NCBI GenBank assembly: GCA_003484955.1 | Contig: DMZH01000001.1 | Location: 23,848 to 87,847 of the forward strand | DNA: 64,000 nucleotides | Reading direction: 5' to 3' | DNA from: Candidatus Woesebacteria bacterium | Lineage (GTDB): Bacteria > Patescibacteriota > Microgenomatia > UBA8517 | Part shown: one piece after another, positions 1 through 64,000 of the stretch | Numbering within the stretch: the stretch's first letter is position 1 | How the letters are laid out: every line of letters begins with the position of its first letter | Position numbers and translations under genes: made by a program | Notes under the pieces: generated by a model | The model's input: the letters and a program-made list of their open reading frames with translations, nothing else | The model's database searches: none | What the model was told of the DNA's origin: nothing

Positions 1-194
1 GCAGATTTGAGGAATCAGATCTGCTTAAATGTTAGTTAAATTTAGTTTTAGTTAAATAGATAAATCTCGCAGTTTCAACTGTTCGTTTTGTCTTTCAGAA
101 AGATAAAGGTACCCCAAATTTAGTTTTTATTTGTATCTTTTTCTTCACTAGTCATTAAACATACTTTTTCTTTAAGCAGTTCTGTTCCCTTAAA

Positions 195-1391
195 ATGTAT
201 AGGCAATATTACAATCGGCGTGGCGGCAGGCCTCAGACTCGTGGATCGTACGGCTCAGGCAGATCTTTTGGTGGTGGAAGAAGAATCAAAACCTTTGATC
301 CAAGCCAAATAGTTAATCTTCCCCCACGTATTGACGACACTAAAGAATATATTGTAACTCATCAATTTTCCGATTTTCAAATTTCCGATGCAATAAAGCG
401 GAATGTTTCCGGAAAAGGTTATATTACACCCACCCCAATTCAGGACCAAGCAATTCCGTGGGTACTTGAGGGCCGTGATTTGATCGGCATGGCAAATACC
501 GGAACGGGAAAAACCGCTGCTTTTCTAATTCCTCTTATTGAAAAGGTTTTAAAAGACAGAAACCAAAGAGTTTTAATTATAAGCCCCACCCGTGAACTGG
601 CTGCACAAACCAAGGACGAATTATATTCTTTCACAAACGGTCTTCAAATTTACTCGGCCCTCTGTATTGGAGGCGCCAATATGTGGAGACAGAAAGAAGA
701 CTTGAGAAGGGGTCCTAATTTTGTAATAGGAACTCCTGGAAGACTTACGGATCATATTAGAAGTCACGGTCTAAACTTAAATTATTTCGAGTCGGTAGTC
801 TTGGATGAAGCCGATCGTATGGTTGATGATGGTTTTTTGCCTCAAATCAAACAAATAATTTCTCTTCTTCCAAAGAACCGACAATCACTTTTCTTTTCAG
901 CCACAGTTAACGAAAAGGTCAAATGGATTTTACAAAGTTTTGTTGTTAACCCTGTTACGGTTTCTGTTAAAAGCGGGGACATTACGGCCAATATTAAACA
1001 GGAAATTGTCAGAGTTTCCGGTATGGGTTCAAAAACAGAGGAACTTGTAAAACTCCTCCACAAAAACGAGTTTGAAAAAGTATTAATTTTTGGTAGAACC
1101 AAACATGGGGTCCAAAAACTTTCTGACAACCTCGTAGAGCGTGGTTTTAAAGTAGATTCAATTCATGGTAATAAAAATCAAAGTCAAAGAGTGAGAACCC
1201 TGGATAAGTTTAAAAAAGATTATATTCAGATTTTGATAGCAACCGATGTTGCCTCACGTGGACTTGATATTCCAAATGTAAGTCATGTAATCAATTTTGA
1301 TTTACCGGAATCTTACGAAAATTATATTCATAGAATCGGCCGTACAGGACGCGCCGACAAAAAAGGTGTTGCGCTGACATTTGTCGGCTAA
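195..1391 (+). CDS. DEAD-box ATP-dependent RNA helicase with an N-terminal RGG/RG-rich tail
   Basis: Helicase motifs I GTGKTAAF, II LDEADRM, III SAT and VI HRIGRTGRA are present. The Q-motif region reads ITPTPIQ. The first ~35 aa are Arg/Gly-rich. Confidence 0.9.
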   Translation: MYRQYYNRRGGRPQTRGSYGSGRSFGGGRRIKTFDPSQIVNLPPRIDDTKEYIVTHQFSDFQISDAIKRNVSGKGYITPTPIQDQAIPWVLEGRDLIGMANTGTGKTAAFLIPLIEKVLKDRNQRVLIISPTRELAAQTKDELYSFTNGLQIYSALCIGGANMWRQKEDLRRGPNFVIGTPGRLTDHIRSHGLNLNYFESVVLDEADRMVDDGFLPQIKQIISLLPKNRQSLFFSATVNEKVKWILQSFVVNPVTVSVKSGDITANIKQEIVRVSGMGSKTEELVKLLHKNEFEKVLIFGRTKHGVQKLSDNLVERGFKVDSIHGNKNQSQRVRTLDKFKKDYIQILIATDVASRGLDIPNVSHVINFDLPESYENYIHRIGRTGRADKKGVALTFVG

Positions 1392-1409
1392 ATAAACCGA
1401 ATTAAAAAT

Positions 1410-2357
1410 CTAGAAAAGTCCTTCTTTTAATTCTTTTAGCGAGAATTCTACTTCAAAAGTTGTTCTGTCACCTACATTTACATATAAATACAAGGCATCT
1501 TGTTTGTTCCTTTTAATTATTCCACCACACGAATAAACAACCCGTCGCAGCTTTGGATGTAGTTCGGCAACCATTGGCGTTCCGTCATTATTAATAAAAT
1601 TGTCCGAAGTGAGAATCGGTTCCGGTGCAACAACTACGCTAAATTTGTTATTTTTACGTGTAAGTTTTGCGCGTCCGATGCTATATACATATGTGGCCTT
1701 CCCTTTAAGTTTGACTATGGATATTCCGTGAATAATGAAAAGTGCCTCCTCCTGATTTAACCAGATTGGCGGCATTGTGGTCCCTATTCTCCATTTTGCC
1801 CAACTTAAGTTTGTCGGAAAATCTATATCGTCCAATTTGTCGGGTACTTGACGATGAAGTGAAAATACAAGGATTTTGTGATTATAATCTGAAGAGTCGG
1901 GACGGAACAAATAAGTTGAATTATCAATTGGGGTTAAATTTTTACCGGGACCGAAAGAACTGATAATAAGAAATGGTGGTAATTCATCATTCCACGAACT
2001 ATGTGAGTCAATTTTTATAATTGCGGGGAAGGGTATTGGTCTTCCCCTCTTGTCTCTTAAAACAGCAGTGAGTCCGATCAGTAAGTTTTCGTTGGGAAGC
2101 TCGAGGGCACGAGGATCCTCAAGATTTATACCGTTATACATTGGTTTCCAGATAAGACGTTCCTGGACAATTGTTCCGTCTTTCGTAATTTCAAAAAGTT
2201 TTAAGATTCCTGTGTCGGGTTCGCCGGGTTTTGCAGCTTTTGCAACCTCGCGGCCAATAAAATAAATGGAATCACTGCCGATTTTTTGCCAAGCTGCGAG
2301 ATTAAAACGTGCTACACGGACATCAGGAAATATATTTTTTATTTGATGAATTTTCAT
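1410..2357 (-). CDS. GH130-like (DUF377) beta-mannoside phosphorylase/glycosidase family protein
   Basis: GINLEDPRA resembles the G-x-EDPR catalytic motif of GH130 five-bladed propeller proteins. The size fits (315 aa). It sits directly downstream of a GT4 gene, a frequent pairing. The family call rests on motif recollection only. The start overlaps the upstream gene by 35 nt and may be misplaced. Confidence 0.4.
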   Translation of the reverse strand: MKIHQIKNIFPDVRVARFNLAAWQKIGSDSIYFIGREVAKAAKPGEPDTGILKLFEITKDGTIVQERLIWKPMYNGINLEDPRALELPNENLLIGLTAVLRDKRGRPIPFPAIIKIDSHSSWNDELPPFLIISSFGPGKNLTPIDNSTYLFRPDSSDYNHKILVFSLHRQVPDKLDDIDFPTNLSWAKWRIGTTMPPIWLNQEEALFIIHGISIVKLKGKATYVYSIGRAKLTRKNNKFSVVVAPEPILTSDNFINNDGTPMVAELHPKLRRVVYSCGGIIKRNKQDALYLYVNVGDRTTFEVEFSLKELKEGLF

Positions 2358-4518
2358 TTGAATACAATTTTGAAACAGAAAGTCGTGACAAAAGATATGA
2401 AACCTGAGACTCAGCTCCTTGGTTTAAGTTTACCCGATCGGGATGGAGTCCGTCATAGCAACCGCCGTTTTCGGGGTTATAAAGCGGCAACTGTAAACTG
2501 TTGTTACCCAAAAACCAACTGAAGCAGATATCTATTAATATTTTATATTTTTTATTACCCGTAATTTCATATGCGGTTACGAGAGCGAGGATCATTGAAG
2601 CGGGATCTTCGGGTTGTTGATCAAAATAACTTCTTTCGCCACCCACTTTATACCACTCAGAGTGACCGATTGGCATATACCTATTTGAAGAGAAAGTTTT
2701 TTCTATCAGAAACGTTAGGGCTTCTGAGCCTTTATCCAAATAATGCTTGTTGCCTACGGCTTGCCCGGCTATAAAAAGCGCCTCAGGCACTATGGCGTTA
2801 TTGTACCCAAGGTAGTTATCAAACCAATGCCATGATTTATCTGAATTATTATCAAATTCAGTTACAAGAAAATTAGCATTCTTTTGAATGGAAGCCGTTA
2901 ATTCTTTTGAGTATTCCGGACATGCGCTAATCGCGTTCACAAACGATTTAATAATTAAAGCAGAGGAACGGATATGGAGAAGCCGCTTGGCATATGGTAG
3001 AGCTTTAATAAATATACTTTTTGCCGTTTTTTTCAAATTTGCCGGCATGTTTTTATTATTCAATACTTCACTGAGTGCCCACATAGCACGTGCGGTTGCA
3101 TCTTCCAGGTCCTCATTGAGATTTTGTATTGCTGCCATTTTATTATGATGATCGACATAGTTAATAAATGTTCCGTCCGCCTGTTGGCACTTTTTAATAA
3201 AATGTAAATAAATGGAAGCTAATTTGTTATTGTAGGGAGAAGCGGTAAGGCGGCTGCATATAACAAGAGCCCTGGCATTATCGTCAAGTGTGTAACCAAA
3301 CTTTTTATCGGGTAATTCCAGTTTTGCAAATTGAAAAAGTCCGTATTTATCGGTCATTTTTGCCAGATGGCTAAGGTTTACTGGCGGCAAGATATATTGT
3401 TTAAGAAGTCTTGAATATTTGAGCGCAACACTGCTCCAGAGCATCGGGCGGGTTTGTTCAAATGCAGTCCTATGCATTTTCATTAAATCCTCTTTACTAT
3501 CGAGTAACTCTATAAGTGCTTTACTAAAAGCTTTTGGTTTCATAATAGGTACCAACCGCCCCGTTTCATTGGTAATTATTTCTTTTGATTGTGCAAACTC
3601 GGTACTTATTACTGCGCGTCCGGAACCTAGCGCATATGAAAGTGTTCCGCTTACTGCTTGGTTAGGATTAATCGATGTTGAGATATAAATATCTGTAGCA
3701 TTAAGAAACTCCATTAAGTCGGGTAGCGACAAGTATTGATCATAGAATTTTACAAAATTATCTAAGTGTAATTTTGTTACAAGCTTGGAAAGTTCATTCC
3801 TATAACTTTCACCCTCACTTCTTCGTACAACAGGGTGTGTTTCGCCCAAAATCAGGTAAAGTAACGATGGGTGGCGTTTAATTATTTTTGGAAGTGCTTT
3901 TATTACGTATTCGATTCCTTTGCCACGGCTTAAAAGACCGAAGGTCGTTAGTATCGTCGTTTTTTGCAATTTTAATTTACGTTTAGCAGCGGTTGTATCG
4001 GTAAAAGTCGTTGGGTGGATGCCATGAGGAATCACATGCACTTTGTTAACTGATTGAGGATAGACCTTTTCCAGTATATGTTTTGAACTTTCAGTCAAAA
4101 CAACGATGATATTTGCGCGTTCAATAATCCTTGTAGTTACATCTTTCATTTTTGGCGAAGGTTTAGGTAGTACTGTGTGAAGAGTTGCCACAATTGGCTT
4201 CCTACAGGTCTCCATAAATAAAAGTATGTTTTCTCCATCAAGGCCACCATAAATCCCGTACTCGTGTTGAATGATCACTCCCGTGATAAGGGGATTGTTG
4301 TTGTATTCCGTGGCAAGATCTATATAGGCATTCTTGTCACTTTGGTCGATTTTCCAGACAACTTCAGGGGGGTAAACATACGTGTCCAAAGGAGTAAGGT
4401 TCATGGCTGCGACTTTGCACGAAACGGCTTTCCCCAGGTACTTCTGACTTGAGGCTAGTAGATCTTGATTGAACGTAGCTATACCGCACTCACGGGGAGG
4501 ATATGTTCCCATGAACAC
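2323..4518 (-). CDS. GT4-family glycosyltransferase fused to a C-terminal (alpha/alpha)6-barrel glycoside-hydrolase-like domain
   Basis: The N-terminal ~380 aa begin MGTYPPRECGIATF and end in a GT4 EX7E-like C-terminal half (Glycos_transf_1). The C-terminal ~350 aa are rich in W/Y/G/D, reading WHWFDNYLGYNNAIVPEALF...YNPENGGCYDG. This is typical of six-hairpin glycosidases, but the exact hydrolase family is undetermined. Confidence 0.7.
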   Translation of the reverse strand: MFMGTYPPRECGIATFNQDLLASSQKYLGKAVSCKVAAMNLTPLDTYVYPPEVVWKIDQSDKNAYIDLATEYNNNPLITGVIIQHEYGIYGGLDGENILLFMETCRKPIVATLHTVLPKPSPKMKDVTTRIIERANIIVVLTESSKHILEKVYPQSVNKVHVIPHGIHPTTFTDTTAAKRKLKLQKTTILTTFGLLSRGKGIEYVIKALPKIIKRHPSLLYLILGETHPVVRRSEGESYRNELSKLVTKLHLDNFVKFYDQYLSLPDLMEFLNATDIYISTSINPNQAVSGTLSYALGSGRAVISTEFAQSKEIITNETGRLVPIMKPKAFSKALIELLDSKEDLMKMHRTAFEQTRPMLWSSVALKYSRLLKQYILPPVNLSHLAKMTDKYGLFQFAKLELPDKKFGYTLDDNARALVICSRLTASPYNNKLASIYLHFIKKCQQADGTFINYVDHHNKMAAIQNLNEDLEDATARAMWALSEVLNNKNMPANLKKTAKSIFIKALPYAKRLLHIRSSALIIKSFVNAISACPEYSKELTASIQKNANFLVTEFDNNSDKSWHWFDNYLGYNNAIVPEALFIAGQAVGNKHYLDKGSEALTFLIEKTFSSNRYMPIGHSEWYKVGGERSYFDQQPEDPASMILALVTAYEITGNKKYKILIDICFSWFLGNNSLQLPLYNPENGGCYDGLHPDRVNLNQGAESQVSYLLSRLSVSKLYSNENSSNKKYIS

Positions 4519-4756
4519 AATAGTGGGTTTATTCTTGATTATTCATCATTATACCCCCAATATAGGATTTCACCTAAATTATAGGACGTATATTTTTTAC
4601 CCAACAAGAAATAGTGTCTCATTTAGTCCTTCGGTAAACCCAGGATTTCGGCTTTCAGCCTCAACCTCAAGATGGTACACTTATAAGGACTATAAGAGTT
4701 TGGACCCGTATGCTCAGCAAAAGTTGGAGGTTTACAAGATAGCTAATCTTAAAATA

Positions 4757-5227
4757 ATGGCAGTAAATCTTAATAACTATTATGAAATAAAAGATACTTT
4801 AGATAAAAATGGTATAGACTCTATTTTATACGGTTCCCTTGGTGCTTCAGTGTATATTGGTAATTTCAGAGAGTTTGATGATATTGACCTTCTTGTTGAT
4901 AAAGATCTTGTAGAAAGCCGGTGGCCAGAGTTAAAAGAAATAATGACAAAAGAAGGCTTCTCAGTTTTAGATGAGAAAGAACATGAATTTATTAATTCTA
5001 AAGGGGTAAAAATTGCTTTTGCAGGAAATAATGTTTTGGAAAGAGACAGGATATGCACTTTAGATACGGGTGTGGTTGAAATTGAGAAAAACGGCAAAAA
5101 AATTAGAACAATAACCAAGGATGCATTTATAAATGCCTACCTTTTTAGTTCTACAGATGGCTATAGAAAAGAAAAAAGGGGAAGAAGTGATTTAGATATT
5201 GTAGATAGTCTAAGAAAACTACAATAA
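4757..5227 (+). CDS. Minimal nucleotidyltransferase-fold protein (Pol-beta/MNT-like)
   Basis: GSLGASVYIGNFREFDDIDLLV fits the NTase hG[GS] ... DhD motif. The track ORF 4469 is trimmed to the internal ATG at 4757. The upstream 97 codons overlap the promoter region of a divergent gene and look noncoding. Confidence 0.5.
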   Translation: MAVNLNNYYEIKDTLDKNGIDSILYGSLGASVYIGNFREFDDIDLLVDKDLVESRWPELKEIMTKEGFSVLDEKEHEFINSKGVKIAFAGNNVLERDRICTLDTGVVEIEKNGKKIRTITKDAFINAYLFSSTDGYRKEKRGRSDLDIVDSLRKLQ

Positions 5228-5297
5228 CAAAAGAGTTCTAATATGGTCCCTGATGGTTATGGGATCGAAAGGTTCTAGACCGTGATGCACAGCCAAA

Positions 5298-6029
5298 ATG
5301 AAAATAAATAAAAATTATCTGTTAATCGGTGTGTTAGCGATTGTGGTGATAGGATCTGTGTTGCTAATTTCCCGTCAGGGAAAAAGTAAAAGTGAAGTAA
5401 AAAACAAGGTCCGACTTGTTAAATCTTTAGAATTTTCCGTCCTTGCTAAGGATGAAAAAAACTTTCTTTTAGACGTTCATGTGCCCGAACAAACCCATAT
5501 TCCGGGAACTGACGCTTTTATACCCTACAATGAAATTTCCCTCAATTTGGATAAGTTTCCAGAGGATAAATCTACTCCCATCCTTGTCTACTGCAGAACG
5601 GGAACAATGAGTGAGGAAGCATCAAAGGAGATTGCCGGTCTTGGTTACACAAACGTATATGATTTGGATGGCGGGATTAATATTTACAAAGAATCGAATG
5701 TGGGAGTTTTTATAACTCCACAAAATCGGAATTTGGGTCGAGTAATTTATGGAGATATTCCCACAACAACTTTTACTTTAACCAACTTCGGTCCCCTCCC
5801 CTTAAAAATAACACGGGTTTCAACTTCATGCGGATGCACAAAAGCAGAAGTCGATAAAAAAGAACTTGGTGCCTATGAAGCGACCGAAATTAGAGTTTCA
5901 TTCAATCCTGCCGTTCACGGAGACGCAACTGATGTTGGAGGCATAACAAGAACAATCTATATACAAACCGACAACCCCAATATTCCTCGACTTACCAACA
6001 CGATTACGGCTGATGTAATTAAAAATTAA
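5298..6029 (+). CDS. Membrane-anchored rhodanese domain fused to a DUF1573-like Cys-motif domain
   Basis: An N-terminal TM anchor is present. The rhodanese active-site loop reads VYCRTG. The C-terminal domain has TSCGCT...FNPAVHG, paralogous to ORF 21715..22239. Confidence 0.65.
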   Translation: MKINKNYLLIGVLAIVVIGSVLLISRQGKSKSEVKNKVRLVKSLEFSVLAKDEKNFLLDVHVPEQTHIPGTDAFIPYNEISLNLDKFPEDKSTPILVYCRTGTMSEEASKEIAGLGYTNVYDLDGGINIYKESNVGVFITPQNRNLGRVIYGDIPTTTFTLTNFGPLPLKITRVSTSCGCTKAEVDKKELGAYEATEIRVSFNPAVHGDATDVGGITRTIYIQTDNPNIPRLTNTITADVIKN

Positions 6030-6069
6030 GTGCATTTTTGAAATTTTTGATGATACAATACATCTAAAT

Positions 6070-6837
6070 ATGTCTGAGGACAACCTTGCTTCAGAAAATT
6101 ATTGGAAAGCGAGTGAACAAAAAATTCCCGGTTCAACAAGAATTCCCGTTGATGAATTAAAGAAATTTTTAGACAACAAACCAGGCATGGTCATTCTGGA
6201 TTTAGGTTCAGGTGAAGGCAGATCAACCCAGGCTCTTAAGGAATCTTTCCCCGAAGCGAAGATCGTTGCATTTGATTTGAACCATAAGGGATTAGAAAAA
6301 ACTATTTCTGATGTGTCCGGACGGGTGCAAGGGACAGCTTTAGAACTACCCTTCGCTAATGAAAGTGCGGACGGCGTGGTTCTTTGTGGGGTTTTGACAA
6401 ATATAACAGACAAAGATCCTCAAAAAGCAGTTGAGGCAAGAAAAAAAGTCATCAAAGAAATCGCCAGAGTCTTAAAACCGGGAGGCATTCTTACCGTATC
6501 TGATTTTAACCGAGAACATAATTTAAGCCACTATCCTGTTAACTATTCCAGACACGAATTGATAACAAATGAGCTCGGAACAATAGCGGTGTTTGACCCA
6601 ATGGCTAAAATTACTTTTCAAGATAAAGGCGATAAGGAAGTTGCTTTACTTGCAGGCTCTCCATATTTACAGAGATTTGCCCACCACTACTCCACGGATG
6701 AACTTACCAATTTAGCTGAGTCAGTAAGCGAACTTAAAATAGTCAAGCACTCGGCAGAAATTGGAACAACGCCTTCCGGCAACCCAATAGACACCATTGT
6801 CGCAACGTTTATAAAATCACCCAAGGAAGCTCCGTAA
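6070..6837 (+). CDS. Class I SAM-dependent methyltransferase
   Basis: Motif I reads VILDLGSGEGRST. The post-I acidic residue is in FDLN. Motif IV region reads LKPGGIL. Confidence 0.75.
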   Translation: MSEDNLASENYWKASEQKIPGSTRIPVDELKKFLDNKPGMVILDLGSGEGRSTQALKESFPEAKIVAFDLNHKGLEKTISDVSGRVQGTALELPFANESADGVVLCGVLTNITDKDPQKAVEARKKVIKEIARVLKPGGILTVSDFNREHNLSHYPVNYSRHELITNELGTIAVFDPMAKITFQDKGDKEVALLAGSPYLQRFAHHYSTDELTNLAESVSELKIVKHSAEIGTTPSGNPIDTIVATFIKSPKEAP

Positions 6838-6914
6838 TAAAATTTATTATCCCATTTACTTCCACAAACATGTGGAGATGCCGGGTGTGGTGTGTTATAA
6901 AGTATAGAGACAAG

Positions 6915-7433
6915 ATGACAACTGAGCGTAAAGTGTTTATTGGTATTGGTTTAGCAACCCTGATAATTATTGTTGGCGGTACCTTCCTGACCTCTAAACA
7001 GAACCAACATTCGAGTAAGCCACTGATGGGTGAAATAATTATCGATCAGGGAACAAATCATGTACCGGACGGTGCTAAGGTAGATTACAATTCCAATCCT
7101 CCCACATCGGGAGTTCACTATGCCAAACCCCAACCAAGCGGAATTTATGATAAGCCGGTGCCGGATGGAAACTTAGTCCATAGTATGGAACACGGTGCAG
7201 TGATTCTTTGGTATAAATCGGATATTCCTGCAACTGAAAGCGCGCAACTAAAATCAGTTTTTAATAGTGTTGCAATAAGTAAAAAGATAATGATTCCCAG
7301 AGATAGTCTAGAGGTACCAATTGCTTTAACTTCCTGGGGAAGACTATTGAAGCTTCAAACAATTGATGAAGGCCAAATAAAGGCTTTTATGGAAACAAAT
7401 GAAGGTCGAGGCCCAGAGCAAGCCCCAATCTAA
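6915..7433 (+). CDS. Membrane-anchored DUF3105-like protein
   Basis: One TM is followed by HVPDG...YNSNPPTSGVH...VHSMEHGAVILWY, a conserved-His pattern recalled for DUF3105. The start is trimmed to the ATG at 6915. Confidence 0.45.
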   Translation: MTTERKVFIGIGLATLIIIVGGTFLTSKQNQHSSKPLMGEIIIDQGTNHVPDGAKVDYNSNPPTSGVHYAKPQPSGIYDKPVPDGNLVHSMEHGAVILWYKSDIPATESAQLKSVFNSVAISKKIMIPRDSLEVPIALTSWGRLLKLQTIDEGQIKAFMETNEGRGPEQAPI

Positions 7434-7567
7434 TTTCAAAAGACTATGAATATTGCTTACCAAGGAAAGACAAAAACAGGAAAAGAAATTATTGTCCGTT
7501 ATCCGGAAATGAGTGATTTGTAAAAAAAACACCCGAGAGACCTTTCCGAAACTCTTACCTAGAAAAC

Positions 7568-7780
7568 TTAAAACCTCAGAAGATCGAGAATTTTATAGAC
7601 CAACAAAGCCGGCCAAACGATTGCTTTAAGAAGACCGATAAGCCCGTCCACAAAGGTTGTGGAGTGTTGAATAAAGTAAACCAAAGCTCCAATAAATCCC
7701 AGACCATAAACCGCACCTCCGGCTCCCCCTCCACTATATTTGTTTACAACTTTAACTTCCTTCTTTATTTTTTCTTCCAT
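7568..7780 (-). CDS. Small Gly-rich membrane protein
   Basis: GGGAGGAVYGLGFIGALVYF precedes a hydrophobic helix. It abuts the PspC-domain gene, sharing coordinate 7780. Confidence 0.4.
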   Translation of the reverse strand: MEEKIKKEVKVVNKYSGGGAGGAVYGLGFIGALVYFIQHSTTFVDGLIGLLKAIVWPALLVYKILDLLRF

Positions 7781-7965
7781 TATTTAGTTGGGATAAAAAT
7801 CCAGGCAATTACATAAATTAAAAGTCCAAATCCTGCAAAAAGAAAAATCAAGAAAAGAAGCCGTATAATTATCGGGTCAATTCCGAAATATTCTGCAAAC
7901 CCTCCACAAACTCCACCAATAACTTTCTCCCTACTTGATCTGTAGAGCCTATTTTTCGCTGCCAT
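7780..7965 (-). CDS. PspC-domain small membrane protein
   Basis: LYRSSREKVIGGVCGGFAEYFGIDPIIIRLLF matches the PspC domain signature, followed by a TM helix. The start is trimmed to the ATG at 7965. Confidence 0.6.
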   Translation of the reverse strand: MAAKNRLYRSSREKVIGGVCGGFAEYFGIDPIIIRLLFLIFLFAGFGLLIYVIAWIFIPTK

Positions 7966-8062
7966 TTCAAAAATTGTACATTCACTCACCAAAGATTGTC
8001 AACACAATACTCCTTCATTTAGTATCATGTATAGACAGATGTGTTAAAATTGGAAAGTTTCG

Positions 8063-8674
8063 ATGTTTAAATTACCAAAACTTCCATACTCTTTCGACAC
8101 ACTAGAGCCCTACATTGATGCCCGGACCATGCAAATTCATCATGATAAGCATCATCAGACATATGTAGATAAGCTAAATGCCGCATGTGCAAACGATGCC
8201 TCACTGGCAGGAAAAACAATTGAAGAGATCTTAAGCGACCCTGCGAATATCAACGGCGATATCAGAACAGCAATAATCAATAACGGCGGAGGTCATCTAA
8301 ACCATAGTTTCTTTTGGAAAATCATGTCTCCGAACTCCCCTTTTAACCCAAAAAGCAATGTCGGAAAAGAAATCATAAATACTTTCGGGAATTTTGAATC
8401 ATTTAAAGAAAAATTTTCAAATACGGCAGTGGGTAGGTTTGGAAGCGGTTGGGCCTGGCTTGTCGTCAATAAAGGAAGATTGGAGATTGTTGATACCCAA
8501 AACCAAAATACACCCATATCGATCGGCATGAATCCGATTCTTTGCCTTGATGTTTGGGAACATGCATATTACTTGAAATATCAAAACAAAAGAGCCGATT
8601 ATGTCAATGCCTGGTGGAACGTGGTCAATTGGAAAAAAGTTGAGGAGAATTTTAGTGAAGCTATCGCTCAATGA
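8063..8674 (+). CDS. Fe/Mn superoxide dismutase
   Basis: LPKLPYSFDTLEPYIDARTMQIHHDKHHQTYV and DVWEHAYY are metal-ligand signatures of Fe/Mn SOD. Confidence 0.9.
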   Translation: MFKLPKLPYSFDTLEPYIDARTMQIHHDKHHQTYVDKLNAACANDASLAGKTIEEILSDPANINGDIRTAIINNGGGHLNHSFFWKIMSPNSPFNPKSNVGKEIINTFGNFESFKEKFSNTAVGRFGSGWAWLVVNKGRLEIVDTQNQNTPISIGMNPILCLDVWEHAYYLKYQNKRADYVNAWWNVVNWKKVEENFSEAIAQ

Positions 8675-8758
8675 TCACGATGCCTTTGAATTGTCGTGGC
8701 CTTGTTCAGTACTTGACTTGGAGAAAAAAATCGTGATAACCTGGCTGATCATTTAATA

Positions 8759-9499
8759 ATGAAAAAACACTTTGCCCAAAAAGGTTTTATAGCTCTTCTC
8801 CCTCTTCTGGTTATCTCATTTTTAGTCGTTTCCGGCTTTGCCATTTATGGCGGCCAGGGGACATCAGAAACACCGAGCCAGGTTTTGAGCGAAACCAGTG
8901 AAGCCGAATCAGGAGAAAACAGTGAACAAACCCAAACCAGACTGGCCAATGAAAGCGAGGGTGACCAAATCCGACTCGAAACCCAAAACCAGGAAAGAGA
9001 GATCGAAGAGGAAAATGAGACTCCGGAACCGGAAGAGACACCCGAACCCGAAGAATTTGAAGAAGAAGATGAAGTTGAAGTTGGGGAGGGTACCAATAAA
9101 TCAAAGATTAAAATCAGAAGCGGCAAGAACAAGTTTGAGTTTCAACAGGAAGGCGCAAAGTTTAGCGTTGAAAGCGATTTTCCTCTTTCGGTTGACCCCG
9201 TCACAAGGGAACTTACAGTAACCACACCGGCCGGCAACAGAGTAGTTGCTGTTTTACCTCAACAGGCAATCGACAATATGCTCGCAGTTGGAATAGTTAC
9301 CACAACAACCGAAGTAAATCTTGAAACGGAATCTGACGGAAGTTTGTCCTACAATATTGATGGAGCCAAAGACGAAAAACTACTGGGTGTCTTTGACGTA
9401 GCCGTCCCAAAGAATTTGGTTGTTTCCGCCCAAACGGGACAGGTGTTGACTGTAAACCAGTCGGTATTCTCCAAAATCCTAGACTTCCTTTCAATCTAA
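8759..9499 (+). CDS. Secreted or anchored acidic repeat protein
   Basis: It has an N-terminal hydrophobic anchor. An E/P/T-rich tract contains ETPEPEETPEPEEFEEEDE repeats. The C-terminal is beta-rich. Confidence 0.5.
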   Translation: MKKHFAQKGFIALLPLLVISFLVVSGFAIYGGQGTSETPSQVLSETSEAESGENSEQTQTRLANESEGDQIRLETQNQEREIEEENETPEPEETPEPEEFEEEDEVEVGEGTNKSKIKIRSGKNKFEFQQEGAKFSVESDFPLSVDPVTRELTVTTPAGNRVVAVLPQQAIDNMLAVGIVTTTTEVNLETESDGSLSYNIDGAKDEKLLGVFDVAVPKNLVVSAQTGQVLTVNQSVFSKILDFLSI

Positions 9500-9512
9500 C
9501 AGACCAACCTCT

Positions 9513-9725
9513 TTATTTACCCCCCTTTTTCCAAAGGTAACGGATTGCGGCAACCAAGAGTGACACAACCAAAACCCAAACAATTAAGTGCGCTATCCCG
9601 AAAAATCCGGCAAAAGGCTGCACTCCGCCGTAATAACTTTGCATCATCTGCTTCATATAATCAGGCGCAGAACTCCAATCACCGTTAAAATAATTACCTC
9701 CCATCATTCCCATCATTTTTATCAC
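9513..9725 (-). CDS. Small Met/Gly-rich membrane protein
   Basis: It opens MIKMMGMMGG...YMKQMMQSYYGG, then has one TM (LIVWVLVVSLLVAAI) and ends RYLWKKGGK. Confidence 0.45.
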   Translation of the reverse strand: MIKMMGMMGGNYFNGDWSSAPDYMKQMMQSYYGGVQPFAGFFGIAHLIVWVLVVSLLVAAIRYLWKKGGK

Positions 9726-9749
9726 CCCCTTTAACCAAAAACTAGCAGC

Positions 9750-10592
9750 TCATATAATTTTGCATAATTCATTAATTTCTTTTTCGACTTGAGATATTTT
9801 GGCAGTGTCCAATCCCAAATTCTGTAGTATATCTTTATTATGCAACAATTCTTTACAAAGAACCATATCTTCATTCAAGAGCTGTTGTTTATCCCCTGCA
9901 TCCAGAGTAGTTAAACATGTAACCGGATGTAATCCCGATTGGTCAATGAGCACTTCCAAGCCCTCATTTACAGGGTAGTTCCACCCTATTGGCTTCATAC
10001 CGACACATTGAGCATAAGTAATTGCATCGCTTGTTAATTTGGTATTGGTAACCAACCAAGCCTCATGAAATTTCTGAGTATGATCTTTATTTTTTAACCA
10101 GGCATTTCGCACGTCCTCAAAGCGTGCTTGTATATAAAGAGGTATCTTAACATCCGATTTAGTGCCCGGCTGATTATGGAACTTACACTCGACCATGATA
10201 TGTTGATTTTCTTTCTCGGCTACAACATCAATTTCATGGGAAACACAAATCCCCTGAACAATGACGCCGACTTGAGTGGAAAACCCCTTTGTTTTCAAAA
10301 CCTCACTGACCAACTTTTCAAACGGATGACCTGTCGGACCCAATTCCATAATAGCCCGTTTTAAGGAGTACTTTCCCGCTACCGAGCGATCATGTTTATT
10401 AAGCAGTGAAAACGCGTGCTTGTAGATATCTTGCGTGCTTGCACCGTTTTTGAGTTCTCCCGTAATATGTGAGACTATATTCTCGACAACATCCGGAGAA
10501 GTCCCTACCCGTTCGAGTGAACGGCGCAGTTTATCTTCCGAAAATGGCTCCAGCTCACCCGAGGCTTTTTTAATCAATATTTGTTTATTCAT
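9750..10592 (-). CDS. ATP-cone domain fused to an Mrr-like PD-(D/E)xK restriction endonuclease domain
   Basis: The N-terminal ~90 aa look ATP-cone-like (ILIKKASGELEPFSEDKLRRSL). The C-terminal has EIDVVAEK...VECK, matching D...ExK nuclease motifs. Confidence 0.55.
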   Translation of the reverse strand: MNKQILIKKASGELEPFSEDKLRRSLERVGTSPDVVENIVSHITGELKNGASTQDIYKHAFSLLNKHDRSVAGKYSLKRAIMELGPTGHPFEKLVSEVLKTKGFSTQVGVIVQGICVSHEIDVVAEKENQHIMVECKFHNQPGTKSDVKIPLYIQARFEDVRNAWLKNKDHTQKFHEAWLVTNTKLTSDAITYAQCVGMKPIGWNYPVNEGLEVLIDQSGLHPVTCLTTLDAGDKQQLLNEDMVLCKELLHNKDILQNLGLDTAKISQVEKEINELCKII

Positions 10593-10598
10593 ATCTGT

Positions 10599-11315
10599 CT
10601 ACTTCTTCTTAAAACTTATCGTCCTTGCCCCAACCAAAAATTCATACATTGGTCCCCAGACAAGACCCCATGAGAGCCCCCAAAGCATTTCTGTCCAAGG
10701 TATGTGTTTAAAAATAATTATCCCCTGCTCCGTTCCCGACAGTTTCCAGATTCTCTCTACCCAAAAGTGACTTTGAGGGAAAAACTCCTGTCCCAAGAAA
10801 TAGATTATAAACATTGTACCGGCTACCAAAAATGCTGAACCTACAGCATGAATTAACAAATCCGGCCGCAAAACTAACATAACTATCGCAAATATAACCA
10901 TTCCAATAGAACTCGCATAAATTGAGTTTAAGCCTAATAAGTTATTCAAAATAATCATGGCAAACCCTTCTATTGCAAAAAAGACCAATAAAAACAGTTC
11001 ATGCCTTCCTTTTTTCTCCACACATTTACAAACACCTCTTACAAATAAAGACTCATAGGCAAAGGCCCCTATCCCTCCGATGGAAAATCCAAAGAGTAAA
11101 TCTTCAACTCCGCCAATAATCGGTAACGGCAATGCGATTTCAGGCTTCCAATAATCCGCAAAATACCAGATCTCAGAAATCGGGCCAAATGAAGCCGTAA
11201 TCAAGCTCATAATCAACATCGGACGCCTTAGGCTTTTTACTCTCCAGTAGATAAATAACCACACAGCCAGAAAGAAAAAATTCGCAATGAGATAAGTATA
11301 TTTGTAATTAGCCAT
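10599..11315 (-). CDS. Polytopic membrane protein, lycopene-cyclase-domain (CrtYcd)-like
   Basis: It has multiple TM helices. Two acidic motifs in loop regions (GGVEDLLFGF, GPMYEFLVG) resemble the PxE(E/D) repeats of this family. This is a weak call. It overlaps the ABC ATPase gene by 8 nt. Confidence 0.35.
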   Translation of the reverse strand: MANYKYTYLIANFFFLAVWLFIYWRVKSLRRPMLIMSLITASFGPISEIWYFADYWKPEIALPLPIIGGVEDLLFGFSIGGIGAFAYESLFVRGVCKCVEKKGRHELFLLVFFAIEGFAMIILNNLLGLNSIYASSIGMVIFAIVMLVLRPDLLIHAVGSAFLVAGTMFIIYFLGQEFFPQSHFWVERIWKLSGTEQGIIIFKHIPWTEMLWGLSWGLVWGPMYEFLVGARTISFKKK

Positions 11316-12153
11316 TATAATTGGTCTGATTTAAGTTACCGACAAACTTTTCAGGTTCTTTTTTGAATTCGTTCATACACCCCTCGGAGCAAAAAAAGTA
11401 TTCTTTCCCCTTAATGGTCGTTTTATTAGCCCCTTTTTCTATGCTCATTCCACATACAGGATCGGTTGTCATTTTACCTATTTCTTTAAATATGCCATCT
11501 TCAAGCCATAGGATTCTATCCGCCACATCTCTGATTCTATTGTCATGAGAGACGATAAGAACGCTTTTTCCTTTCTTTTTGGCGACTTCTCTTAGGAGTT
11601 CCATTACTTCGTGTCCGACTTTAGAATCCAAGTTAGCTGTCGGCTCATCGGCCAAAATTATATCCGGGTCATTAACCAGAGCCCGTGCAATTGCCACCCT
11701 TTGTTTCTCTCCTCCGGAAAGATTTGCCGGAATATCGTTCATTCTGTCTGCCAATCCCAAACGCTTCAGAATCTCTTCGGACTTTTCTACCGCATTACCC
11801 CCATTTCCGGCAAATTCCGCAACCACCTGAACATTTTCTTTTGCAGTTAGGGAAGCCAAAAGAAGAAATTGCTGAAAAATAAAGCCTACCTCGGAAAGTC
11901 TTTTTTTGGTTAATATGTCCTCACCCATTCCGCCAATATCACTTCCGTTTAAAATAACTTTACCTGAGGTTGCCTTTAGTATCCCTCCACCTATTGAAAG
12001 GAGAGTCGTTTTACCGGAACCTGAAGGTCCCATTATTAAAACAATTTCTCCCTTTTTAACTTCCAGATCGACTCCGTTGAGCGCTTTCACCTGGGCATGA
12101 CCTTCACCAAACGCCTTGGTTATTTTGTGTAAGTCTAAAATTATGTTTGTCAT
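11308..12153 (-). CDS. ABC transporter ATP-binding protein (MacB/LolD type) with a C-terminal YHS metal-binding domain
   Basis: Walker A reads GPSGSGKTT, the signature is LSGGEKQRVAIARAL and Walker B is ILADEPTANLD. The C-terminal 45 aa read DPVCGMSIEKGANKTTIKGKEYFFCSEGCMNEFKKEPEKF, matching the YHS/TRASH pattern. Confidence 0.85.
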   Translation of the reverse strand: MTNIILDLHKITKAFGEGHAQVKALNGVDLEVKKGEIVLIMGPSGSGKTTLLSIGGGILKATSGKVILNGSDIGGMGEDILTKKRLSEVGFIFQQFLLLASLTAKENVQVVAEFAGNGGNAVEKSEEILKRLGLADRMNDIPANLSGGEKQRVAIARALVNDPDIILADEPTANLDSKVGHEVMELLREVAKKKGKSVLIVSHDNRIRDVADRILWLEDGIFKEIGKMTTDPVCGMSIEKGANKTTIKGKEYFFCSEGCMNEFKKEPEKFVGNLNQTNYNG

Positions 12154-12176
12154 GACAAAGTTGTCACAAACTCCGT

Positions 12177-13340
12177 CTATGATCTAAAAACCATAGCGGG
12201 ATCTGTTTTGGCAATTCTTGTTATTGGAATATAGGTCGCAACAAAGCTCATGATAATTGAGGAAGCAAATGCCAAAAGATATATTTGTAAGTTAAATTCC
12301 ACAACCATATTGATTACATCCACCACCAACTTCGAAACCAAGAAAGCCAGTATTACACCAAAAATATAACCAATAATCGATGACCACAGGGCTTGTTCAA
12401 AAACAATCAAAAAAAGTTTCTTTCTGGAGGCGCCGATAGCTTTCAGGACACCATATTCCTTTATTTTTTCCATTGTTGCCGTGTAAATAGTCAACCCCAC
12501 AACAACCGCTCCCGTAGCAAAACCGATAATTGTAATTACAAAAATAATCGGGACAAATGTATCCATTAAAGCTTTAGCATTGCTCTTGGCAAAGTCGCTT
12601 TTTTTATAAGCGGTGATTCCCGGAATGTTTGACTCCAATTTCTCCGCTATTTCTGAAGCACGGGAGGGATCGGTCAATGAAATGAGGATGAAATTCGCCC
12701 TGCCTTTTTGCCGCAAAATTTCCTGCGCTTCATCCAAATCAACAAATGCCCTTGTATAAAGCATCATGTTGTTTTTATCCGTAATTCCGACAATAGTGAA
12801 TACCTCATCAAATACTTCGACCGAATCGCCAATTGTAAGTCCGTTTTGTTTGGAAAAAACCCTATCAACGATAATTTCGCGTTTTCCGGGAGTTTTGGTT
12901 CCGGACAAAAGTATCGGCGGGCCCCCGACACCCGTTTCCGTATCAAAACCCATGAGGGTGATTGTTGCCTTTTTTGCTTTTTTATTTTCACCTTTCTTGC
13001 GTCCCGCAAAGTCTACGATTTTACTTCCGTCTTCTTCCCTAACCCGGACATTTGTGGTTCTATTTACAAGACCATATACTTTTCCGCCGCTTATGGTTTC
13101 CACTTGGCTCATTTTGTTTGCATCAAGAAGCGAAAAAGTGTGTGACATGTCGGTTACACCCTCCTGAGCGATAACCAAATCTGCAGCGAAACTCTCAACA
13201 TAATCTATAAGAAGTCTGTTGAAAGCATTATAGATACCAAGAAGAAATACTATCAGGAGAATCGAAAAGGCTACACCCCCAACCGAAACAAAGAATCTGG
13301 TTTTTTCAGCAAATAAATTTTTGCGGGCGATACTCACCAT
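12177..13340 (-). CDS. ABC transporter permease, FtsX/MacB family
   Basis: An N-terminal TM is followed by a large extracytoplasmic domain and a C-terminal FtsX-like 3-TM bundle. It overlaps the adaptor gene by 7 nt. Confidence 0.8.
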   Translation of the reverse strand: MVSIARKNLFAEKTRFFVSVGGVAFSILLIVFLLGIYNAFNRLLIDYVESFAADLVIAQEGVTDMSHTFSLLDANKMSQVETISGGKVYGLVNRTTNVRVREEDGSKIVDFAGRKKGENKKAKKATITLMGFDTETGVGGPPILLSGTKTPGKREIIVDRVFSKQNGLTIGDSVEVFDEVFTIVGITDKNNMMLYTRAFVDLDEAQEILRQKGRANFILISLTDPSRASEIAEKLESNIPGITAYKKSDFAKSNAKALMDTFVPIIFVITIIGFATGAVVVGLTIYTATMEKIKEYGVLKAIGASRKKLFLIVFEQALWSSIIGYIFGVILAFLVSKLVVDVINMVVEFNLQIYLLAFASSIIMSFVATYIPITRIAKTDPAMVFRS

Positions 13341-14338
13341 CTGATTATTTCTCCATCCTCAACTCCTTCCAGAACTTCCCAATTTACACCGTCAAAGATT
13401 CCAAGTTTTATCTTCTTCTCACCTAAACCGGTTTTAACAAAACTATTCCCTCCATTTTTGTAGACAGCTTCTTTTGGAACCAGTAAAACATCTTTCCTAT
13501 CTTCAAGTGTAATTTCCGTATCTCCGTTTATTCCGATGATCGGCTTTTCGGGAAAGTTTTCAAGTTTTATTCTGACACCGACAACGTCACCACCTTCAGT
13601 TTGAGTCACGGACTGTGCAATATAATAAACTTCACCATCAAATTTTCTATCCGGATATGCATCGAAAGAAACTACTGCCTTTTGACCGACTTTTACATTC
13701 TGTATATTCTCTTCGTCTACCTCTGCCGAAAAGTAAACCGTGTCAGGATCAATCAAGACTATTCCGGGTTCCAGAGAAAATGCTGAAACCCATTCGTTAA
13801 CTTCTAAACTTTGAGTTATAACAACACCCGAAAAAGGAGCATAAAGTGCACTATCGGTGATAGACTTTTTAGCACTCTCCACAGATTTTACTGCTTTATC
13901 TTTTTTTACTTCCGCTTGAGTTCTTGTTTGTTTTTGAGTGTAGGTTTCATCCGTATCGTGTCCTTTAACCTCATCATATATTTTGGCAAGCTCTGCCTCT
14001 GCTTGACGCAAATCGTCTTGTGCGCGGCCTAAAGACAAAGACAGCTCTTCTACGTCAAGACGGGCCAGAACTTCATCTTTCTTAACCTGATCTCCCTCAG
14101 AAGCTTCGACCGAATCCACCCGTCCCGTTGCCTTAAATGAAAGTTCTGCTTTTTTTTCGGCATCAAGTTTTCCGGAAGCCGATAAAAAAGAGCGTATATC
14201 GCCCCTGCCTATTTTACCCTCATTTTTCGGATTTACCTGAATTAAAAAATAAGCCAGAAGCACGGCTAGAACGAGTCCAATCAGGATAAAAGGCTTTTTG
14301 AAAAAAACTTTCATTTTTAGAATAATACCTGTCTTCAT
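13334..14338 (-). CDS. Periplasmic adaptor (HlyD/MacA membrane fusion protein family)
   Basis: It has a signal/anchor, a coiled-coil-rich region (LRQAEAELAKIYDEV) and a beta-barrel C-terminus. It forms an operon with the MacB-like permease and ATPase. Confidence 0.75.
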   Translation of the reverse strand: MKTGIILKMKVFFKKPFILIGLVLAVLLAYFLIQVNPKNEGKIGRGDIRSFLSASGKLDAEKKAELSFKATGRVDSVEASEGDQVKKDEVLARLDVEELSLSLGRAQDDLRQAEAELAKIYDEVKGHDTDETYTQKQTRTQAEVKKDKAVKSVESAKKSITDSALYAPFSGVVITQSLEVNEWVSAFSLEPGIVLIDPDTVYFSAEVDEENIQNVKVGQKAVVSFDAYPDRKFDGEVYYIAQSVTQTEGGDVVGVRIKLENFPEKPIIGINGDTEITLEDRKDVLLVPKEAVYKNGGNSFVKTGLGEKKIKLGIFDGVNWEVLEGVEDGEIIRW

Positions 14339-15366
14339 ACAAAGCTTGCGGTGATACCCAAAGATTGGTCAGTTTTTTGAATAGATTTTTGAGGATCCTG
14401 CTCAATGCCTGAGATTGCTCTGATGGCATCTATATTTTCAGGAATAACTATTGCCTCATTGTGAACTTGATAATAAAAAGCGACGTCCTTGCCCTCCACA
14501 TGCAATAAATCCTCCCAAAATGCGACTTCCCACATATCCGCCCTTGGCCTACCCAAATCCCGCATGAGTTCAGCCAATTGATTCTCTGCCGTCAGTCCGT
14601 CTTTATAGTTAACAGCAACCACCCTCGGACTTGATTTCAAAATTTTTACCACATCATCCTTAGACATCTCCTGATTTAGACGCAGAAAAGCCAAATGAAG
14701 ATGCCCTATTGTGGTCGGAACAGCAATCGCTACCGATAGAATATTTAAGTTCGGTATAACTGTTTGGGCATCCGGTCCTTGATGAGAAGGAATCGAATCT
14801 TCCAAAACTATTGTTCCCAAAGGGCCTTTTAAGTGTGAATCAATGGGGTCTGTCCCGCGCCTTGCCAGTGCCACGTATGCCTTTTCAAGAATCCCTTTTT
14901 GGGTAAACGGGAAAAGAACTCTACAAATCGCCGTAGTATTGCAGGAAACCACTCTTAGACTTTCCTTTCCTATAGCATCTTTATAATTTACCTCCGAAAC
15001 AAAAGAAAATCCGGTAGTGTCGTGCGCTTCTCCCCCCTGAAATATTGATTTAACCTTAGCAGTATCATATTTTGCCTTGTTTTCTTTTCCTATTCCTGCC
15101 GGAGTTGCATCAATTACTACATCTATACTGTTCATGAAATGATCAAAATCACCATTACATCTTACCTGCGCTTTCATTAAATTGCTGCAGGCCTCGGTGT
15201 CTGCTCCAAATATTCTGATTCCTTTTTTGTTTGCAGAAAATAATCGATAATCAGGAGTCCTTGCGGTTACTCCGATAAGTTCCATATCATCTTGCAGTAG
15301 AACAGCATCGGCAATTCTTTTTCCGATTACACCATAACCATTAATACCGACTTTTATTTTATCCAT
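14335..15366 (-). CDS. gap: Glyceraldehyde-3-phosphate dehydrogenase, archaeal type II
   Basis: VGINGYGVIGKRIADAV is the NAD-binding motif. The catalytic SCNTTAI is present. The length and pattern fit archaeal-type GAPDH. Confidence 0.8.
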   Translation of the reverse strand: MDKIKVGINGYGVIGKRIADAVLLQDDMELIGVTARTPDYRLFSANKKGIRIFGADTEACSNLMKAQVRCNGDFDHFMNSIDVVIDATPAGIGKENKAKYDTAKVKSIFQGGEAHDTTGFSFVSEVNYKDAIGKESLRVVSCNTTAICRVLFPFTQKGILEKAYVALARRGTDPIDSHLKGPLGTIVLEDSIPSHQGPDAQTVIPNLNILSVAIAVPTTIGHLHLAFLRLNQEMSKDDVVKILKSSPRVVAVNYKDGLTAENQLAELMRDLGRPRADMWEVAFWEDLLHVEGKDVAFYYQVHNEAIVIPENIDAIRAISGIEQDPQKSIQKTDQSLGITASFV

Positions 15367-15369
15367 AAA

Positions 15370-15525
15370 TTAACAACATCCTTTCTTCTCTTTTGATTTC
15401 TCAAGGTCTGACTTTCCAAGTTTATATAAATATCTGCCGACTAAAGACTTGGGAACTACATCTTCCTTTACGTCAGATCCTTTAATCTTACCTTTTTTTG
15501 AATGATTTGAACAACAATCAGACAT
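15370..15525 (-). CDS. Unannotated 51-aa Lys-rich peptide with terminal Cys pairs (MSDCC...KKGCC)
   Basis: I translated it by hand from the minus strand: MSDCCSNHSKKGKIKGSDVKEDVVPKSLVGRYLYKLGKSDLEKSKEKKGCC. The ATG lies 5 nt after the stop of the YHS gene. It falls below the 60-aa track cutoff. Confidence 0.35.
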   Translation of the reverse strand: MSDCCSNHSKKGKIKGSDVKEDVVPKSLVGRYLYKLGKSDLEKSKEKKGCC

Positions 15526-15530
15526 AATAA

Positions 15531-15725
15531 TTACTTGCCTTTTCTAAACTTTTCCCTTTCTTCCTCGGGAACCCAATAATCGGGATATGCGTCAAATAAG
15601 TGTTTATCGTTTTCCGTGTCAAAATAATACACCTTCCCTAAAAACTCCGATGAAAACTTCATTCGGGATTTGGGCATAACCATCCCACACACGACATCTT
15701 TTACCATTTCTTCCGGATTGTCCAT
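15531..15725 (-). CDS. YHS-domain small protein
   Basis: DVVCGMVMPKSRMKFSSEFLGKVYYFDTENDKHLFDAYPDYW matches the YHS pattern. The start is trimmed to the ATG at 15725, which overlaps the upstream stop by 1 nt. Confidence 0.6.
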   Translation of the reverse strand: MDNPEEMVKDVVCGMVMPKSRMKFSSEFLGKVYYFDTENDKHLFDAYPDYWVPEEEREKFRKGK

Positions 15726-15982
15726 TACTTTGTAAATCGATTGTAGAGCCAGGCAAACAGCCATCCTGTGAGCCAGGAAACGACCGTAAAGCTAACAAGT
15801 CCCAACAAAAATCCTTCCGGTGCACTTTTCCAAACTCCGCTCAGGTCTAACATATGCATCCAGCTTTCCGCCACGGATTTATATAAACCAGGAAGCCAGG
15901 AGGCAACCACAAAACAGCCTACAAAATAAATAGCTCCGAGTAAACCACTGGCATTTGCAAAGGCAGATTCTTTTAATTTCAT
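15725..15982 (-). CDS. Small two-helix membrane protein
   Basis: It has two hydrophobic helices and is co-directional and contiguous with the YHS gene. Confidence 0.4.
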   Translation of the reverse strand: MKLKESAFANASGLLGAIYFVGCFVVASWLPGLYKSVAESWMHMLDLSGVWKSAPEGFLLGLVSFTVVSWLTGWLFAWLYNRFTK

Positions 15983-15999
15983 TTATCTCACCCCCTTTT

Positions 16000-16857
16000 T
16001 TATAATTCCCAATTGAAAACTACATTTTTACCGTCTATCCCTTTTATGTTAAGCCCCACGCTTGAGGCTTTACCGGACAACTTATTAAAAACCAGATCTC
16101 CCGAAACATGATGCCCCGCGCTTTCCCCCGTCCATTTTACAGGCTTGTAGATGTTACCCGTGTCATCAACCACAACTACTATCTTTGTATAGTCATAGTT
16201 TAGATCAATTGAATGATTATCGAGTGAAACCGTAAAAACCATTTCTCGCCCACGAGCCAGTTGTTTGGGGGTTATTTCCATATCCACAACACCAACCTGC
16301 TTTACCTGAGCCTCCATCGGATTTACTTTTACGCTGGCGCCAAGTGAGGACGGCTTTTTGGCAAACACATCTTTTGTTATAGTAAACACGCCGAAAGCCA
16401 GAACCAAGACGGCTGATGACATAAATAAATATTTAAAGACGGGTTTATCCGTAAGACGCATAAGTTTGGCCATATAAAAAATTCCCAGAATATTCATAAG
16501 TACGCCAAAAATCAAAAAGTCTTTCTGATAGGCAGTTAAGACCAAACCCAAAGCCGACACTCCCAAGATCGGCAAAAGATCACTGGCATGGTGAACACAA
16601 CAAAGAAGCATTGAAACACCGGACACTGTCGATGAACTTCCAACCAGACGGAAACCCTTCCGGACAAGCTGAAAAAGACCCATCTGCACACCGAAGCTTA
16701 ATATGAGGAGACTTATCCAGGGCTGCAAGATTACAAACTGATCAAGCGAATGACTAATGCCTCCACTCAATAAAGAACTCAGAAGGAAATAAAAAAGTGC
16801 CAGTCCCAATGATCCAAAAATTGACCATTTAGTAAAAATTTGCCAAGGTTTTGTCAT
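16000..16857 (-). CDS. Membrane protein with a C-terminal extracytoplasmic beta-rich domain
   Basis: It has ~5 TM helices including LLCCVHHASD. The C-terminal ~110 aa are soluble and contain HH. It overlaps the SCO1-like gene by 4 nt. Confidence 0.5.
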   Translation of the reverse strand: MTKPWQIFTKWSIFGSLGLALFYFLLSSLLSGGISHSLDQFVILQPWISLLILSFGVQMGLFQLVRKGFRLVGSSSTVSGVSMLLCCVHHASDLLPILGVSALGLVLTAYQKDFLIFGVLMNILGIFYMAKLMRLTDKPVFKYLFMSSAVLVLAFGVFTITKDVFAKKPSSLGASVKVNPMEAQVKQVGVVDMEITPKQLARGREMVFTVSLDNHSIDLNYDYTKIVVVVDDTGNIYKPVKWTGESAGHHVSGDLVFNKLSGKASSVGLNIKGIDGKNVVFNWEL

Positions 16858-17531
16858 TTATTCAGTTTTGAAATGTTTGTGAGAAGTTCCTTGTTGTTTA
16901 TCCTCATATCCGGATCGTCTTTTTCATAGCGTATAACCCCATCTCTATCAACAACTACATATGTATGCCCCGGAAATTGGCCCCTGTGCATCGAGGAATC
17001 AACTGTCAAGACCCCGTAACTTTCCGAAACTTTTCTGTCAGAATCAAGTAAGACCGTGGCTGAGGCAATTTTTGGATCCTCCCTGACTACACCATCCCAA
17101 TCGGCTTTTGAATCTACAACGACAACCAAAACAACGGTATTCTCCTTTGAAAATCCTGAATCTTTTGTAAAAGCATTTATTTGATCCCAGCAGGAAGGAG
17201 CACACATGGCTCCCTCACTGAAAAACAAAACCACATTCTTTCCCTTAAAACTTGCAAGATCAACTTCGCGTCCGTCATATGACTGAAGTTTAAAGAGAGG
17301 AGCCGGAGAGCCCAGAAGTGATTGAAATTTGGTATTATCAGCGGGTGGGGGCGGAGCATGCATACCTGCCATATCATCCACCTCAGCCGGCGTTGTCGAA
17401 GCGCCCGCAATTTTACTGTTGCCGGATTTAAGAAGATCCAGTGCCAATATTGCCACAACCAATACCGCGATAAATCCAAGCGCGATTCCGGCTGAAATTA
17501 AAACCTGTTTAATGCTTATACTCTCTTCCAT
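16854..17531 (-). CDS. Membrane-anchored thioredoxin-fold protein, SCO1/SenC-like (CxxxC)
   Basis: A TM anchor is followed by FFSEGAMCAPSCWDQ, a C-x3-C like the SCO1 CPDVC motif rather than a thioredoxin CxxC. A downstream His is in HTYVVVDRDG. Confidence 0.5.
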   Translation of the reverse strand: MEESISIKQVLISAGIALGFIAVLVVAILALDLLKSGNSKIAGASTTPAEVDDMAGMHAPPPPADNTKFQSLLGSPAPLFKLQSYDGREVDLASFKGKNVVLFFSEGAMCAPSCWDQINAFTKDSGFSKENTVVLVVVVDSKADWDGVVREDPKIASATVLLDSDRKVSESYGVLTVDSSMHRGQFPGHTYVVVDRDGVIRYEKDDPDMRINNKELLTNISKLNK

Positions 17532-17537
17532 AATTTT

Positions 17538-19733
17538 TTATATCTCAATCAAATCCTTTTCTGCACGCTTCAAAAGTACCGCGTTAGCGGCAACAATAAT
17601 AGATGAAATGCTCATTAAAAGCGCTGAAAATTCAGGCCTGAGGGTTATGCCGAATTTAGGATATAAAACTCCCGCCGCAATCGGAATGGCGAGTAAGTTG
17701 TAGACACTGGCCCAAACCAGGTTTTCCTTCATTTTTCTCACAGTGGCCTTTGAAAGTTTGATCGCCCGCAAAATATCGGCGGGATCCGATTTCATTAAAA
17801 CAACTTTTGCCGTCTCAATCGCAACATCGGTTCCCGCTCCTATTGCGATTCCTATATCGGCCTGCGCAAGGGCTGGAGCATCATTAACCCCGTCTCCAAC
17901 CATACCTGTAAATTTACCCTCTTTTTGCAGTTTTTTGACATAAAAGGCCTTATCTTCCGGCAGAACTTCGGAAAATATCCTATCGATACCGAGCTGCTTG
18001 CCAATTATTTCTCCCGTCCTTTTGTTATCCCCAGTAATCATAGCTATTTCCAACCCCAGTTCTTTCATGCGGGCAATAGCTTTCTTGGCATTTTTCTTAA
18101 TCGGATCGGAGGCGGCGGCAATTCCTGCAATCCTATTATCAACCGCCAAAATCATAATGGTTTTCCCTTCCGAGAGAAGCCGGTCGATGTCTTTTTGCAG
18201 AGGGCTTACATCGAGCTTACGGTCGTTCATTAGTTTTACTGTTCCGACCAATATCTCTCTACCGTCGACAACTGCTTCAACTCCGTGGCCGGCAAGATTT
18301 TTAAACTTCTCAATTTTAACGGGGATGGATATTTTTCTTCGTTTGGCTTCTTCCAAAACGGCCAGGCTCAGAGGGTGGGAGGACTTTGCCTCGGCTCCGG
18401 CATTAAGTCGGATTATTTGATCCTGAGTAAATCCTTTGACTGCGACAATATCTGTAATTTGAGGTTTTCCCTCAGTCAAAGTGCCGGTTTTGTCCAAAAC
18501 AATCGATTGCAATTTAGAAACCTGCTCAAGAGTTGGTGCATCCTTAATTAAAATATTATGTTTGGCCCCAAGCCCTGTACCGACCGCAACCGCGGTAGGT
18601 GTGGCAAGTCCCAAAGCGTCCGGACAGGCAATTACAACTGTAGAAATCGCGAAAGTTAAGGCAAAAAGAATTGGCTGCCCCAAAATGAAGAACCAAATTG
18701 CAAACGTTAAAAGTCCTCCCCCAACGGCAACAATCACTAAATACTGCGCAAATCGATCGGCAATCTTTTGTCCCGGCGCTTTTGAGTTCTGTGCGGTTTC
18801 CACAAGTTTAACAATCTGTGCAAGCGCAGTGTCTCCGCCAACCTTGGTGGCTTTAAACTTAACCGACCCCGAAGTATTAATTGAACCGCCAATTACTTTA
18901 TCGCCGATCCCTTTAACGACAGGCAAAGATTCCCCCGTTACCAACGACTCGTCGATAGCAGTTTCACCTTCAATGATTTCTCCGTCAACCGGTATCTTAT
19001 CTCCCGGCTTTAAGATTAAAATATCCCCGACTTTAATTTCTGATGTTGGGACAAGCTCTTCCCTGCCTCCGACAAGACGTCTGGCCTGAGGCGGAACCAG
19101 ATCAAATAAAGCCTGAAGGGCATCGGTGGTTCCACGGCGGGATTTCATTTCCATCCAGTGTCCGAAAAGAACAAATGTAATAAGAAGGGCAGCCGCTTCG
19201 TAATAAGAATCATTGCTTCCGATAAAAGTCAGAAGAACACTGAAAGAATATGCCGCCGTTATTCCGACGGCGATAAGAACGGCCATATTTAAGGTCTTTG
19301 CCTGAAGAGCCTTTACCGTTGAATAAAGAAAAATCCAGCCTGAATAGAAAAAGACCGGTGTTGTTAAGATTAGAGCAACCCAGGGATTTGGACGAATGAT
19401 GGAAAAATAAACAATCGGCAGTACAAAAATCAATGCAAAGAAAAACTTGTTTCTAATATCCTCCTCCATGAGAGCCGCCATTTCCCGCCCCGCGATTCCT
19501 CCGTGTTCCATACCCATGGCCATAGTCATCCCCATCTTTGTTTTTTCCCACCAAGCCATCTCTGTCACCGGTTTCATTTTGTGCATATCATGTCCGGCAT
19601 GTTCATTTTTTACCTCTTTCTTTTTACTTTTGACCTCTACCAATTCCATCCCGCACTTGGGGCAAGTTCCCGGTTCGTTCATCACAACATCCGGATGCAT
19701 AGGGCAAATATATTTATTCATTTCGTGTTTCAT
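17538..19733 (-). CDS. copA: P1B-type copper-translocating ATPase (CopA-like) with an N-terminal CPxH...CPxCGM metal-binding domain and a CPD transmembrane motif
   Basis: Motifs YICPMHPDV...CPKCGM, Met-rich MGMTMAMGMEHGG, TGES, DKTGTLT, GDGVNDAPAL, TM7 YN and TM8 MSISS are all present. The TM6 motif is CPD (tgt ccg gac), not CPC. Confidence 0.9.
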   Translation of the reverse strand: MKHEMNKYICPMHPDVVMNEPGTCPKCGMELVEVKSKKKEVKNEHAGHDMHKMKPVTEMAWWEKTKMGMTMAMGMEHGGIAGREMAALMEEDIRNKFFFALIFVLPIVYFSIIRPNPWVALILTTPVFFYSGWIFLYSTVKALQAKTLNMAVLIAVGITAAYSFSVLLTFIGSNDSYYEAAALLITFVLFGHWMEMKSRRGTTDALQALFDLVPPQARRLVGGREELVPTSEIKVGDILILKPGDKIPVDGEIIEGETAIDESLVTGESLPVVKGIGDKVIGGSINTSGSVKFKATKVGGDTALAQIVKLVETAQNSKAPGQKIADRFAQYLVIVAVGGGLLTFAIWFFILGQPILFALTFAISTVVIACPDALGLATPTAVAVGTGLGAKHNILIKDAPTLEQVSKLQSIVLDKTGTLTEGKPQITDIVAVKGFTQDQIIRLNAGAEAKSSHPLSLAVLEEAKRRKISIPVKIEKFKNLAGHGVEAVVDGREILVGTVKLMNDRKLDVSPLQKDIDRLLSEGKTIMILAVDNRIAGIAAASDPIKKNAKKAIARMKELGLEIAMITGDNKRTGEIIGKQLGIDRIFSEVLPEDKAFYVKKLQKEGKFTGMVGDGVNDAPALAQADIGIAIGAGTDVAIETAKVVLMKSDPADILRAIKLSKATVRKMKENLVWASVYNLLAIPIAAGVLYPKFGITLRPEFSALLMSISSIIVAANAVLLKRAEKDLIEI

Positions 19734-19802
19734 AATTATTTTACTAAGACTAAAACTCTCCAGTTAAATCCTATCACTTTCCACACACGCATTCCACGAC
19801 AG

Positions 19803-19964
19803 TTATTTGATGTATTTTTCGGGGTTCATGTCAAAACGGTCCTTGCAACTTTCAGAGCAGAAAAAATACGCTTTATCTTTGTATTCCACCTCGTATTTTG
19901 TTTTCTCTGGAAGTTCCATTCCACAGACCAAATCCAATAATAAAGATTGTACAGATTTTGACAT
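19803..19964 (-). CDS. Unannotated 53-aa YHS-domain protein between csoR and copA
   Basis: I translated it by hand: MSKSVQSLLLDLVCGMELPEKTKYEVEYKDKAYFFCSESCKDRFDMNPEKYIK. The ATG overlaps the csoR stop (TAATG). Confidence 0.6.
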   Translation of the reverse strand: MSKSVQSLLLDLVCGMELPEKTKYEVEYKDKAYFFCSESCKDRFDMNPEKYIK

Positions 19965-20230
19965 TATCTTCTTTTAAATACTTTCAGCAGTTCGTCTACC
20001 GCCTTTTTCTTATTGCTTTTGAATTGTTCCGAAACATGAATCGTAAGATGTCTTTCCAAAATTAGGCCGTCCAGACTTTTAAGAGAATTTTGAATTGCCA
20101 GGCTTTGGTCAAGGATGTCCGTACAATATTGATCCTGATCGATCATTTTATTAAGGCCGTCCAACTGCCCTTTAATAATATTGATACGTTTTTCCGCAGA
20201 GGCCTTGTTTTCGTCTCGAAGATGTTTCAT
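19964..20230 (-). CDS. csoR: CsoR/RcnR-family metal-sensing transcriptional repressor
   Basis: It is an 88-aa helical protein. YCTDIL...ERHL carries the C-H-C ligand pattern of the CsoR/DUF156 family. Confidence 0.8.
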   Translation of the reverse strand: MKHLRDENKASAEKRINIIKGQLDGLNKMIDQDQYCTDILDQSLAIQNSLKSLDGLILERHLTIHVSEQFKSNKKKAVDELLKVFKRR

Positions 20231-20241
20231 GAGTTATACTC

Positions 20242-20261
20242 TATACCCGTGGGGGGGTATA
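20242..20261. promoter_or_regulatory. GC-rich inverted repeat TATACCC-N6-GGGTATA within the csoR promoter, a candidate CsoR operator
   Basis: The repeat tataccc/gggtata flanks a G7 tract. It lies between a TTGACA -35 (minus strand, 20262..20267) and the csoR ATG at 20230, and resembles known CsoR operators. Confidence 0.45.
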
Positions 20262-20282
20262 TGTCAAGCGTTAAGCTTTATT

Positions 20283-21185
20283 TTAAGCTCCACAACTTCC
20301 TCCGGTCGGCTGTCCCGGCAGCGGCCCAACTATGCTTTGAAGCCTTTGGGCACCCGTCGCTGAAGAGAAATCTTTCCCTAAAACTTTTTTGGCATCAACC
20401 TTGTCCCACGAAATATTCTGACGATCAAAATAAATTGCCGCTGTCAAATAATTATCCGGGAACCAGAAAGAGTTTAGTTTAAGTATGTTGCGATAAATCT
20501 CATCGTCGGACAGATTTTTTGCAACCATCATCTCAATTGCGCCGAGAGCAGCCATTCCATGATTACAATCGGGGAACCATGTGGGATTATCACAGCAAGG
20601 CCTATAAATATTCTGGGCTATGTCCGCAACTCTTTTTTGCTGATCGGGGGTGAGTGCTATCAGATTAAATTTATTTAAATACTTTGTCGCATCCCCCTTG
20701 GCTAAAGTCCAGCCTCCTGTAGAGGCGAAGTTGCCTTCCTGGCCCTTATATTCATTTCCAAAAGGCCCGTCCGTATAAATAATTGATTTTTGTGCCAAAC
20801 CTATTGCCCAAAGAAGATCGACCACAAACTGCGAATTTTCCGAATTAATTGTAACAGGCGCGTCTGTACCTCCCTCAAGAATTTTCTTCTGCTCGGGAGT
20901 TGCCTGAACGGCCTCTTCAAATTTTGCCTGGTCTATTACTCCGGCCTCAACAAGCTCCTTACCCAAGTCTCCCCATGAAATTGGAAGCGTAAAGCCTTCT
21001 TTTGGAGTAACCGCATCGGCGAGAGCCTGAAACGCTGTTCTTTCTTTGGCATTTTTCTTTGCTGTCTGATAATCTTTTATCCCAGTTAAAAATTTTGGAG
21101 AACTCATTCCAAGTACAAGCCCTCCCATTCCCACTGCCAAAAACAGCAGCACCAGTACAACTATAAATAAAATATTTTTCTTCAT
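20283..21185 (-). CDS. Secreted protein with a Cys-rich motif (PCCDNPTWFPDCNHG)
   Basis: A signal/anchor peptide is present. CC-x8-C-x-H and a C-terminal GGSCGA are present. No family was recognised. Confidence 0.45.
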   Translation of the reverse strand: MKKNILFIVVLVLLFLAVGMGGLVLGMSSPKFLTGIKDYQTAKKNAKERTAFQALADAVTPKEGFTLPISWGDLGKELVEAGVIDQAKFEEAVQATPEQKKILEGGTDAPVTINSENSQFVVDLLWAIGLAQKSIIYTDGPFGNEYKGQEGNFASTGGWTLAKGDATKYLNKFNLIALTPDQQKRVADIAQNIYRPCCDNPTWFPDCNHGMAALGAIEMMVAKNLSDDEIYRNILKLNSFWFPDNYLTAAIYFDRQNISWDKVDAKKVLGKDFSSATGAQRLQSIVGPLPGQPTGGSCGA

Positions 21186-21718
21186 ATGAAAAAGTTTATC
21201 AAAATATAAATCACAAGGCTTAATACTACCATACTTCCCAAACTAAAAACTACCCTTTGATATGGAAAGTAAACTTTTCCGGCTCTTTTGATTAAAAAAT
21301 TATCACCAATATCAACCAAGTAGAATAAAATAGCTCCTGCAAGCATTCCAAAAGTAAGCTTATCCAATCCAAAAATCTGAGTCATTCGGATGACAAGCTG
21401 GAATTTATAAAATGACCATATGGTTGAAGCAAAAACAAGAATATATATGGCGGGCTTTAATATTTTTTTATATTTTTCAACCTGCTTGATTTTTTTTGAG
21501 ATCAACCAGGAATATAACCAAAAGCTACTTGAGCCGAGAAGTGTGGCTATCCACACACCGGTAATAGAATCATCTATTCCGACCCATCTGGTTAATGTCA
21601 CCCCCGCTGCCGCACCGGCAACACAAAGCGGACAATGAGCCGAAACCGACGAGGGTGTTGCGATGAAATTCACCGTAAACAGGGAGAATAAAGTAACCAG
21701 GAGAATCTTCAGTTTCAT
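21182..21718 (-). CDS. Polytopic membrane protein with an HCPLC motif after the signal peptide
   Basis: A signal peptide is followed by SAHCPLCVAGAAAG and ~4 TM helices. It overlaps both neighbours by 4 nt. Confidence 0.45.
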   Translation of the reverse strand: MKLKILLVTLFSLFTVNFIATPSSVSAHCPLCVAGAAAGVTLTRWVGIDDSITGVWIATLLGSSSFWLYSWLISKKIKQVEKYKKILKPAIYILVFASTIWSFYKFQLVIRMTQIFGLDKLTFGMLAGAILFYLVDIGDNFLIKRAGKVYFPYQRVVFSLGSMVVLSLVIYILINFFI

Positions 21719-22239
21719 TTGACTACCTCCCCGTCAAACTCCAGTATTTTGTAACCGACATCAAAGAAAATCATTATGACTCTGTCAACTGCGCCAATCC
21801 CTTGCGGGCCATGGGCTGCCGGATCAAATTCAAAGATAACCTGAGCAGTCTCTCCGGCGGGAAGATCGAAATCAAGCAAGGGATTAAGATCCCCATTCAT
21901 CTCCATCCCATAAAACTTTGTTTCCTTATTGCCCAATTTTACTTTTGCCACCGTACACATACAGGAGGTTGTTATTTTTCTGAGTTTTATGGCGGAGGTT
22001 GAGGTGTTTTTTATATCAAAACTTTTCGAAATTATTCCGCCTCTGTACGGCACTTTACCCAAATCAATCCTCCCTGACGGGCTAGCCTCCAAATTCGCCG
22101 CTTCGACATTGTTTATATAACTGTCTTTTCCATTACTGTTACTGCCACTGGAAGCCCTGGTCATTAAAAACGCGAATCCTCCAACCAGGAGTATCGTTCC
22201 TACAATTATGGCCAAAATAGTCTTACCTTCTTTTGTCAT
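21715..22239 (-). CDS. Membrane-anchored DUF1573-like protein (TSCMCT motif)
   Basis: A TM anchor, an S/N-rich linker, then ITTSCMCT...FDPAAHG. This is paralogous to the C-terminal domain of ORF 5298..6029. Confidence 0.55.
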   Translation of the reverse strand: MTKEGKTILAIIVGTILLVGGFAFLMTRASSGSNSNGKDSYINNVEAANLEASPSGRIDLGKVPYRGGIISKSFDIKNTSTSAIKLRKITTSCMCTVAKVKLGNKETKFYGMEMNGDLNPLLDFDLPAGETAQVIFEFDPAAHGPQGIGAVDRVIMIFFDVGYKILEFDGEVVK

Positions 22240-22347
22240 TTATTTTGCGATGCCTCACTGCCGTGGTTATTTTTCATATGTATACCCTAACGTCCCGTAA
22301 GACACATGTCAAGTATTAAATCCGCGGGCCAACATTTTGTAATTAAG

Positions 22348-23382
22348 TCAACCCATGACTTTTTCAGCTCCGGGGATTTTGTGAACAAGATAAGAAAGAC
22401 CAAACGATAGCGATGTAACTACACCGAAAAATAACGGGTCAAAAAGAAACTTTCCGGCAACGTCAGAACCCAGTAAATTAAATAAAGATTTAGCAAAGGC
22501 CGTCCAGACACCTTCCAAAACGGCAACATGAACAAAAAATACAAAAAAGGAATGCTTGGAAAATCTTTCGATAATTGAGTTTCTGTTTTTTGTGTTTTCA
22601 AAAAAATAATAAAGCGTCAAACCAATTGAGATTGTGTACAGAAAAGTACTTGGACGCCACTGCGAGTAGTAGGAAAGATAGTTTCCGGTTGCCAGGAACC
22701 GGGTTCTCCCCTCCCAAAAAACAAATAGACCAAGAAGTGCCGTAATTACAGGTAATATATGTTTCCATTTATTTACAAAAATATTAATTTTTTCTTTGTT
22801 TCTGGCAGAAACAATACCGATGATAAAAAAGAAGTATGCCAAAATTGCAATGTGCAATGGATCCGGAAACTTGAATTCGGCCACACCATAATCAAGATAC
22901 AAAAGATAGATTTGCAAACTTCCCAGAAATATCAAAACCGGTAGTTTAGTAAAATATTTATACAATTTATGCAAAAGTGGAAATACCATGTAAAAAATAC
23001 AAAGGGTCGGAATAAAATATAATTGATAAGATGCGTTACCAGTTAAAATAACGCGAAGAAAATTATCGTCATTACTACTGTAGATAAACAAATAATATAT
23101 AAGGCTCCAGACTGCGTAAGGAATAAATATCTTTGAAAAACGCTTTTTGATAAACGACCAATAATCGGTCCCTTCTTTGTAGTTTAGTTCCAAAACAAAA
23201 CCCGAGAGGGTAAAGAAAAGAGGAACCGCAAAACGGGCAATTTGATTTAAGAAAAGCGTCCAGGAAAACCCAATAATATTAAACTTTGACGCCTCCAGTG
23301 TGCGTGTTGTTGTGTGGATAAGAAGTACCGCCAAGATTGCGATCGTTCTTAGCGAATCCAGGGATTTAATACGTTCTTTCAT
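22348..23382 (-). CDS. Acyltransferase family 3 membrane protein
   Basis: LDSLRTIAILAVLLIHTTT at the N-terminus and ~10 TM helices match Acyl_transf_3. Confidence 0.75.
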   Translation of the reverse strand: MKERIKSLDSLRTIAILAVLLIHTTTRTLEASKFNIIGFSWTLFLNQIARFAVPLFFTLSGFVLELNYKEGTDYWSFIKKRFSKIFIPYAVWSLIYYLFIYSSNDDNFLRVILTGNASYQLYFIPTLCIFYMVFPLLHKLYKYFTKLPVLIFLGSLQIYLLYLDYGVAEFKFPDPLHIAILAYFFFIIGIVSARNKEKINIFVNKWKHILPVITALLGLFVFWEGRTRFLATGNYLSYYSQWRPSTFLYTISIGLTLYYFFENTKNRNSIIERFSKHSFFVFFVHVAVLEGVWTAFAKSLFNLLGSDVAGKFLFDPLFFGVVTSLSFGLSYLVHKIPGAEKVMG

Positions 23383-23390
23383 TGGGGGAA

Positions 23391-24404
23391 TTATTTCAGA
23401 TAGAGGTCAAAAAAGTCAATTGTCCTTTTCATAGCCAAGGTAAAACTTTGGTTGATATCGTGATTGTTGCCCGGATACTCGAAATACTCAACATTTTTTC
23501 CGACAGCTTTCAGTTTGTTATAAAGATTTTTTGAAAAATCCGATGGTACCTGTGAGTCGGCAAGGCCGACTTCAATCTGGACAGGCGTTTTAATATCAGA
23601 AAGATATGTGAATGGATCAATTGAATTCCAAAAGGCAGGGTTTTCGGCAGGGGTTTTGAAAGTTTTAATTAAAAAATCCCTGTTTTGATTGCGAAGCCGG
23701 AGATCCTCAGCGTCAGGTTTATATGAAACTTTATCTTGCCAGTTAAACATTAAATCGCTATATGGTGCCACAACACCAGCCCAAATTGAAGCCGCTTTAA
23801 TATCTGTCCTGTTTATAACCAGATCTTTTAAAGTAATGTAACCGCCCATTGAATGTCCCCAAACACCGATTTTGTTTGGATCGGCAAGGGTGTATTTTCT
23901 GATTGAGGAGATAGCATTAAGGTCGTCAATTATATAGTCGGGTGAGAAATATGAACTTGTTGGCTCCCCTTCACTTTTTCCGTTACCGCGATAGTTTGGT
24001 TTAAAGACAATGTAACCATTTTTGGCAAACGCGTCAGCATAGGCAATATAGTTTCCATCCGGAGTGTATCTTTCGGGAATTATGTAGCCATGGTTTAGGA
24101 TAATTACAGGCCAGCCTTCTGCGGGTTTTACTCCATTCGGCACAAAAAGAAGTGCATAAAGCTTCAAGCCATCAGATCTGTAGGAAACAATATAGCGGCT
24201 ATAGGTCTTTTCGGGAGACAAGGTCTCTTCAATGGTAATATTGCTTCCGGGATAATCCCTTTGGCGCATAGACTCAACACTAAGAGGATTTGATAAGTTT
24301 CTGATGGCAGTTTGAACGGAAACGCTTATATTGGGCCGAAAAAAGCCAATAATAATTGCCAGTACTGCTATAAAATTGGAAACTATAGTTTGGACAGTGT
24401 TCAC
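23391..24404 (-). CDS. Alpha/beta hydrolase (S9/dienelactone hydrolase-like)
   Basis: It has an N-terminal anchor. The nucleophile elbow reads GHSMGG, and downstream Asp/His are present. Confidence 0.65.
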   Translation of the reverse strand: MNTVQTIVSNFIAVLAIIIGFFRPNISVSVQTAIRNLSNPLSVESMRQRDYPGSNITIEETLSPEKTYSRYIVSYRSDGLKLYALLFVPNGVKPAEGWPVIILNHGYIIPERYTPDGNYIAYADAFAKNGYIVFKPNYRGNGKSEGEPTSSYFSPDYIIDDLNAISSIRKYTLADPNKIGVWGHSMGGYITLKDLVINRTDIKAASIWAGVVAPYSDLMFNWQDKVSYKPDAEDLRLRNQNRDFLIKTFKTPAENPAFWNSIDPFTYLSDIKTPVQIEVGLADSQVPSDFSKNLYNKLKAVGKNVEYFEYPGNNHDINQSFTLAMKRTIDFFDLYLK

Positions 24405-24426
24405 TTTTCAATTATAACCGCCTAAT

Positions 24427-25281
24427 CTAAAAATTCGAAATGTTGTCCTTTTTGTAAACTCCGAAGCCCTGAGAGATAGTCTCCCCATTAGAAGCCGTAA
24501 CGCCATCCTGATGAAATACCTGTTCGTACCGAAAACCCGGTAGGTCTTTAACTTTTCTGTCATGTAAAACTGTTTGAACATCGGACGGATCCGCCTTTAT
24601 CTCTTTATCCACTCTTGTAATAAAAAGCTCATCGAGTACGTCTGCGTTAAGAAGTATCTGGAGAACTCTTGGACCTGTCGTCATTTTTATAACTTTATAT
24701 TTTCCATTATCGGTTAAATAATTAAGCACCACTCTACCGTCTACACCCTCTTTGCCGGCAGGAACTACCGCCGCGCCGCTTTTCCTATATTCTTTTGCTT
24801 TTTCTGAGGCGGAACCGTCAAAAGTTGTAAAAATTATTACTTTCCTGTCATCCGCAAAGGCGGCTGATGGAATTTCAAAATCCAAACTTCTACTGACAAC
24901 AACAATGTCAGGATTTCTTTTAAGACCGTTTCCGACTCTCCACTGGCCTAATGAAGCAAACTGTCCTCCTTCTGAAAATTGATCAATTACATTCTGTGTT
25001 TTTTCACCCAAGGACGCATATCTTTTCAGATATCCCGCCCCTGTAATTATTACGTCCGCCTGGGCCGTAAGTTCCTGAAAAAGTCTCCAATCTGAAGCAT
25101 TTTTGAGTTCCGGAGCCACCTGGAATTCTCCATTTTCACTCTTTTTGGCAATTACATCATTTTTATCACAGATATAATTAGCAATCACCAATGGTCTGCC
25201 TATTTTTTTTGCCAAACCCTGCAGATCAAACTCAAGGTATATGCCTTCAATTTCTTTGACTTTTTGTTCCATTTCTTTCAT
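24427..25281 (-). CDS. RibD C-terminal-domain-like (DHFR-fold) reductase family protein
   Basis: PRVLQILLNADVLDELFITRV matches the RibD_C pattern. An NADPH-binding-like GAGY region is present. Confidence 0.45.
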   Translation of the reverse strand: MKEMEQKVKEIEGIYLEFDLQGLAKKIGRPLVIANYICDKNDVIAKKSENGEFQVAPELKNASDWRLFQELTAQADVIITGAGYLKRYASLGEKTQNVIDQFSEGGQFASLGQWRVGNGLKRNPDIVVVSRSLDFEIPSAAFADDRKVIIFTTFDGSASEKAKEYRKSGAAVVPAGKEGVDGRVVLNYLTDNGKYKVIKMTTGPRVLQILLNADVLDELFITRVDKEIKADPSDVQTVLHDRKVKDLPGFRYEQVFHQDGVTASNGETISQGFGVYKKDNISNF

Positions 25282-25359
25282 TTTATTAAATTTCTTTTTT
25301 CATTCTATCAAATTCTTTCTCTGAAAAAGTACGCATTTTCAAACTGAAGAGGTTAAATA

Positions 25360-26046
25360 ATGTATACTGAACCTGCTTTGCAAATTAGCAGAATACTATA
25401 CTATGCAGGGGGAAAGCTTGTGAAAGCTTATTCCAAGCTTATGTTTAGAATGAGTGTTAATTCACACTCGTTGATCCCAACAGGAGCCAAAATTATCGTT
25501 GCCAACCATCCCACCACAACCGACCCTTTTATCTTAACCTCAATTTCTAACGGACAAGCAGCAGTTCTTATTAAAGATGTTCTTTTTGATGTTCCGGTAT
25601 TCGGAAAATATTTGCAAATGGCGGGACACATTCCCGTCAGAACAGGCATGGGAAGAGAAGCTTTTGAGAGAGCTCTTACACTTCTGAAAAGAGGTATTAC
25701 CGTTATCGTTTTCATAGAGGGAGATTTGAGTAAATTTATTCATAAAATCGGAAAACCAAGGACCGGCGCAATTAGACTGGCTATGGCCTCCGGAAAACCC
25801 ATCATACCGATAGGAATAAGTGTCAAAAACAAAAACATAAAATCTATCAAGTCAGTTATTAAAGGGGTACATGAATTGGGAAAATGGTATTTGAACGGCC
25901 CTTACGCATTAACAATAGGAAAATCTATCAGTCTCAAGGGTGATGCAGGCAATAGAACCCGGATTAAAAATCTTTCGAGCTGGTTGAGAAGAAAAATTTC
26001 AGGACTCGAAAAAGAAGGTGCTCTAAGATTGAACTTAAAAACATGA
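25360..26046 (+). CDS. Lysophospholipid acyltransferase (PlsC family)
   Basis: ANHPTTTDP fits the HX4D motif. FIEGDLS fits motif III. PIIPIGI fits motif IV. Confidence 0.65.
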   Translation: MYTEPALQISRILYYAGGKLVKAYSKLMFRMSVNSHSLIPTGAKIIVANHPTTTDPFILTSISNGQAAVLIKDVLFDVPVFGKYLQMAGHIPVRTGMGREAFERALTLLKRGITVIVFIEGDLSKFIHKIGKPRTGAIRLAMASGKPIIPIGISVKNKNIKSIKSVIKGVHELGKWYLNGPYALTIGKSISLKGDAGNRTRIKNLSSWLRRKISGLEKEGALRLNLKT

Positions 26047-26495
26047 AGGCAACTGATTTCACTCTTCTTGACCAAAACGGCAGAGAACATTCCCTTTCCG
26101 ACCACAGGGGAAAGTGGGTCGTTCTGTATTTCTATCCGAAGGACGATACACCGGGTTGTACAAAAGAAGCTTGCACTTTTAGAGATTCGTTTCACGAACT
26201 ACAAAAGATGGGTGTCCAGATCCTTGGAATCTCCAAAGATTCTGTGGCCTCTCACAAGAAATTTGCAGAAAAACATAATTTGAATTTTCCAATTTTGAGC
26301 GATGAGTCCAAAGAAGTTATTAAAGTCTACAAATCTTGGGGCAGGAAAAAATTTATGGGTAGAGAATTTGAAGGAACCATCAGAAATACTTACCTAATAG
26401 ACCCAACTAGTGAGGTGGTAAAGTTCTATGAAAAAGTAAATCCCCTGACTCACGCTTCGGAAATTATTTCGGATATAAAGGATGTGCAAAAATAA
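26043..26495 (+). CDS. bcp: Peroxiredoxin, Bcp type
   Basis: FYPKDDTPGCTKEACTFRD is the peroxidatic Cys motif and it has a resolving Cys 5 residues later. Confidence 0.85.
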   Translation: MKATDFTLLDQNGREHSLSDHRGKWVVLYFYPKDDTPGCTKEACTFRDSFHELQKMGVQILGISKDSVASHKKFAEKHNLNFPILSDESKEVIKVYKSWGRKKFMGREFEGTIRNTYLIDPTSEVVKFYEKVNPLTHASEIISDIKDVQK

Positions 26496-26516
26496 ACAGA
26501 GCTCACTCTTTCGCCC

Positions 26517-26822
26517 TCAACCAAACAGTTTCCGAATGAGAATGGTCAAAAGTGACATGTTGTTTTTATTTCCGGAGGAAATTACCGGGCGGGACCAAAC
26601 CGATAGAATAAGCCACTCCTTTTTCTCATTCTGCTTGGCAACAACCTCAATCCTTGTGCCGGCATATGTACGGAAGTATATCCAGGATCCCGGAGCAGAA
26701 CCTTTTCGCGACTCCATAGGACTCCTCCAGGTTGCCCAAGCGTCCCCTTGTTTTATACCTCTTTGACGCATTCTCTCAATGGCATGGTTTGTCCAAATTA
26801 CCCCACCAAAATGATTGTCCAT
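26517..26822 (-). CDS. DUF4258-like small protein, a possible toxin
   Basis: NHAIERMRQRGI resembles the DUF4258 signature. The start overlaps the stop of the upstream acidic ORF (TAATG). Confidence 0.4.
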   Translation of the reverse strand: MDNHFGGVIWTNHAIERMRQRGIKQGDAWATWRSPMESRKGSAPGSWIYFRTYAGTRIEVVAKQNEKKEWLILSVWSRPVISSGNKNNMSLLTILIRKLFG

Positions 26823-27187
26823 TATTTTTTCGACACCCTCATTTCTGCCGTAACCTCGTCCTGGGGCATTAGTTCCTGAAGAATATCGGAGGATATATTT
26901 TCCAGTTCCTGCTGTAATTCTTTTTCTATATCACCTTTTCCTGTTTTTTCTTTTAAATAACCCAAAATATGCACTTCATCGTGCGGACATTTGTGGAAGA
27001 TCTCTAAAAATTCTTCATGATTATTCCTGGGCAGCCTATCTAATATTTTTTCTACAACTTTGTTGTTAATCACCTCATCAACAAGCTCCCAAAGTTCTTC
27101 CCTCTCTTCTTCCGATGAGGCTGAGTCTTTTATAAATACTTCAATCTCCTCAAAAGCTACTAAATTATCAAAAAAAAGTTTCGTCAT
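26822..27187 (-). CDS. Acidic helical hypothetical protein, a possible antitoxin partner
   Basis: It is 121 aa and Glu-rich. It is translationally coupled to the DUF4258-like gene. Confidence 0.35.
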   Translation of the reverse strand: MTKLFFDNLVAFEEIEVFIKDSASSEEEREELWELVDEVINNKVVEKILDRLPRNNHEEFLEIFHKCPHDEVHILGYLKEKTGKGDIEKELQQELENISSDILQELMPQDEVTAEMRVSKK

Positions 27188-27216
27188 ATTATAATTTCAT
27201 AAATTTCAAGCTTCGC

Positions 27217-28194
27217 TTATCCTTGTATCATTGTAACCCCAGGCAAATCATTTTGATTATAATCAACAGGTCCTAAAGGAACAACATTCTTGGGATCATC
27301 CACAAAAAAGACAATTACTGATCCTTTTTTATATTTTGCCCCACCCAGATAATTCATGACTTCGGGACTTCCACCAAATTGTTTTCCCGTCCAGGCGGCA
27401 GGGCCCGAATCCGCTATATCCGCAACCACTGCATTACCGTTTTGAGTATTAACTACCAAAACTTTTCTGTATTTATACCAGTCCCTGACATATGCCAATC
27501 TTTTTTTCCAATCAGGAAGATATAGAGTTTGTACTACTACATACCACTTCTCTCTTTCAATATCGTCATTGGTCAAATCCGCCTTTGATTTTGTAAAATA
27601 CCCCCATGCTCCGCGTCCGGGAGCCATGCCTTCATCATATTTATCAGTCTTCGGGTGCACCGACATACTGTCTCCAGGATATCTGGCCAGGTGTTGCTCA
27701 GCTCCTATATAACCAAATGTAGTATTCAGGTGTTCCCCTTCCAAAGTTGCTCTTGCATTTATCCCGACAGTCTGATTAAGAACCTGCTCTAACATTTTTT
27801 CCTGGGTTCTTGATAAAGGGCCTGCTTTTTGGGGTAAAATTTGCCGAAAAGAAGTTAAGAGTTTTTCCTGTTTTAATACCCCCGAACTTTCAGATTCAAA
27901 ATCCGAAATATTTTTCACAATTGAGGAGACCACCGGCAGTTCTTTTGATATGCCCGGTGTCGCAAAAAGCAAAGTTCCGGTCAAGGCACCCGTTGTTATT
28001 GCCTTAGCGGAGTGGGAACGGATTTTTCCAAGATCAATTCCATTTTCCGATAGAAATTTTTGAACATGAGGATATTTTTCAAAAAGACTGCTTTTTGCCT
28101 GTAAACTTTTAAGTTTTAGCTTGTTCCTGAGAAATTCCGAATCGACTTTTTCCTTGCTTATCTTGTAAGTTGTGTTGGGCGAGTCATGAGCCAT
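27217..28194 (-). CDS. Hypothetical protein with a possible RlpA/expansin-like double-psi beta-barrel C-terminus
   Basis: LVVNTQNGNAVVADIADSGPAAW...GGSPEVMNYLG loosely resembles the RlpA motif. The N-terminal ~150 aa have no recognisable family. Confidence 0.3.
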   Translation of the reverse strand: MAHDSPNTTYKISKEKVDSEFLRNKLKLKSLQAKSSLFEKYPHVQKFLSENGIDLGKIRSHSAKAITTGALTGTLLFATPGISKELPVVSSIVKNISDFESESSGVLKQEKLLTSFRQILPQKAGPLSRTQEKMLEQVLNQTVGINARATLEGEHLNTTFGYIGAEQHLARYPGDSMSVHPKTDKYDEGMAPGRGAWGYFTKSKADLTNDDIEREKWYVVVQTLYLPDWKKRLAYVRDWYKYRKVLVVNTQNGNAVVADIADSGPAAWTGKQFGGSPEVMNYLGGAKYKKGSVIVFFVDDPKNVVPLGPVDYNQNDLPGVTMIQG

Positions 28195-28240
28195 AAATTA
28201 ATTAATAATGAACAATTTACAATTAATAATTCAAAAAAAA

Positions 28241-29587
28241 TTAGAGAACGGACTTTAGTCTATTAATTGTTTTGTCTTTGCCTAAAATAATAATTGAGTC
28301 GTTAATCGGTGGAGTAAATTTAGATCCGGTAAGTGCAACTCTTAAATCCATGAAAAAATCTCCGATTTTATATCCCTTTTCTTTAATCTTGGCCATTAGC
28401 TTGTCATTTAATTCCTCTAATTCCCATTTATCAATATTGCTAATTATATTAAGCGCATCAGTTAAGTGACTATCAGAATTACCTCCCAAAATGGCTTTGT
28501 CGACTTTATGCGGTTTCCAAAAAAAGCCTGCAATATTTTCCAGATCGGAAATCTTTGCAATTCTATCCTTAACCAATTTTGTTATCTGAAGTTGTTTTTC
28601 TTCAGTAAGCTCTGCAAATTTTTCATTTTGAATTTTAAATTTTGAATTTAAACTTTCATCGGAAAGTTTCCTGATATATTCTCCGTTAAACCAGTCCAAT
28701 TTATTCTGCAAAAACCTCGGATTTGCTTCCTGAAAACCCTGAATATCAAAATGTTCAACAAATTCAGAAAGTGTAAAAAGTTCACGGTTGTCTTTTGGTG
28801 CCCAGCCGAGAAGCATAATAAAATTCAGAAGTGCTTCCGGAAGATAACCTTCCTGTAAAAATTGCTCCGCAAAAACCGAATCTCTTCTTTTGCTTAACTT
28901 TTTCCCTGTCGTAGCAGAAAGAATATCTGTTAAATGTCCTATCTCCGGCCTTTTTCCACCCAGATATTCGAAAACCAAAAGATGAATCGGAGTACTCGGA
29001 AGCCAGTCATGACCTCTCAAAATGTGAGAGATCTTCATATCAAGATCATCAACCATTGCCGCTAAATGATAGGTCGGAAACCCATCCGATTTGAGAAGCG
29101 TGGCATCATAAACCGTGTCTGTGTTCCAGGAAATATCTTTTTTGTGTACAAAGTCATAGTAGGTTAAAACTTTGTTTTCAGGAACTTTCAATTTTATTGC
29201 ACCCGAGCTTAATTTTTTATCGCGGCATGGGTCGCGAAGTACATTGGAAAATCCTTCCTCCTTTGCATTTTTTGCCTTGCATTGGCAATAAAACGCGTGG
29301 CCCTCTTCAACCAGTTTCTTGGCGGCCTTTTCGTAAATGCCGGTTTTGTGCCGCTCCGACTGAACGTAAATTTCATCCCACAGTAAATTAAATTTTTTAA
29401 GGGTGTCTTGAATTGCCTGGGTAGAACCCGCCACTTCTCTTTTTTGATCCGTATCTTCAATTCTTAATATAAAATCGCCTCCTTCGTGGCGTGCCAGGGC
29501 GAAAGCGTAAAGCGCAGTTCTAAGACTACCTATATGTAAAAATCCCGTAGGACTTGGTGCAAAACGTGCACGAACTTTTGATCCCAT
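28241..29587 (-). CDS. gltX: Glutamate--tRNA ligase
   Basis: RFAPSPTGFLHIGSLRTALYAF carries the HIGH motif. The KMSKS-type motif is KKLSKR. Confidence 0.9.
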   Translation of the reverse strand: MGSKVRARFAPSPTGFLHIGSLRTALYAFALARHEGGDFILRIEDTDQKREVAGSTQAIQDTLKKFNLLWDEIYVQSERHKTGIYEKAAKKLVEEGHAFYCQCKAKNAKEEGFSNVLRDPCRDKKLSSGAIKLKVPENKVLTYYDFVHKKDISWNTDTVYDATLLKSDGFPTYHLAAMVDDLDMKISHILRGHDWLPSTPIHLLVFEYLGGKRPEIGHLTDILSATTGKKLSKRRDSVFAEQFLQEGYLPEALLNFIMLLGWAPKDNRELFTLSEFVEHFDIQGFQEANPRFLQNKLDWFNGEYIRKLSDESLNSKFKIQNEKFAELTEEKQLQITKLVKDRIAKISDLENIAGFFWKPHKVDKAILGGNSDSHLTDALNIISNIDKWELEELNDKLMAKIKEKGYKIGDFFMDLRVALTGSKFTPPINDSIIILGKDKTINRLKSVL

Positions 29588-29668
29588 AAATGGATTTTAC
29601 AACATACTACATTGATTTCCCATAGAGTGCATTGAACAGGAAGCTCCGGAACTATATACTAAATCGGT

Positions 29669-30727
29669 ATGACCTCACTCACTAAAATAGCCATTACCTC
29701 CCGAAAGGTAATCAGGTATGGAATTTATCTTATTATTTTTCTTATTGTAGGAAGAATTTTTCTTGATTTGGGGGTAAAAATCTATAAAAAGGTCTTTCCG
29801 GCTCCACCCCCGGCCCCGACTGTCAGATACGGCAAACTGACAAAAATTCCTTTTCCGGAAAATGGGGTTACCGCAAAACTGACCTATACCATTGAAACAG
29901 CCGAGGGCGGGCTTCCTACAAACATTCCGACCCAAGCAAAAGTATATTTTATGCCAAAAACCAGCGCTAATTTGCTTTCTTTGGACACAGCCAAAAGTAA
30001 AGCCGCCGCTCTGGGATTTGGCACCGATGTCCAGCAAGTTTCGGATACCGTTTACAAATTCAAAAATTCAAATTATCCATCGACATTGCAGATGAATATT
30101 ATTACCGGTACTTTCTCGATCAGCTACGACCTTATTAGTGATAAAAGTCCTATTGACCTAAAACCACCCGTTGCAGAGGTGGCAGCATCAGATTTCAGAT
30201 CGTTTCTTTCGGAAGCAAATGTTTTACCGGGGGATTTGACCGGATCTGTAACCCACGATTTTTTGAAAATCTCAAACGGACAACTTGTGAGTGCTTTATC
30301 TCTTTCTGAGGCAAATTTCGTAAAAATAAATTTATTCAGGAAAAATTACGACGATCTGCCAAGTGTGACGGAGAATCCGAATCAGGCAAATGTTTGGGCA
30401 ATTATAAGCGGTGCCAGGAATCAGGGTCAACAGATTATTGCCTCCGAATATCACTATAACGAAGTTGATGAATCCCAATATTCGACCTATCCGATCAAAA
30501 CCCCAACCGAGGCACTAACCGAGCTGCAGGCTGGAAAGGTTTTTATTGCCAACCTTGGTCTTAATGAAAATGAAGGAACCCTCAAAATCAGGCGTGTATT
30601 TCTTGCATATTTTGACCCTGATGCCATAACTGAGTACTATCAGCCAATTTATGTTTTTGAGGGAGATAACGGATTTATAGCATACCTTCCCGCAGTCATT
30701 TCTGATTACTATCAAGCGCAACAGTGA
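29669..30727 (+). CDS. Membrane-anchored hypothetical protein
   Basis: It has an N-terminal TM and a Pro-rich linker PAPPPAPT. No family was recognised. Confidence 0.45.
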   Translation: MTSLTKIAITSRKVIRYGIYLIIFLIVGRIFLDLGVKIYKKVFPAPPPAPTVRYGKLTKIPFPENGVTAKLTYTIETAEGGLPTNIPTQAKVYFMPKTSANLLSLDTAKSKAAALGFGTDVQQVSDTVYKFKNSNYPSTLQMNIITGTFSISYDLISDKSPIDLKPPVAEVAASDFRSFLSEANVLPGDLTGSVTHDFLKISNGQLVSALSLSEANFVKINLFRKNYDDLPSVTENPNQANVWAIISGARNQGQQIIASEYHYNEVDESQYSTYPIKTPTEALTELQAGKVFIANLGLNENEGTLKIRRVFLAYFDPDAITEYYQPIYVFEGDNGFIAYLPAVISDYYQAQQ

Positions 30728-30730
30728 TTT

Positions 30731-31687
30731 TCATCTCTTGCCGTCCGCAACTGGCATGGAAATTCTCACTTTCTGCCATTCGTAGTTAGAAAATGTCCAA
30801 TCGATAAGTTCCTTTGTTTCACCAAACCTGTCCTGACTTCCAAGAATGGCAATCATAATTTTATGGTTATCACGTTCAACATAGGTAATCAGATTCTCGC
30901 GTGCATTTTCTGTCCAACCCGTCTTAACTCCCAAAACTCCGGGTACTTCCCCCAACAGTTCGTTAACATTTCCCAAATTATATTTTATTTTACCTGTGGC
31001 GTCGGTCAGGGTGATGGATTTTGTGCCGACAATTTTTGCAAACTCGGGGTTTCTCATTGCAACTTCAGAGGCTCTTACCATGTCTTTCGCCGTGGATCTT
31101 TGACTATCACCGTCAAGCCCGACAGGATTTGTGAATTTTGAATTTTCCATAGAGAGATCGCGAGCTTTTATATTCATCGCATCTATAAAAGCATCATACC
31201 CTCCAGGGTAGCTACCCGCCAAAGTCATTGCGGCATCATTTGCGGAATAGACCAAAAGTCCGTAAAGAAGATCTTTAACTCTCATTTGTTCCCCGGAATA
31301 AAGTCCCATTTTTTGTCCGTCAACACCTGCGCCTTTTGGTACAGTCAATATTTGGTCAAGCGAATATACGTCAAGGGCGACGAGGGCGGTGATTATTTTC
31401 GTTGTCGACGCCGGAAGAAGTTTTGCATCAGGATTTTTTTCGTAAAGACTAATCCCGGTTCCCAAATCAACCACCATTGCGCCTTGGGCAGAGACAACCG
31501 GAAAAGAAGATCCGTTTCTCAAAATTGGATTTGCCGGAAATTCTTTAGGAAGGAATGTGAGAGTGGGTTTTTTTGACAGGTAGGGGGTGGTTGTTGAAAG
31601 ACTCATTGCACTTGAGGCCAAAAAAACAAAAACTATCATAACAAAATATAAAAAATAGTTTTTATTTATATGAAATTTCATTTGCAT
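30731..31687 (-). CDS. D-alanyl-D-alanine carboxypeptidase (PBP5/6 family)
   Basis: SxxK reads ASTTK, SxN reads SAND and KTG reads KTGWT. The start is trimmed to the ATG at 31687 to avoid overlap with aspS. Confidence 0.85.
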   Translation of the reverse strand: MQMKFHINKNYFLYFVMIVFVFLASSAMSLSTTTPYLSKKPTLTFLPKEFPANPILRNGSSFPVVSAQGAMVVDLGTGISLYEKNPDAKLLPASTTKIITALVALDVYSLDQILTVPKGAGVDGQKMGLYSGEQMRVKDLLYGLLVYSANDAAMTLAGSYPGGYDAFIDAMNIKARDLSMENSKFTNPVGLDGDSQRSTAKDMVRASEVAMRNPEFAKIVGTKSITLTDATGKIKYNLGNVNELLGEVPGVLGVKTGWTENARENLITYVERDNHKIMIAILGSQDRFGETKELIDWTFSNYEWQKVRISMPVADGKR

Positions 31688-31697
31688 TTTTGAAGCT

Positions 31698-33017
31698 TCA
31701 TCTGGAAAATCGAAGATCCACCCTTTCCATGTCTCTGGGAAAAAGCGATGCTTCTCGAACATTTTTAAGACCCAATATATGCATTGTTACCCGCTCCGCC
31801 CCTAAGGCAAATCCACCCAAAGGAGGGACACCAAATTTAAATGACTGTAAATAAAGCTCTATATCCTTCTCCTTCAACCCCCACTCTTTTACATGTTCAA
31901 GAATCACCTTGTAATCATTGAGTCTTTGGCCTCCGCTTGACCACTCAACACCCCGACCCAAAAGATCCACTGAAAATGCGTAACTCGGATCCTCAGGATC
32001 CGGGGAAACATAAAATGGCTTTTTCTTAGTTACAAAATGAGAAATATAGACAAGATCGCTGCCCTTTTCCTCAAGTGACCACTTACAGATTTCGCGCTCG
32101 TCTTCAGGTGCCAGATCTTTTTCGGCTCGAACATCTCTTCCTGTTCTTTTATAAATAATTTTCTGAGCTTCCTTCAATTTCAGGACAGGAATCTTGTCCG
32201 AAATCTTCGGCAGTGTCGCATCAAATAAGGCAAGCTCGTCCGAACATTTCTTTTCCACCTCGGAAAAAATAAAGCGGATGACGTACTCTTCCATATCCAA
32301 CACATCTTTCCACGAATCTATAAAACCAAATTCTGCATCCAGACTTGTTGCCTCTGTTAAATGACGTGTAGTTACGGAGGGTTCGGCTCTAAATATTTGG
32401 TTGACGCTAAAAACACGTTCAAAAATTCCGACTAAAAGTGATTTATAAAGTTGAGGACTTTGGGAAAGGTAGGCTTCATGGTCAAAATATTTAACCTTGA
32501 AAACTTCAGCCCCACCCTCGGGAACGGAGGAAATGATGGAAGGAGCCTGAAATTCAATAAAATCTTTTTTAAGAAGCGCCTGCCTGAAAGCATCTATTAT
32601 CACAGCCTGAACTTTGAAAATAGCCTGCTGTTTTTTATGCCTTAGTGTTAACGCACGGTAGTCCAAAAGGGTCGGCAAATCTACATTCAGATCCTCCCCG
32701 CCCATGTCAAATGGGAGTTCGGCGGCAGGACTAAGCACTTTGAGTGACTCAATCTGAATCTCGACCGATCCTGTGGCAATTTTGGGGTTAATCAATTTTT
32801 CCGGCCTTTCCGAAATAGTACCCATTATCTCGATTACCGATTCGGGAGAGACACGCTTGAGACTCTCGCCGACACACTGAATAATTCCGCTTCTGTCTCT
32901 TAAATCGATAAAAGTTATTTTTCCGTGGTCGCGAATGGTATTTGCCCAGCCTTCAAGACGGACTTTTTGACCAACTTTGCCTACAGTATCGGCAATAAGG
33001 CTTCTTTCCATAGTCAT
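31698..33017 (-). CDS. aspS: Aspartate--tRNA ligase, archaeal/type-2 form
   Basis: It is 439 aa, a compact class II enzyme. FRAE is motif 2. GGFALGAERVTMHILG is motif 3. Confidence 0.8.
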   Translation of the reverse strand: MTMERSLIADTVGKVGQKVRLEGWANTIRDHGKITFIDLRDRSGIIQCVGESLKRVSPESVIEIMGTISERPEKLINPKIATGSVEIQIESLKVLSPAAELPFDMGGEDLNVDLPTLLDYRALTLRHKKQQAIFKVQAVIIDAFRQALLKKDFIEFQAPSIISSVPEGGAEVFKVKYFDHEAYLSQSPQLYKSLLVGIFERVFSVNQIFRAEPSVTTRHLTEATSLDAEFGFIDSWKDVLDMEEYVIRFIFSEVEKKCSDELALFDATLPKISDKIPVLKLKEAQKIIYKRTGRDVRAEKDLAPEDEREICKWSLEEKGSDLVYISHFVTKKKPFYVSPDPEDPSYAFSVDLLGRGVEWSSGGQRLNDYKVILEHVKEWGLKEKDIELYLQSFKFGVPPLGGFALGAERVTMHILGLKNVREASLFPRDMERVDLRFSR

Positions 33018-33117
33018 ATTCTAATGCACAAAGAGCACGAAATCTAGAATCGCTTGATTCCGGTATAAAATTAATATAACATAACCATCTCAGTCGGCAT
33101 TTTGCCAGTAAACTAAT

Positions 33118-33399
33118 ATGTCTACATCAAAGGAATGTCCACTCTACAATGAATGCGGCTTCGTCAAATGGAGGATAGAACGCCCGGATTCTCATATTCC
33201 ACCACTACCTAAAGACGGTGATTGTGGCAAACCGGCGGTTACATGCGGAAGGCTGGAGGAAAGTCATCCTGTTGGTATAAGCCTGAGCGTCACGGATTAT
33301 GGACCGAAAACATATGAAGAAATTGTAATCGGTTTCCCGGAAATACCAAACGAAAACGGCAGGCCGCCTCGCAGACTTGTCGGCAGCGGAAGCGGGTAA
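33118..33399 (+). CDS. Cys-rich hypothetical small protein
   Basis: It lies in a 390-nt intergenic gap. CPLYNECGF...DGDCGKPAVTCG is present. The gene may not be real. Confidence 0.25.
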   Translation: MSTSKECPLYNECGFVKWRIERPDSHIPPLPKDGDCGKPAVTCGRLEESHPVGISLSVTDYGPKTYEEIVIGFPEIPNENGRPPRRLVGSGSG

Positions 33400-33408
33400 T
33401 CGGGTTTT

Positions 33409-35088
33409 TTAGGAAACTATTTCTATATCCCTGATCTTGAGCTGGATGGATTCGTTTCCCATCCAAACATTCTTCTCCGGCGAATACACCAAGTCCAATT
33501 TTGACCCAGGAGCCAGTTCTGGGTAAATTTCTCCCCCACCAAAATATATTGAATCAAAAATGTGTTCACCTTGCTTTAGTTTCAGCTTAAGGTGTCTTGC
33601 CTCCCTACCAACCGATTTTACACTAATAATTTCGACGCCGCGCGTCACAAAAGTTGCGCCGGGGTTCCCCAACCCGGTCGGTTCAAATTGTTTAAGTTGT
33701 TCAATAAGTCCGGGATTAATTTCTCCGAAATTAAGTTCCATGTCAATTCTTAATTTTTTTTGCAGCAATTCATCCGTCAGTAGTTTATCGGCAAACTTGT
33801 TTATTTCCTTTGCAAACTTTCCAATTTTACCGGTTTCAATTGAAAATCCAGCAGCCATTGGATGCCCACCGCCTTCCAAATGAAGACTTACAGCCCTGAT
33901 CGCTTCAATAATATTAAATCCGGAGATTGACCGAGCAGAAGCTTTTGAAACTTTCCCCTTTGTGGAAAAAACAATTGCGGGACGGTAAAATTCTTCAACC
34001 AGACGTCCCGCTGCCAAACCGATTACCCCTTCATGATATTTTTCTCCCGCTATAACAATAATTTTTTGACTGGTTACACTTTTGCGGGCAAGTATGAGTA
34101 CTTCTTCAACCATTTTCTGCCGTTCGGAATTGGTACCTCCAATATTTTTTGCAATCTCAAAAGCTTTTAATTTATTTTTTGTGCAAAGCAGACGTAATGA
34201 TTCGATTCCCTGTTTAAGGCGTCCCATTGCATTTATTCTCGGAGCGATTATATAGCCAACCTCGTAAACACCGACATTTTCTATCCTCGCTTCCTTAAAA
34301 AGAGCCATCAGTCCGGGTCTTTTCGTGCGATTTAATTCTTCAAGCCCATGTTTAACAACCGACCTGTTGGGCCCTATAAGAGGCATCTGGTCGGCAATTG
34401 TTCCAATGGCAGCAAGTTCCAAACCAGTGGTTGGTAAATCCTGAACCATGGATAGTTCCTTCGCAAAAAACCAAGCAAGTGCGGAGCCACAAACCAATGT
34501 AGAATGAATAATAGAGAACGCATGATTTTTCTCTTCCCCTTTTTGATGGTGATCAACAATAATCACGTCTATTCCCAATTCTTTAGCTTTTCTTATACCT
34601 TCATATGCGACAATGCCGTTATCTACTGTAATAATTAATTTTAAATTTTTAATTTTTAATTTTAAATTGTTAACACTTTCGGCATTAATGCCATACCCTT
34701 CTTCAAATCTATCGGGTATGTGCGGTAAAACATCTAACCCAAAAGAATGCAAAGCCTCCCACATTATGGCTGTTGCCGTAATCCCATCGGCGTCATAGTC
34801 TCCATAAACAACCACAAATTCTTTATTCTTTTTGGCTCTTTTGATTCTAGCAATAGCTTTTTTTACGGACTCATCACTAATTTCAAATGCTTTCAATTTT
34901 ATTTTTCTGGGATCCGTGGGGTGAAAAAATTCTTTTTCCTCTCTTTCTGTTTTAATCCCTCGATTTTTTAGAAGTGTTTTAATTATCTGCCTGCTGTTTT
35001 CTGCTTTTTCTTTTCTTAATATTTCCCATTTCATACCAGAAGTATATGATACTTCATCGGCAGAAGAAACCATAGCTGTTATAATCAA
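33409..35088 (-). CDS. recJ: Single-stranded-DNA-specific exonuclease RecJ
   Basis: VVYGDYDADGITATAIM and VDHHQ are DHH motifs. A DHHA1 region (GGGHPMAAG) is present. Confidence 0.85.
   Translation of the reverse strand: MIITAMVSSADEVSYTSGMKWEILRKEKAENSRQIIKTLLKNRGIKTEREEKEFFHPTDPRKIKLKAFEISDESVKKAIARIKRAKKNKEFVVVYGDYDADGITATAIMWEALHSFGLDVLPHIPDRFEEGYGINAESVNNLKLKIKNLKLIITVDNGIVAYEGIRKAKELGIDVIIVDHHQKGEEKNHAFSIIHSTLVCGSALAWFFAKELSMVQDLPTTGLELAAIGTIADQMPLIGPNRSVVKHGLEELNRTKRPGLMALFKEARIENVGVYEVGYIIAPRINAMGRLKQGIESLRLLCTKNKLKAFEIAKNIGGTNSERQKMVEEVLILARKSVTSQKIIVIAGEKYHEGVIGLAAGRLVEEFYRPAIVFSTKGKVSKASARSISGFNIIEAIRAVSLHLEGGGHPMAAGFSIETGKIGKFAKEINKFADKLLTDELLQKKLRIDMELNFGEINPGLIEQLKQFEPTGLGNPGATFVTRGVEIISVKSVGREARHLKLKLKQGEHIFDSIYFGGGEIYPELAPGSKLDLVYSPEKNVWMGNESIQLKIRDIEIVS
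34621..34668. repeat. Intragenic AT-only short tandem repeat inside recJ
   Basis: aattttaaatttttaatttttaattttaaattgttaac encodes LKLKIKNLKLI. Confidence 0.4.
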
Positions 35089-35091
35089 GTA

Positions 35092-36444
35092 ATGACCAAT
35101 ATTAAATTACCAAAATCTGTAGAGGAAATTCTGGAAAAGTTTACCCAGGCAGGATATGAAATTTACATCGTCGGCGGAGCCGTACGGGATACTCTAATGG
35201 GCAGGTTTGTTAACGATTGGGATTTTACTACAAATGCCACCCCCGAAGAGATTTTAAAGGTAATTCCCGGCGGACTTTACAATAATCAGTTCGGCACGGT
35301 TTTTACCGATAATCCCGATGATCCCGAAAAGCCCCATGAAATCACAACTTTCAGAACTGAAGAAGGTTATTCCGACGCAAGACATCCCGACAAAATCACC
35401 TGGGGAAAAACGCTCGAAGAAGATTTGTCCCGACGCGATTTTACGATTAATTCACTTGCTCTTAATAAGAATCTTGAAGTGGTCGATCTGTATAAAGGTC
35501 AGGGAGACATAAAAAATAAACTGATCTGTGCGGTGGGCGATCCCGACGCCCGATTTTCTGAGGATGCCTTAAGAATGATGAGGGCGGTAAGAATCGCGGC
35601 GGAGCTCGGATTTACAATCGAGGAAAAAACTTTTGAGGCAATCAAAAAAAACGCACCATTAATAAATAAAATCGCCAAAGAAAGGGTAAAAGAAGAGTTT
35701 TTCAAACTTATATCCTCCCCGAATCCGTACGACGGAATTATCATCTTTAAAAATTGCGGGCTTATGCAGGAAATTTTACCGGAAATGGAAAAATGTTTCG
35801 GAGTCGAGCAAAAGTCGCCGGGAAGACATCACATTTATGATGTTGGCAATCATCTTTTAATGTCCTTAAAAAATTGTAAATCAAAAGACCCTGTAACCCG
35901 GTTTGCAACCTTAATCCACGACATAGGAAAGCCCCAGACCTACAGAAAATTGGGTACAGGAGTGATAACTTTCTACAACCATGAAATGGTTTCTACAAAA
36001 ATAGCCGAAAACATCGCAGACAGGCTTAAATTTTCCAACAAAGAAAAGGATAAATTTATAAGACTTATCCGCTGGCATCAATTTTCAGTCGACGAAAGAC
36101 AAACCGACTCAGCCCTACGAAGATTTTTACGGAATGTAGGCCCAGAAAATGTTGAGGACATGCTGGCGCTTCGCGTTGGAGATAGACTCGGTGGTGGCGC
36201 CAGAGAAACTTCCTGGAGGCTTGAAGAATTCAAGAAAAGAATAATTGAAGTACGAAAACAACCTTTCTCCATTAGTGATTTAAAAATCGACGGAAATGAC
36301 ATCATGAAAAAGTTGAATATTAAACCCGGACCGGAAGTGGGAAAAATATTAGGTGAGCTATTTGATAAAGTCGTAGAAAAGAAAGTTGAAAATAATAAAG
36401 AAACGCTGATCAAAGAATTAAAAAGTCTTAGAAAAATTATTTAG
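35092..36444 (+). CDS. cca: CCA-adding tRNA nucleotidyltransferase with an HD domain
   Basis: IVGGAVRDTLMG and DWDFTT are Pol-beta NTase head motifs. The HD region reads LIHDIGK. Confidence 0.8.
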   Translation: MTNIKLPKSVEEILEKFTQAGYEIYIVGGAVRDTLMGRFVNDWDFTTNATPEEILKVIPGGLYNNQFGTVFTDNPDDPEKPHEITTFRTEEGYSDARHPDKITWGKTLEEDLSRRDFTINSLALNKNLEVVDLYKGQGDIKNKLICAVGDPDARFSEDALRMMRAVRIAAELGFTIEEKTFEAIKKNAPLINKIAKERVKEEFFKLISSPNPYDGIIIFKNCGLMQEILPEMEKCFGVEQKSPGRHHIYDVGNHLLMSLKNCKSKDPVTRFATLIHDIGKPQTYRKLGTGVITFYNHEMVSTKIAENIADRLKFSNKEKDKFIRLIRWHQFSVDERQTDSALRRFLRNVGPENVEDMLALRVGDRLGGGARETSWRLEEFKKRIIEVRKQPFSISDLKIDGNDIMKKLNIKPGPEVGKILGELFDKVVEKKVENNKETLIKELKSLRKII

Positions 36445-37249
36445 TGTTTTTCCCGGATTTAATTCTTCTGGAGAGTTCGTCCCATGTCACGAGAATTGAA
36501 ACCGCTACAAATGGTGAGGAGTAAGTTCCGGAAACCGTACCTACAAGAAGCGCCACCGCAAACCATTTAATTGTATCTCCACCCAGAAGTATCAACGCCA
36601 AAAGCATGAATATAATTGTGAATGAGTTATTGATAGACCTGACCATTGTTTCACTAATTGCCCTGTCTGCAAATTCGGAGGGGTCACCCATCCGGCCCTT
36701 CCGCATTTCGCGGATTCTGTCAAATACAACAATGGTGTCATGAACCGAAAATGAAAGAATAGTAAGAACGGCCGTCACAAAAAGAAAATCCAGTTCGGCA
36801 CCAAAAAAGTGCCCAAGAATTGAAAAACTTCCAATTACAACCAATATGTCATGTATAGTGGCAAGCGTTGCCGAGACGCCAAATTTAATACTTTTGAACT
36901 GATGGGCAATCCATAAAAGTATTGCGATAGCCGAAATCAGGAGAGCATAGATTGTTTTCTTGATCGTTTCCGGACCAACTGCAGGACCCACATTTTCAAA
37001 TTTTATCTCGGTTACCGTTCCCCCAACCTCTTTTTCCAGATTTGCTTTTATTCCTTCCTTTTGAACCTGATCGACAGAAGCGCCTTTGAAAGTTTTTACA
37101 CTTCCGTCAGGAAGTCTGTATTCCAAACGACTCCCGCCGGTAAAATCGACCCCAATATTAAATCCCCAATTAACCATTGAGAATATTCCGAAAATAATTA
37201 AACTTCCGGACAGAAGTAAATAAAGCCAGCGGTATTTCATCCAGTTCAT
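36437..37249 (-). CDS. secF: Protein translocase subunit SecF
   Basis: It has 6 TM helices and conserved FTGG/GGS motifs. The start is trimmed to the ATG at 37249, which overlaps the secD stop by 4 nt (ATGA). Confidence 0.85.
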   Translation of the reverse strand: MNWMKYRWLYLLLSGSLIIFGIFSMVNWGFNIGVDFTGGSRLEYRLPDGSVKTFKGASVDQVQKEGIKANLEKEVGGTVTEIKFENVGPAVGPETIKKTIYALLISAIAILLWIAHQFKSIKFGVSATLATIHDILVVIGSFSILGHFFGAELDFLFVTAVLTILSFSVHDTIVVFDRIREMRKGRMGDPSEFADRAISETMVRSINNSFTIIFMLLALILLGGDTIKWFAVALLVGTVSGTYSSPFVAVSILVTWDELSRRIKSGKNTK

Positions 37250-38574
37250 TTCTTTTTCTCCTTTACAAAAAGTCTTAATAAATTTCGACTCACATAAATT
37301 CCGGTAAATAAGCTTATGATTATACCCATGAGTAGTGTGATGGCAAACCCTCTGACGGGACCGGACGACTGAAGAAATGACCAATCCAGTGGATTCATTA
37401 ATACCAAAGATGTAATTATTGTTGCAACGTTGGCGTCTCTTATAGAGTCCCATGCCCTTCCGAATGAAACTTCCAGTGCATCCGAAATATTTCGTTTTAG
37501 CTTTTCTTCTTTAAATCGTTCAAATATTAAAATGTTGCTATCAACCGCCATTCCAATTGACAACATAAATCCGGCAATTCCGGGAAGTGTCAATGTGATA
37601 GGAATCAGTTTATAAAGCGCCAGTGAAATTACGGAAAATATAAAAAGCCCGACATCCGCAACTAAACCAAGTTTTCCGTACGACAGAACCATGAAAAGAC
37701 CAACCATTAAAAGTCCGACTGCACCCGCTACGACACTTTGCCTTACCGACAGAGCCCCAAGCGTGGCCTCTATTGTTCTTTCCTCAATCAACTGTATAGG
37801 AACGGGAAGTGCTCCGGCATTAAGCTGGATTGCCAGCCCTTTTGCCTCATCAACCGTAAAACTTCCGGATATTTGTGCATTTCCGCCGGTTATCTGTTCC
37901 TGAACAGTAGGTGCCGAAACGATTTGATTATCCAGTATTATCGGCAACTCCTTCCCTATATTTCTTCCCGTGATTTCAGCAAATTTTTTACCACCCTCTT
38001 CGCTAAACTGAATCGAAATTGCGGGCACTCCGGTACTTCCGTCAAAAACAACCTGGGCATTTTTAAGGTCGGCCCCGGTTAGGTCTGTTGGAACGAGGGT
38101 TGCTGACGGGGTGGCGCTCCCGACGGTAGTCGACTCTACAACTTCCGCAAAGGATAGCTGTGCAGTCTTGCCAATAAGGTTGATTGCGGTTTGAGTATCG
38201 CTAATCCCGGGAAGCTCGACTATTATTCTATCTTTACCTTCAAAATTCGATGTCCGGACGGTGGATTCTGAAATCCCAAACATATTTACTCTGTTTTCTA
38301 TAATATTTCTTACTCCGGTCAGGGCATCGGATTTTTTATCGGCAGGGACTTTATTCATATCTGCTTCAAAAACAAGCTGACTTCCGCCCGCCAAATCCAA
38401 ACCCAGATGAACCTTGAGATCACTCTGAAGCGAAAACTTACCGATATTTATATTTATATTTGGGCGAGTTATTTTTTTACCAAAAACAGAAAAACTTTGG
38501 GGTAAACTTATAAAAGTTGCTGCCAAAGCCAAAACTACAATAAATATAAATTTTTTAAGGGGAGTTCCCAACAT
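37246..38574 (-). CDS. secD: Protein translocase subunit SecD
   Basis: A large periplasmic domain is followed by a C-terminal 6-TM bundle and LDLAGGSQLVFEAD. Confidence 0.85.
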   Translation of the reverse strand: MLGTPLKKFIFIVVLALAATFISLPQSFSVFGKKITRPNININIGKFSLQSDLKVHLGLDLAGGSQLVFEADMNKVPADKKSDALTGVRNIIENRVNMFGISESTVRTSNFEGKDRIIVELPGISDTQTAINLIGKTAQLSFAEVVESTTVGSATPSATLVPTDLTGADLKNAQVVFDGSTGVPAISIQFSEEGGKKFAEITGRNIGKELPIILDNQIVSAPTVQEQITGGNAQISGSFTVDEAKGLAIQLNAGALPVPIQLIEERTIEATLGALSVRQSVVAGAVGLLMVGLFMVLSYGKLGLVADVGLFIFSVISLALYKLIPITLTLPGIAGFMLSIGMAVDSNILIFERFKEEKLKRNISDALEVSFGRAWDSIRDANVATIITSLVLMNPLDWSFLQSSGPVRGFAITLLMGIIISLFTGIYVSRNLLRLFVKEKKK

Positions 38575-38594
38575 ATGGTCTTCAAAACATAAAA

Positions 38595-39179
38595 TTAACC
38601 TACGAGGTCTTCCTCATCGCCTATTATCATTACCCGACTACCGGACAGAATCCCCAGAAGAAACGGGTCACGTCTCTTTTTTCTAAAATCAAATTCATCT
38701 CTACTCATCGCTGTATAGTTAATTTCCTTACCCCTGCCGGTTTCTTCGGCCCTAATTATTGAAGCCAACTCCGGCAAAACAACTTCCCCAACAACCAAAA
38801 TGTCGACATCATCATCTCTTTTGTGTTCTTTGTGTCTGACAAATTTTCCGGAGAACATCACAAAAGAAACTCTTCCAATTTTATTTTTATTCTCAATTAT
38901 TATTTTGCCCAAACCTGTGGTTTTTGCAACCACCGAGGTTAAATCGCCGAAAAGCGGGTATTCGGGCCTAATTGAATAATAAATTCTATTGCCGCGGGGT
39001 TCTTTCCGGAGTACTCCATCTTTTTCAAGTTTAGTCAGCTCGCGTCTCACAGCATTAATTTCCTCTTCTGTTTCCCTGACAATCCCTCTCACATGATAAA
39101 CCTCTTTAAGATTGGAAAAAAACAGCTCTAAAATTTTTATTCTTACCTTTGAAGTAATAATGTCTGCTAAATTTGCCAT
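38595..39179 (-). CDS. Winged-HTH domain fused to a nucleotidyltransferase-like domain
   Basis: The N-terminal has wHTH features (RIKILELF...VRRELTKLEKDGVL). The C-terminal GRVSFVMFSGKF...DDDVDILVVG fits an NTase GS...DxD. Confidence 0.5.
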   Translation of the reverse strand: MANLADIITSKVRIKILELFFSNLKEVYHVRGIVRETEEEINAVRRELTKLEKDGVLRKEPRGNRIYYSIRPEYPLFGDLTSVVAKTTGLGKIIIENKNKIGRVSFVMFSGKFVRHKEHKRDDDVDILVVGEVVLPELASIIRAEETGRGKEINYTAMSRDEFDFRKKRRDPFLLGILSGSRVMIIGDEEDLVG

Positions 39180-39202
39180 CTATTTTTTGGAGCAGTTAAA
39201 AT

Positions 39203-40444
39203 TTAATAAGTTACCGCATTTTTGGCGGGAACTAACTCTACCCAGGTCTGTCCTCTAACCATCTTTATCTCTTTTCCATTTGTATCATAAAAAACCTCCC
39301 TGTCAAGCGCAGATGCCTTTTTCCATGTTCCCTGAATCACCTCGCCATTCTGGAAAATCAAGGCCTTACCCGTTCCAATAACCTGATAGAACATGTGGCG
39401 TTCCGTGTCTACGGGGCCCTTCTCGGCTACAAACATTATCACAACATTTTTCGCGGAAAGCTGGGGTTTATCAAACTCCCATTCAAGGTGAGCGCTTCCA
39501 CCATTAAATCTTAAGTAAGAATTTGTAGTAGAATCATACTTCCACTCAACATCATAACCCGGCATACTCTCCCAAAAATTAAATTTAATATCGAAAGCCA
39601 TCGGTGAAGTTGCCGCTTTTCCATCTTGAAAAAGCCATTTTCTGAAACCTTCTGTCCAGGCAGTGCCATTGCTGTCTTCGTAGTTATAGCCTCTTTTGCC
39701 GGCCTCTTTCCAAACCTCATCCAGGTCGGCAACGACCGCATGTTCCCAAGCGGAGGCATTGTTGCTATCCAGACGATATTGATTGCGAATAACAATGGGG
39801 TAGCCAATATTATAACCACCATCAAAGTTGTTGCCGTCTGAACCCCCACCCCAACCTAATTTCTCAAGTAGTGTCACAGTGTTAACCGTAGGGTCAATTT
39901 GGGAGCTTGGCTTAACACCACCCGGACAAGTACTGCATATATTATTTGCCCCTCCCTGATGCAGGAAAATCGGATCTTTTCCATAACCTGCAGCCATATT
40001 TATAAAATAAACCCTGGCACTCCTAATTGGAGCCACCTGAACATCCTCAGCTGCAGCACCGCAATAAAATACCGACATAAATCTAGTAATTCCACCTTCT
40101 GCCACAACCTCATAAATAACATCGGCGCGCGATAAGCCGGATTCTGGTCTTGCCTCGACATGATTTTCAATCATTGCGGTAACGGGACGTCGCTCGCCCC
40201 AAATTTCACTTTCCGCCTTGGTATACATCTGACCATTTATCGGACACTCTTCAGTTTTGGGAAGATTTATATTAATTTTAGTCTTCTTGCCTACTCCGCT
40301 GAGAAGTTTCGAGGCTCCTTGAGGAGAAACATAATAAAAGACCACAAGGGAAATCCCCACAGAGATCAGGAAAAGACCAATAAAACTTGCAATAACTACA
40401 CTTTTTTTTGATCCGAACAAATTTTTAAAACTAAATTTATCCAT
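39203..40444 (-). CDS. DUF3048-family secreted protein
   Basis: A TM anchor is followed by RPVTAMIENHVEARPESGLSRADVIYEVVAEGGITRF, typical of DUF3048 (YerB-like). Confidence 0.55.
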   Translation of the reverse strand: MDKFSFKNLFGSKKSVVIASFIGLFLISVGISLVVFYYVSPQGASKLLSGVGKKTKININLPKTEECPINGQMYTKAESEIWGERRPVTAMIENHVEARPESGLSRADVIYEVVAEGGITRFMSVFYCGAAAEDVQVAPIRSARVYFINMAAGYGKDPIFLHQGGANNICSTCPGGVKPSSQIDPTVNTVTLLEKLGWGGGSDGNNFDGGYNIGYPIVIRNQYRLDSNNASAWEHAVVADLDEVWKEAGKRGYNYEDSNGTAWTEGFRKWLFQDGKAATSPMAFDIKFNFWESMPGYDVEWKYDSTTNSYLRFNGGSAHLEWEFDKPQLSAKNVVIMFVAEKGPVDTERHMFYQVIGTGKALIFQNGEVIQGTWKKASALDREVFYDTNGKEIKMVRGQTWVELVPAKNAVTY

Positions 40445-40472
40445 AAAAACAACGTATTTTTAATTCTATCAC

Positions 40473-40931
40473 TTATTTGCTTTTTTGCGCATCAACAACC
40501 GCTTTCTTTTCCTCTGCGGAGAGTTCAAGGCTGCTTTTGCCATTTTTAATATCTTTCATATAAACTCTTGTTCTGTCTCTGGTGTGTAGACCGGTAATAA
40601 CGACTCCCGTATCTCTATCATCGAGAATGGCCAGACAAAAACTATGGTCCCCGCCAAGTTCGCTAAACGGATTAAACCTCACAAGTCCAACTTTTTGAAT
40701 ATGACGTCTGTCGTTATCATCGATTATGTCGATCTTTTTAACAAGTTCTTTGATGTTTTTGGTGTTTTCGTCTCCACGGACCAATATTTTCTCCAGAATT
40801 TTTTTAATATCGGTTACCTCAATCCCTTTCGTTAACTTTTTATAAAGAGCAAAAAAACGATACAGAAAAAAGCTTAAAGCCAAAAGCCAAACTCCAAAAA
40901 TTACATAAATATATATACTCAAGTTTTGCAT
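40473..40931 (-). CDS. DUF4446-family membrane-anchored protein
   Basis: A TM is followed by RFNPFSELGGDHSFCLAILDD...LSAEEKKAV, the pattern of DUF4446. Confidence 0.5.
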   Translation of the reverse strand: MQNLSIYIYVIFGVWLLALSFFLYRFFALYKKLTKGIEVTDIKKILEKILVRGDENTKNIKELVKKIDIIDDNDRRHIQKVGLVRFNPFSELGGDHSFCLAILDDRDTGVVITGLHTRDRTRVYMKDIKNGKSSLELSAEEKKAVVDAQKSK

Positions 40932-41002
40932 CAGGTTCCCGGCAGGCTTGTGTCATTTTTACATCTTGAAAAGTTAGTGTCAAGGAGATATAGACTAAGG
41001 GT

Positions 41003-41290
41003 ATGGTTGAAATACGGACCAGAAAAAATAAGGAAAACCCCCATTACGGGTTCCTGGTTTCTTGGGAGCCAAGGCCAATAAAAAAAGTTCATGTCAAGGG
41101 GGAAACTAAATTCAGCAAAAATATGACGTTAGGCTCAGACAGGCATGCCAAAAGAGCCGAATCTTTGGCACAAGCTGAGGCTGCAACTATCAACCGGAAA
41201 AGTATCGTGCGAAGCTTAATTCGTATCAGCCTCATATTAATACTGGAGCTGGTGATATACTTAGCCTGGAGCAAATTTATTCTGTCCTGA
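41003..41290 (+). CDS. Hypothetical small protein of doubtful reality
   Basis: The ORF fills a long divergent intergenic region. It has a C-terminal hydrophobic stretch and no recognisable motif. Confidence 0.2.
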   Translation: MVEIRTRKNKENPHYGFLVSWEPRPIKKVHVKGETKFSKNMTLGSDRHAKRAESLAQAEAATINRKSIVRSLIRISLILILELVIYLAWSKFILS

Positions 41291-41309
41291 AGACTGGAGG
41301 TGAGAAATT

Positions 41310-41447
41310 ATGATGTACTGTGTAAAGTGCCGCGCCAAGAGAGAAGGAAAAGACGCACAAGAAGTTACCATGAAAAATGGTAAGAAAGCCACAAAGGCTG
41401 TTTGTGAAGTCTGTGGCACAACCATGTTCAAGATCGGAGGCAAATAA
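41310..41447 (+). CDS. Unannotated 45-aa zinc-ribbon protein
   Basis: GGAGGTGA lies 7 nt upstream of ATGATG. The translation MMYCVKCRAKREGKDAQEVTMKNGKKATKAVCEVCGTTMFKIGGK has two CxxC pairs. Confidence 0.55.
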   Translation: MMYCVKCRAKREGKDAQEVTMKNGKKATKAVCEVCGTTMFKIGGK

Positions 41448-41475
41448 CCTTTGATTTTAAACGTTTAAAGCAAAA

Positions 41476-41501
41476 GGGCACCGGCATGACCGGCCCCTTT
41501 T
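41476..41501 (+). terminator. Putative intrinsic terminator after the zinc-ribbon gene
   Basis: gggcaccggcatgaccggcccc forms a GC-rich imperfect hairpin followed by tttt. Confidence 0.35.
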
Positions 41502-41516
41502 GTGTTCCCCACTAAT

Positions 41517-42116
41517 ATGAATTTCGCGAAAGTATTCAAGGTATTTGAAAAAAATTACATTTTGGTTCCCCTCGAAATCTTTGGTTCCGACCCATATAAG
41601 ACTTTAGTTTCAACTCTCCTGTCTGCCAGAACAAAAGACGGGGTTACATTAGAAGCTTCAAAGCGTCTATTTAAAATAGCTCCAAATTTAGAGAAGTTGA
41701 ATCAGTTAGAAATTAACGAAATTGGAAAGTTAATCTATCCCGTAGGTTTTTACAAAACGAAAGCAAAGCATCTCAAGACGCTTGCAAGGATTGTCCTCAC
41801 AAGCTATGGCGGGAAAGTCCCAAAAACCCAAAAGGAATTAAACACCCTGCCTGGTGTTGGAATAAAAACTGCCAATTTAGTTTTGAATAGGGCTTTTGGT
41901 GTTCCTGCAATTGCCGTGGATACTCACGTTCATAGAATTTCCAATCTCCTTGGCTGGGTTCATACAAAAACTCCGGAACAAACAGAAAAAGAGTTGATAA
42001 AAGTTGTTCCCAAAAAATACTGGCCGGATATGAATAGATTATTTGTTTCTATCGGCCGGCAGTTTACTTCAAAGAAAAGACTGGAGGAGTTTTTGAGAAA
42101 AGAAAGACTAATCTGA
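41517..42116 (+). CDS. HhH-GPD DNA glycosylase (endonuclease III-like, without the C-terminal FeS cysteines)
   Basis: [37 protein letters not shown] is the HhH-GPD motif and it has a catalytic Asp. No C-x6-C-x2-C-x5-C is present. The start is placed at the ATG at 41517 rather than the GTG at 41502. Confidence 0.65.
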   Translation: [199 protein letters not shown]

Positions 42117-42551
42117 ATAAACTATTGTTACAGGCCCATCCATTACCGTTTCTATTTGCATATAATCACCAAAACTTCCGGTTTCGACCTTAATATCTTT
42201 TTCTTTTAATTTATTAACAAAAAGTTCATAAAGCTGCCTTGCCCTAACGGGATCTTCCGCATTTATAAAACTAGGTCTATTGCCCCCTTTGGTATCCGCA
42301 TAAAGCGTGAATTGAGAAACGACCAAAACACTTGCCCCGATTTCCTTTACCGAAAGATTCATTTTTTTCTCCCCATCTTTCATAACGCGTAGTTTTGAAA
42401 GCTTTTCTGCCAACATTGCGACTTCTTTTTCCGTGTCCCCTTTTTTAAAACCGACCAAAACAAAAAGTCCCTCTCCGATCTTTCCAACAACTCTTTGGTC
42501 GGGAATCAGAACAACCTTTGCTTCTTTAACCCGCTGGACAATTATCTTCAT
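42108..42551 (-). CDS. dtd: D-aminoacyl-tRNA deacylase
   Basis: MKIIVQRV, SQFTLYAD and NRPSF are Dtd signatures. Confidence 0.85.
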   Translation of the reverse strand: MKIIVQRVKEAKVVLIPDQRVVGKIGEGLFVLVGFKKGDTEKEVAMLAEKLSKLRVMKDGEKKMNLSVKEIGASVLVVSQFTLYADTKGGNRPSFINAEDPVRARQLYELFVNKLKEKDIKVETGSFGDYMQIETVMDGPVTIVYSD

Positions 42552-42606
42552 AGAAGTATTTTAGCAGAACTCAATTCTCCGCCTTGAAAGTGTCTGAAAG
42601 ACAACT

Positions 42607-43281
42607 CTAGTTTGTTTTTCCTCTCGAATCGTGACACCTGTTTTTGGGGTCACCACACTGATCCTGACAGGTCGGATCGTCCAAATAAATATCCGGACAA
42701 CCCGAAAGTTCAGGAAACATAAATGCTTCACATCCACCTCCCGGAGCACAAACATACTGTAAGTTGGAAGGCTCCTGGGCCGGAGGGGATGTCGCCGGAG
42801 GTGGATTGCCATCCATATTTTGGCAAAACGGATTTAATCTTACATTTGAACTGGCCGTCCCATAATTAAATTGACATTTTGGTCCACAGCCGTTTCGACA
42901 ACCAAGCGTATCTATAATACTGTCCTCTGTGTAATCCAAATTCCCATAAAGTTGGAACCAGCCGGGACAGGAATTAATTTCACTGACATATACATATGAA
43001 TTTGATGTTGCAGGATCACAGGGGAGATTTGAAATGTAAGTTTTGTTACCTAGACGAAAAGGATTTCCGCAAGCGGGTACCGAGACAGGATAACAACCGG
43101 TATCAATATAAAATTCTTCAACAAATTTACCGATTTCATCAATGTCTCCTTTTCTTTCTGCGTCCTGGGCTTTTGCAATTTGAGTGGGTACATTTAATAA
43201 GGAAAATACTATTAAAGTTCCAATAAGTGCAACAACAATCAAGATCTCAACCAGAGTAAAACCCCGGAGCCGAAGTCTCAT
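42607..43281 (-). CDS. Type IV pilin-like protein with a Cys-rich C-terminal domain
   Basis: RGFTLVEILIVVALIGTL is a prepilin class III leader plus hydrophobic helix. More than 12 Cys lie in the C-terminal globular part. Confidence 0.6.
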   Translation of the reverse strand: MRLRLRGFTLVEILIVVALIGTLIVFSLLNVPTQIAKAQDAERKGDIDEIGKFVEEFYIDTGCYPVSVPACGNPFRLGNKTYISNLPCDPATSNSYVYVSEINSCPGWFQLYGNLDYTEDSIIDTLGCRNGCGPKCQFNYGTASSNVRLNPFCQNMDGNPPPATSPPAQEPSNLQYVCAPGGGCEAFMFPELSGCPDIYLDDPTCQDQCGDPKNRCHDSRGKTN

Positions 43282-43309
43282 ATGGATATATTATACTAAA
43301 TAGAAGAAT

Positions 43310-43543
43310 CTAAGAAATATTTAGGACTTTTTTAGCAGCCAGTCTTTGAAGCAACCTTTTTTCCTGTTCATCTTTCAATACCGCCCGTTTTTTCTCATCG
43401 TTTTTAAGATTTTTTTCGACTACTTTTTGGCACTCAGGATCAGGACAAATAGTTTGTGTGTAGGTGATCTTTGATTTAGATATCATCTCATCGTGAGAAG
43501 AGACTATTACTCTCTCTTTTCCGCAGCGTGGACATTTGCTCAT
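43310..43543 (-). CDS. Small zinc-ribbon protein
   Basis: CPRCG...CPDPEC forms two Cys pairs. It abuts the RRM gene. Confidence 0.4.
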   Translation of the reverse strand: MSKCPRCGKERVIVSSHDEMISKSKITYTQTICPDPECQKVVEKNLKNDEKKRAVLKDEQEKRLLQRLAAKKVLNIS

Positions 43544-43944
43544 CTGCTAAACCCCCCTCTTCCAGGTCTATGACCACTTTTTCCACTTCTTCCAAAACTT
43601 CCACGTCCCCCCTCGCGCCTTCCGAAATCTTCTCTTTTCCCAAATCCTCCACTTCTTCCACCAAAACCCCCTCCTTGGGATCTGTCGCGTCTTTCCTCCA
43701 TTGGTTTGGCCTCAGCAACAATCAACTTTCTTCCACCAAAATCAGTGTCATTAAGTTTAGCAATTGCATTGGACGCCTCCTCAGAAGTTTCCATTTCCAC
43801 AAAACCAAAACCTTTTGATCTGCCTGTTTCTCTGTCGGTGATAATCGATGTGGACACAACATTCCCCACACTGGCAAAAAGATCTCTTAACTCATCCTGG
43901 GTGCTTGAAAAGGGTAGGCCAGCTACGAAAAGTCGTTTGTTCAT
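43540..43944 (-). CDS. RRM-domain RNA-binding protein with an RGG-rich C-terminus
   Basis: RNP2 is LFVAGL and RNP1 is KGFGFVEM. The tail is Gly/Arg-rich. The start is trimmed to the ATG at 43944. Confidence 0.7.
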   Translation of the reverse strand: MNKRLFVAGLPFSSTQDELRDLFASVGNVVSTSIITDRETGRSKGFGFVEMETSEEASNAIAKLNDTDFGGRKLIVAEAKPMEERRDRSQGGGFGGRSGGFGKREDFGRREGGRGSFGRSGKSGHRPGRGGFSR

Positions 43945-44100
43945 ATTGTCGAGCTTAAATATTAGAAGTTTATCCAAACGGCCAAAATTATAAGCTAGAT
44001 AGTGCATTATACCACAGATTCAGTACAAACACACCGTGGTAAATCAAAGCGTTGACTCCTATACATTCCAGTGGGTTTTTACTGAAAAATAGCTCAAAAG

Positions 44101-44433
44101 GTGGTATACTCTTAGCACTCTGGAGAAAGGATGATCGCTGTATTTGAGCCTAGCTCTAAATACAGAGGAAAGTCCAGGCAGCAGAAAGCAGGGTGTCCAG
44201 CGCAAGCTGGAGACGGGCTTAAGAGCAATCTTAGGTTTGGCCAGTGAGAGCCACAGAAACTATGTCGATTCTTTTACCCTAAAGGTAGAAGGAAACGAGT
44301 GAAAAGAGGCAATCCTCCCCGCTGCAACCTCCGAAAGGGACGTTTGAGGCGCTTTCCCAAGTCCCGAGGTTCGAGGGCGTTAGATGGATGATCATCGAGA
44401 AACAGAACCTGGCTTACTAATCTTCAGAGTACA
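44101..44433 (+). ncRNA. rnpB: RNase P RNA (bacterial, reduced form)
   Basis: AGGAAAGTCCAGGC sits at 44167 and ACAGAACCTGGCTTAC near the 3' end. These match the universally conserved GGAAAGUCCGGGC and ACAGAAnCCGGCUUA regions at the expected spacing. A terminator hairpin follows directly. The ends are approximate. Confidence 0.6.
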
Positions 44434-44459
44434 AAAACCACCAGAAATGGTGGTTTTTT
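44434..44459. terminator. Bidirectional intrinsic terminator
   Basis: The hairpin aaccacc-agaaat-ggtggtt has A-run and T-run flanks. It serves the RNase P RNA on the plus strand and the convergent minus-strand transporter gene. Confidence 0.55.
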
Positions 44460-44466
44460 GTGGAGT

Positions 44467-45432
44467 TTAATTTTCTTTTCCCAGATATTCCTTTAAAAAC
44501 ACCTGCAACATAATTACGAAAGGGACTGCAATAATTACTCCCATGACCCCTGCCAGCTTTGCTCCAATTGTTATTGAAATAAGAACTAAAAGTGGAGAAA
44601 CACCTGCCGACTTTTGCATTATTTTAGGAACCAAAACGTAATTTTCCAATTGATTAACTAAAAATGCTACGGCCGCAGCGCCTACTCCTGTTAATGGCGA
44701 GATTCCAAATCCGATAAGAATAGCAGGAACGGCAGAAATAATTGGTCCCAGGACCGGAACTATCTCAAATATCCCCGTAAGGACAGCCAAGGGAAGGGCA
44801 AACGGAATTTTAAGTAAAAGGAATCCCAAATAATTCCCTATTGCTACCACCAGCATTAAAAGCAGTTCTCCTCTGGACCATTTACCTAGTCTTTCTTCAA
44901 TTGCAATAATTAATTTGCTTACCCTCTGCCCCTTTTCCTGACCCAGCAAAAGAACTATCTGATCTCTCATGCCGCTATAGCCCATAAGCATATAGAATGC
45001 AAAAACCAAAACAGTGATTACGGAAATAAAATTAGAAAAAACGGAAAAGGTAAAATTCAAAACGCCCCCTATTTGATTCAAAATTCCGCTAGTTATACCC
45101 GCTGTTTCAGAGGAATTTAAACCAATATTTGAAAGGTATGTTGGAAACGCACTGACAAAATTTGTTGTTTGTTGAACCAAAGCCGGAGCGATCAGGGCAA
45201 TAACCCATCCAAAAATTCCGAGGACCAAAATATAAGTAATAATAACCGACAAGCTTCTGTGAATTTTAAGTCTGGCAAACAAATTTACTAAAGGGTCTAA
45301 AATCGTCATTAGTAAGAAGGCAACAAAAAGTTCTAAGATTATTCCACGAATAAAATAGAGAAGTCCCAGTCCTAAAAGAAACAGGACTGTAAAAATAATA
45401 GTTCTGTGAGAAATATCAATTTTCCTAAGCAT
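44467..45432 (-). CDS. AI-2E family (UPF0118/PerM-like) transporter
   Basis: It has 8 TM helices. IGNYLGFLLL...LTGIFEIVPVLGPII is the pattern of the AI-2E family. Confidence 0.65.
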   Translation of the reverse strand: MLRKIDISHRTIIFTVLFLLGLGLLYFIRGIILELFVAFLLMTILDPLVNLFARLKIHRSLSVIITYILVLGIFGWVIALIAPALVQQTTNFVSAFPTYLSNIGLNSSETAGITSGILNQIGGVLNFTFSVFSNFISVITVLVFAFYMLMGYSGMRDQIVLLLGQEKGQRVSKLIIAIEERLGKWSRGELLLMLVVAIGNYLGFLLLKIPFALPLAVLTGIFEIVPVLGPIISAVPAILIGFGISPLTGVGAAAVAFLVNQLENYVLVPKIMQKSAGVSPLLVLISITIGAKLAGVMGVIIAVPFVIMLQVFLKEYLGKEN

Positions 45433-46399
45433 CGGCTCTATTATGCCATTTTTCGACTATTTTTTCCACACTTTCGGGGTAATCCTTATTAGTTATATCA
45501 AACCATTTTATCCTACCGTCTTTTTTAAACCAGGTTATTTGTCTTTTTACATACTTTTTTTCTTCTTTTTCCCAAGTTTCTATTACTTCCTTTTCCGATT
45601 TTCTCCCTTCAAAGAAATCCCGCCACTCACCATACCCCATTGAGCTCATTGATTGCATCTCCCAATCAACATGATTTTTTAATAAGTTTGCTATTTCGTT
45701 TTTTAGCTTTTCTTTAAATCTCTCCGATACTCTCTGCTCAATTTTGTTGTTTAAATATTTTTCATTTGCGGCAAGCCCTATTTGCAAAACATCAAGATCA
45801 ATCCTTTTGTTTTTCATTTCAGACCCCTTGCTACCATGATTCACCCGCCACATGGCTATCTCTATCGCACGAACTAGACGTCTTGGATTTTTCTTGTCAG
45901 AAACATTCATTACTGCAGCTTTTATTGAATCTATTTGCGCCAGGTTTTCAAAAAGCTCTTCCGGAGACTTATCTTCTAAACTTTTTCTTAAAGCACCGCT
46001 TTTGGGAACCTCTGCCGTGGAAATCCCGTCGATAACTCCTTTTATGTAAAGGCCGGTACCGCCCACCAGTATGGGCAATTTTCCTCTTTTAATTATGTCA
46101 GCAATAATCCTTTCGGCAAATTTTAAATATTGAGACACACTAAAACTGTGTCTTGAATCAGCCAAATCATATCCCCAAATTTTTACGTCCTTAATTTCAT
46201 AATAGCCAAATCTTTTCATCCACAAATATTTAAGTTTTGCGCCTTTTGGTAAATCTTTACCCGTTCCGATATTTAAACCTTTGTAGACCTGGCGGGAGTC
46301 GGCAGAAACTATTTCCCCATTAAATTTTTTAGCAAGAGAAATTGCCAAGCCGGTTTTTCCGGTTGATGTGGGGCCACAAACAACCAATAATTTATTCAT
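45425..46399 (-). CDS. miaA: tRNA dimethylallyltransferase
   Basis: VVCGPTSTGKTGLAISLA is the P-loop. SADSRQVYKGLNIGTGK is present. Confidence 0.85.
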   Translation of the reverse strand: MNKLLVVCGPTSTGKTGLAISLAKKFNGEIVSADSRQVYKGLNIGTGKDLPKGAKLKYLWMKRFGYYEIKDVKIWGYDLADSRHSFSVSQYLKFAERIIADIIKRGKLPILVGGTGLYIKGVIDGISTAEVPKSGALRKSLEDKSPEELFENLAQIDSIKAAVMNVSDKKNPRRLVRAIEIAMWRVNHGSKGSEMKNKRIDLDVLQIGLAANEKYLNNKIEQRVSERFKEKLKNEIANLLKNHVDWEMQSMSSMGYGEWRDFFEGRKSEKEVIETWEKEEKKYVKRQITWFKKDGRIKWFDITNKDYPESVEKIVEKWHNRADA

Positions 46400-46401
46400 T
46401 T

Positions 46402-47199
46402 TTAGCTGCTGGCGCTAGTATACTTTGTAAGAGCAAAATTCCAAAACTTTAGAGAAAGAAGCATCGATAAAATACCGGCCGAAAAAGCTATTATTATTCC
46501 AAGAACACTCGCACTGCCAATCATGGCTTTTACCGGAGTCGTCATCATAATTCCGACAGGTATTAAGTAAGTTAAAAATCCTTTTAGAGGTTCTTTGTAA
46601 ATATCTACAGGAAGTCTTCCTAAATTAGTTAAATCTCTGTAAATCATCACTGCATGGTCGACTTCTGTAGTGACAATTGCAAACGCCAGAATTGCTATAT
46701 GAAAAGCCGTGGCAATCAAAAAACCGTTTATTAATAAAATTAAATAAATCAAGACTCCGGACATCATCGGATGGAGACTCACACCATAAACGATTGTTAA
46801 AACAACAAGCGGTGGAATTGTTATTAAATCAATGACATCAGCCCCTCCCATGAGAACCCGAAAAAGGGCATTAAGCGGCTTCACCAAAACCAAGTCAAAA
46901 TCCCCTTTTATTATCATTGGCCTAAACTTATAAACTTCTCTAAACAAGAACTGTGTTGTTACATCAACCAGACTAAACGTCAAAAAGAAGAAAATAATTT
47001 GGTTGCCGGAATAGCCGGCCAGACTTCCTGTTCCTTTCAAAAGAAAATACAAAAAAAGGAAAAAGAAAATAAACCGAAAAATCTTTCCGACTAAAAACAT
47101 CGAAAGGGCAAGTTTTTGTCCCAATACCGCCGAAAAAGAATTTCTGCTCATCATCCACCAAATCTTAAAATATTTTTTAAACATAATATTAGCCCCCAA
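46402..47199 (-). CDS. ABC-2 family exporter permease, 6-TM type
   Basis: It is a polytopic membrane protein. It pairs with a second similar permease and an ATPase in one operon. Confidence 0.55.
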   Translation of the reverse strand: MGANIMFKKYFKIWWMMSRNSFSAVLGQKLALSMFLVGKIFRFIFFFLFLYFLLKGTGSLAGYSGNQIIFFFLTFSLVDVTTQFLFREVYKFRPMIIKGDFDLVLVKPLNALFRVLMGGADVIDLITIPPLVVLTIVYGVSLHPMMSGVLIYLILLINGFLIATAFHIAILAFAIVTTEVDHAVMIYRDLTNLGRLPVDIYKEPLKGFLTYLIPVGIMMTTPVKAMIGSASVLGIIIAFSAGILSMLLSLKFWNFALTKYTSASS

Positions 47200-47992
47200 A
47201 TGACTGATAGACTTTTAGTCCTTTTTGCCAAACAACATTAAGAAAAACCCATAAAACTCCTACCCAAGACGCGGCAACCATCAAACCCCCAAAAAGAGCC
47301 CAACCGCTAATATTACCCAAATACACCTCAACAGGAAAATAAATCAGATACGGAAAAGGGGTTGCTAAAATTATCGACTGCAAACCCTGGGGCAAAATAT
47401 TTATCGGGAAAAGCGAACCTGATAATGCCTCTACAATTACCACTGTAACCAAGAAATGAGAGCCCCAACCTATCTCCGGAATCCAAAAGGGGATTGAGCT
47501 AAGCAAAAAAAGAATCAGGAAATATATGATAACCGCAAAGATTATGCTTACTAAAAATGCCAAAATTACGGCAATATTTGTTTGAAACAAAAAGGGGGGT
47601 TTTAAAACCAAAAAAAGCAAAATAAATTCTACCGTAGCGAAAATCAAATTTAAAACTTTGCTTGAAATGTCTCTTGTAAACCAGTATTTAAAATAATTCA
47701 CCGGTTTTGTCAGATAATTTGAAAGGTTTCCGCTTGCCACGTCATTTGATACATCCATTGCCCGAGCTGATAGGACCAAAGCTCTAACTATCATTATTCC
47801 AAATACGTAAGTTAAAATTTTTGTTCTGTCGTAGCCAAAAATTTGCTTTGCCGGATCGGAATAAACAGTACTCCAAATAAAGTAGGTAAGAAAAATTTGC
47901 ATGACGTTTCGAATTCTCCAAAGAATGAAATTTAATCTGTAGGTAAATTCCTCCTCAAAGGAAATCTTGAAGATCTGCAAATACTTTCTCAT
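47189..47992 (-). CDS. ABC-2 family exporter permease, second copy
   Basis: Its topology is similar to the downstream permease. It overlaps both neighbours. Confidence 0.55.
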   Translation of the reverse strand: MRKYLQIFKISFEEEFTYRLNFILWRIRNVMQIFLTYFIWSTVYSDPAKQIFGYDRTKILTYVFGIMIVRALVLSARAMDVSNDVASGNLSNYLTKPVNYFKYWFTRDISSKVLNLIFATVEFILLFLVLKPPFLFQTNIAVILAFLVSIIFAVIIYFLILFLLSSIPFWIPEIGWGSHFLVTVVIVEALSGSLFPINILPQGLQSIILATPFPYLIYFPVEVYLGNISGWALFGGLMVAASWVGVLWVFLNVVWQKGLKVYQSFGG

Positions 47993-48975
47993 TTTTTCGG
48001 TTCACTTTTGAATGCTTTTCTGATAATTTCCTCAATCGGGATTTCTTCGATTGTCAGGTCATCAACTGGAAAATTTTGCAAAAGTTCCGAGGCGGCAACA
48101 GCTGCAGCCGAACGCGGAACGGAAAGAACTACTTCAGGAAAAGATAACTTTTTAATTTTTCCGATCTTTTCTAAATTGGAAATGTTATTTTCGTTGGAAA
48201 GGGTCGCCTTAATAATTTTTTCTTTGGCATATTGCATAATCAGATCCTCAAAAGCCCCGTCATAAAGAATTTTTCCGTCATTGATGATGATTACGCGTCT
48301 TGCTAAGTTGATAAGATCACCCATATTGTGGGATGTCAGAAGAACCGTGGCGTTATATTTGCGATTGTAATCGTAGATAAAATCGCGGACTTTTTGCTGG
48401 GCAATGATATCAAGACCAATTGTCGGTTCATCCAAAAATAAAACTTTAGGTTTGTGAATGAGGGCAGCAACCAGTTCCATTCTCATGCGTTGCCCCAAAG
48501 AAAGTTTTCTGACAGGCGTATTGAGAAGTTTCTCGACGTCCAGCAGCTCCGTTAATTCCTTCAGGTTTTCATTATATGAACGCGTCGGAATATCATAAAT
48601 TGCACGGTTCAGTTCAAAGGTTTCTATTGCGGGAAGATCCCACCAAAGCTGGTTTTTCTGCCCCATCACAAGAGAGATTTGTTTTAAAAACTCAGGATTT
48701 CTCTTCCAGGGATCAAATTCCAAAACTTCCACAAAACCGGCTGTCGGATACAAAAGACCTGAAAGTGTTTTTAATGTTGTAGTCTTCCCTGCACCGTTTG
48801 GTCCTATAAAACCAACAAGCTCACCCGGTTGAATTGAAAAAGAAACTCCCTTAAGTGCATTAACTATTTTTTTCTTGGGAGAAATAAGGGATTTAAAAGC
48901 ACCTGTCAGTCCCGGTTCCCTTTCCGTAACTTCAAAATCTTTTACTAAACCATCGACAATTATGGCTCTATCCAT
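47989..48975 (-). CDS. ABC transporter ATP-binding protein with a C-terminal extension
   Basis: Walker A is GPNGAGKTT, the signature is LSLGQRMR and Walker B is LFLDEPTIGLD. Confidence 0.85.
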   Translation of the reverse strand: MDRAIIVDGLVKDFEVTEREPGLTGAFKSLISPKKKIVNALKGVSFSIQPGELVGFIGPNGAGKTTTLKTLSGLLYPTAGFVEVLEFDPWKRNPEFLKQISLVMGQKNQLWWDLPAIETFELNRAIYDIPTRSYNENLKELTELLDVEKLLNTPVRKLSLGQRMRMELVAALIHKPKVLFLDEPTIGLDIIAQQKVRDFIYDYNRKYNATVLLTSHNMGDLINLARRVIIINDGKILYDGAFEDLIMQYAKEKIIKATLSNENNISNLEKIGKIKKLSFPEVVLSVPRSAAAVAASELLQNFPVDDLTIEEIPIEEIIRKAFKSEPKK

Positions 48976-49012
48976 AGCTAGAGTATACCATCGAATAATT
49001 ATAAATTAATAA

Positions 49013-49288
49013 TTATCGGGAGACTTGTCTTTTGAGTTTTTTACCCGGAGTAAATCTCGGAAGTCTGTGGGTCTTGATCGTAACCAACTTTTCTGTTTTT
49101 GGAATTTTAACGGTTTTACCTTTCATCGAAATCACCCTAAAAGTTCCAAATCCGGAAAGAACAACTTTTTCGCCTTTACTAAGAACTCTGCCAACCTCAT
49201 CCAAAAAAACATCAATTGCCTCTTCTGCCGCTTTTTTGGTTAGGTGTGCCTTTCTGGCAACCTGGTCAAGAAGTTCTGCTTTTGTCAT
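49013..49288 (-). CDS. hup: DNA-binding protein HU
   Basis: MTKAELLDQVA...GFGTF...RLPRFTPGKKLK matches the HU/IHF fold signature. Confidence 0.85.
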   Translation of the reverse strand: MTKAELLDQVARKAHLTKKAAEEAIDVFLDEVGRVLSKGEKVVLSGFGTFRVISMKGKTVKIPKTEKLVTIKTHRLPRFTPGKKLKRQVSR

Positions 49289-49336
49289 ATTGCCTCAAGA
49301 ATACGGCAAGATTTATAAAATGTCAAGAAAAACAAT

Positions 49337-50500
49337 TTATTTTGCTGAAGTTGTTTCTGTGGCTCTGACTTCGCGGATAACGGAAACTTTGATTTGTCCC
49401 GCGTATTCTGCTTCTTTTTCCAGCTTTCTGGCAATGTCATGCGCCAATACGGTTAGTTTATCGTCATCGACCTCATCCGGATTAACAATTACACGGACAT
49501 CACGACCCGCTTGAAATGCAAAGGCAACATCCACTCCGGGAAAACCTTTCGCAACATCCTCTATCGTACTCATTCTTTTAACATAATCTTCGTGCGGCTC
49601 GTAGCGGGCACCGGGCCTGCTTCCGGAAATGGCGTCCGCCATCCAAACAATTACACTTTCATTGCTGGAAAAAGGCCTGTCTTCATGATGTTCCGCCACA
49701 CAAGCTATGACTTCTTTGGGAATTCCATATTTTTTAAGCAAATTCACACCAAGTTCAATATGGTTTCCTTCTTCATTTGTAATCACTTTCCCAATATCGT
49801 GGAGTAAACATCCAAGTCTTACCACATCTGCATTTGCCCCGATTTCATTTGCAATAGCAACTCCCATTCTGGTTTCTTCAATAGTGTGAATTCCGAGATT
49901 TTGACCATAGGAAGTTCTAAACCTGAAACGGCCAATCATGCGCATAAGTTCGACGGATAAATTGTAAACACCACATTCGTGAGTAACCTTCTTTCCCTCC
50001 TCAAGAAGGACATCCTCCATTTCGGTTTTCACTTGACGTATTACTTCTTCAATCCTTGACGGCTGAATTCGGGCATCTTTAATTAAAATATCCAGAGCTC
50101 GCCTGGCAATTTCGCGTCTTACAGAGTCAAACGATGAAAGTCTGATTTCGTCTGTTTCGTCGATTTCAATTTCAACCCCGGCTTCTTTTTCAAAAGTTCT
50201 AATGTTCCTACCCCCGGCACCGATGATTCTGCCCTTAACATCCTCGTTGGGAACTTTTACCGAAGAAACTGTGTACTCAGCTGTATATTCGGTTGCCCCA
50301 TGCTTCATGGCATCTATTAGGATTTCTTCCGCTTTGTCGTGAGCTTCTTCCTTAATTTTCTCTTCGGCAGCCCTAATTTTCTTGGCAATTTCACCGGTTA
50401 AGTCTTTTTGAACTTCATCAAGGAGGACTCTTTTAGCCTCATCAGGGGTCATTTTTGCAACCTTGCTTAATTTATCAATATATTCGTCACGCGTATTCAT
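49337..50500 (-). CDS. rny: Ribonuclease Y-like (KH + HD domains, no N-terminal TM)
   Basis: The KH region reads IIGAGGRNIRTFE. HD motifs are LLHDIGKV...HH. At 387 aa it is shorter than canonical RNase Y. Confidence 0.75.
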   Translation of the reverse strand: MNTRDEYIDKLSKVAKMTPDEAKRVLLDEVQKDLTGEIAKKIRAAEEKIKEEAHDKAEEILIDAMKHGATEYTAEYTVSSVKVPNEDVKGRIIGAGGRNIRTFEKEAGVEIEIDETDEIRLSSFDSVRREIARRALDILIKDARIQPSRIEEVIRQVKTEMEDVLLEEGKKVTHECGVYNLSVELMRMIGRFRFRTSYGQNLGIHTIEETRMGVAIANEIGANADVVRLGCLLHDIGKVITNEEGNHIELGVNLLKKYGIPKEVIACVAEHHEDRPFSSNESVIVWMADAISGSRPGARYEPHEDYVKRMSTIEDVAKGFPGVDVAFAFQAGRDVRVIVNPDEVDDDKLTVLAHDIARKLEKEAEYAGQIKVSVIREVRATETTSAK

Positions 50501-50606
50501 AATTTAATTTGAGCCAAAGAAGAAATAGTCTTTAGATAAGACCTGCGGCAAAAGAAGCTGAAATTTGAGTATCCTTTACCATATTCTTTGACTCTTAAGG
50601 TATATT

Positions 50607-51218
50607 CTACCTTTTTATGACCACTTTTTCAATAATGTCCCAACTAAACCCCTTTCCTGCCAAATATTGAAACTTTTTTTGTTTGGCAACTTTTGGATCC
50701 AGGTTGTCCCATTTATAGGCTCTTTTTTCCAAAAGCTCTCTGGCCATTTTTTCCTCATCAATCGGAGTTTTTTCTAGTACATCATCGATGATATTTTTAC
50801 TTATACCCTTACTACCGAGTTCAAGTTTCAACACCCTTGTAGAAATTTTTTTGAAGGCGAGGCGCTGATCCACCCACCATTTAGTAAATTTTGCATCGTC
50901 CAAAAGCTCAAAATGCTTCAACTTGTCAAAAAGATCTTTCCAGAGACTTTCATGAACTTTTTTCTTTTTCAGGTAGTCGTTTATTTCTTTTTCGCTTCTG
51001 GGCCTGATCATCGTAAATCTGAGAAGTCTGTCCAGGGTTTTTTGAAATTCAGCTTTCCTGACTATTTTTTTAACTTCATCGTCGGTCAACTCCGCGCCTA
51101 TTTTAATATTAGATAAAACAAGATTATCAAGATCAATTCCGAAACTGAAGACTCCGTCAAGATAGACGTTGACTCTTTTGCCGTTTTTTTGAGGCTTAAG
51201 CAGGGTAACGGTTGGCAT
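50607..51218 (-). CDS. recX: Recombination regulator RecX
   Basis: It shows the three-helical-repeat RecX pattern and lies immediately downstream of recA. Confidence 0.7.
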   Translation of the reverse strand: MPTVTLLKPQKNGKRVNVYLDGVFSFGIDLDNLVLSNIKIGAELTDDEVKKIVRKAEFQKTLDRLLRFTMIRPRSEKEINDYLKKKKVHESLWKDLFDKLKHFELLDDAKFTKWWVDQRLAFKKISTRVLKLELGSKGISKNIIDDVLEKTPIDEEKMARELLEKRAYKWDNLDPKVAKQKKFQYLAGKGFSWDIIEKVVIKR

Positions 51219-51229
51219 ATGCCGAAAGA

Positions 51230-52312
51230 TCAGTCTTCCTTTTCTTCTCCAATTTCTTTTGGAAGTTTTTTCCCTGAAGCTACCATATCGCGGATTTTTT
51301 TGTCGATTTCGTCTGCAATCTTGGGGTTATCTCTCAAATAAAGTTTGGCGGCTTCCTTACCTTGAGCTATGGGTTTGTCTTCATAATTAAAGAATGAACC
51401 GCTTTTACCGATAAGCCCAAGTTCAAGTCCCACATCCAAAATTCCTCCGCCTCTACTGATTCCTTCAGACTCCATTATGTCAAACTCGGCAACGCGAAGC
51501 GGGGGTGCGACTTTGTTTTTGACAATGCGGGCACGATGTCTTGAACCGATCACTTTCTCCCCGTCTTTAAGGACCTCTATTCTTCTAAGATCGATTCTCA
51601 CGGATGAGTAGAATTTAAGAGCTAATCCTCCCGGAGTTGTTTCCGGATTACCAAACATAACTCCGATTTTTTGTCTAAGCTGGTTGGTAAATATTAGAAC
51701 GGTTTTACTTTTGGAAATTGCTCCGGTTAGTTTTCTTAACGCTTGAGACATAAGGCGCGCCTGCATTCCCATGACAGCATCTCCCATTTCCCCTTCAAGT
51801 TCCGCCCTCGGTACAAGGGCTGCAACAGAATCAACTACCACAACATCAATTGCACCGGATCTGATTAAAGTTTCCGTAATTTCCAAAGCCTGCTCACCCG
51901 TGTCGGGTTGGGACATAAGAAGGTTGTCAAGGTCGACTCCAAGGATCTCGGCACGGACAGGGTCAAGCGCGTGCTCGGCATCTACAAACGCACACTGTCC
52001 ACCGTGCTTCTGAGCCTCAGCAACAACAGAAAGGGCTAGAGTGGTCTTCCCTGAGGCTTCAGGACCGTAGATTTCGACTATACGGCCTCTGGGAAGCCCT
52101 CCAACACCCAGTGCCAAATCGACCGCCAATGAACCCGTGGAAATCACATCAATCTTGTATTTTTCGCCGGAATCCCCACCCAAACGCATAATGGATCCTT
52201 TTCCATATTGTTTTTCAATCTGGTCCATCGCAAGCCTTATCGCTTGAAGTTTTGCGGAGCTTCCTTCCTGCTTAACCGGAGCTTCAATTTCAGGTTTTTT
52301 TGATTTTGGCAT
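51230..52312 (-). CDS. recA: Recombinase RecA
   Basis: GPEASGKTT is Walker [15 protein letters not shown] and loops L1/L2 are conserved. Confidence 0.95.
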
Positions 52313-52369
52313 TGTCTCTATCTTTTACAACGGCGGTTAAAATAATTCAATGGGGAAAATTGATTCTAG

Positions 52370-52440
52370 TCGGGGTGCTCGGAATTGGACCGAGTTCAGA
52401 CGCACCCCATGCGCCTATTCTACCGGTGAACTACACCCCG
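52370..52440 (-). tRNA. tRNA-Pro (anticodon GGG) with a noncanonical T-loop
   Basis: Minus-strand fold: acceptor CGGGGTG/CACCCCG; T8 A9; D-arm GTTC-ACCGGTA-GAAT with A14, G18, G19, A21; anticodon stem GGCGC/GCGTC; loop aTGGGGt with anticodon GGG and G37; T-arm CTCGG-TCCAATT-CCGAG. Position 55 is C rather than T. No CCA is encoded. Confidence 0.55.
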
Positions 52441-52560
52441 TAATTCAAAGCCATTTTACCACGAGGTATTAAAAATACCGAGAGGCAAGCCGTGTTTAGT
52501 ATAGAAGCTTATCTTTTTTGGGGATCATCCTTCGACAGCGCTCAGAATTTCAACTGTTTT

Positions 52561-52971
52561 TTAACGCTTCGGACTTTGCTTGGCGCGTCTGGCTTTTCCG
52601 CCCTTACCAACCATCCTTCTTTGTCTCTCCCTGGAGTCTCTGGTTAAAAGATTCAATTTCTTCAAAATAATTTTATTTTTATCAGGCGCAACTTTTACAA
52701 GACCTCTGGAAATTCCCAAAGTAAGGGCATTCAGCTGTCCTTCTTTTCCGCCCCCTGCAACCTTTGCCGAAAAATAATATTTGTCGGATGTCTCTGTAGC
52801 TCCAAATGGTTTGGCAATTACTTTTGCATTGAGCTCTCCCGGAAAATACTTTGAGGCGGGCATTCCATTGACTGTGTTTTCCCCTTTTCCACGATAGAGC
52901 CTGATGCGGGCGGAGCTTTCTTTCCTTCTCCCGATTGCAAATATATAATCAATTTTTTTAATTTTTGTCAT
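52561..52971 (-). CDS. rpsI: 30S ribosomal protein S9
   Basis: A conserved GGG..GQ core and a basic C-terminus ending SPKR are present. Confidence 0.9.
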   Translation of the reverse strand: MTKIKKIDYIFAIGRRKESSARIRLYRGKGENTVNGMPASKYFPGELNAKVIAKPFGATETSDKYYFSAKVAGGGKEGQLNALTLGISRGLVKVAPDKNKIILKKLNLLTRDSRERQRRMVGKGGKARRAKQSPKR

Positions 52972-52973
52972 TT

Positions 52974-53414
52974 TTACGACAAAGTCGAAACTTTGTTTTC
53001 TTTCTTAAATTCTGCCTCATATGGATTTTTATCTCCGACTACTACTTTAAGTCTCAACATCCTGTCACTTTTTAAACGATTATCGGGAATCATGCCGGAA
53101 ACCGCGTGCTCGATTATTCTTTCGGGATGTGATCTCATTACCATGTCATAAGATTTTTCTTTAAATCCTGAAGGATAACCCGAGTGGGTCCTGTAAACTT
53201 TCTGTGATGCTTTCCTGCCGGAAACCATTATTTTTTCTGCATTAATTACAACAACATAATCCCCCGTATCCATATGGCGGCTAAATGTTGTTTTCCCCTT
53301 ACCGGTCAAAAATTCTGCAACTTTGGTTGCAAGTCTTCCCAGGATTTCGTCTTTGGCATCAACTAAGTGCCATTTTCTTTTAATATCTTTTGGTGTTGGT
53401 TGAAATGTTTTCAT
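52974..53414 (-). CDS. rplM: 50S ribosomal protein L13
   Basis: KRKWHLVDAKDEILGRLAT is the N-terminal signature of L13. Confidence 0.9.
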   Translation of the reverse strand: MKTFQPTPKDIKRKWHLVDAKDEILGRLATKVAEFLTGKGKTTFSRHMDTGDYVVVINAEKIMVSGRKASQKVYRTHSGYPSGFKEKSYDMVMRSHPERIIEHAVSGMIPDNRLKSDRMLRLKVVVGDKNPYEAEFKKENKVSTLS

Positions 53415-53872
53415 TTTTCTCCTTTTTTGATAACTTTTTTAATTTCTTTCTTTTCTTCTTTTTTTATTGTTTTTTTAGACTTTTTTTCCTCTTTTACTTT
53501 TGTGTCATACTCAATTTTCTCCGTCCACTCCAATCTTACCATTTGTGCGTTGTCACCAACTCTCCTTGGAAGAGAAATAGACCTTACAAAACCTGAGCTT
53601 TTCTCGGAAAAAGCTTTGGCGATGTTTTTAAAAAGAACTTCAGTTGCTTCTCTTTTGTTGTCCAACTTTCCCAAAACCTTTCTCCTCGATGCAAGACCTC
53701 CCTTTTTAGAAAGGGTTACCATTTTTTCCACACTCCCTATAACCGCCTTTGCTTTTGCGCGAGTGGTTACTATTTTCCCATTCATGATCAATGCCTTCGC
53801 TAAAGAGGCAAACAGGGCTTCTCTAGCCGGACGGGATCGGGAAAGTTTTCTTCCGAACACTTTCTTGTTCAT
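53411..53872 (-). CDS. rplQ: 50S ribosomal protein L17 with a Lys/Glu-rich C-terminal extension
   Basis: GRKLSRSRPAREAL...TTRAKAKA is the L17 core. It is followed by KEEKKSKKTIKKEEKK. Confidence 0.85.
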   Translation of the reverse strand: MNKKVFGRKLSRSRPAREALFASLAKALIMNGKIVTTRAKAKAVIGSVEKMVTLSKKGGLASRRKVLGKLDNKREATEVLFKNIAKAFSEKSSGFVRSISLPRRVGDNAQMVRLEWTEKIEYDTKVKEEKKSKKTIKKEEKKEIKKVIKKGEK

Positions 53873-53877
53873 AGGTT

Positions 53878-54795
53878 TTACTTAATTGCGAGGAACTCGA
53901 CACCTTTTGTTCCGAGTGCTGCAGCTACAATTTTGAGGGATTTTTCACCGAGGTTTCTGACTTTTACCAAATCTTCTTTCTTTGCATGGGCAAGCTGTTC
54001 AACTGTTTCAAAACCTGCCTTAATCAAAGCATTGGCTACTCTTGTTGGAAGTCCAATCTCTTCAACTGAAAGTTTACCGGTGAGTCCCAACTCATCCTTG
54101 GGGGCTTCTTCTTGTTTTTCTACTACTTTAGGGTTAACGATTTGGGCAAAGTAACTCATTAATGTTTTTGCCGAATCCGTAATTGCACTGCTGGCTTCAA
54201 TTGTCCCATCGGTCCAAATTTCCAAAATAAGCTTGTCGTAATTTGTCAGTCTGCCGACGCGGGTTTCTTCAATTTTATAACTTACTCTTTTTACGGGTGA
54301 AAAAGATGCGTCAACCGGAATAAGGCCGATTGTGTCAGATGGCCTGTCCTCTGCAGGCGAAAAACCAGTACCGCTTTCAATTGTTATTTCGGCCGAAAGT
54401 TTTGATCCTTTATTGAGAGTGCCTAAAACAAGATCGGGGTTTGCAACTTCGATTCCCCCGCCAACTTTAATTTCCTTGGCTGTGAATTCACCGGCTTTGT
54501 TCACTTCCAAAGTTGCCTTAACTGATTTATCCGTACTTCCCGAGAATCTGACTTTTTTGAGGTTAAGGATGAATTCGACCGTATCTTCCTTCATTCCCGA
54601 CAAAGTAGAAAATTGATGCTTAACGCCGGCAATTTTAACGGAGGTAACAGCCATACCCTGAAGAGATACCAAAAGAACCCTTCTTAATGCATTACCGATA
54701 GTAAGCCCATATCCCTGTTCGAGGGGGGTGATGGCAAATCTGCCGTAATTGGTTTCTTTCTTTTCTTCCTTTATTTCAAAAGTTGGCTCGTTCAT
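53878..54795 (-). CDS. rpoA: DNA-directed RNA polymerase subunit alpha
   Basis: The N-terminal domain has GYGLTIGNALRRVLL. The C-terminal domain has the LGLPTRVANAL helix-hairpin-helix. Confidence 0.9.
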   Translation of the reverse strand: MNEPTFEIKEEKKETNYGRFAITPLEQGYGLTIGNALRRVLLVSLQGMAVTSVKIAGVKHQFSTLSGMKEDTVEFILNLKKVRFSGSTDKSVKATLEVNKAGEFTAKEIKVGGGIEVANPDLVLGTLNKGSKLSAEITIESGTGFSPAEDRPSDTIGLIPVDASFSPVKRVSYKIEETRVGRLTNYDKLILEIWTDGTIEASSAITDSAKTLMSYFAQIVNPKVVEKQEEAPKDELGLTGKLSVEEIGLPTRVANALIKAGFETVEQLAHAKKEDLVKVRNLGEKSLKIVAAALGTKGVEFLAIK

Positions 54796-54896
54796 ATTTA
54801 TTGTTATAACGAATGTAGGTATTATATCCTACCCTCAAGCTGATTTCAACACGATCTTCCCGGACTGGGAATGGAATACTAACCCATCTCCCTGTA

Positions 54897-55496
54897 TTAC
54901 CTCGAGTAGAACTCAACAATATCCTGCTCGCTTACTGACTCAGTTATATCCTCACGCTTCGGGTACGATGAAACTTTGCCGACAAGTGCTTTTCTTTCAA
55001 GCCAGGATGGGATTTTTAGGTCTTTTTGATCAAAAGCATTTTTAACCTCAGGTATATTTGAAGCTTTGGCATCTAGTGTAACTACATCTCCAATTTTCAA
55101 ACTAAATGAGGGTATGTTTACTTTCTGGCCATTCACTAAAATGTGCCTATGAGAAACGATTTGTCTGGCTGCCGGCCTGCTAGGAGCAAAGCCCAGTCTA
55201 AAAACGGCATTATCAAGACGTCTTTCAAGGCTAACCAAGAGTGCCTCCCCGGTATTTCCTCTGGATTTGGAGGCTTCATCAACGTATCTCCTAAACTGCT
55301 TCTCCAAGATGCCATAAATTCTCTTAACTTTTTGTTTCTCACGAAGCTGTTTACCATACTGAGAAGAGCCCCCCGTCCCCTTTGGTCCATGGACTCCAGG
55401 GGGAACATTAAGTCTGGTTAACTTTGCGCCTGCACTGAAAATGTCAAATGCTTCGCGCCTGCTCAATCTGTCTTTTGGTCCGACGTATTTTGCCAT
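54897..55496 (-). CDS. rpsD: 30S ribosomal protein S4
   Basis: MAKYVGPKDRLSRREA opens the protein. An S4 domain (RLDN) is present. Confidence 0.9.
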   Translation of the reverse strand: MAKYVGPKDRLSRREAFDIFSAGAKLTRLNVPPGVHGPKGTGGSSQYGKQLREKQKVKRIYGILEKQFRRYVDEASKSRGNTGEALLVSLERRLDNAVFRLGFAPSRPAARQIVSHRHILVNGQKVNIPSFSLKIGDVVTLDAKASNIPEVKNAFDQKDLKIPSWLERKALVGKVSSYPKREDITESVSEQDIVEFYSR

Positions 55497-55509
55497 ATAT
55501 TTTTAAATT

Positions 55510-55893
55510 TTAGACTCTGCGTTTCTTCTTCGGTCTTGGTCCGTTATGTGGAACCGGTGTAATATCTGCAATCAAGGAAATTTTAACTCCCGTAGCCTTT
55601 ATGGCTCTTAAAGCTGCATCGCGTCCCGCACCGGGACCTTTAACATAAATTTCAACTTCATTAACCCCATTCACATCTTTAACCTTATTTATCACTTTTT
55701 CAACCGCACTTGTTGCGGCAAATGGTGTTGCGCGCCTTGTACCTTTGAACCCGGATGCGCCTGAGGATCCCCAAGCTAAAGTTTCTCCTTGGGTGTTGGT
55801 AACGGTTACCAAGGTGTTGTTAAAGGAAGCGGAAATGTAAACCCTACCCAAACCGACTTCCTTATTGATTGTTTTTTTAGCTTTAGTCGCCAT
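55510..55893 (-). CDS. rpsK: 30S ribosomal protein S11
   Basis: GRVYISASFNNT...GFKGTRRATPFAA is the S11 core. Confidence 0.9.
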   Translation of the reverse strand: MATKAKKTINKEVGLGRVYISASFNNTLVTVTNTQGETLAWGSSGASGFKGTRRATPFAATSAVEKVINKVKDVNGVNEVEIYVKGPGAGRDAALRAIKATGVKISLIADITPVPHNGPRPKKKRRV

Positions 55894-55897
55894 ATTG

Positions 55898-56308
55898 TTA
55901 TTTTGCTTTTTCGTCTTTGTTCGCAGTCATCTTGGACAGCATTTCTTTCTTAAAGGCTCCCACTGTCTTTCTTTTTCCGCGTTTTGTACGGGCGTTTGTT
56001 CTTGTTCTTTGTCCTCTTGCCGGAAGACCTCTCACATGTCTCATACCACGGTACGAACCGATTATTTGCAGTCTCTGAATGTTTTCCCTAACTACTCTGG
56101 CTATATCACCTTCTATTTGATATTTTTCAAGTTCTGTGTTTATTTTTGAAATTTCTTCACTGGACAAATCCGATACTCTTTTTTTGATATCAATGCCACA
56201 ATCTTTTAAAACTTTTTCGGACAAAGTCCAGCCTAACCCTCTAATTTTGGTGAGAGCATAATTTGCTTTCCAATTATCTTGTAAATCAATGCCGGCAATT
56301 CTTGTCAT
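55898..56308 (-). CDS. rpsM: 30S ribosomal protein S13
   Basis: MTRIAGIDL...IRGLG...IGSYRGMRH is conserved. Confidence 0.9.
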   Translation of the reverse strand: MTRIAGIDLQDNWKANYALTKIRGLGWTLSEKVLKDCGIDIKKRVSDLSSEEISKINTELEKYQIEGDIARVVRENIQRLQIIGSYRGMRHVRGLPARGQRTRTNARTKRGKRKTVGAFKKEMLSKMTANKDEKAK

Positions 56309-56346
56309 GTTTTAATAAATAGGAAATTAATCCTGGCTTGTTTTCG

Positions 56347-56460
56347 TCATCCCTGACGCTGCTTATGCCTGGGATTTTTGCAAATGACGTATAAAACGCC
56401 TTTGCGCCTAACAATCTTACAGTCCTTACATCTGGCTTTTATCGAACTTAAAACTTTCAT
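56347..56460 (-). CDS. rpmJ: 50S ribosomal protein L36 (unannotated, 37 aa)
   Basis: I translated it by hand: [37 protein letters not shown]. It carries the C-x2-C-x12-C-x4-H zinc ribbon and lies between infA and rpsM, as expected. Confidence 0.8.
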
Positions 56461-56470
56461 ATATTTTATA

Positions 56471-56686
56471 TCAATATTTGTACACTATTCGGCCTCTACC
56501 TTCGTCGTAAGGTGTCATTTCGACTTTCACCCTGTCTCCCGGAAAAACTCTTGTGTAATTCCTGCGCATTCTCCCGGTCAATGTTGCCAAAATGACCTTG
56601 CCATCCACAAGCTCAACTCTGAACATTGTGTTGGGAAGGGCGGCAGAAACTGTACCATCTACCTCAACTACATTCTTGGTTTTCAT
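56471..56686 (-). CDS. infA: Translation initiation factor IF-1
   Basis: It has an S1-like OB fold with [18 protein letters not shown]...VKVEMTPYD. Confidence 0.9.
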
Positions 56687-57432
56687 CTCGTTAAAACTTG
56701 TGCTCCTTTTTCCGTTACGGCAACTGTATCCTCGAAAAGTCCTGATATTTTACCATCACGCATAGCAATTGTCCATCCGTCTTCCAAGATCTCAACTTTG
56801 TCGGATCCCGCTGCGTACATTACTTCAACTGCCAGTACCATTCCCTTTTTGATTACGGGACTATCCTCAACCCTTCCGGGCACAAAACAGGGAATTTGCG
56901 GATCTTCGTGGAGTTTACGGCCCACCCCATGCCCAACAAGCGCTTTTATGGTTGAATATCCCGCACCCTCAACAACTTGCTGTATTGCATTCGAAATATC
57001 ATAGATATAGTTGCCTTCTTTAACTTCTTTCAGGGCTTTTTGCAAAGCCAGTTCTCCCGTACCTAAAAATTTTTTAACTTCCGGTGCGGGGCTTACCCCA
57101 ACAGTAATAGATGTATCTGTATGAAAACCCTTGTAATAAATTCCAACATCAATACTGACTATGTCACCGTTTTTAAAAATAACATCGGATGTTGGAATTC
57201 CGTGCACTAGACCTTCGTTTATATTTATACATGTCGCCCAGTAATAATTGGGTTCTTTATCAAAAGATGGCTCGACTCCTTCCTCTTTTATTAACTTCAT
57301 CGCCAAGTTTTCGATATCGAGAGCCGTCACGCCCGGCTTAACCGCAGCGGCTAATGTTTTCTTAATTCTACCAAGCCTGATACCCCCCTCACTCATAATT
57401 TGAATTTCTCCCGGAGATTTAATTTTGATCAT
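56683..57432 (-). CDS. map: Methionine aminopeptidase type I
   Basis: Metal ligands sit in DIVSIDVG...HGVG...VLAVEVM, the pita-bread fold. Confidence 0.9.
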   Translation of the reverse strand: MIKIKSPGEIQIMSEGGIRLGRIKKTLAAAVKPGVTALDIENLAMKLIKEEGVEPSFDKEPNYYWATCININEGLVHGIPTSDVIFKNGDIVSIDVGIYYKGFHTDTSITVGVSPAPEVKKFLGTGELALQKALKEVKEGNYIYDISNAIQQVVEGAGYSTIKALVGHGVGRKLHEDPQIPCFVPGRVEDSPVIKKGMVLAVEVMYAAGSDKVEILEDGWTIAMRDGKISGLFEDTVAVTEKGAQVLTR

Positions 57433-58075
57433 CTTCTTTCGCCTTCCGAACTATTTCTTCCAGGTCTTTCGCAATTTCCTCAATGGGACGATCTCCGTTC
57501 ACTTTTGTAAGATTCCCTTTGACGTCTGCATAATCAATTAACTCTTTTGTATTTTGAAGATAATACTCGAATCTTGTTTTGATTGCTTCAGGTTTATCGT
57601 CATCCCGCTGGACAAGTGTGCCACTGCATTTGTCGCAAACTCCGAAGCTTTTTGGAGGTTTTGACTCTGTATTAAAAATTTCACCGCAGCCGCTGCACAT
57701 CCACCTTGCTGAAATTCTTTTAATTGCCACGTCCATTGGAACTTCTAAAGAAATTACAACGTCAATGTCATCCCCTTTGCTTTTCAGAAAATTGTCTAAA
57801 GCTTCATATTGAGATATAAATCTCGGAAAACCTTCAAAGAGAATATCCCTAAGGTCTGGCTTTTTGTTTTCCAAAAAATCCAACACGTGCATCGTTATTT
57901 CTTCCGGAGGGATTAATTTTCCCGAGTTGATAATTTCTTTAATTCTCGGGTCAGTTTCTGCCAGCTTTCTGGCAATGTCTCCCGTCGAGAGATGAAAAAG
58001 ATTAAACTTTTTAGATAAGATTTCGGCCTGAGTACCTTTTCCTGAAGCGGGAGAACCAAGTAAAACGATATTCAT
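57419..58075 (-). CDS. adk: Adenylate kinase with a zinc-binding lid
   Basis: GSPASGKGTQAE is the P-loop. The lid carries CSGCGE...CDKCSG. Confidence 0.9.
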   Translation of the reverse strand: MNIVLLGSPASGKGTQAEILSKKFNLFHLSTGDIARKLAETDPRIKEIINSGKLIPPEEITMHVLDFLENKKPDLRDILFEGFPRFISQYEALDNFLKSKGDDIDVVISLEVPMDVAIKRISARWMCSGCGEIFNTESKPPKSFGVCDKCSGTLVQRDDDKPEAIKTRFEYYLQNTKELIDYADVKGNLTKVNGDRPIEEIAKDLEEIVRKAKEDDQN

Positions 58076-58076
58076 G

Positions 58077-59357
58077 TTAAATAAACCCCTCGTACCTTTC
58101 CATTACCAGTTCACCTTCTATTTCACGGACAATCTCCAGAACAACAGAGACAACGATCAAAATACTTGTCCCTCCTATTGCCATGTTTGAAGCACCGACA
58201 AAGTTCTGGAAAAGGGAGGGGAGCACCGCAATAAGCCCCAAGAATGCTCCTCCCACAACGGTAATTCTTGAAAGAATGTGAGATAGATATTTTTCAGTTT
58301 CTTTCCCCGGCCTTATTCCCGGAATAAAACCGCCGCCTTTTTGTAAATCTTCAGAAATTTTTTCGGGGTTAAAAACTACCGCCGTATAAAAATATGTAAA
58401 TCCGAAAACCAAGAAGAAATAAACGACATTATAAAGAACAGATTGAGGACTAAATGCCGTACTCATTGTTCTGGCAATACCGGCAATTTGTATGTTGGAA
58501 GCATTCGACAAAAACTGTCCTATCATAGAAGGTATAAGCACTAAAGATACGGCAAAAATAATAGGGATAACTCCCGCCTGATTAAGTCTTATGGGAAGGT
58601 AGGAAGATGCCGCGAGTCCGGATTCCGTTCTTCTTTTTGCATAATGTATCGGAATTTGACGGGTTGCTTCGCCAACAAAGACAACAAGGCCGACGATTAG
58701 GACCAGTACCGCAAAAAATATAATCATTTTGAAAATATCCTGTGACTGAAAGATACTTGCCGATTGGCTCAGAATCACGGGGAGTCTGGCAATAATACCG
58801 ACAAAGATAAGTATAGAGACTCCGTTTTTGAAGCCGTACTCGGTAATCAATTCCCCGAGCCAAACAGCAAAAACAGTACCTGCCGTCATTGTGATAACCA
58901 AGGAAAAAAGATCAATTGGACTTAATCCTGTAATAATATTTTGCCCCTTAAGAAGGGCATACATACCAAATGCTTGAACAGCTGCCAGGGGTATTGTTAC
59001 AAGACGGGTGTATTGGTTTATTTTTTCCTGGCCATATTCGCCCTCTTTTTGAAGTTCAGCAATTGACGGAACAACATAGCCCAAAAGCTGAAAAATAATC
59101 GAAGCATTAATGTAGGGGTTCAAGCCCAGTGCCAAAATTGAAAAGTTGGCCAAAGTTCCACCCGAAAAAACATCCAGAAGCGACAAAAGCGGGCTTCCCA
59201 AGAAAAGTGCCGAAAGAGTATCTCTATCAATTCCGGCAGCGGGAATGTGGGCCGCGAGTCTAAAAACGACAAGTATTATCCCCGTTATAATTAATTTTTT
59301 CCTGATAGAGCGGGTTTTGGCGGCTTTTACAAAAAATTGAGCAATCGACTTAAACAT
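58077..59357 (-). CDS. secY: Protein translocase subunit SecY
   Basis: It has 10 TM helices with the conserved plug and hinge regions, in the expected operon position. Confidence 0.9.
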   Translation of the reverse strand: MFKSIAQFFVKAAKTRSIRKKLIITGIILVVFRLAAHIPAAGIDRDTLSALFLGSPLLSLLDVFSGGTLANFSILALGLNPYINASIIFQLLGYVVPSIAELQKEGEYGQEKINQYTRLVTIPLAAVQAFGMYALLKGQNIITGLSPIDLFSLVITMTAGTVFAVWLGELITEYGFKNGVSILIFVGIIARLPVILSQSASIFQSQDIFKMIIFFAVLVLIVGLVVFVGEATRQIPIHYAKRRTESGLAASSYLPIRLNQAGVIPIIFAVSLVLIPSMIGQFLSNASNIQIAGIARTMSTAFSPQSVLYNVVYFFLVFGFTYFYTAVVFNPEKISEDLQKGGGFIPGIRPGKETEKYLSHILSRITVVGGAFLGLIAVLPSLFQNFVGASNMAIGGTSILIVVSVVLEIVREIEGELVMERYEGFI

Positions 59358-59404
59358 ACGTATTCACGATTATATCCCAAAAGTGATCCTAAAAACAGCT
59401 GTGT

Positions 59405-60070
59405 TTACTGGCAGTTGGAGGACTTAACAAAACCCGCGGCTTTGGCTTCATTCTCTGTGCAGAACCAATCTTCCCCCCGATATCTTTCAACTTTTGTTTG
59501 ATCGTAATCGCGACACCCGGGCAACATATATATGTATTTATTCAAATCATGGGAAATCTGACCTTTTATACCGCAGTTCTTCTTTATCGGAACCGTTGGA
59601 GAACATTCTTCCGAAAAAATTCCTAATTTATTGTCTCTTGCATAATAGCTGGTTTCCTTAATGATCTCTGAAGTCTCGGTTTTATTGCCATCATAATAAG
59701 CAAAACCGTTCTTGGACATATATTCATTAACAAATTCTCCGTCAACGTATACAAACGCCTGAATCCGCTTATAAATATCTGTCTTAAGACCTTTTAGAAT
59801 TACTTTTTTACCAAAGACTTTGCTGGAAAGAGCATCTTTCGCTTCCTCACCAAAACAATACTGAAGTTCCGGTGCGTCTATTCCAAATAAACGTATCGAT
59901 TGTCCGTTTTCTATTCTGAATGTATCACCATCTATTACTTCGGTTACTATTTCCCCAGGATCTATTACCCTTTTGGTAACAGTGGCTGACCCGGCAATTA
60001 TTCCAATCGCGCCAATTGCAACCAGAGCTTTTTTGAAAGAAAATTTCTTTTTCTTGGAAGGCTTAGGCAT
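59405..60070 (-). CDS. Membrane-anchored staphylococcal-type (thermonuclease-like) nuclease with a Cys-containing C-terminal extension
   Basis: A TM anchor is followed by VIDGDTFRIENGQSIRLFGIDAPE...DIYKRIQAFVYVDG, the SNase core. The start is trimmed to the ATG at 60070. Confidence 0.7.
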   Translation of the reverse strand: MPKPSKKKKFSFKKALVAIGAIGIIAGSATVTKRVIDPGEIVTEVIDGDTFRIENGQSIRLFGIDAPELQYCFGEEAKDALSSKVFGKKVILKGLKTDIYKRIQAFVYVDGEFVNEYMSKNGFAYYDGNKTETSEIIKETSYYARDNKLGIFSEECSPTVPIKKNCGIKGQISHDLNKYIYMLPGCRDYDQTKVERYRGEDWFCTENEAKAAGFVKSSNCQ

Positions 60071-60077
60071 ATATTTA

Positions 60078-60338
60078 TTAATATACTTCGTTATGCGTTC
60101 CAAACTTTAAACAGTATATATAATTGTCTTCAATTTTAATTTTTATTCGATAACTTTCATTTACTGAAACAGACCAGTATTCCATGCCGGACAACTTATG
60201 AAGTCTTAATGATCTACTGTTAACATTCGTATTTAGGAGAAGTAGAGTTTTTTCAACTTGGCCATGCAATTTACGATTATGATTAATCTGTTTCTCTAAT
60301 TCCTTTTTAAAGGATTTTGAGAGAACGACTTCGTACAT
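60078..60338 (-). CDS. RelE/ParE-family type II toxin
   Basis: YEVVLSKSFKKELEK...LRLHKLSGMEYWSVSV...YRIKIKIEDNYIYCLKFGTHNE matches the RelE/ParE/YafQ pattern. Confidence 0.7.
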   Translation of the reverse strand: MYEVVLSKSFKKELEKQINHNRKLHGQVEKTLLLLNTNVNSRSLRLHKLSGMEYWSVSVNESYRIKIKIEDNYIYCLKFGTHNEVY

Positions 60339-60347
60339 ACGAAATCA

Positions 60348-60584
60348 TTATCTAATAGATTTCATATACTTTTCAACATCGCCCTTGTTTTTCAAAACAG
60401 TTGCCTTTCCTGTCTTTAAATCTTTCTTTGCTTCTAAATAGAGCTGATCGAGATTGGTCTTTTCTATAGAATTTCTGAGAGAATCACGAACCAGATCACT
60501 AAACGATGAATAGAAACCTGCCTTAACCAAATCTTCACCCGCTTCTTTTAATTTGTCTGGCAATGAGATATTTATTGTACTCAT
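60348..60584 (-). CDS. Ribbon-helix-helix antitoxin (ParD/CopG-like)
   Basis: MSTINISLPDKLKE is an N-terminal beta-strand RHH signature. It lies immediately upstream of the toxin. The start is trimmed to the ATG at 60584. Confidence 0.6.
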   Translation of the reverse strand: MSTINISLPDKLKEAGEDLVKAGFYSSFSDLVRDSLRNSIEKTNLDQLYLEAKKDLKTGKATVLKNKGDVEKYMKSIR

Positions 60585-60724
60585 ACAATATATGTACATT
60601 TTTCATACATATATGTCAAGTGCCACTTGGCATACCAGGGGCGAGTTTTGGTGAGGTTAATGGAAAATGGCATTTCAAACCCCCCAAACGTCAAATCCCT
60701 TCTTAATTTGATATAATATGGGCT

Positions 60725-61210
60725 GTGGACAAGAAAATCAGAGATATATTAGCGAAAGGACTTGGTGAGGGTTATGTTGGCAGAAGTGTCAAAGGACTAG
60801 TAGATCGTGCTGGACACACTTTGGAAACAAGTGATTACCAGGGACCGGAAGGAAAATATCACGATGAATGGGCAGCGCACCAAAATGGCGGTGGGCAGGA
60901 ACTTGTTGAAACTCCGGATGGCAAAAAAGCCACTAGGGTTTACGCAGGTGGCTCTCTACATGAAGAAGAATTAATAAAAATAGGTTTAACTGGAAAAGAT
61001 GTCATTAGAAAGCTGGTTTTCTTTGTTAACCAATTGGGAGAAAAAACCAGGTTAGACACAGATGCCGAATCGACAGAGGGCAACTGGAGTTATTCATACA
61101 AAATTCTCAAATCGGTTCAGGAAATTCCGGTTGATGTCGCAGAAGAAGAAATAAAATACAAAGGAAATTTAGTTTTTATTCACTTCCACATAAATTCCCC
61201 TGTAAGGTAA
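60725..61210 (+). CDS. Hypothetical protein, the only plus-strand gene inside the ribosomal cluster
   Basis: It has a GTG start 12 nt after a TATAAT box, and a 161-aa acidic product. No family was recognised. Confidence 0.45.
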   Translation: MDKKIRDILAKGLGEGYVGRSVKGLVDRAGHTLETSDYQGPEGKYHDEWAAHQNGGGQELVETPDGKKATRVYAGGSLHEEELIKIGLTGKDVIRKLVFFVNQLGEKTRLDTDAESTEGNWSYSYKILKSVQEIPVDVAEEEIKYKGNLVFIHFHINSPVR

Positions 61211-61214
61211 TCTT

Positions 61215-61673
61215 TTATTTTGAAGTTTTAACCTCTTTTTCGGCAGGCTTCTCGGAGGAGGCGGTAACAGTAATAACCTTTCCTGAAGTAGGAACTGAGA
61301 ACTTAAATTTCTTTGGGTTTTTACCAACACTTAAAATTTTTACTCCGTTAATTTTTGCCAACTTTCCGTTTACCACACCCAATTTGACAAGTTTCTCAAG
61401 TGTAATTTCTGTTCCATCAGTAAGCTTTTCGAGCCTTTTATAGTTAACTATTTCCGGTCGTGCTTTTGCATGGAATTTACCTTTACCGCGCATTAAGGGA
61501 AGTCTTTTAAGTAAAGACTTTCTCATCTTCATTCCCTCAAAAAGTACTCCGATCGTACCTCTACTTTTTTGTCCTTTTTGACCACGCCCAGTGGTATGGG
61601 ATCCTTTTCCGCTTCCCATTCCTCTACCGACTCTTTTCTTAGACTTTTGTATTACTTTTGGTAAATTTGCCAT
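61215..61673 (-). CDS. rplO: 50S ribosomal protein L15
   Basis: KRVGRGMGSGKGSHTTGRGQKGQKSR is the L15 signature. Confidence 0.9.
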   Translation of the reverse strand: MANLPKVIQKSKKRVGRGMGSGKGSHTTGRGQKGQKSRGTIGVLFEGMKMRKSLLKRLPLMRGKGKFHAKARPEIVNYKRLEKLTDGTEITLEKLVKLGVVNGKLAKINGVKILSVGKNPKKFKFSVPTSGKVITVTASSEKPAEKEVKTSK

Positions 61674-61697
61674 ATTATTATTCTACTTCGCTCAGAT

Positions 61698-62195
61698 TTA
61701 TACTTTTCTCTTAATGTCCACGATTCCTGAAATTGTTTCCAGCGCTTTCAGCGTCGCATAAACATTTGAAATCTTATTCTTCGTTCCTAAAATCTTTCCG
61801 ACGGCATCCCTGATTCCGGCCGCTTCAAGAACAACTCTCATTGGGCCTCCTGCAATAATACCGGATCCTGGGGGAGCCGGCTTGAGAAGAACCTTGGCTG
61901 CTGAGAACTTTTCACTAACGGAATAAGGAACGGTTGTTCCGACAAGTGGAACCAGAATCAGCTTTCTCTTTGCTGCCTCTATTGCTTTTCTAATGGCGTT
62001 CCTGACATCTGTTGCTTTGGCAAGTCCAACTCCAACCTTACCTTTTCGGTCTCCAACAACAACCAGAGCGGAAAACCTTATTTGGTTTCCACCTTTGGTC
62101 TTTTTGGAAATCCTGTTGATTTGAACCACCGTTTCCTCAAACTCTTTAGGTGCTCCTTCGTAATTACTCCTTCTTCCTCTATTAAAGTTTCCCAT
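61698..62195 (-). CDS. rpsE: 30S ribosomal protein S5
   Basis: VVQINRISKKTKGGNQIRFSALVVVGD covers the dsRBD and S5 domain 2. The start is trimmed to the ATG at 62195, which follows GGAGG. Confidence 0.9.
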   Translation of the reverse strand: MGNFNRGRRSNYEGAPKEFEETVVQINRISKKTKGGNQIRFSALVVVGDRKGKVGVGLAKATDVRNAIRKAIEAAKRKLILVPLVGTTVPYSVSEKFSAAKVLLKPAPPGSGIIAGGPMRVVLEAAGIRDAVGKILGTKNKISNVYATLKALETISGIVDIKRKV

Positions 62196-62196
62196 T

Positions 62197-62556
62197 TTAA
62201 AATTCCAGTCCTCCTTTTCTGGCTCCTTCCGCCAACGCCTTAACTCTACCATGGAATCTAAATCCGTTTCTGTCAAAAACCACACTTTTAATCTTTTTGG
62301 CGATTGCCTTTTTTGCCAAATCTTCCCCGACGTTTCCGGCGATTTGAATCTTGGTCTCCTTAGTTTTTCCTTTGACGGTCAAGTCAGATGAAGAAACTAA
62401 AGTGATACTCTTCTCATCATTAATAATTTGTCCATAAATATGCGTATTGGAACGGAAAACCGAAAATCTCGGCCTTTTAGACGTCCCTGTAATTCTTGCA
62501 CGGACTCTTGCTTTCCTCTGAACGTATCTTTTTGTTTTTAATTGTAAATTACTCAT
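62197..62556 (-). CDS. rplR: 50S ribosomal protein L18
   Basis: PRFSVFRSNTHIYGQIIND and the C-terminal GRVKALAEGAR are conserved. Confidence 0.9.
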   Translation of the reverse strand: MSNLQLKTKRYVQRKARVRARITGTSKRPRFSVFRSNTHIYGQIINDEKSITLVSSSDLTVKGKTKETKIQIAGNVGEDLAKKAIAKKIKSVVFDRNGFRFHGRVKALAEGARKGGLEF

Positions 62557-62562
62557 AATATA

Positions 62563-63117
62563 TTAGGCGGCAGGACCTGCTTTAGCTGCAGCAGCCTTAC
62601 CGGCTTTTCTCCTTATCACCTCATCTACATATTTAATACCTTTTCCTTTATATGGCTCCGGCGGCCTCACTGCTCTTATATTGGCAGCAACCTGGCCAAC
62701 AAGTTCTCTGTCAAATCCGTCAACGGTAATTATTGTCTTTTCAACTTTAAAAGTAATCCCTTCGGGGGCGTTAATTTTAATAGAATGGGAATATCCCACA
62801 GTTAAGGATAAATCGCGTCCGACAAGCTCTGCTTTAAATCCTGTTCCGACAAGTTCCAATTTTTTACTCCAACCCGTGGAAACCCCAATCACATCATTAT
62901 TGATAAGTGCCCTTGTTGTTCCAAAGAGGGACATTACATATTTTCCCGAACCCTTGGCACTGACAATTACCTTTCCATCGTTTACTTCTACCGCAATCTC
63001 GGCAGCAAAATGCTTCTTCAGGGTTCCTTTTGGACCGGTAACGGTAACTGTGTGTCCATCAACACTAACAGCGACTCCGCTTGGTATAATAACTGGTTGT
63101 TTTCCTATCTTGCTCAT
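62563..63117 (-). CDS. rplF: 50S ribosomal protein L6
   Basis: MSKIGKQPVIIPSGVAV opens the protein. Two L6 repeats are present. Confidence 0.9.
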   Translation of the reverse strand: MSKIGKQPVIIPSGVAVSVDGHTVTVTGPKGTLKKHFAAEIAVEVNDGKVIVSAKGSGKYVMSLFGTTRALINNDVIGVSTGWSKKLELVGTGFKAELVGRDLSLTVGYSHSIKINAPEGITFKVEKTIITVDGFDRELVGQVAANIRAVRPPEPYKGKGIKYVDEVIRRKAGKAAAAKAGPAA

Positions 63118-63132
63118 ATATTTATATTATAG

Positions 63133-63528
63133 TTACCAAATCTCTGCGATTACCTCTCCTCCGACCCTATCTTTAATTGCTTTCAAAGACGAAATCACTC
63201 CTTTTGGTGTCGAAACCAAAAGAACGGAAGGACTCTTTTTTTCTTCAAGTTCGTCAACTCCCATATAAACCCTAAGACCGGGTTTTGAAATGAGTTTTAT
63301 GTCCATCAGTCTCGGTTTCTTATCTTTAAAGGTAAGTCTTGCGGTCAAAACTCCTTTTTCCTTCTTTACTTCATCCAAAAATCCCATTTTTTTAAGAGCT
63401 TCGGCAACGGCAACTATTTGGTTGTTGGAGGTAACCGTCACTTCCTTGTTTTTTGCCATTGCGACATTTTTGATTCTAATCAAAAAGTCTCCTACCGAAT
63501 AGTTTGTTACTGTTTGTTTTATTTTCAT
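63133..63528 (-). CDS. rpsH: 30S ribosomal protein S8
   Basis: DFLIRIKNV...GVISSLKAIKDRVGGEVIAEIW is the S8 pattern. Confidence 0.9.
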   Translation of the reverse strand: MKIKQTVTNYSVGDFLIRIKNVAMAKNKEVTVTSNNQIVAVAEALKKMGFLDEVKKEKGVLTARLTFKDKKPRLMDIKLISKPGLRVYMGVDELEEKKSPSVLLVSTPKGVISSLKAIKDRVGGEVIAEIW

Positions 63529-63541
63529 TTTTTTGCCGGGT

Positions 63542-63727
63542 TTACCAGGACGCCTTTCTAACCCCCGGGATTTCTCCTCTCAAGGCATGTTCTCTGAAAC
63601 AAAGTCTGCAAAGACCAAACCTGCGCATATAGCCATGCGACCTTCCGCAGATTTGACACCTGTTGTGGTATCTTACCTTAAACTTTAATTTTTTTGTTTC
63701 TCTAACTTCTTTTGCTGTTGTCGACAT
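63542..63727 (-). CDS. rpsZ: 30S ribosomal protein S14, type Z (zinc-binding)
   Basis: It is 61 aa with [23 protein letters not shown]. Confidence 0.9.
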
Positions 63728-63749
63728 ATTTTTATTTAATTTAAAACTA

Positions 63750-64000
63750 TTAATCTTTTTGGAACGGCATACCCATTAATTCCAATAGTCTTTTTGATTG
63801 TTCCTTGTCTTTGGCAGTCGTAACAATTGTAACTTCAAATCCATGGGCACTTGCACTTTTGGTCGAATCTATTTCAGGAAATACTGTGTGTTCTTCCAGT
63901 CCCAGAGTGTAGTTTCCCATTTCGTCAAAGGATTTTAAAGACACCCCTCTAAAGTCCCTCAGACGGGGCAAAACTATCGAAAAAAGCCTGTCCAAGAAAG
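63750..64000 (-). CDS. rplE: 50S ribosomal protein L5, C-terminal part (gene continues beyond the window end)
   Basis: [13 protein letters not shown]...[14 protein letters not shown] is the L5 C-terminal region. No start lies within the window. Confidence 0.85.

Follow-up and report, generated by a model that had tools for sequence, protein, structure and literature searches.

A MacB-type ABC machine with a small Cys-rich YHS domain at the end of its ATPase recurs in hundreds of bacterial species and sits mostly beside copper-resistance genes, with a copper marker within 10 kb in 30 of 41 long loci (ABC-YHS loci with at least 15 kb of flank) and about a quarter without one. The copy described here was found in a Candidatus Woesebacteria bacterium, in a window of 64,000 nucleotides (the whole stretch of DNA that was analyzed). 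Judging from its sequence and surroundings, we see an even chance that it is a type VII ABC mechanotransducer induced by copper, with an ATPase that is gated when copper binds to the cytoplasmic YHS domain. Its adaptor, permease and ATPase genes and the fourth gene behind them are four minus-strand open reading frames with exactly the order and coordinates of the original prediction, and they are listed here with the YHS module and the next gene downstream.

13334..14338, minus strand: adaptor (membrane-fusion protein; Pfam HlyD_D23 82.4 bits; TIGR01730 135 bits, cut-off 94.9)
12177..13340, minus strand: FtsX/MacB-type permease with periplasmic core domain (Pfam FtsX 53.8 bits, MacB_PCD 46.8 bits)
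11308..12153, minus strand: ABC ATPase with C-terminal YHS (Pfam ABC_tran 115.7 bits at residues 25-173; nucleotide-binding domain, NBD, residues 1-225)
11338..11466, minus strand: YHS module of the ATPase, residues 230-272 (Pfam YHS, PF04945, 59.1 bits, cut-off 30.3)
10599..11315, minus strand: Lycopene_cyc-domain polytopic membrane protein, 238 aa (PF18916 35.7 bits, cut-off 27, residues 130-227)
9750..10592, minus strand: ATP-cone and Mrr_cat (PD-(D/E)XK) protein (Pfam), 6 nt downstream of the Lycopene_cyc gene

Adaptor and permease overlap by 7 nt and ATPase and fourth gene by 8 nt, with a gap of 23 nt between permease and ATPase. The tail of the ATPase had been read as a YHS domain, and it does match the YHS profile above cut-off, covering 44 of 47 profile positions in the same unbroken ORF as the NBD and 8 to 10 residues past the last NBD strand. 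A six-frame YHS profile scan of the window returned exactly three modules, again as proposed, with the other two being standalone small proteins (19803-19964, 60.7 bits; 15531-15764, 31.3-31.4 bits). Of the 120 best homologues (55-95% identity), no fewer than 115 showed the fusion in the architecture search for ABC_tran+YHS, as did 396 species genomes from at least five phyla (Chloroflexota, Actinomycetota, Deinococcota, Patescibacteria and others). The junction LWLEDGxFKExxxMxxDPVCGM is identical in 116 of the 120 best relatives, from independent assemblies, and in the 396 species genomes, isolates among them. Cultured carriers include Meiothermus hypogaeus, Calidithermus chliarophilus and Ktedonobacter racemifer. 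Standalone YHS genes in the same operon, and a locus (L171) in which such a gene adjoins a YHS-less transporter, might speak for a frameshift or assembly artefact in which a small YHS gene was merged with an ABC ATPase gene; we consider the probability of this negligible, because the ORF is unbroken and the same in-frame fusion recurs in those relatives and in 89 of 89 fetched loci. Our literature search found no paper describing the fusion.

Within the module, the motif reads D231-P-V-C234-G-M236 ... F254-C255-S-E-G-C259, and D231, C234, M236, C255 and C259 are invariant across 66 homologues. The four residues proposed as YHS metal ligands, one Asp and three Cys (PMC4626032), are thus all present in the ATPase tail (D231, C234, C255 and C259). 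The AF2 model of the ATPase has a pLDDT of 88.6 overall and 76-87 in the YHS domain. The nearest solved relatives of the module are the phenol hydroxylase YHS, ribosomal eL24 and MYM zinc fingers, all of them structural metal sites, which would suit a zinc-ribbon-like appendage that stabilizes the NBD or its dimer with no regulatory part, the copper neighborhood then reflecting the target of the transporter and not sensing by YHS. TRASH/YHS folds also bind Zn or Cd in crystals (PMC4626032). Against such a structural role, which we regard as unlikely, the module is not needed for folding, since it is cleanly lost in P0013 and P0014, whose ATPases are otherwise 76-79% identical. Where the module is lost, a separate YHS gene is found in the operon; for P0014 (76% identical) it lies directly upstream of the adaptor gene, a Rosetta-stone pattern. 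Furthermore, the invariant Met by the first Cys (C-x-M) completes a thiolate/thioether ligand set, which is typical of Cu(I) and not of Zn. As a separate observation that bears against copper sensing, the YHS of toluene/phenol hydroxylases, the kind to which the nearest solved YHS belongs, is not known to be copper-regulated.

With respect to the transporter itself, the predicted MacB/FtsX type holds at the level of Pfam domains, with FtsX at permease residues 268-381 (cut-off 25.5 bits), MacB_PCD at residues 17-236 (cut-off 27 bits) and ABC_tran in the ATPase. The best PDB sequence matches of the NBD are 5XU1 (top match, E 8.5e-55), MacB, MJ0796, YbbA, YtrE, LolD and BceA, in alignments that end at about residue 225, and the top 50 Foldseek matches are the same MacB/LolD/FtsE-clade set (including Spr0694, HrtA and FtsE), with TM to target of 0.88-0.94. 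A 4-TM FtsX domain in the permease, with a large extracytoplasmic domain between TM1 and TM2, and an NBD of the MacB/LolD/FtsE clade are both type VII traits, and an adaptor gene is encoded with the transporter, as in MacAB-TolC; by domain content and fold the three genes are assigned to the type VII (MacB/DevCBA-like) ABC machines, as adaptor, FtsX-type permease and separate ATPase. The term tripartite, used in the MacAB-TolC sense, is not supported: there is no gene for an outer-membrane exit duct (TolC/OEP) within the operon, and NBD, permease and adaptor all fall below the curated cut-offs of the MacB, DevA/DevC/DevB and LolD/LolCE models (NCBIfam). MacB proper (NF007826) was rejected, with NBD and permease on separate genes and scores of 208.9 and 24.2 bits where the cut-off is 966. 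Patescibacteria are commonly considered to be without an outer membrane.

Close counterparts exist in the MacAB-type pumps of monoderms (S. pneumoniae Spr0693-0694-0695, PDB 5XU1; B. subtilis YknXYZ), which likewise combine an adaptor, an FtsX-type permease with MacB core domain and a MacB/LolD-clade NBD, and which work without an outer membrane (PMC5985334). The fold match between 5XU1 and the window ATPase reaches a TM to target of 0.92-0.93, but these pumps have no YHS or other C-terminal NBD extension and serve peptide and antibiotic resistance instead of being copper-operon genes. The cyanobacterial glycolipid exporter DevCBA also has separate adaptor, permease and ATPase genes, and DevA (237.1 bits) and DevC (69.7 bits) are the best NCBIfam matches of the window NBD and permease; it differs in having no YHS, a TolC-like duct and a place in the heterocyst envelope, and membership was rejected with all three window proteins below cut-off (295.8 for DevA, 290.35 for DevC, and 46.3 against 129 bits for DevB).

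The cassette is part of a tightly packed gene run on the minus strand, which also comprises the following elements.

20238..20267, minus strand: promoter-like site TTGACA-18-TAGAGT, the best minus-strand promoter match in the region (10/12)
20243-20260: CsoR-type operator ATACCC-N6-GGGTAT in the promoter spacer, directly upstream of the regulator gene; sole match in the window
19964..20230, minus strand: CsoR/RcnR-family metal-sensing repressor, first gene of the run (Pfam Trns_repr_metal 75.6 bits)
19803..19964, minus strand: standalone YHS protein, 53 aa (Pfam YHS 60.7 bits)
17538..19733, minus strand: copper-type P1B ATPase with N-terminal HMBD and CPD transmembrane motif (TIGR01511 573.6 bits, cut-off 397; Pfam E1-E2_ATPase, HMBD)
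16854..17531, minus strand: membrane-anchored AhpC/TSA (thioredoxin-fold) protein (Pfam AhpC-TSA 68.6 bits)
16000..16857, minus strand: Memb285, a 285-aa membrane protein with no Pfam or NCBIfam match
15725..15982, minus strand: DUF5676 two-TM protein (Pfam 69.9 bits)
15531..15764, minus strand: standalone YHS protein of 77 aa, shortened to 64 aa if the inner ATG is the start (Pfam YHS 31.3-31.4 bits, cut-off 30.3)
15370..15525, minus strand: 51-aa Lys-rich protein with CC pairs at both ends (ORF)
14335..15366, minus strand: type II (archaeal-type) GAPDH (NF003251 437.9 bits, cut-off 185), whose stop overlaps the adaptor start

The window thus holds both a CsoR-family repressor gene and a G/C-tract pseudopalindromic operator between the -35 and -10 hexamers; CsoR operators are described as G-tract pseudopalindromes (PMC3902906). 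The best NCBIfam match of the regulator is RicR (49.6 bits, below cut-off), and its ligand positions, H3-C36-H61-H65, are those of the Ni/Co-sensing RcnR. Because this H-C-H-H fingerprint is RcnR-like and does not match the Cu(I) fingerprint x-C-H-C, the metal of the window regulator is not certain. The Thermus CsoR is also C-H-H. Intergenic gaps are at most 69 nt from csoR through the fourth gene, and it is only this spacing that suggests a single transcript, because promoter and terminator scans of the region do not rise above shuffled controls. The 53-aa YHS protein and the YHS tail of the ATPase share 48% identity. Several members of the run are found again elsewhere: the AhpC/TSA gene in related loci, the GAPDH gene in copper islands, Memb285 homologues in nine ABC-YHS loci and in 10 of 17 loci of close fourth-gene homologues (LycCyc loci), often as two genes of about 148 aa, and the 51-aa Lys-rich gene beside YHS and GAPDH in L006, L091 and seven LycCyc loci.

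The fourth gene had been described as coupled to the transporter, a view that its distribution does not bear out. It encodes a Lycopene_cyc domain and its homologues are annotated as lycopene cyclase domain-containing proteins, and of 17 loci with a close homologue, 15 are copper islands while one has FtsX/MFP genes beside it. Carotenoid genes are absent from all 17, where the neighbors are copper genes. Conversely, the gene is missing from 84 of 85 other ABC-YHS loci, the exception being L006, a 95% identical relative. A conserved copper island of Patescibacteria ends with this gene, which is not a transporter subunit, and the ABC cassette is inserted into that island. The ATP-cone and Mrr_cat gene is also found in islands L006, L094 and L096.

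The copper association that had been predicted is borne out in related loci: 27 of the 41 long loci have a copper-type P1B ATPase no more than 10 kb away, and the transporter is often directly flanked by csoR or its operator. All 37 neighboring ATPases have P1B signatures, csoR is immediately adjacent to the transporter in at least eight loci, the transporter promoters of L011, L017 and L031 have perfect TACCCC-N5-GGGGTA operators, and 18 of 19 CsoRs of related loci carry the Cu(I) C-H-C fingerprint; as an empirical control, copper genes were found in none of 17 unrelated contigs of similar size. In L004, an 80% identical relative, the neighbors are ArsA-like, methyltransferase and thioredoxin genes.

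Outside Patescibacteria the adaptor is missing and the ATPase is paired with two distinct FtsX permeases, an arrangement that resembles LolCDE, and the Chloroflexota version comprises two FtsX genes, ABC-YHS and AhpC/TSA. An M23/LysM peptidase gene directly follows ABC-YHS in five Chloroflexota loci and lies nearby in L090, and the L001 copper island contains an Lgt gene. The LolCDE-like composition and the peptidase and Lgt genes would fit a LolCDE/FtsEX-like extractor or activator that handles no metal outside the cell. Under copper stress it would instead remove envelope proteins that copper has damaged (such as mis-acylated lipoproteins) or control a hydrolase of the cell wall, with YHS still as the trigger, and so would the absence of an extracytoplasmic Cys-, His- or Met-rich site. 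We think this improbable: peptidase- or Lgt-type partners occur in a minority of loci, and the adaptor of the window version suggests a channel-forming pump.

The YHS could also act in substrate hand-off, collecting cytoplasmic Cu(I) like a chaperone and passing it to the permease for export of the ion across the membrane. The location in copper efflux islands, the standalone YHS proteins encoded nearby and the tandem YHS/TRASH modules of some members (two each in P0022 and P0033, compare the multiple metal-binding domains of CopA) are in line with this, as are some Met-rich columns of the permease family that fall within or close to TM segments (the column of window I269, for example, is 78% Met). 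We nevertheless hold hand-off to be a doubtful explanation, since type VII systems work by mechanotransmission and MacB-type permeases have no transmembrane substrate path (PMC5985334), a mechanism that also fits poorly with the originally suggested export of a metal-bound substrate, if YHS were to hand that substrate over. Furthermore, where the family has its best-conserved Met column the window permease has Ile, the family has no conserved Cys at any position, and the operon already includes CopA, a dedicated exporter of Cu(I). Nor is there an evident copper site on the extracytoplasmic side, because the periplasmic domain of the permease contains no Cys and a single, partly conserved Met/His patch.

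The other half of the original prediction, metal-gated export, appears to be the best reading, with the conserved fusion, the invariant ligands, the csoR/operator context, the standalone YHS of P0014 and an adenylyl cyclase precedent all pointing toward copper gating. Judging from the promoter sequence, transcription from the operator-bearing promoter would rise once the repressor binds metal. Cu(I), free or delivered by the two standalone YHS proteins of the operon, would reach the YHS of the ATPase, whose likeliest role, with its Asp, three Cys and invariant Met, is that of a post-translational metal sensor. Copper binding would alter the engagement of the two NBDs in the dimer, and ATP hydrolysis would be switched on only at high cytoplasmic copper. 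As a MacB-type permease offers the substrate no path through the membrane, ATP turnover would instead set the extracytoplasmic domain and the adaptor in motion. This motion may perform work on the outside, where it would expel copper, a complex of copper or an envelope component damaged by copper from the cell surface.

Importer NBDs offer a likeness, in that the C-terminal domains of MetN (C2), ModC and MalK sense a cytoplasmic solute tied to the task of their transporter and modulate NBD dimerization (trans-inhibition). They likewise place a small ligand-binding domain on the NBD C-terminus, and the MetN NBD is among the sequence and fold matches of the window ATPase, but their domains are ACT-like or TOBE folds, their transporters are importers and their effect is inhibitory. 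No type VII ABC system is known to carry a C-terminal regulatory domain on its NBD. The N-terminal domains of P1B ATPases (HMA, YHS, HMBD) are likewise cytoplasmic, Cys-based, variable in copy number and regulatory, outside the transport path, but are attached to a P-type pump that moves the ion across the membrane; in L001 the neighboring CopA has a YHS of its own. A class III adenylyl cyclase of M. phlei likewise has a C-terminal YHS behind an 8-residue linker on a dimeric catalytic domain, with Asp and three Cys as proposed ligands, and is switched on by 1-10 uM copper, supplied as Cu2+ in vitro in a study that calls the sensor role probable (PMC4626032); it differs in that its catalytic domain is a cyclase and its output cAMP, as opposed to an ABC NBD and the ATP-driven mechanical work proposed here. 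Campylobacter jejuni FetABCDEF, which parallels the Chloroflexota version, is a metal-related cluster that also unites YHS, thioredoxin-fold proteins and an ATPase with two FtsX-type permeases, but there a separate 8-TM protein, FetA, carries the YHS, which is predicted to be periplasmic, and the cluster responds to iron limitation and lies beside FetMP and not CopA/CsoR (PMC10783030).

More tentatively, and with clearly less confidence than in copper gating itself, we suggest that these systems may form a new class of copper defense, the first type VII ABC machines with a motor allosterically switched by a cytoplasmic metal through an NBD-fused domain, in which cytoplasmic Cu(I), perhaps passed from YHS to YHS by the standalone proteins, would give the signal for ATP to power work at the outer membrane face. 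If true, this would be an exporter counterpart of importer trans-inhibition, and the work could rid the envelope of copper, or of lipoproteins or wall enzymes poisoned by copper, in monoderms that have no Cus-type periplasmic pumps.

The original prediction placed four open reading frames in this operon, read the tail of the ATPase as a YHS domain and counted three YHS modules in the window, and all of this was borne out. An ORF check recovered the four genes at exactly these positions, with the following Pfam assignments:

13334-14338, minus strand, adaptor: HlyD_D23, 82.4 bits
12177-13340, minus strand, permease: FtsX, 53.8 bits, and MacB_PCD, 46.8 bits
11308-12153, minus strand, ATPase (hereafter ABC-YHS): ABC_tran, 115.7 bits, residues 25-173, and YHS, 59.1 bits, residues 230-272
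10599-11315, minus strand, 238-aa membrane protein (hereafter LycCyc): Lycopene_cyc (PF18916), 35.7 bits against a cut-off of 27

The Pfam gathering score for YHS is 30.3, and a six-frame run of the YHS profile finds exactly three modules, the other two being standalone proteins above this threshold (60.7 and 31.3 bits). The window also carries a bacterial class A RNase P, and its nearest relatives are Woesebacteria/Microgenomates (Patescibacteria).

We observe the same fusion in a wide range of bacteria. Of the 120 best database relatives, which are 55-95% identical, at least 115 combine PF00005 with PF04945 and 116 have the junction with the motif LWLEDGxFKExxxMxxDPVCGM...x20...YFFCSxGCxxEF, and D231, C234, M236, F254, C255, G258 and C259 are invariant in an alignment of 66 sequences. 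A junction profile, applied to one genome per GTDB species, confirmed 396 ABC-YHS loci; the best 80 of these 396 come for the most part from Chloroflexota and also take in Actinomycetota, Deinococcota, Dormibacterota and Patescibacteria. Cultured carriers among Deinococcota are Meiothermus hypogaeus DSM 23238 and Calidithermus chliarophilus DSM 9957. All 89 ATPase-family loci that were fetched (L001-L089) encode the fused ORF, and this recurrence across relatives, species and loci excludes a frameshift or other artefact as the origin of the fusion. Against 1.84 billion representatives, the junction profile gave 936 matches at E ≤ 1e-10, which include multi-YHS repeat proteins and fragments and are therefore no count of fusions. 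Some members (P0022, P0033) have two tandem YHS/TRASH modules, and two close relatives (P0013, P0014) have lost the YHS in frame, P0013 resembling a clean in-frame deletion. Hundreds of ABC-YHS proteins are already in the databases, labelled only generically (e.g., 'ABC transporter ATP-binding protein').

With respect to family membership, NBD, permease and adaptor are, at the superfamily level, members of the type VII (MacB-superfamily) ABC systems. Every named equivalog model for the three proteins was missed, with scores under the curated cut-offs, and the sole curated model passed was the generic adaptor model TIGR01730 (135 against 94.9).

Scores against named equivalog models, in bits, with the curated cut-off
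DevA: 237, cut-off 295.8
DevC: 69.7, cut-off 290
DevB: 46, cut-off 129
MacB: 209, cut-off 966
LolD: 207, cut-off 308

PDB sequence and fold matches (MacB, MJ0796, YbbA, Spr0694/5XU1, HrtA, LolD, BceA and FtsE) all end at about residue 225; neither the PDB sequence search nor the Foldseek fold search found a solved structure spanning the NBD-YHS fusion, since only NBDs were recovered. Among solved YHS domains, the one at the C terminus of phenol hydroxylase is the closest. An AlphaFold2 model of the ATPase (mean pLDDT 88.6, pTM 0.77) gives the YHS a three-strand plus helix topology at pLDDT 76-87. Of 85 non-redundant loci, 81 have the gene for an FtsX permease immediately upstream of ABC-YHS; Patescibacteria loci have a single permease and an adaptor, and loci from other phyla usually have two different permease genes and no detectable adaptor. 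The proposal of a MacAB-like tripartite exporter holds for adaptor, FtsX/MacB_PCD permease and ATPase; an outer-membrane duct that would complete a pump of the MacAB-TolC kind was not identified, so 'tripartite' in that sense is unproven.

Window proteins were used as phmmer queries against six-frame ORFs of the 85 non-redundant ABC-YHS loci to survey their neighbourhoods. The suggested link with copper genes is upheld by the co-occurrence count: of the 41 loci with at least 15 kb of flank, 27 encode a CopA-like ATPase no more than 10 kb away. By our estimate, chance proximity of CopA for a gene at 1-2 copies per genome is roughly 1-2%, and as an empirical control, copper genes were found in 0 of 17 unrelated contigs of similar length. 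P1B signatures are present in all neighbouring ATPases (37/37). At least one copper marker (CopA, CsoR, extra YHS, cupredoxin, multicopper oxidase or DUF2933) occurs in 30 of the 41 long loci, so about a quarter carry none, and L004, whose ATPase is 80% identical, adjoins ArsA-like, methyltransferase and thioredoxin genes. A csoR gene is immediately adjacent in at least eight loci, and all but one of the 19 CsoRs in related loci (18 of 19) show C-H-C, the fingerprint for Cu(I). Perfect TACCCC-N5-GGGGTA operators stand at the transporter genes' own promoter in L011, L017 and L031; only these are used here; a search relaxed to one mismatch gave a site near the transporter start in no more than 8 of 85 loci.

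De novo neighbour clustering revealed variable partners: OmpR-type regulators (20 loci), HAMP kinases (12), class I methyltransferases (16), DUF2933 (13) and DUF305 (6). As these vary and permease(s) and ABC-YHS stay constant, the core of the system is permease(s) plus ABC-YHS, and the dominant theme around it is copper. In Chloroflexota, an OmpR-type response regulator and a HAMP histidine kinase often directly flank FtsX-FtsX-ABC-YHS (L021, L026, L029, L030, L032, L035, L061, L063), reminiscent of Bce-type transporters with two-component modules. An M23/LysM peptidase gene directly follows ABC-YHS in five Chloroflexota loci (L037, 10322-11365; L057, L068, L073, L078) and lies near it in L090 (8660-9754), an arrangement that recalls the FtsEX-EnvC pairing.

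In the window itself, the minus strand from 20230 to 9750 is a single tightly packed run, with gaps of at most 69 nt and many overlaps of 4-8 nt. It encodes, in order, a CsoR-family repressor, YHS (53 aa), a Cu-type P1B ATPase (TIGR01511, 573 bits), AhpC/TSA, a 285-aa membrane protein, DUF5676, YHS, a 51-aa Cys-rich protein, type II GAPDH, adaptor, permease, ABC-YHS, LycCyc and an ATP-cone/Mrr_cat protein. The best promoter-like site of the region, TTGACA-18-TAGAGT, lies directly upstream of the repressor gene, and its spacer holds the only perfect inverted repeat ATACCC-N6-GGGTAT of the window, within the putative CsoR operator DNA ATACCCCCCCACGGGTAT. CsoR operators are described as G-tract pseudopalindromes (PMC3902906), and the repeat has the form of such a candidate operator. 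The repressor (19964-20230, minus strand) has ligand positions H3-C36-H61-H65, an RcnR-like H-C-H-H set, although the operator resembles those of CsoR. Within the operon, scans recovered promoter and terminator sites no more frequently than in shuffles; measured against these controls, internal promoters and terminators are neither supported nor excluded.

Several members of this run deserve a description of their own. In the P1B ATPase (17538-19733, minus strand), the transmembrane metal site reads CPD (ACPDALGLATP) where CPC is canonical; the protein keeps the YN and MSISS motifs and begins with an HMBD; the CPD variant stands beside ABC-YHS in six other loci (L008, L009, L053, L060, L067, L088) and CPC in 13. 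The 285-aa protein (16000-16857, minus strand), with a transmembrane LLCCVHHASD motif and a β-rich C-terminal domain, found no family in Pfam or NCBIfam. It occurs in nine ABC-YHS loci and 10 of 17 loci of close LycCyc homologues (e.g., L008, 4915-5801; L009, 1853-2742; L090, 1395-2218), often split into two genes of ~148 aa directly upstream of the adaptor, and is an undescribed copper-island family. The Lys-rich 51-aa protein (15370-15525, minus strand) has a CC pair at each end (MSDCC...KGCC). Several islands preserve it between YHS and GAPDH (L006, L091 and seven LycCyc loci), and it may be a small copper-binding peptide. The archaeal-type GAPDH (14335-15366, minus strand; NF003251, 438 bits) belongs to the conserved gene set of the Patescibacteria copper islands (L006, L090, L091, L094, L102, L106, L113), usually just before LycCyc, with GAPDH-like matches near ABC-YHS also in Chloroflexota (L043, L073); it may be a copper-induced stand-in for a copper-sensitive glycolytic enzyme. 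After the island come an ATP-cone + Mrr_cat (PD-(D/E)XK) + AF1548-like_C protein (9750-10592, minus strand), an odd partner for metal genes that also lies inside other Patescibacteria copper islands (L006; L094, 1614; L096, 9587), and a 70-aa Met/Gly-rich protein with a single transmembrane segment (9513-9725, minus strand), which ends the minus-strand run. Just beyond lies an Fe/Mn superoxide dismutase (8063-8674, plus strand), whose L006 counterpart matches Pfam Sod_Fe.

The fourth gene had been described as encoding a coupled membrane protein with no obvious transporter role, and context statistics rule out a fourth subunit: only 1 of 17 loci of close LycCyc homologues (at least 57% identity, all Patescibacteria) has FtsX/adaptor neighbours, and among the other ABC-YHS loci the gene occurs in L006 alone, a relative with 95% identity. 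Fifteen of these 17 loci are copper islands, containing CopA (13), CsoR (11), the 285-aa protein (10), DUF5676 (9) and GAPDH (6); among distant homologues (<45% identity) copper genes were found in 0 of 17. The recurring island order is csoR-copA-(285-aa protein, often two genes)-DUF5676-YHS-51-aa protein-GAPDH-LycCyc, and the adaptor-permease-ABC-YHS cassette stands between GAPDH and LycCyc in the window, L006 and L090. The simplest reading is that the cassette was inserted into a pre-existing island, in which case the 8-nt overlap of LycCyc with the ATPase gene reflects operon packing, not partnership. In LycCyc, certain acidic and aromatic residues are invariant but no Cys, His or Met is, and a CxC in a loop (VRGxCxCE) is conserved in the majority of homologues. 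The homologue P0229 is fused with or adjacent to a UbiA prenyltransferase, and a UbiB kinase precedes LycCyc in L090 (6233-7918), which hints at an isoprenoid or quinone link within the copper island.

The transporter is embedded in copper-regulated loci, and its YHS, with an invariant D/C/M/C/C ligand set, lies in the cytoplasm because it follows the NBD without an intervening membrane segment. MacB-type transporters do not carry substrate across the membrane but convert cytoplasmic ATP hydrolysis into extracytoplasmic movement (PMC5985334). A YHS that hands cytoplasmic copper off for true export would conflict with this mechanism and duplicate CopA, and is unlikely. Outside the cytoplasm, the periplasmic domain of the permease has no Cys, and the only candidate metal patch, residues 64-67, reads D-M-x-H in single-permease systems and, where there are two permeases, N-M-H-M in the second and N-L-L-G in the first; this Met/His patch is only partly conserved and therefore too weak to claim as a copper site. 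A dimeric adenylyl cyclase of M. phlei is switched on at 1-10 µM copper by a C-terminal YHS behind an 8-residue linker, with D plus three Cys proposed as ligands (PMC4626032). On the reading that we favour, with moderate confidence, the YHS of the ATPase would likewise be a copper sensor that gates ATP hydrolysis. MetN, ModC and MalK have C-terminal regulatory domains, and YHS gating would follow similar logic, but would be activating.

The YHS-less P0014 (76% identical) is accompanied by a YHS gene of its own, immediately ahead of the adaptor gene. In its locus (L171, 3316-6284) the order is DUF5676-YHS (57 aa)-adaptor-permease-ABC, so that close relatives have the module in either fused or split form. 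That the YHS is a purely structural zinc ribbon is improbable, as the module can be lost cleanly and be replaced in trans. The separate gene of P0014 and the 48% identity of the ATPase tail to the operon's free YHS protein suggest that free YHS proteins and NBD may work together, possibly via YHS-to-YHS copper transfer. Compatible with a sensory YHS is an extracytoplasmic output in envelope repair or hydrolase control, to which we give little credence, its backing coming from minority neighbours.

Copper resistance is known to involve P-type ATPases, RND pumps such as Cus, multicopper oxidases and chaperones, and to our knowledge MacB-type ABC systems have no recognised part in it. Many of the carrier bacteria lack an outer membrane and Cus-type pumps. 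Across a collection of about 8 million full texts we found neither a description of the ABC-YHS fusion nor a MacB-type system in copper resistance; a match on C. glutamicum was dismissed, as it concerns cell-division FtsX. The nearest analogue is FetABCDEF of C. jejuni, a cluster responsive to iron limitation that combines thioredoxins and FtsX-type ABC components with a YHS, which there sits on a membrane protein of its own (PMC10783030).

These results indicate that a MacB-type system accompanies copA/csoR in hundreds of species, drawn from Chloroflexota, Actinomycetota, Deinococcota and Patescibacteria, and they define a conserved Patescibacteria copper island with several proteins of unknown function. 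Because carriers such as M. hypogaeus DSM 23238 and C. chliarophilus DSM 9957 are cultured, the hypothesis is directly testable. If the YHS does gate the ATPase, it would be the first NBD-appended sensor giving ligand control of a type VII ABC motor, and the poorly understood YHS domain would gain a second enzymatic read-out that is easy to assay, namely ATPase activity in the presence and absence of Cu.

Follow-up and report, generated by a model that had tools for sequence, protein, structure and literature searches.

The window, by which we mean the whole 64-kb stretch of DNA analysed, holds a run of eight minus-strand genes preceded by a promoter (Table 1). All eight are present where a preliminary description of this DNA had placed them. 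On three public contigs of identical sequence, independent gene callers report the whole set, down to the two smallest genes of 53 and 51 aa. Their junctions, described earlier as overlapping or 1-5 nt long, measure -1, 69, 6, -4, 17, -1, and 5 nt in the order from csoR to the 51-aa gene, so that three of the seven lie outside this range. The first is a TAATG in which the start of the YHS1 gene overlaps the csoR stop. The 69-nt gap 5' of the ATPase gene could accommodate an internal promoter. We infer from the spacing that the eight genes are co-transcribed. The limit of eight genes is arbitrary at the 3' end: co-directional genes run on with gaps of 3, -4, -7, 23, -8, and 6 nt, and a scan of the window sequence found no terminator-like site 3' of the 51-aa gene. 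Positions 9750-25281 form a single tight co-directional gene string that includes GAPDH and a lycopene-cyclase-like gene.

Table 1. Features of the copper cluster and its flanks, in the direction of transcription
Feature	Position	Strand	Basis or remark
Upstream module, three genes	20283..22239	-	part of the same conserved neighbourhood
DUF1573 protein with CxC motif	21715-22239	-	PF07610 33.4 bits
178-aa membrane protein with HCPLC	21182-21718	-	
300-aa anchored protein, invariant RPCC-N-x6-C-N-H-G, C-terminal GG(S/G)CG	20283-21185	-	
Promoter with embedded predicted operator	20238..20267	-	sequence read and promoter scan
-35 hexamer TTGACA	20267-20262	-	
CsoR box TATACCCCCCCACGGGTATA	20261-20242	-	lies between -35 and -10
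-10 hexamer TAGAGT	20243-20238	-	
CsoR-family repressor, 88 aa	19964..20230	-	PF02583 75.6 bits
YHS/TRASH protein YHS1, 53 aa, C14-x21-C36-x3-C40	19803..19964	-	PF04945 60.7 bits
P1B-type ATPase, 731 aa	17538..19733	-	PF19335, PF00122, PF00702 matches
Membrane-anchored extracytoplasmic redoxin, peroxiredoxin fold, 225 aa	16854..17531	-	
CCxHH fusion protein (p5), 285 aa	16000..16857	-	start overlaps redoxin stop by 4 nt
DUF5676 2-TM protein, 85 aa, conserved C23 and H43	15725..15982	-	PF18926 69.9 bits
Second YHS protein YHS2, 64 aa from ATG 15725	15531..15725	-	PF04945 31.4 bits
CC peptide, 51 aa, Lys-rich, soluble, MSDCC...GCC	15370..15525	-	gene-caller call
Archaeal-type GAPDH-like gene	14335-15366	-	between downstream exporter and the eight genes
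Downstream exporter, three genes	11308..14338	-	Pfam matches; gaps 3, -4, -7, 23 nt
HlyD-type adaptor	13334-14338	-	Pfam match
MacB/FtsX permease	12177-13340	-	Pfam match
ABC ATPase with C-terminal YHS domain	11308-12153	-	Pfam; YHS 59.1 bits

The inverted repeat TATACCC-N6-GGGTATA reported upstream of csoR is present and spans 20 nt. It is a textbook CsoR box and is the predicted operator. Even with two mismatches allowed, no second copy of the box occurs in the 64-kb window (0.10 occurrences expected by chance). With its interrupted GC-rich arms and ATA flanks, it resembles published Cu-CsoR boxes such as TATACCCnnnnnGGGTATA and ATACCCCnnnGGGGTAT (PMC5057107). Seven other loci have boxes of the ATACCC..GGGTAT form 23-61 nt 5' of their csoR homologues, and in locus L079 one lies 28 nt 5' of the ATPase gene. 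Since the csoR ATG is located only 7 nt past the -10 hexamer, the mRNA is probably leaderless.

The CsoR family assignment of the repressor was borne out by PF02583, but the C-H-C ligands proposed for it were not. The protein has a single Cys, and its ligand set is C36/H61/H65, the Thermus-type x-C-H-H. These residues fall on the ligand positions in alignments to M. tuberculosis CsoR (2hh7) and Thermus CsoR (3aai). Y35 and E80 correspond to the named second-shell residues of CsoR, and the x-C-H-H cluster is already considered Cu(I)-sensing (PMC11672702). Among 37 homologues, C36 is conserved in all, E80 in 36, and H61 and Y35 in 32 each. The third ligand position is Cys in 18 and His in 15 of them, alternating within the same neighbourhood.

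YHS1 has C14 and C36 in 26 of 26 homologues and C40 in 24 of 26. It has no predicted TM segment and is predicted to be cytosolic. No HMA motif was found in the real genes of the 64-kb window, and we propose that YHS1 is a Cu(I) chaperone. TRASH chaperones (CopM/CopT) adjoining CopA are known in archaea (PMC7830388).

The expected P1B ATPase with DKTGT is present and is of the copper type, scoring 573.6 bits with the Cu-ATPase model TIGR01511 versus 387.9 bits with the Zn/Cd model. Its N-terminus comprises an HMBD zinc-ribbon-like domain followed by a His/Met-rich stretch, and the conserved Met-rich KMSMTMAMGMEHGG stretch is shared with its relatives. The copper-type motifs YN(x)4P and MxxSS (here M-S-I-S-S-x5-N) occur in TM5/TM6. 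TM4 carries C370-P-D372, that is, CPD and not CPC, as in all 81 relatives examined. The highest-scoring PDB entry is A. fulgidus CopA (548 bits), whose 'ACPCA' pairs with 'acpda' in the alignment. As a metal ligand, the Asp is harder than the Cys that it replaces. To our knowledge, no CPD pump has been characterised. PMC5552934 mentions such pumps as a 'novel' subtype, from the Rhizobiales Xanthobacter, Nitrobacter, and Bradyrhizobium.

The gene following the ATPase had been called SCO1-like. This assignment fails, as PF02630 gives 11.9 bits against a cutoff of 22.8; SCO1 also appears only at rank 52 of the structural matches, and the genomic partner is DsbD_TM, not cytochrome oxidase. The product is a peroxiredoxin-fold redoxin (AhpC-TSA 68.6 bits, Redoxin 61.4 bits). 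With the SCO1 assignment falls the argument that SCO1 would be surprising in an organism without haem-copper oxidase. The invariant motifs of the family are F-x-E-G-x-M-C110-x-P-x-C114-W and S-S-M-H182-R-G-x-x-P-G-H189-T-Y, and the invariant His182, His189, and Met suggest contact with a metal. Of the 15 related loci that were informative, 14 have a redoxin homologue directly after a CcdA-like DsbD_TM gene.

The next protein, p5, described earlier as a 5-TM HH protein, joins two uncharacterised families. The N-terminal part is a 4-TM domain whose TM3 carries an invariant C86-C87-x-H89-H90. After an anchor TM comes an extracytoplasmic beta-sandwich in which H215, H249, and H250 are invariant. 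The top structural neighbour of the beta-sandwich is the copper protein CrdA, in a model of moderate confidence (pLDDT 69; below 50 for the CCxHH helix). Homology of p5 to known metal-relay pairs was not detected by Pfam matching or PDB profile searches, and hhalign against MerT/MerF gave probabilities below 1%. Some relatives carry an N-terminal YHS domain (P0058, P0085, and P0097) or two HMA domains (P0019), and these fusions suggest that p5 is a new copper-handling membrane protein.

Three small proteins complete the run. In the DUF5676 protein, which has two TM segments, C23 is conserved in 30/30 and H43 in 29/30 homologues. YHS2, for which gene callers take the 64-aa start, is a YHS protein by a marginal PF04945 score (cutoff 30.3 bits), but the FCSxxC pair is absent. 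In the alignment it keeps only the CGM cysteine, FDTEND replaces FCSxxC, and two of the three TRASH cysteines are missing. Its homologues usually adjoin p5 genes in related loci. The 51-aa CC peptide is the product of a genuine gene, which has four orthologues and whose pN/pS of 0.14-0.58 indicates purifying selection. Across the five sequences, the N-terminal CC is present in all and the C-terminal CC in three. GGCCH, CCS, and SCC tails also close YHS proteins in other loci.

The copper operon first described is thus borne out: in a CPR genome, a CsoR-family repressor and its predicted box stand together with a small YHS/TRASH protein and a P1B ATPase of the copper type. The functional link proposed for the accessory genes also holds, since dozens of loci in Patescibacteria carry homologues of them on one strand with, and beside, the same type of ATPase. 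Homologues of the redoxin, both halves of p5, DUF5676, YHS2, and the 300-aa protein lie within 8 kb of the ATPase gene in 19-29 of 80 loci (DUF5676 in 27-29, the 300-aa protein in 29), and DUF1573 in 19. The 300-aa protein belongs to a family of at least 5775 clusters, some members of which carry a rhodanese fusion. Gene order is shuffled between genomes, and a DsbD_TM gene takes the place of the 178-aa gene in other loci. Some variants also bring in genes for multicopper oxidase, DUF305, DsbA, and DsbD; sister loci include 19 with a multicopper oxidase bearing a Met-rich insert and 18 with DUF305, as well as HMA proteins and CopY/BlaI repressors. A few cupredoxins also occur there, and three have the CuA-type Cx3Cx3Hx2M motif. 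The DsbD_TM, multicopper oxidase, and DUF305 genes of these loci are absent from the 64-kb window. The cluster is one variant of a shuffled, modular 'copper island' in many Patescibacteria, which takes in the three upstream genes and has no clear 3' end. The downstream exporter is possibly linked to it; locus L063 has a YHS-ABC fusion with the domains in reverse order.

The Gram-positive CsoR-CopZ-CopA operons (B. subtilis copZA/csoR, M. tuberculosis cso, and Thermus thermophilus csoR-copZ-copA) likewise pair a CsoR-family repressor and a P1B copper ATPase with a small chaperone of the cytosol (here proposed), and their operator too is a GC-rich inverted repeat, of the ATACCC..GGGTAT form, that overlaps the promoter. 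The C-H-H ligand set is that of the Thermus CsoR cluster (3aai). However, their chaperone is HMA, where ours is YHS/TRASH, and their pump has an HMA N-terminus and CPC, where ours has HMBD and CPD. The present cluster also has five more conserved accessory genes after this core and three before it. In the archaeal cop cluster (a CopR/CopT regulator with TRASH, a CopM/CopT TRASH chaperone, and CopA), a small TRASH/YHS-type metallochaperone gene also adjoins the copper ATPase gene (PMC7830388), but the regulator is Lrp-HTH-TRASH, whereas ours is CsoR-family, in a bacterial host and with added extracytoplasmic accessory genes. The pump shares with P1B-3 CopB-type and 'CPD' subtype ATPases a non-Cys third CPx residue, YN(x)4P, an MSxSS-type TM6, and a His-containing N-terminus (PMC5552934). 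Unlike them, the CPR clade has the HMBD domain and the conserved Met-rich segment. In comparison with the thioredoxin-like reductases paired with CcdA/DsbD_TM (ResA, TlpA, and pneumococcal Etrx1/2), the redoxin has a CxxxC active site in MCxPxCW, not CxxC, along with its invariant His and Met residues, and the window lacks the DsbD_TM gene. It shares the Trx-superfamily fold, CxxxC, and a conserved downstream His with SCO1/SenC chaperones, from which profile, structural rank, and partner set it apart. No sequence homology to CopC/CopD, YcnJ, or MerP/MerT-type relay pairs is detectable.

We read the locus as a copper-inducible operon for copper export and envelope protection, which we consider likely. 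The analysis establishes which families the proteins belong to, their motifs, where the operator lies, and the conserved linkage of the genes. At low copper, the repressor tetramer would sit on the box and block RNA polymerase; Cu(I) binding to C36/H61/H65 would release it. YHS1 may replace HMA-type CopZ and pass Cu(I) to the HMBD and His/Met-rich region of the ATPase, which would expel it. In a cell without an outer membrane, the redoxin, presumably fed by the CcdA-like DsbD_TM protein in relatives, might keep surface thiols or copper ligands reduced. The CCxHH domain and beta-sandwich of p5 would move or hold copper at the surface together with YHS2, and DUF5676 and the CC peptide may be additional Cys/His copper-binding accessories. 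The metal, the hand-off by the chaperone, the direction of transport by CCxHH, and the redoxin substrate are what we infer here.

The same parts could instead supply copper, with slow CopA2/CcoI-type export, a TlpA/Sco-like redoxin, and a PCuAC/CopC-like beta-sandwich loading a cuproprotein that is secreted or displayed at the surface, for instance a multicopper oxidase or a cupredoxin, an idea near that of the preliminary description. The pairing of a CxxxC, conserved-His redoxin with a metal-binding beta-sandwich does parallel Sco/TlpA with PCuAC, and the sister neighbourhoods contain the multicopper oxidases and cupredoxins noted above. We regard this as unlikely, because control by a CsoR repressor means that excess copper turns the operon on, and the redoxin fails the SCO1 profile and fold tests. 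Moreover, Met-rich inserts in the multicopper oxidases are typical of CueO-type resistance enzymes, DUF305 and CopY-type repressors indicate resistance, and no cuproenzyme gene or CuA motif was found in the 64-kb window.

It is quite improbable that the metal is another or a broader one (Ni, Co, Zn, Cd, or Ag). The window repressor does read H3-C36-H61-H65, the RcnR fingerprint, with partial similarity to the NCBIfam RcnR model (39.3 bits), but H3 is present in only four of the 37 homologues, which argues against an RcnR-type site. The conserved Tyr35 and Glu80, the CsoR-type operator, the TM5/TM6 motifs and model scores of the pump, the Met-rich segments, and the multicopper oxidase and DUF305 neighbours all point to copper. 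Nevertheless, Cu(II), Zn, and Cd all elicit a response in vitro from the H-C-H-H CsoR of Thermus (PMC5057107), and where CPC has its second cysteine the pump has the harder Asp, so that the specificity of the system for Cu(I) may not be strict. We also give little credence to a unit of csoR-yhs-ATPase only, in which the downstream genes are packed neighbours with unrelated envelope roles in a streamlined genome. The tight gene string does include the clearly unrelated GAPDH and lycopene-cyclase-like genes, and gene order is shuffled. Yet the accessory homologues stay near the ATPase despite the shuffling, YHS- and HMA-fused relatives connect p5 to metal handling, and all accessory proteins carry invariant Cys/His/Met motifs.

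The best reading is thus copper-induced efflux with thiol and copper handling at the cell surface, in preference to cytochrome-oxidase assembly. Several of the helper proteins represent uncharacterised families that are spread across the CPR group.

The eight minus-strand genes taken as a copper-handling operon are all present in the ORF listing and its translations. The smallest are genes as well: the 53- and 51-aa ORFs, and the 64-aa one, are predicted by independent gene callers on three contigs. The identical ATPase sequence is recorded on 23 public contigs, including a Rifle-aquifer scaffold and a JGI groundwater metagenome. The exact sequence of the 285-aa protein, here called p5, is deposited as ACD_13C00022G0020 ('uncultured bacterium'). 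Junctions that overlap or leave 1–5 nt, as in the preliminary description, are found in four of the seven cases but not in the other three, the measured gaps being -1, 69, 6, -4, 17, -1, and 5 nt. TAATG or ATGA overlaps join csoR to the first YHS gene, the redoxin gene to p5, and the DUF5676 gene to the second YHS gene. Tight packing goes on 3' of the 51-aa gene (gaps of 3, -4, -7, 23, -8, and 6 nt), where genes for a GAPDH-like protein, an HlyD adaptor, a MacB permease, an ABC ATPase, a lycopene-cyclase-like protein, and an ATP-cone/Mrr protein follow in this order. A terminator scan found no terminator-like site after the 51-aa gene. Therefore, the 5' end of the proposed operon, set by the promoter, stands, but its 3' end is undefined. 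Upstream, three more packed genes lie beyond a 52-nt gap.

Features of the copper gene cluster and of other loci discussed (positions in the window)
Feature	Position	Strand	Remark
731-aa ORF	2323-4518		glycosyltransferase-like
Superoxide dismutase gene	8063-8674	+	Fe/Mn type
MacB-type ABC exporter	11308-14338	-	HlyD adaptor, MacB_PCD/FtsX permease, ABC ATPase
51-aa CC peptide	15370-15525	-	
YHS2	15531-15725	-	64 aa from the gene-caller ATG
DUF5676 protein	15725-15982	-	
p5	16000-16857	-	285 aa
Redoxin	16854-17531	-	
P1B ATPase	17538-19733	-	731 aa
YHS1	19803-19964	-	53 aa
csoR	19964-20230	-	88 aa
Inverted repeat	20242-20261		predicted CsoR operator
Upstream module	20283-22239	-	DUF1573, 178-aa and 300-aa proteins
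300-aa anchored protein	20283-21185	-	RPCC-CNHG family
178-aa membrane protein	21182-21718	-	HCPLC
RNase P RNA, class A, bacterial	44119-44432	+	RF00010

Elsewhere in the window, 7 kb away from the copper genes, the superoxide dismutase gene is noteworthy in a presumed fermentative CPR organism; its domains, Sod_Fe_N and Sod_Fe_C, are those given by the precomputed annotation of the identical contig. RNase P RNA (110.6 bits) is the sole Rfam family above its gathering score in the window. A second 731-aa ORF was considered as a second pump and rejected, as its product is glycosyltransferase-like.

The 80 closest ATPase loci in a species-level genome collection were compared with the window proteins by tblastn. 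Nearly all of them come from Patescibacteria: Daviesbacteria, Woesebacteria, Levybacteria, Amesbacteria, Collierbacteria, Gottesmanbacteria, Curtissbacteria, Paceibacteria, Saccharibacteria, and WWE3. The pump is 68–98% identical across these distant CPR classes. The CPR-like genome proposed earlier is thus supported. Homologues of the window proteins are always encoded on the ATPase strand: csoR in 35–36 of the 80 loci, the upstream 300-aa protein in 29, DUF5676 in 27–29, YHS in about 25, p5 in 24–25, the redoxin in 19–20, and DUF1573 in 19. Unbiased clustering of the remaining ORFs, checked against Pfam, added DsbD_TM (29 loci), DsbA-like Thioredoxin_4 (28), stand-alone ICMT (22), histidine kinases (21) and response regulators (17), Polyketide_cyc2 (20), a multicopper oxidase with a Met-rich insert (19), DUF305 (18), DUF2933 (13), and BlaI/CopY with M56 (8 and 11). 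Gene order is shuffled between loci, and three sub-modules recur: DsbD_TM followed by the redoxin; DUF1573, then DsbD_TM or the 178-aa protein, then the 300-aa protein; and the ATPase followed by the p5 membrane domain and the p5 sandwich. Since families are shared while order varies around recurrent sub-modules, the window is read from these comparisons as one variant of a modular copper island, to which the upstream module belongs as much as the eight genes do.

A CuA-type cupredoxin was rejected as a conserved partner: the motif Cx3Cx3Hx2M is found in 3 of 40 members of a 25-locus cluster, and in none of the window proteins. This cluster is a single-linkage mixture of HMA proteins, HMA-membrane-cupredoxin fusions, and a few cupredoxins. 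Small secreted cupredoxins with the CuA-type C-x3-C-x3-H-x2-M are encoded in a few CPR copper islands (L032, 119-496; L074, 10216-10803), with 43.7 bits for Cupredoxin_1 and 20.4 bits for COX2, the latter just below cutoff. In five loci (L013, L025, L045, L058, and L072), proteins of 450–620 aa adjoin the ATPase, each built of an N-terminal HMA domain, a multi-TM region in which Cys is conserved, and a C-terminal part of one or two cupredoxin-like domains that end in 'FSC(M/S)MGMY.G.F.V'. Many related loci have two or three P1B ATPase genes. Furthermore, many third-party MAG records (L004, L009, L010, L012, and others) carry the CPR-type locus at 70–98% identity under the titles 'uncultured Gammaproteobacteria', 'Pseudomonadales', 'Ignavibacteriaceae', and 'Methanosarcinales', which look like placeholder or erroneous taxonomy.

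Control of the cluster is assigned to the csoR product, which matches PF02583 (CsoR/RcnR family) with 75.6 bits (cutoff 22.8). Its ligands are not the C-H-C set that had been assigned to it. The protein has a single cysteine, and in alignment with M. tuberculosis CsoR (2hh7) C36 and H61 fall on C36 and H61, whereas H65 falls on C65. Thermus thermophilus CsoR (3aai) has the same C-H-H arrangement, with His at the third ligand position (Z). Thus, the repressor differs from canonical Cu(I)-sensing CsoR, which has an x-C-H-C triad, and matches the Thermus-type cluster in its x-C-H-H ligands, its second-shell Tyr and Glu, and its neighbouring P1B pump and chaperone. In CsoR, the second-shell Tyr and Glu couple Cu(I) binding to DNA release. 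Among 37 homologues from related loci, position Z is Cys in 18 and His in 15, in the same neighbourhood; C36 is invariant, H61 and Tyr35 are each kept in 32, and Glu80 in 36.

The inverted repeat TATACCC-N6-GGGTATA, seen earlier in the csoR promoter, is indeed there, unique within the window and placed exactly between TTGACA and TAGAGT. It matches the published CsoR boxes TATACCCnnnnnGGGTATA of Bradyrhizobium and ATACCCCnnnGGGGTAT of Corynebacterium (PMC5057107). Like boxes precede the csoR homologues of seven other loci by 23–61 nt, and in L079 one precedes the ATPase gene by 28 nt. By sequence and position, the repeat fits a predicted CsoR operator, and repression by promoter occlusion would follow naturally. 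The csoR ATG lies 7 nt past the -10, so the transcript is probably leaderless. In a subgroup of the csoR homologues, upstream of the ATPase in L007, L008, and L017, the first ligand site reads C-x-C, and Tyr/Asp or Asn replace the two His ligands (e.g., 'SCTCLLDQ...EKYLKSDV'). This site is unlike known copper sites and possibly belongs to a thiol or persulfide sensor. Beside the island of L019 (about 3067, + strand), an ArsR/SmtB-type winged-helix protein ends in a YHS domain and could be a metal sensor with YHS as input.

The P1B ATPase assignment was borne out by PF00122 (194.9 bits), PF00702 (107.7 bits), the heavy-metal model TIGR01525 (594.8 bits), and the DKTGT motif. The copper-subfamily model scores 573.6 bits vs. 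387.9 bits for the Cd/Zn model, and the best solved relative is A. fulgidus CopA (548 bits). The pump shares TM5 YN(x)4P (YNLLAIP) and TM6 M-x-x-S-S (MSISS) with P1B-1 CopA. However, CopA has CPC in TM4 and an N-terminal ferredoxin-like HMA domain with CxxC, whereas the window pump has C370-P-D372 and an HMBD (PF19335, 47.6 bits; CPMHP...CPKCGM); a Pfam profile search gave no HMA match. It also differs from P1B-3 CopB, with CPH in TM4 and a His-rich N-terminus, in having CPD and only three or four N-terminal His mixed with Met. CPD is kept in 81 of 81 relatives, MxxSSx5N in 80, and the HMBD in 71, and a Met-rich segment, KMSMTMAMGMEHGGLAGREMA, is common to them. The only mention of CPD found in the searchable literature is as a 'novel' motif of three Rhizobiales pumps, placed beside CopB-type P1B-3 (PMC5552934). 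Given the copper-model scores and the conservation of CPD, the pump is by profile a member of the copper P1B group that is neither a canonical CopA nor a canonical CopB. Its predicted substrate is Cu(I), possibly also Cu(II) or Ag(I).

YHS1 was correctly recognized (PF04945, 60.7 bits) and has the complete TRASH pattern C14-x21-C36-x3-C40, whose cysteines are kept in 24–26 of 26 homologues. Because YHS1 has no TM segment and the window encodes no HMA-type CopZ, it is the obvious candidate for a copper chaperone, by analogy with the TRASH proteins CopM/CopT, the chaperones of archaeal cop clusters (PMC7830388). YHS2 passes PF04945 marginally (31.4 bits vs. a cutoff of 30.3), and of C-x19-22-C-x3-C it keeps the first (CGM) cysteine alone; its FD... 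variant is common to 3 of 18 homologues. The 51-aa peptide has no family. It has four orthologues, and pN/pS values of 0.14–0.58 over ten pairwise comparisons indicate a real coding gene, as had been claimed. The N-terminal CC is present in 5/5 sequences and the C-terminal CC in 3/5. GGCCH, CCS, and SCC tails akin to that of the peptide terminate YHS proteins in other loci, which places the vicinal-Cys tail within the same set of metal-handling features. The DUF5676 protein matches PF18926 with 69.9 bits (cutoff 27.6); nothing on this family was found in the searchable literature.

The protein first read as SCO1-like is a redoxin. It scores 68.6 bits with AhpC-TSA and 61.4 bits with Redoxin, but 11.9 bits (E 0.22) with SCO1-SenC (PF02630; cutoff 22.8), and NCBIfam and source annotations also call it a redoxin or peroxiredoxin. 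The SCO fold is not its nearest structural neighbour, and its conserved gene partner is DsbD_TM; SCO1 was therefore rejected. The surprise at a SCO1 protein without haem-copper oxidase falls with it, since it rested on that assignment, which would wrongly imply respiratory copper enzymes in CPR. By profile match and Prx fold, the redoxin belongs to the peroxiredoxins (AhpC/TSA). In alignment with 2-Cys Prx, the catalytic Pro and Thr of PxxxT/SxxC are replaced by E106 and A111, and Cys C114 and Arg R183 remain; canonical peroxidase function is thus doubtful. Invariant across 44 sequences are F-x-E-G-x-M-C110-x-P-x-C114-W, S-S-M-H182-(R)-G-x-x-P-G-H189-(T)-Y, and H58 in a Met/His linker. The invariant C110xxxC114 and H189 are at most candidate counterparts of the CxxxC and distal His copper ligands of SCO1/SenC. 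The redoxin has one N-terminal TM segment. In 14 of 15 informative loci, the gene directly before that of its homologue encodes DsbD_TM (PF02683, CcdA-like); no such gene is found within the window. DsbD_TM/CcdA with an extracytoplasmic thioredoxin-like reductase is the classical electron-conduit pairing. Proteins of the ResA/TlpA/Etrx type combine an anchored Trx-like domain with a DsbD_TM/CcdA partner and have CxxC, whereas the redoxin has CxxxC, and its partner is encoded in related loci but not in the window. From its profile, single TM segment, and gene adjacency, we take it to be a thiol-disulfide reductase anchored at the surface, whose His and Met residues perhaps contact metal.

In the upstream module, the 300-aa anchored protein belongs to a family of at least 5775 clusters with no Pfam model and only 'hypothetical' annotations. 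The family keeps FASTGGW, RPCC-N-x-T-x-FPDCNHGMA, and, at the C-terminus, GG(S/G)CG without variation (relatives in L021, L027, and P0368-P0396). A recurrent subset has an N-terminal rhodanese fusion, which hints at extracellular sulfur or persulfide chemistry. The 178-aa protein lies between DUF1573 and the 300-aa gene, a position held after DUF1573 by a DsbD_TM gene in 11 other loci. Despite the same place in gene order, kinship with DsbD_TM was rejected (hhalign probability 0.3%), and the protein may be a functional replacement.

The p5 protein has, as described, five hydrophobic segments followed by a soluble domain. It is, however, a fusion of what are two adjacent genes in most related loci. 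The first partner, of about 140 aa, has four TM segments and an invariant M-x-x-C-C-x-H; the second is an anchored beta-sandwich of about 150 aa with an invariant H...D...W-G-x-x-x-G-H-H-x-x-G-x-L-x-F. A full HMMER scan gave 2540 representative relatives, fused and split, 1460 of them below 1e-10. No Pfam family passes (DUF5643 is sub-threshold), PDB profile searches gave no solved relative of either half, and PLSDB has no match on plasmids of cultivated bacteria. For the membrane domain, MerT/MerF (hhalign 0.1–0.8%; no MerF in the PDB profile search) and DsbD_TM (25%) were not accepted. For the beta-sandwich, considered as a possible periplasmic copper protein of the CopC/PCuAC type, no sequence homology to solved copper proteins was found, and there is only a weak fold resemblance to CrdA. 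Some relatives have an N-terminal YHS domain (P0058, P0085, and P0097) or two HMA domains (P0019), extensions that are cytosolic by the predicted N-in topology, and YHS2 homologues usually adjoin p5 genes. These fusions, the most telling evidence, and this adjacency connect p5 with metal-binding modules in the cytosol, an arrangement known from metal transporters. In some others (P0080 and P0398), an ICMT/PEMT methyltransferase-like membrane domain is fused N-terminally. Tentatively, and at less than even chances, p5 may be a previously unrecognised ATP-independent device for Cu(I) translocation or relay. Metal would pass from cytosolic YHS/HMA modules to an intramembrane Cys-Cys/His-His site and on to the surface-exposed binding domain. 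If so, p5, the CPD pump, the MCxPxCW redoxin, and the RPCC-CNHG family would form a CPR-specific system that manages copper and thiols at the cell surface, which might matter for a host-attached way of life.

Taken together, these components probably serve copper defence in a cell with no outer membrane. Excess copper would induce the cluster through CsoR, the CPD pump would carry out chaperone-assisted efflux, and the redoxin, p5, and the small Cys/His proteins would manage thiols and copper outside the cytoplasm. Copper might instead be supplied to a surface cuproprotein, such as a multicopper oxidase. We consider this unlikely. A different or broader metal is also unlikely. The window repressor literally reads H3-C-H-H, the RcnR fingerprint, and Thermus CsoR responds also to Cu(II), Zn, and Cd (PMC5057107). 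However, H3 occurs in only 4 of 37 homologues, the RcnR equivalog model reaches 39.3 bits where its cutoff is 138, and both the operator and the second-shell residues resemble those of CsoR; an RcnR-type Ni/Co sensor is thus disfavoured. By the same reasoning, a review takes the x-C-H-H cluster to sense Cu(I), with possibly relaxed selectivity (PMC11672702). Furthermore, sister variants carry canonical markers of copper resistance, which speak for copper as the metal. We give a similarly small chance to the downstream genes being unrelated, packed neighbours.

The MacB-type exporter belongs to the same run of genes, 1 kb downstream of the eight, and its ABC ATPase ends in a complete YHS/TRASH domain (PF04945, 59.1 bits); a YHS-ABC fusion with reversed domain order is found in L063. 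This suggests a metal-sensing or metal-loaded exporter. Copper-induced efflux with extracytoplasmic thiol and copper management remains the reading that we favour for the whole.

In its core, the system is of a known kind. Its full composition, with a TRASH-type chaperone, an HMBD/CPD pump, a CxxxC Prx-fold redoxin, the CCxHH/beta-sandwich protein, DUF5676, and the RPCC-CNHG family, is undescribed in the searchable literature, where nothing specific on CPR copper operons was found. It offers four tractable targets: the CPD P1B ATPase, the CCxHH/beta-sandwich family (about 2500 representative clusters), the CcdA-tied CxxxC redoxin, and the RPCC-CNHG family. Although the genomes of CPR bacteria are very small, this lineage devotes at least 11 adjacent genes to copper and thiol handling. 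Together with the conservation of the pump across distant CPR classes, this points to a strong and general selective pressure on episymbionts, either from copper stress or from copper chemistry at the cell surface.

Follow-up and report, generated by a model that had tools for sequence, protein, structure and literature searches.

A trio of cysteine-motif envelope proteins that is probably a conserved part of copper-efflux operons across Patescibacteria

Three open reading frames on the minus strand, here termed A, B and C, occupy positions 21715..22239 (A; 174 aa), 21182..21718 (B; 178 aa) and 20283..21185 (C; 300 aa) of the 64,000-nucleotide stretch of DNA analysed (the window), where an original prediction, made from the sequence, had placed an operon of envelope proteins bearing cysteine motifs. 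Successive genes overlap by 4 nt, with ATGA at both the A/B and the B/C junction, and the three are translationally coupled. The motifs assigned to them were all recovered: TSCMCT and FDPAAHG in A, HCPLC immediately after VSA in B, and PCCDNPTWFPDCNHG together with a terminal GGSCGA in C. For all three proteins the conserved Cys and His motifs are predicted to lie on the outer face of the membrane. The trio is located immediately 5' of a minus-strand series of genes encoding a CsoR-family regulator, a YHS protein, a P1B-type ATPase and a redoxin. A related locus (L001) is 96% identical to the window.

The first of these downstream genes (19964..20230, minus strand) encodes a CsoR/RcnR-family metal-sensing repressor (Pfam PF02583, E = 4e-21) with the fingerprint H3-C36-H61-H65, which in alignment is the H-C-H-H pattern of Escherichia coli RcnR and not the x-C-H-C of Cu(I) sensors. 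It is followed by a small protein with a YHS metal-binding domain (19803..19964, minus strand; PF04945, E = 1.3e-16) and by a P1B-type heavy-metal ATPase (17538..19733, minus strand). The ATPase has the E1-E2 ATPase and HAD domains and the TM6 sequence MSISS, but carries CPD rather than CPC in TM4, and begins with an HMBD zinc ribbon and a His/Met-rich stretch rather than an HMA domain. Because the regulator resembles RcnR and the ATPase is of the CPD type, the metal sensed and pumped at this locus is not certainly Cu(I). Next comes a membrane-anchored, thioredoxin-fold redoxin of TlpA/ResA type with the motif CAPSC (16854..17531, minus strand; PF00578 and PF08534, AhpC/TSA-Redoxin, with weak matches to the NCBIfam ResA and TlpA models), and then a membrane protein (16000..16857, minus strand) that has LLCCVHH within a transmembrane helix and a beta domain at its C-terminus; in another organism, its membrane domain forms part of a fusion with a C-family protein (P0394). 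The co-directional metal cluster closes, over 15531..15982, with Pfam-identified genes for a two-TM DUF5676 protein (15725..15982) and a second YHS protein (15531..15764), both on the minus strand. Elsewhere in the window, on the plus strand (5298..6029), a second DUF1573 protein is joined to an extracytoplasmic rhodanese (Pfam Rhodanese, DUF1573 and the HYDIN/VesB-like Ig-like family PF22544) with its active-site Cys in CRTGTMS; this fusion links a rhodanese to the A-B-C module within the same genome.

The csoR promoter (20228..20267, minus strand; TTGACA at 20267..20262, -10 TAGAGT at 20243..20238) contains in its spacer the perfect inverted repeat TATACCC-N6-GGGTATA (20242..20261), a CsoR-type operator that occurs once in the window. 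The 52 nt originally given as the distance from the trio to this promoter separate the stop codon of C from the csoR start codon; the -35 element begins 15 nt past the stop. A putative promoter for A-B-C (22278..22312, minus strand) comprises TTGACA (22312..22307), a -10 TAGGGT too weak for the promoter to be listed in a consensus promoter scan, and GGGTATA (22287..22281), which read as TATACCC on the plus strand is an exact single half-site of the CsoR operator. The two elements proposed for this promoter are both present, but the second is a half-site only: the window has no further complete CsoR operator 5' of A, and since the 7-mer TATACCC/GGGTATA occurs eight times within the window, the half-site alone is weak evidence. 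Related loci offer fuller examples. Where A is the first gene (L002 and L020), a complete CsoR-type inverted repeat directly follows TTGACA upstream of A; a CsoR operator lies immediately 5' of a csoR-A-B-C-copA series in L007, an order found tightly packed in L084 as well; and operators of the form ATACCCC-N-GGGGTAT precede csoR in 11 related loci.

Protein A had been grouped with B and C as unannotatable, a description that holds for the latter two and not for A itself, an N-terminally membrane-anchored protein that passes the Pfam threshold for the Ig-like DUF1573 (PF07610; 33.4 bits, cutoff 26.1, E = 4.8e-8) while matching profile positions 7-49 of 98 only. Its 251 homologues are all DUF1573 proteins (PF07610 in 120 of 120 among the matches listed). 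The CxC pair (C93 and C95, compared across 33 sequences) and H143 are invariant. The family profile matched no PDB sequence. Homologues of DUF1573 with selenocysteine in the CxC position (UGC) have been described (PMC9312934).

Protein B is a polytopic membrane protein of an unnamed family, with a Sec signal peptide and a conserved A-x-A cleavage site. Its predicted mature N-terminus, His-Cys-Pro-Leu-Cys, leads into a Gly/Ala-rich helix followed by four long helices, and its AlphaFold model is confident. Across the family A27, C29, P30 and C32 do not vary, and at least 90% of members have H28. Protein B matched nothing in Pfam, NCBIfam, PDB sequences (profile search) or PDB folds, and fold comparison with the PDB revealed neither a thioredoxin fold nor any recognisable redox or metal-binding fold. 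When 40 members were compared with Pfam at E values up to 10, only scattered weak matches appeared, none of them to MerC or MerT; such matches, seen among members of the B and C families (e.g., DUF3945, DUF3007 and MadL), are regarded as chance. Two possible relationships were pursued and set aside. Descent of B from a degenerate CcdA was rejected on a profile-profile probability of 1% against the neighbouring CcdA-like family and the lack of a Pfam match, and homology with a CPxCG membrane domain that is fused to C elsewhere was not demonstrable (hhalign probability 13%, with alignment at CPxC only). The single CxxC of B, placed at one site, also differs from the arrangement in CcdA and DsbD, where one Cys resides in each of two symmetry-related transmembrane helices; having no cytoplasm-facing Cys, B would be no simple replacement for CcdA as a transmembrane electron carrier.

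Protein C, also of an unnamed family, has a globular ectodomain preceded by an N-terminal transmembrane helix. The family comprises more than 5775 homologues, forming 650 clusters at 50% identity, and a genome scan located it in at least 590 species of Patescibacteria. Its invariant features are a FASTGGW motif, P-CC-x8-C-x-H (C197, C198, C207 and H209) and C298 in the GGSCGA tail. The second of these is almost invariant among family representatives (145 of 150), and a Cys falls exactly at position -3, in a tail of the form GG-x-C-G-[AV], in 119 of the 137 representatives with a complete C-terminus. The AlphaFold model (pLDDT 91.9) has one continuous N-terminal helix spanning residues 2-59 and a disordered tail (pLDDT below 50 at residues 295-297). 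Because of this helix, and because relatives carry a rhodanese inserted behind it, C is at least as likely to be anchored as to be secreted, the location first proposed. No match was obtained in Pfam, NCBIfam or PDB folds, and single-sequence and profile searches of PDB sequences returned chance-level matches only (E >= 0.48); 41 members compared with Pfam at E values up to 10 again gave only scattered weak matches. Neither a thioredoxin fold, judged by CxxC at the N-terminus of helix 1, nor another recognisable redox or metal-binding fold was found. Resemblance to CcmH (PF03918; a three-helix bundle with RCxxC) was not significant (Foldseek E = 6.4), and comparison with SoxY gave no family HMM match and no similarity of sequence or fold, the tail alone being alike. 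The CC-x8-C-x-H centre could hold Zn in a structural role. An Fe-S function for the Cys motifs appears unlikely, as the N-terminus of C is of plain Sec type with no twin-arginine motif. Homology searches thus assign A to no more than a DUF, and B and C to no family in Pfam or NCBIfam and to no PDB entry.

The genomic setting of C was surveyed at 80 loci from distinct species, with neighbours counted within 8 kb. A P1B-ATPase is encoded near C at 61 of these, a DUF1573 protein at 60 and a CsoR-family protein at 43, which bears out the expectation that relatives would retain synteny with metal genes. Sequence extends for at least 3 kb to either side of C at 45 loci. On the same strand within 3 kb, 36 of the 45 have an ATPase, 40 have an ATPase or csoR and 39 have a membrane partner. 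That partner is a CcdA homologue in most lineages (50 of 80 loci) and B in Woesebacteria-like lineages (18 of 80), the two being mutually exclusive. The same gene set occurs in more than 12 orders which, with R for csoR, M for the CcdA homologue and P for the ATPase, include RABCP (9), RPAMC (9), AMCP (9), RACM (4) and ABCRP (3); csoR-A-B-C-ATPase (RABCP) is the commonest B-type order. Accompanying ATPases are of the CPC (30), CPH (16) and CPD subtypes, the x-C-H-C fingerprint of Cu(I) type is found in 32 of 45 neighbouring regulators, and DUF5676 is encoded at 24 of the 80 loci. In hundreds of CPR species, C and DUF1573 are accompanied by CsoR, a copper-type ATPase and a membrane protein with a Cys pair.

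Other frequent neighbours have roles in copper or thiol-redox chemistry: cupredoxin, HMA, YHS, DsbD_2, DsbA-like proteins, thioredoxin, thioredoxin reductase and VKOR. The adjacency of the module to these genes could reflect a general island for metals and thiols rather than one pathway, which would weaken a reading in terms of copper. More specifically, the trio might serve general, Dsb-like maintenance of envelope disulfide bonds and merely happen to lie next to metal genes in the small genomes of CPR, with no particular role in copper handling. The presence nearby of DsbA-like, VKOR, thioredoxin and thioredoxin-reductase genes agrees with this, as does the nature of CcdA as a general electron conduit. 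We nevertheless judge it very unlikely, given that the trio can lie between csoR and the ATPase in a single compact operon that a CsoR operator precedes, that the full operators of L002 and L020 stand upstream of A itself, that HMA and cupredoxin domains are fused to C, and that the association is kept through three ATPase subtypes and many gene orders.

The profile of the CcdA homologues, the usual membrane partner, matches PDB 5VKV end to end (218 positions, E = 9.2e-19), and the two catalytic Cys align; P-C in TM1 and C-x-P in TM4 are invariant, and DsbD_TM is matched by 15 of 31 members. Most of these homologues have PCC and CCxP in place of single Cys, one Cys of each CC pair being invariant. 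Such doubled cysteines invite comparison with mercury transport, in which A and C would act in the manner of MerP, passing a thiophilic metal ion to a membrane protein with a Cys pair. The latter, taking the place of MerT, MerC or MerF, would convey the ion across or along the membrane and could be B, the CcdA homologue of CC type, or a CPxCG or LCCVHH domain; the His-Cys-x-x-Cys of B would form an N/S metal site. The diversity of Cys-pair membrane domains near C resembles the variety of MerT, MerC, MerF and MerE: those that adjoin C or are fused to it, each bearing its Cys pair in a transmembrane segment, are of at least four apparently unrelated kinds. In B, the invariant signal-peptidase site directly precedes H28-C29-P30-x-C32, and the resulting N-terminus recalls the HCxxPC hook of NiSOD, likewise made by N-terminal processing (PMC2234264), although the spacing in B is C-x2-C and that of the Ni-hook C-x3-C. 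Such a hand-off is nonetheless quite unlikely in our estimation: it is hard to see why an efflux operon should import copper, the CcdA homologue retains one invariant Cys per CC pair and aligns throughout with true CcdA, and B, as described, has no match to Pfam MerC or MerT.

Fusions of C may point to a further chemistry. A rhodanese with an intact active-site loop of PspE/GlpE type (YCKTGRMS) is fused to C at 23 of the 80 loci, a rhodanese is fused to DUF1573 at two loci and in the window, and it forms a separate adjacent gene at four more; additional fusion partners of C are HMA, cupredoxin, DsbC_N, the CPxCG membrane domain and the LCCVHH membrane domain. The rhodanese might load a persulfide onto the Cys(-3) of C, as in SoxY, for transfer to the CC/C/H centre or to DUF1573, the sulfane sulfur serving either in the handling of reactive sulfur species or in trapping Cu(I), once exported, as a copper-sulfide species at the cell surface. 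The disordered tail GG-x-C-G-[AV] with its conserved Cys(-3) would suit this function, being comparable to the substrate-carrying C-terminal motif GGCGG of SoxY (PMC6067878), and sulfur oxidation can be under the control of CsoR-family regulators (PMC10318464). Against such a relay, sox, sqr and pdo are not among the 30 most frequent neighbour families, most neighbouring regulators bear the Cu(I)-type fingerprint already noted, no rhodanese is attached to C at 57 of 80 loci, the C of the window included, and C resembles SoxY in neither sequence nor fold. We consider it unlikely.

Taken with the operator arrangements, these features favour, somewhat beyond an even chance, the view that A, B and C constitute an extracytoplasmic Cys-based accessory module of the Patescibacterial copper-efflux (CsoR/P1B-ATPase) regulon, acting in Cu(I) binding, in an electron relay similar to that of Scs, or in both. 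Judged from sequence and gene order, the trio is a conserved part of the copper-efflux operon across Patescibacteria and probably serves to bind copper that has been exported or to repair, outside the cell, thiols that copper has damaged. The invariant thiols, namely CxC with His in A, the N-terminal HCPLC of B, and CC-x8-C-x-H with the terminal Cys arm of C, would take up Cu(I) as it leaves the ATPase at the membrane surface, return copper-oxidised envelope thiols to the reduced state, or do both. Where CcdA is present, electrons from the cytoplasm would keep the thiols of the module reduced, and the disordered Cys(-3) of C may act as a swinging arm that links the CC/C/H centre of the same protein to the membrane partner. 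The earlier suggestion of a relay for thiols or a thiophilic metal gains support from CcdA in the place of B at 50 loci, from the 23 rhodanese-C fusions, and from fusions of C with HMA, cupredoxin and DsbC_N, the chemistry itself being inferred from sequence. A more elaborate version can be framed, in which C is a new kind of extracytoplasmic carrier whose Cys(-3) arm is charged by rhodanese with sulfane sulfur or by CcdA with electrons and serves a Cys3-His copper site, converting Cu(I) to inert copper-sulfur species at the surface, B provides a metal site in the form of a processed His-Cys-x-x-Cys membrane hook, and the arrangement is universal in CPR. We regard this composite as rather improbable; if true, it would represent a copper-detoxification chemistry, and two folds, having no described counterpart.

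Patescibacteria (CPR) make up a large part of bacterial diversity, have minimal genomes and are nearly all uncultured. That copA is among the notable genes across their genomes has been reported (PMC8672522); literature searches on DUF1573, on CcdA with CsoR and copper, and on copper and CopA in Patescibacteria turned up no account of the module. The CPR copper operon can now be seen to include, routinely, a conserved core made up of DUF1573, C and a membrane protein bearing a Cys pair. This provides a first functional context for a DUF1573 subfamily, delineates in B and C two sizeable unnamed families whose Cys/His motifs are invariant and for which searches of the PDB libraries detected no relative in fold, and suggests a likely set of clients for CcdA in organisms that have no cytochromes c. 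The proteins of the trio are small, expressible targets for research on copper homeostasis and thiol redox chemistry, and should the terminal Cys arm and the link to rhodanese signify sulfur chemistry, a new means of neutralising copper outside the cell would be indicated.

Several characterised systems share elements of this organisation. Pathways supplied by CcdA lead to ResA and StoA, or to CcmH in cytochrome c maturation; here the resemblance of C to CcmH is not significant, cytochrome c maturation genes are absent near the trio, and the window has the non-homologous B instead of CcdA. The Mer system likewise combines an extracytoplasmic Cys-motif protein (MerP) with interchangeable, unrelated small membrane proteins that have a transmembrane Cys pair (MerT, MerC or MerF), MerC being a four-transmembrane protein with CxxC in TM1, but no homology was detected, and the trio occurs with a copper-type ATPase and CsoR rather than with MerR and MerA. 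CueP of Salmonella employs Cys as ligands and relies on the reductive Scs/Dsb pathway. Like it and CopL of Staphylococcus aureus, the module would bind copper outside the cytoplasm, in tethered or envelope form, and be expressed with an efflux pump (CopL: PMC5947656), although neither protein is similar to the trio in sequence or fold, and the vicinal CC, C-x-H and terminal Cys arm of C are undescribed in both. SoxY and its rhodanese sulfurtransferases have in common with C a Gly-rich tail with Cys at -3 (GGCGG in SoxY, PMC6067878; GGSCGA in C) and the frequent fusion of C to rhodanese; C differs in fold and size, lacks Sox partners and has a copper context. A further parallel is ScsABCD of Salmonella, Caulobacter and Proteus. 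Its components are thioredoxin-fold relatives of Dsb proteins acting in a diderm periplasm, while A is an Ig-like DUF1573 protein, B and C have no detectable relation to Dsb or thioredoxin, and the CPR module is encoded inside the CsoR/ATPase operon of monoderm-like cells. In Scs, copper-induced envelope proteins with Cys motifs are fed by a transporter of DsbD/CcdA type, much as is proposed for the CPR module, and ScsC is at once a disulfide isomerase and a sub-picomolar binder of Cu(I) (PMC10907172, PMC3322552, PMC8900818). With the redoxin at 16854..17531 as the equivalent of the membrane-anchored ScsD, the module may thus fulfil the function of proteobacterial Scs by means of unrelated proteins.

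Three ORFs on the minus strand, A (21715..22239; 174 aa), B (21182..21718; 178 aa) and C (20283..21185; 300 aa), encode the Cys-motif envelope proteins beside the copper locus. The original prediction described them as coupled by 4-nt overlaps and ending 52 nt from the csoR promoter. Inspection of the sequence bore out the overlaps: stop and following start codons share 4 nt (ATGA) at both junctions. The 52 nt proved to be the distance from the stop codon of C to the start codon of the CsoR-family gene (19964..20230, minus strand). The trio is real and translationally coupled; identical proteins are deposited as hypothetical under Candidatus Woesebacteria bacterium GW2011_GWA1_40_43 and ACD_13. 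The C-csoR interval, in which a search for terminator-like sites found none, contains the csoR promoter (TTGACA, 20267..20262; TAGAGT, 20243..20238), whose spacer is a perfect inverted repeat, TATACCC-N6-GGGTATA (20242..20261), the sole perfect copy in the window. The TTGACA and single TATACCC-type half-site anticipated ahead of A were sited at 22312..22307 and 22287..22281 (GGGTATA), with TAGGGT 17 nt beyond the TTGACA. Beyond csoR the same strand encodes, in order, a YHS protein, a P1B-ATPase, a membrane-anchored redoxin, an LLCCVHH membrane protein, a DUF5676 protein and a second YHS protein.

Similar control elements occur in related loci bearing C-family genes. In 11 loci a CsoR-type operator (ATACCCC-N-GGGGTAT) precedes csoR by 4-25 nt. 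One of these, L007, runs csoR-A-B-C, then a cupredoxin gene, then copA, with overlaps or tiny gaps, a tightly packed order repeated in L084. In eight loci A follows directly on the end of the csoR coding sequence. L002 and L020, in which A comes first, have a full inverted repeat immediately upstream of A, placed between TTGACA and the -10; the window and the 96% identical L001 have one arm only at this position. Judged from these sites, membership of the trio family in the CsoR regulon is well supported, and that of the window's own trio is plausible.

Of the three proteins, all originally considered unannotatable, A proved to score past the Pfam DUF1573 threshold. It has an N-terminal transmembrane anchor, and T-S-C-x-C-T, F-x-P-x-x-H-G and a few other residues are invariant in 33 relatives. 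Some DUF1573 homologues carry selenocysteine as the first Cys of CxC (UGC), and selenocysteine-containing heavy-metal ATPases, MerT and YHS proteins appear in the same table (PMC9312934); such substitution argues for a reactive site, without distinguishing redox from metal binding. For B and C the earlier view stands: neither matches Pfam, NCBIfam or PDB sequences or has a convincing fold relative in the PDB; neither has a model in Pfam (2025 copy) or NCBIfam (2026), and proteins of both types are labelled uncharacterized in UniProt and NCBI. The confident AlphaFold model of B (pLDDT 86.5) opens with a signal-peptide helix and a coil; a short Gly/Ala-rich helix starting from CPLC and four long helices follow. 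Every one of 40 relatives keeps A27 (signal-peptidase position -1), C29, P30 and C32, and at least 90% of them keep H28; mature B is therefore predicted to start His-Cys-Pro-Leu-Cys at the outer face of the membrane. The AlphaFold model of C (pLDDT 91.9) yielded one recurring fold match, the small three-helix domain of CcmH, below significance. P-CC-x8-C-x-H is present in 145 of 150 C-family representatives, and a Cys lies exactly three residues from the end in 119 of the 137 with a complete C-terminus, within a tail that is disordered in the model. The Cys/His motifs of the trio are under strong purifying selection.

C homologues comprise more than 5775 matches at 90% clustering and 650 clusters at 50% identity, and a genome scan matched at least 590 species. 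We sampled 80 loci, each from a different species, and searched their ORFs. All bear Patescibacteria titles from many lineages (including Woese-, Gottesman-, Ames-, Roizman-, Levy-, Davies-, Beckwith-, Colwell-, Nomura-, Jorgensen-, Niyogi- and Liptonbacteria, and also WWE3) except records with titles judged unreliable. Many MAG records with this module, L001, L002 and L003 among them, bear the title "uncultured Gammaproteobacteria" or "Saccharibacteria"; in sequence they are closely related to Woesebacteria/Microgenomates loci, so these titles look placeholder or erroneous.

The proposed synteny with metal genes recurs in these relatives: a P1B-ATPase lies within 8 kb of C in 61/80 loci, a CsoR-family gene near it in 43 and a DUF1573 gene in 60. 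By our rough estimate, a gene picked at random would have a copper ATPase (1-2 per genome of ~1 Mb) within 8 kb a few per cent of the time. For 45 loci the sequence reaches at least 3 kb to either side of C: 36 of these have a same-strand ATPase within 3 kb, 40 an ATPase or csoR, 36 DUF1573 and 39 a membrane partner. That partner takes two forms. A 278-aa polytopic protein adjoins C in 50/80 loci and B in 18; none has both, and the 12 with neither include many on truncated contigs. The 278-aa protein is a CcdA homologue (profile against Thermus CcdA structure 5VKV, E = 9e-19), with both catalytic Cys kept in the alignment. Since the two are mutually exclusive beside C, B occupies the CcdA slot of the locus; lacking any cytoplasm-facing Cys, it is not a like-for-like substitute.

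Writing R for csoR, M for the CcdA homologue and P for the ATPase, the commonest orders are R-A-B-C-P, R-P-A-M-C and A-M-C-P (nine loci each), followed by R-A-C-M and A-M-C (four each) and the window's own A-B-C-R-P (three); many others were seen once each, the genes being shuffled yet together. The TM4 motifs of the neighbouring ATPases are of three types, CPC (30), CPH (16) and CPD (5-8). Linkage kept despite rearrangement and change of pump subtype, as here, is the classical signature of functional coupling. Copper genes (ATPase, CsoR, cupredoxin, HMA, YHS) and thiol-redox genes (CcdA, DsbD_2, DsbA-like, thioredoxin, thioredoxin reductase, VKOR, redoxin) make up the great bulk of the neighbourhood. 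The latter would suit a general Dsb system merely located beside metal genes, a reading that, set against the persistent linkage, we consider quite improbable. The trio, accompanied by a membrane partner of the CcdA or B type, belongs to the conserved make-up of the Patescibacterial CsoR/P1B-ATPase locus.

Other genes accompany some loci. Next to csoR-A-B-C, many B-type loci (L084:4340-6577; L004, L005, L008, L020-L023) have a divergent operon whose products are a DsbD_2-cupredoxin fusion, an HMA protein and either one or two B paralogues with the motif A-V-CPIC, without the His; this operon is absent within the window's 64 kb. Parcubacteria cop loci encode an unannotated 178-aa soluble helical protein ending DCCDEK (22 loci; L046:6239-6775) and an unannotated 150-aa membrane protein with HGGQHSCP...NCP (19 loci; L073:5825-6277).

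C also occurs in fusions. In 23/80 loci its transmembrane helix and the C domain are separated by an inserted rhodanese whose catalytic loop (YCKTGRMS) is intact; a rhodanese-DUF1573 fusion occurs in two and a separate adjacent rhodanese gene in four. The window's own membrane-anchored rhodanese-DUF1573 fusion (5298..6029, plus strand; active site CRTGTMS), kept in L001 (96% identical), contains its second DUF1573 domain (STSCGCT...NPAVHG) and mirrors the rhodanese-C fusions of other species. Between this gene and the metal cluster lie a DUF3105 protein (6870..7433) and an Fe/Mn superoxide dismutase (8063..8674), both on the plus strand. A rhodanese-driven sulfane-sulfur relay through the SoxY-like terminal Cys arm of C would draw on these fusions; we hold it unlikely, with a modest chance that arm and rhodanese hide new chemistry.

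HMA, cupredoxin or DsbC_N is the fusion partner in further members of the C family. In 13 representatives an N-terminal multi-transmembrane domain carries G-A-A-C-P-x-C-G in a helix; its homology to B was not demonstrable (hhalign probability 13%). The homologue P0394 is fused to an LCCVHH membrane domain, a stand-alone gene in 16 related loci and in the window (16000..16857, minus strand; unannotated, 285 aa), where one transmembrane helix contains LLCCVHH and GHH lies in a beta-rich C-terminal domain. Adjacency and fusion thus repeatedly join C to membrane domains of four apparently unrelated kinds, all with a Cys pair. Mer-like metal hand-off to such membrane proteins would use these pairs, and seems to us somewhat less likely again than the sulfur relay.

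The thiophilic metal of the window's locus is probably copper. By alignment, its regulator has the H3-C36-H61-H65 fingerprint of E. coli RcnR, a Ni/Co sensor, despite a CsoR-type operator; the Cu(I) pattern x-C-H-C occurs in the regulators of 32/45 related loci. The P1B-ATPase (17538..19733, minus strand) has CPD in TM4, not CPC or CPH, and an N-terminal HMBD zinc ribbon with a His/Met-rich stretch; CPD-type pumps also occur in L001, L002, L024, L025, L030, L037, L049 and L058, and in assembly GCA_000994465.1 the gene is broken into three ORFs. Regulator and pump here differ from the canonical CsoR/CopA pair. The metal cluster ends with overlapping genes (15531..15982, minus strand) for a two-transmembrane DUF5676 protein, recurring in 24/80 related loci, and the second YHS protein. 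A MacAB-like exporter (11308..14338, minus strand; periplasmic adaptor, FtsX permease, ABC ATPase) has a C-terminal YHS metal-binding domain on its ATPase, which suggests metal-gated export.

The module would act outside the membrane, on copper or copper-damaged thiols. CcdA homologues pass electrons from thioredoxin in the cytoplasm to Cys proteins outside it (for the DsbD/ScsB class, PMC3322552). In most CcdA-type loci DUF1573 and C are the only adjacent extracytoplasmic Cys proteins, and a thioredoxin-fold redoxin occurs in only 8/80; DUF1573 and C are therefore likely CcdA clients. We judge an Scs-like envelope Cys module of the copper regulon somewhat more probable than otherwise; most weight falls on a copper-regulon envelope thiol module, and much less on any particular electron or metal path. 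The module was undescribed in the literature searched. The kind of system, envelope Cys proteins with a CcdA/DsbD-type partner under copper control, is already known, and we therefore rate the trio as a variant, new in being assembled from unrelated parts. Its best functional analogue would be the copper-induced Scs system, in which a DsbD-like protein reduces envelope proteins combining disulfide repair with sub-picomolar Cu(I) binding (PMC10907172, PMC8900818); metal binding and redox function need not exclude each other.
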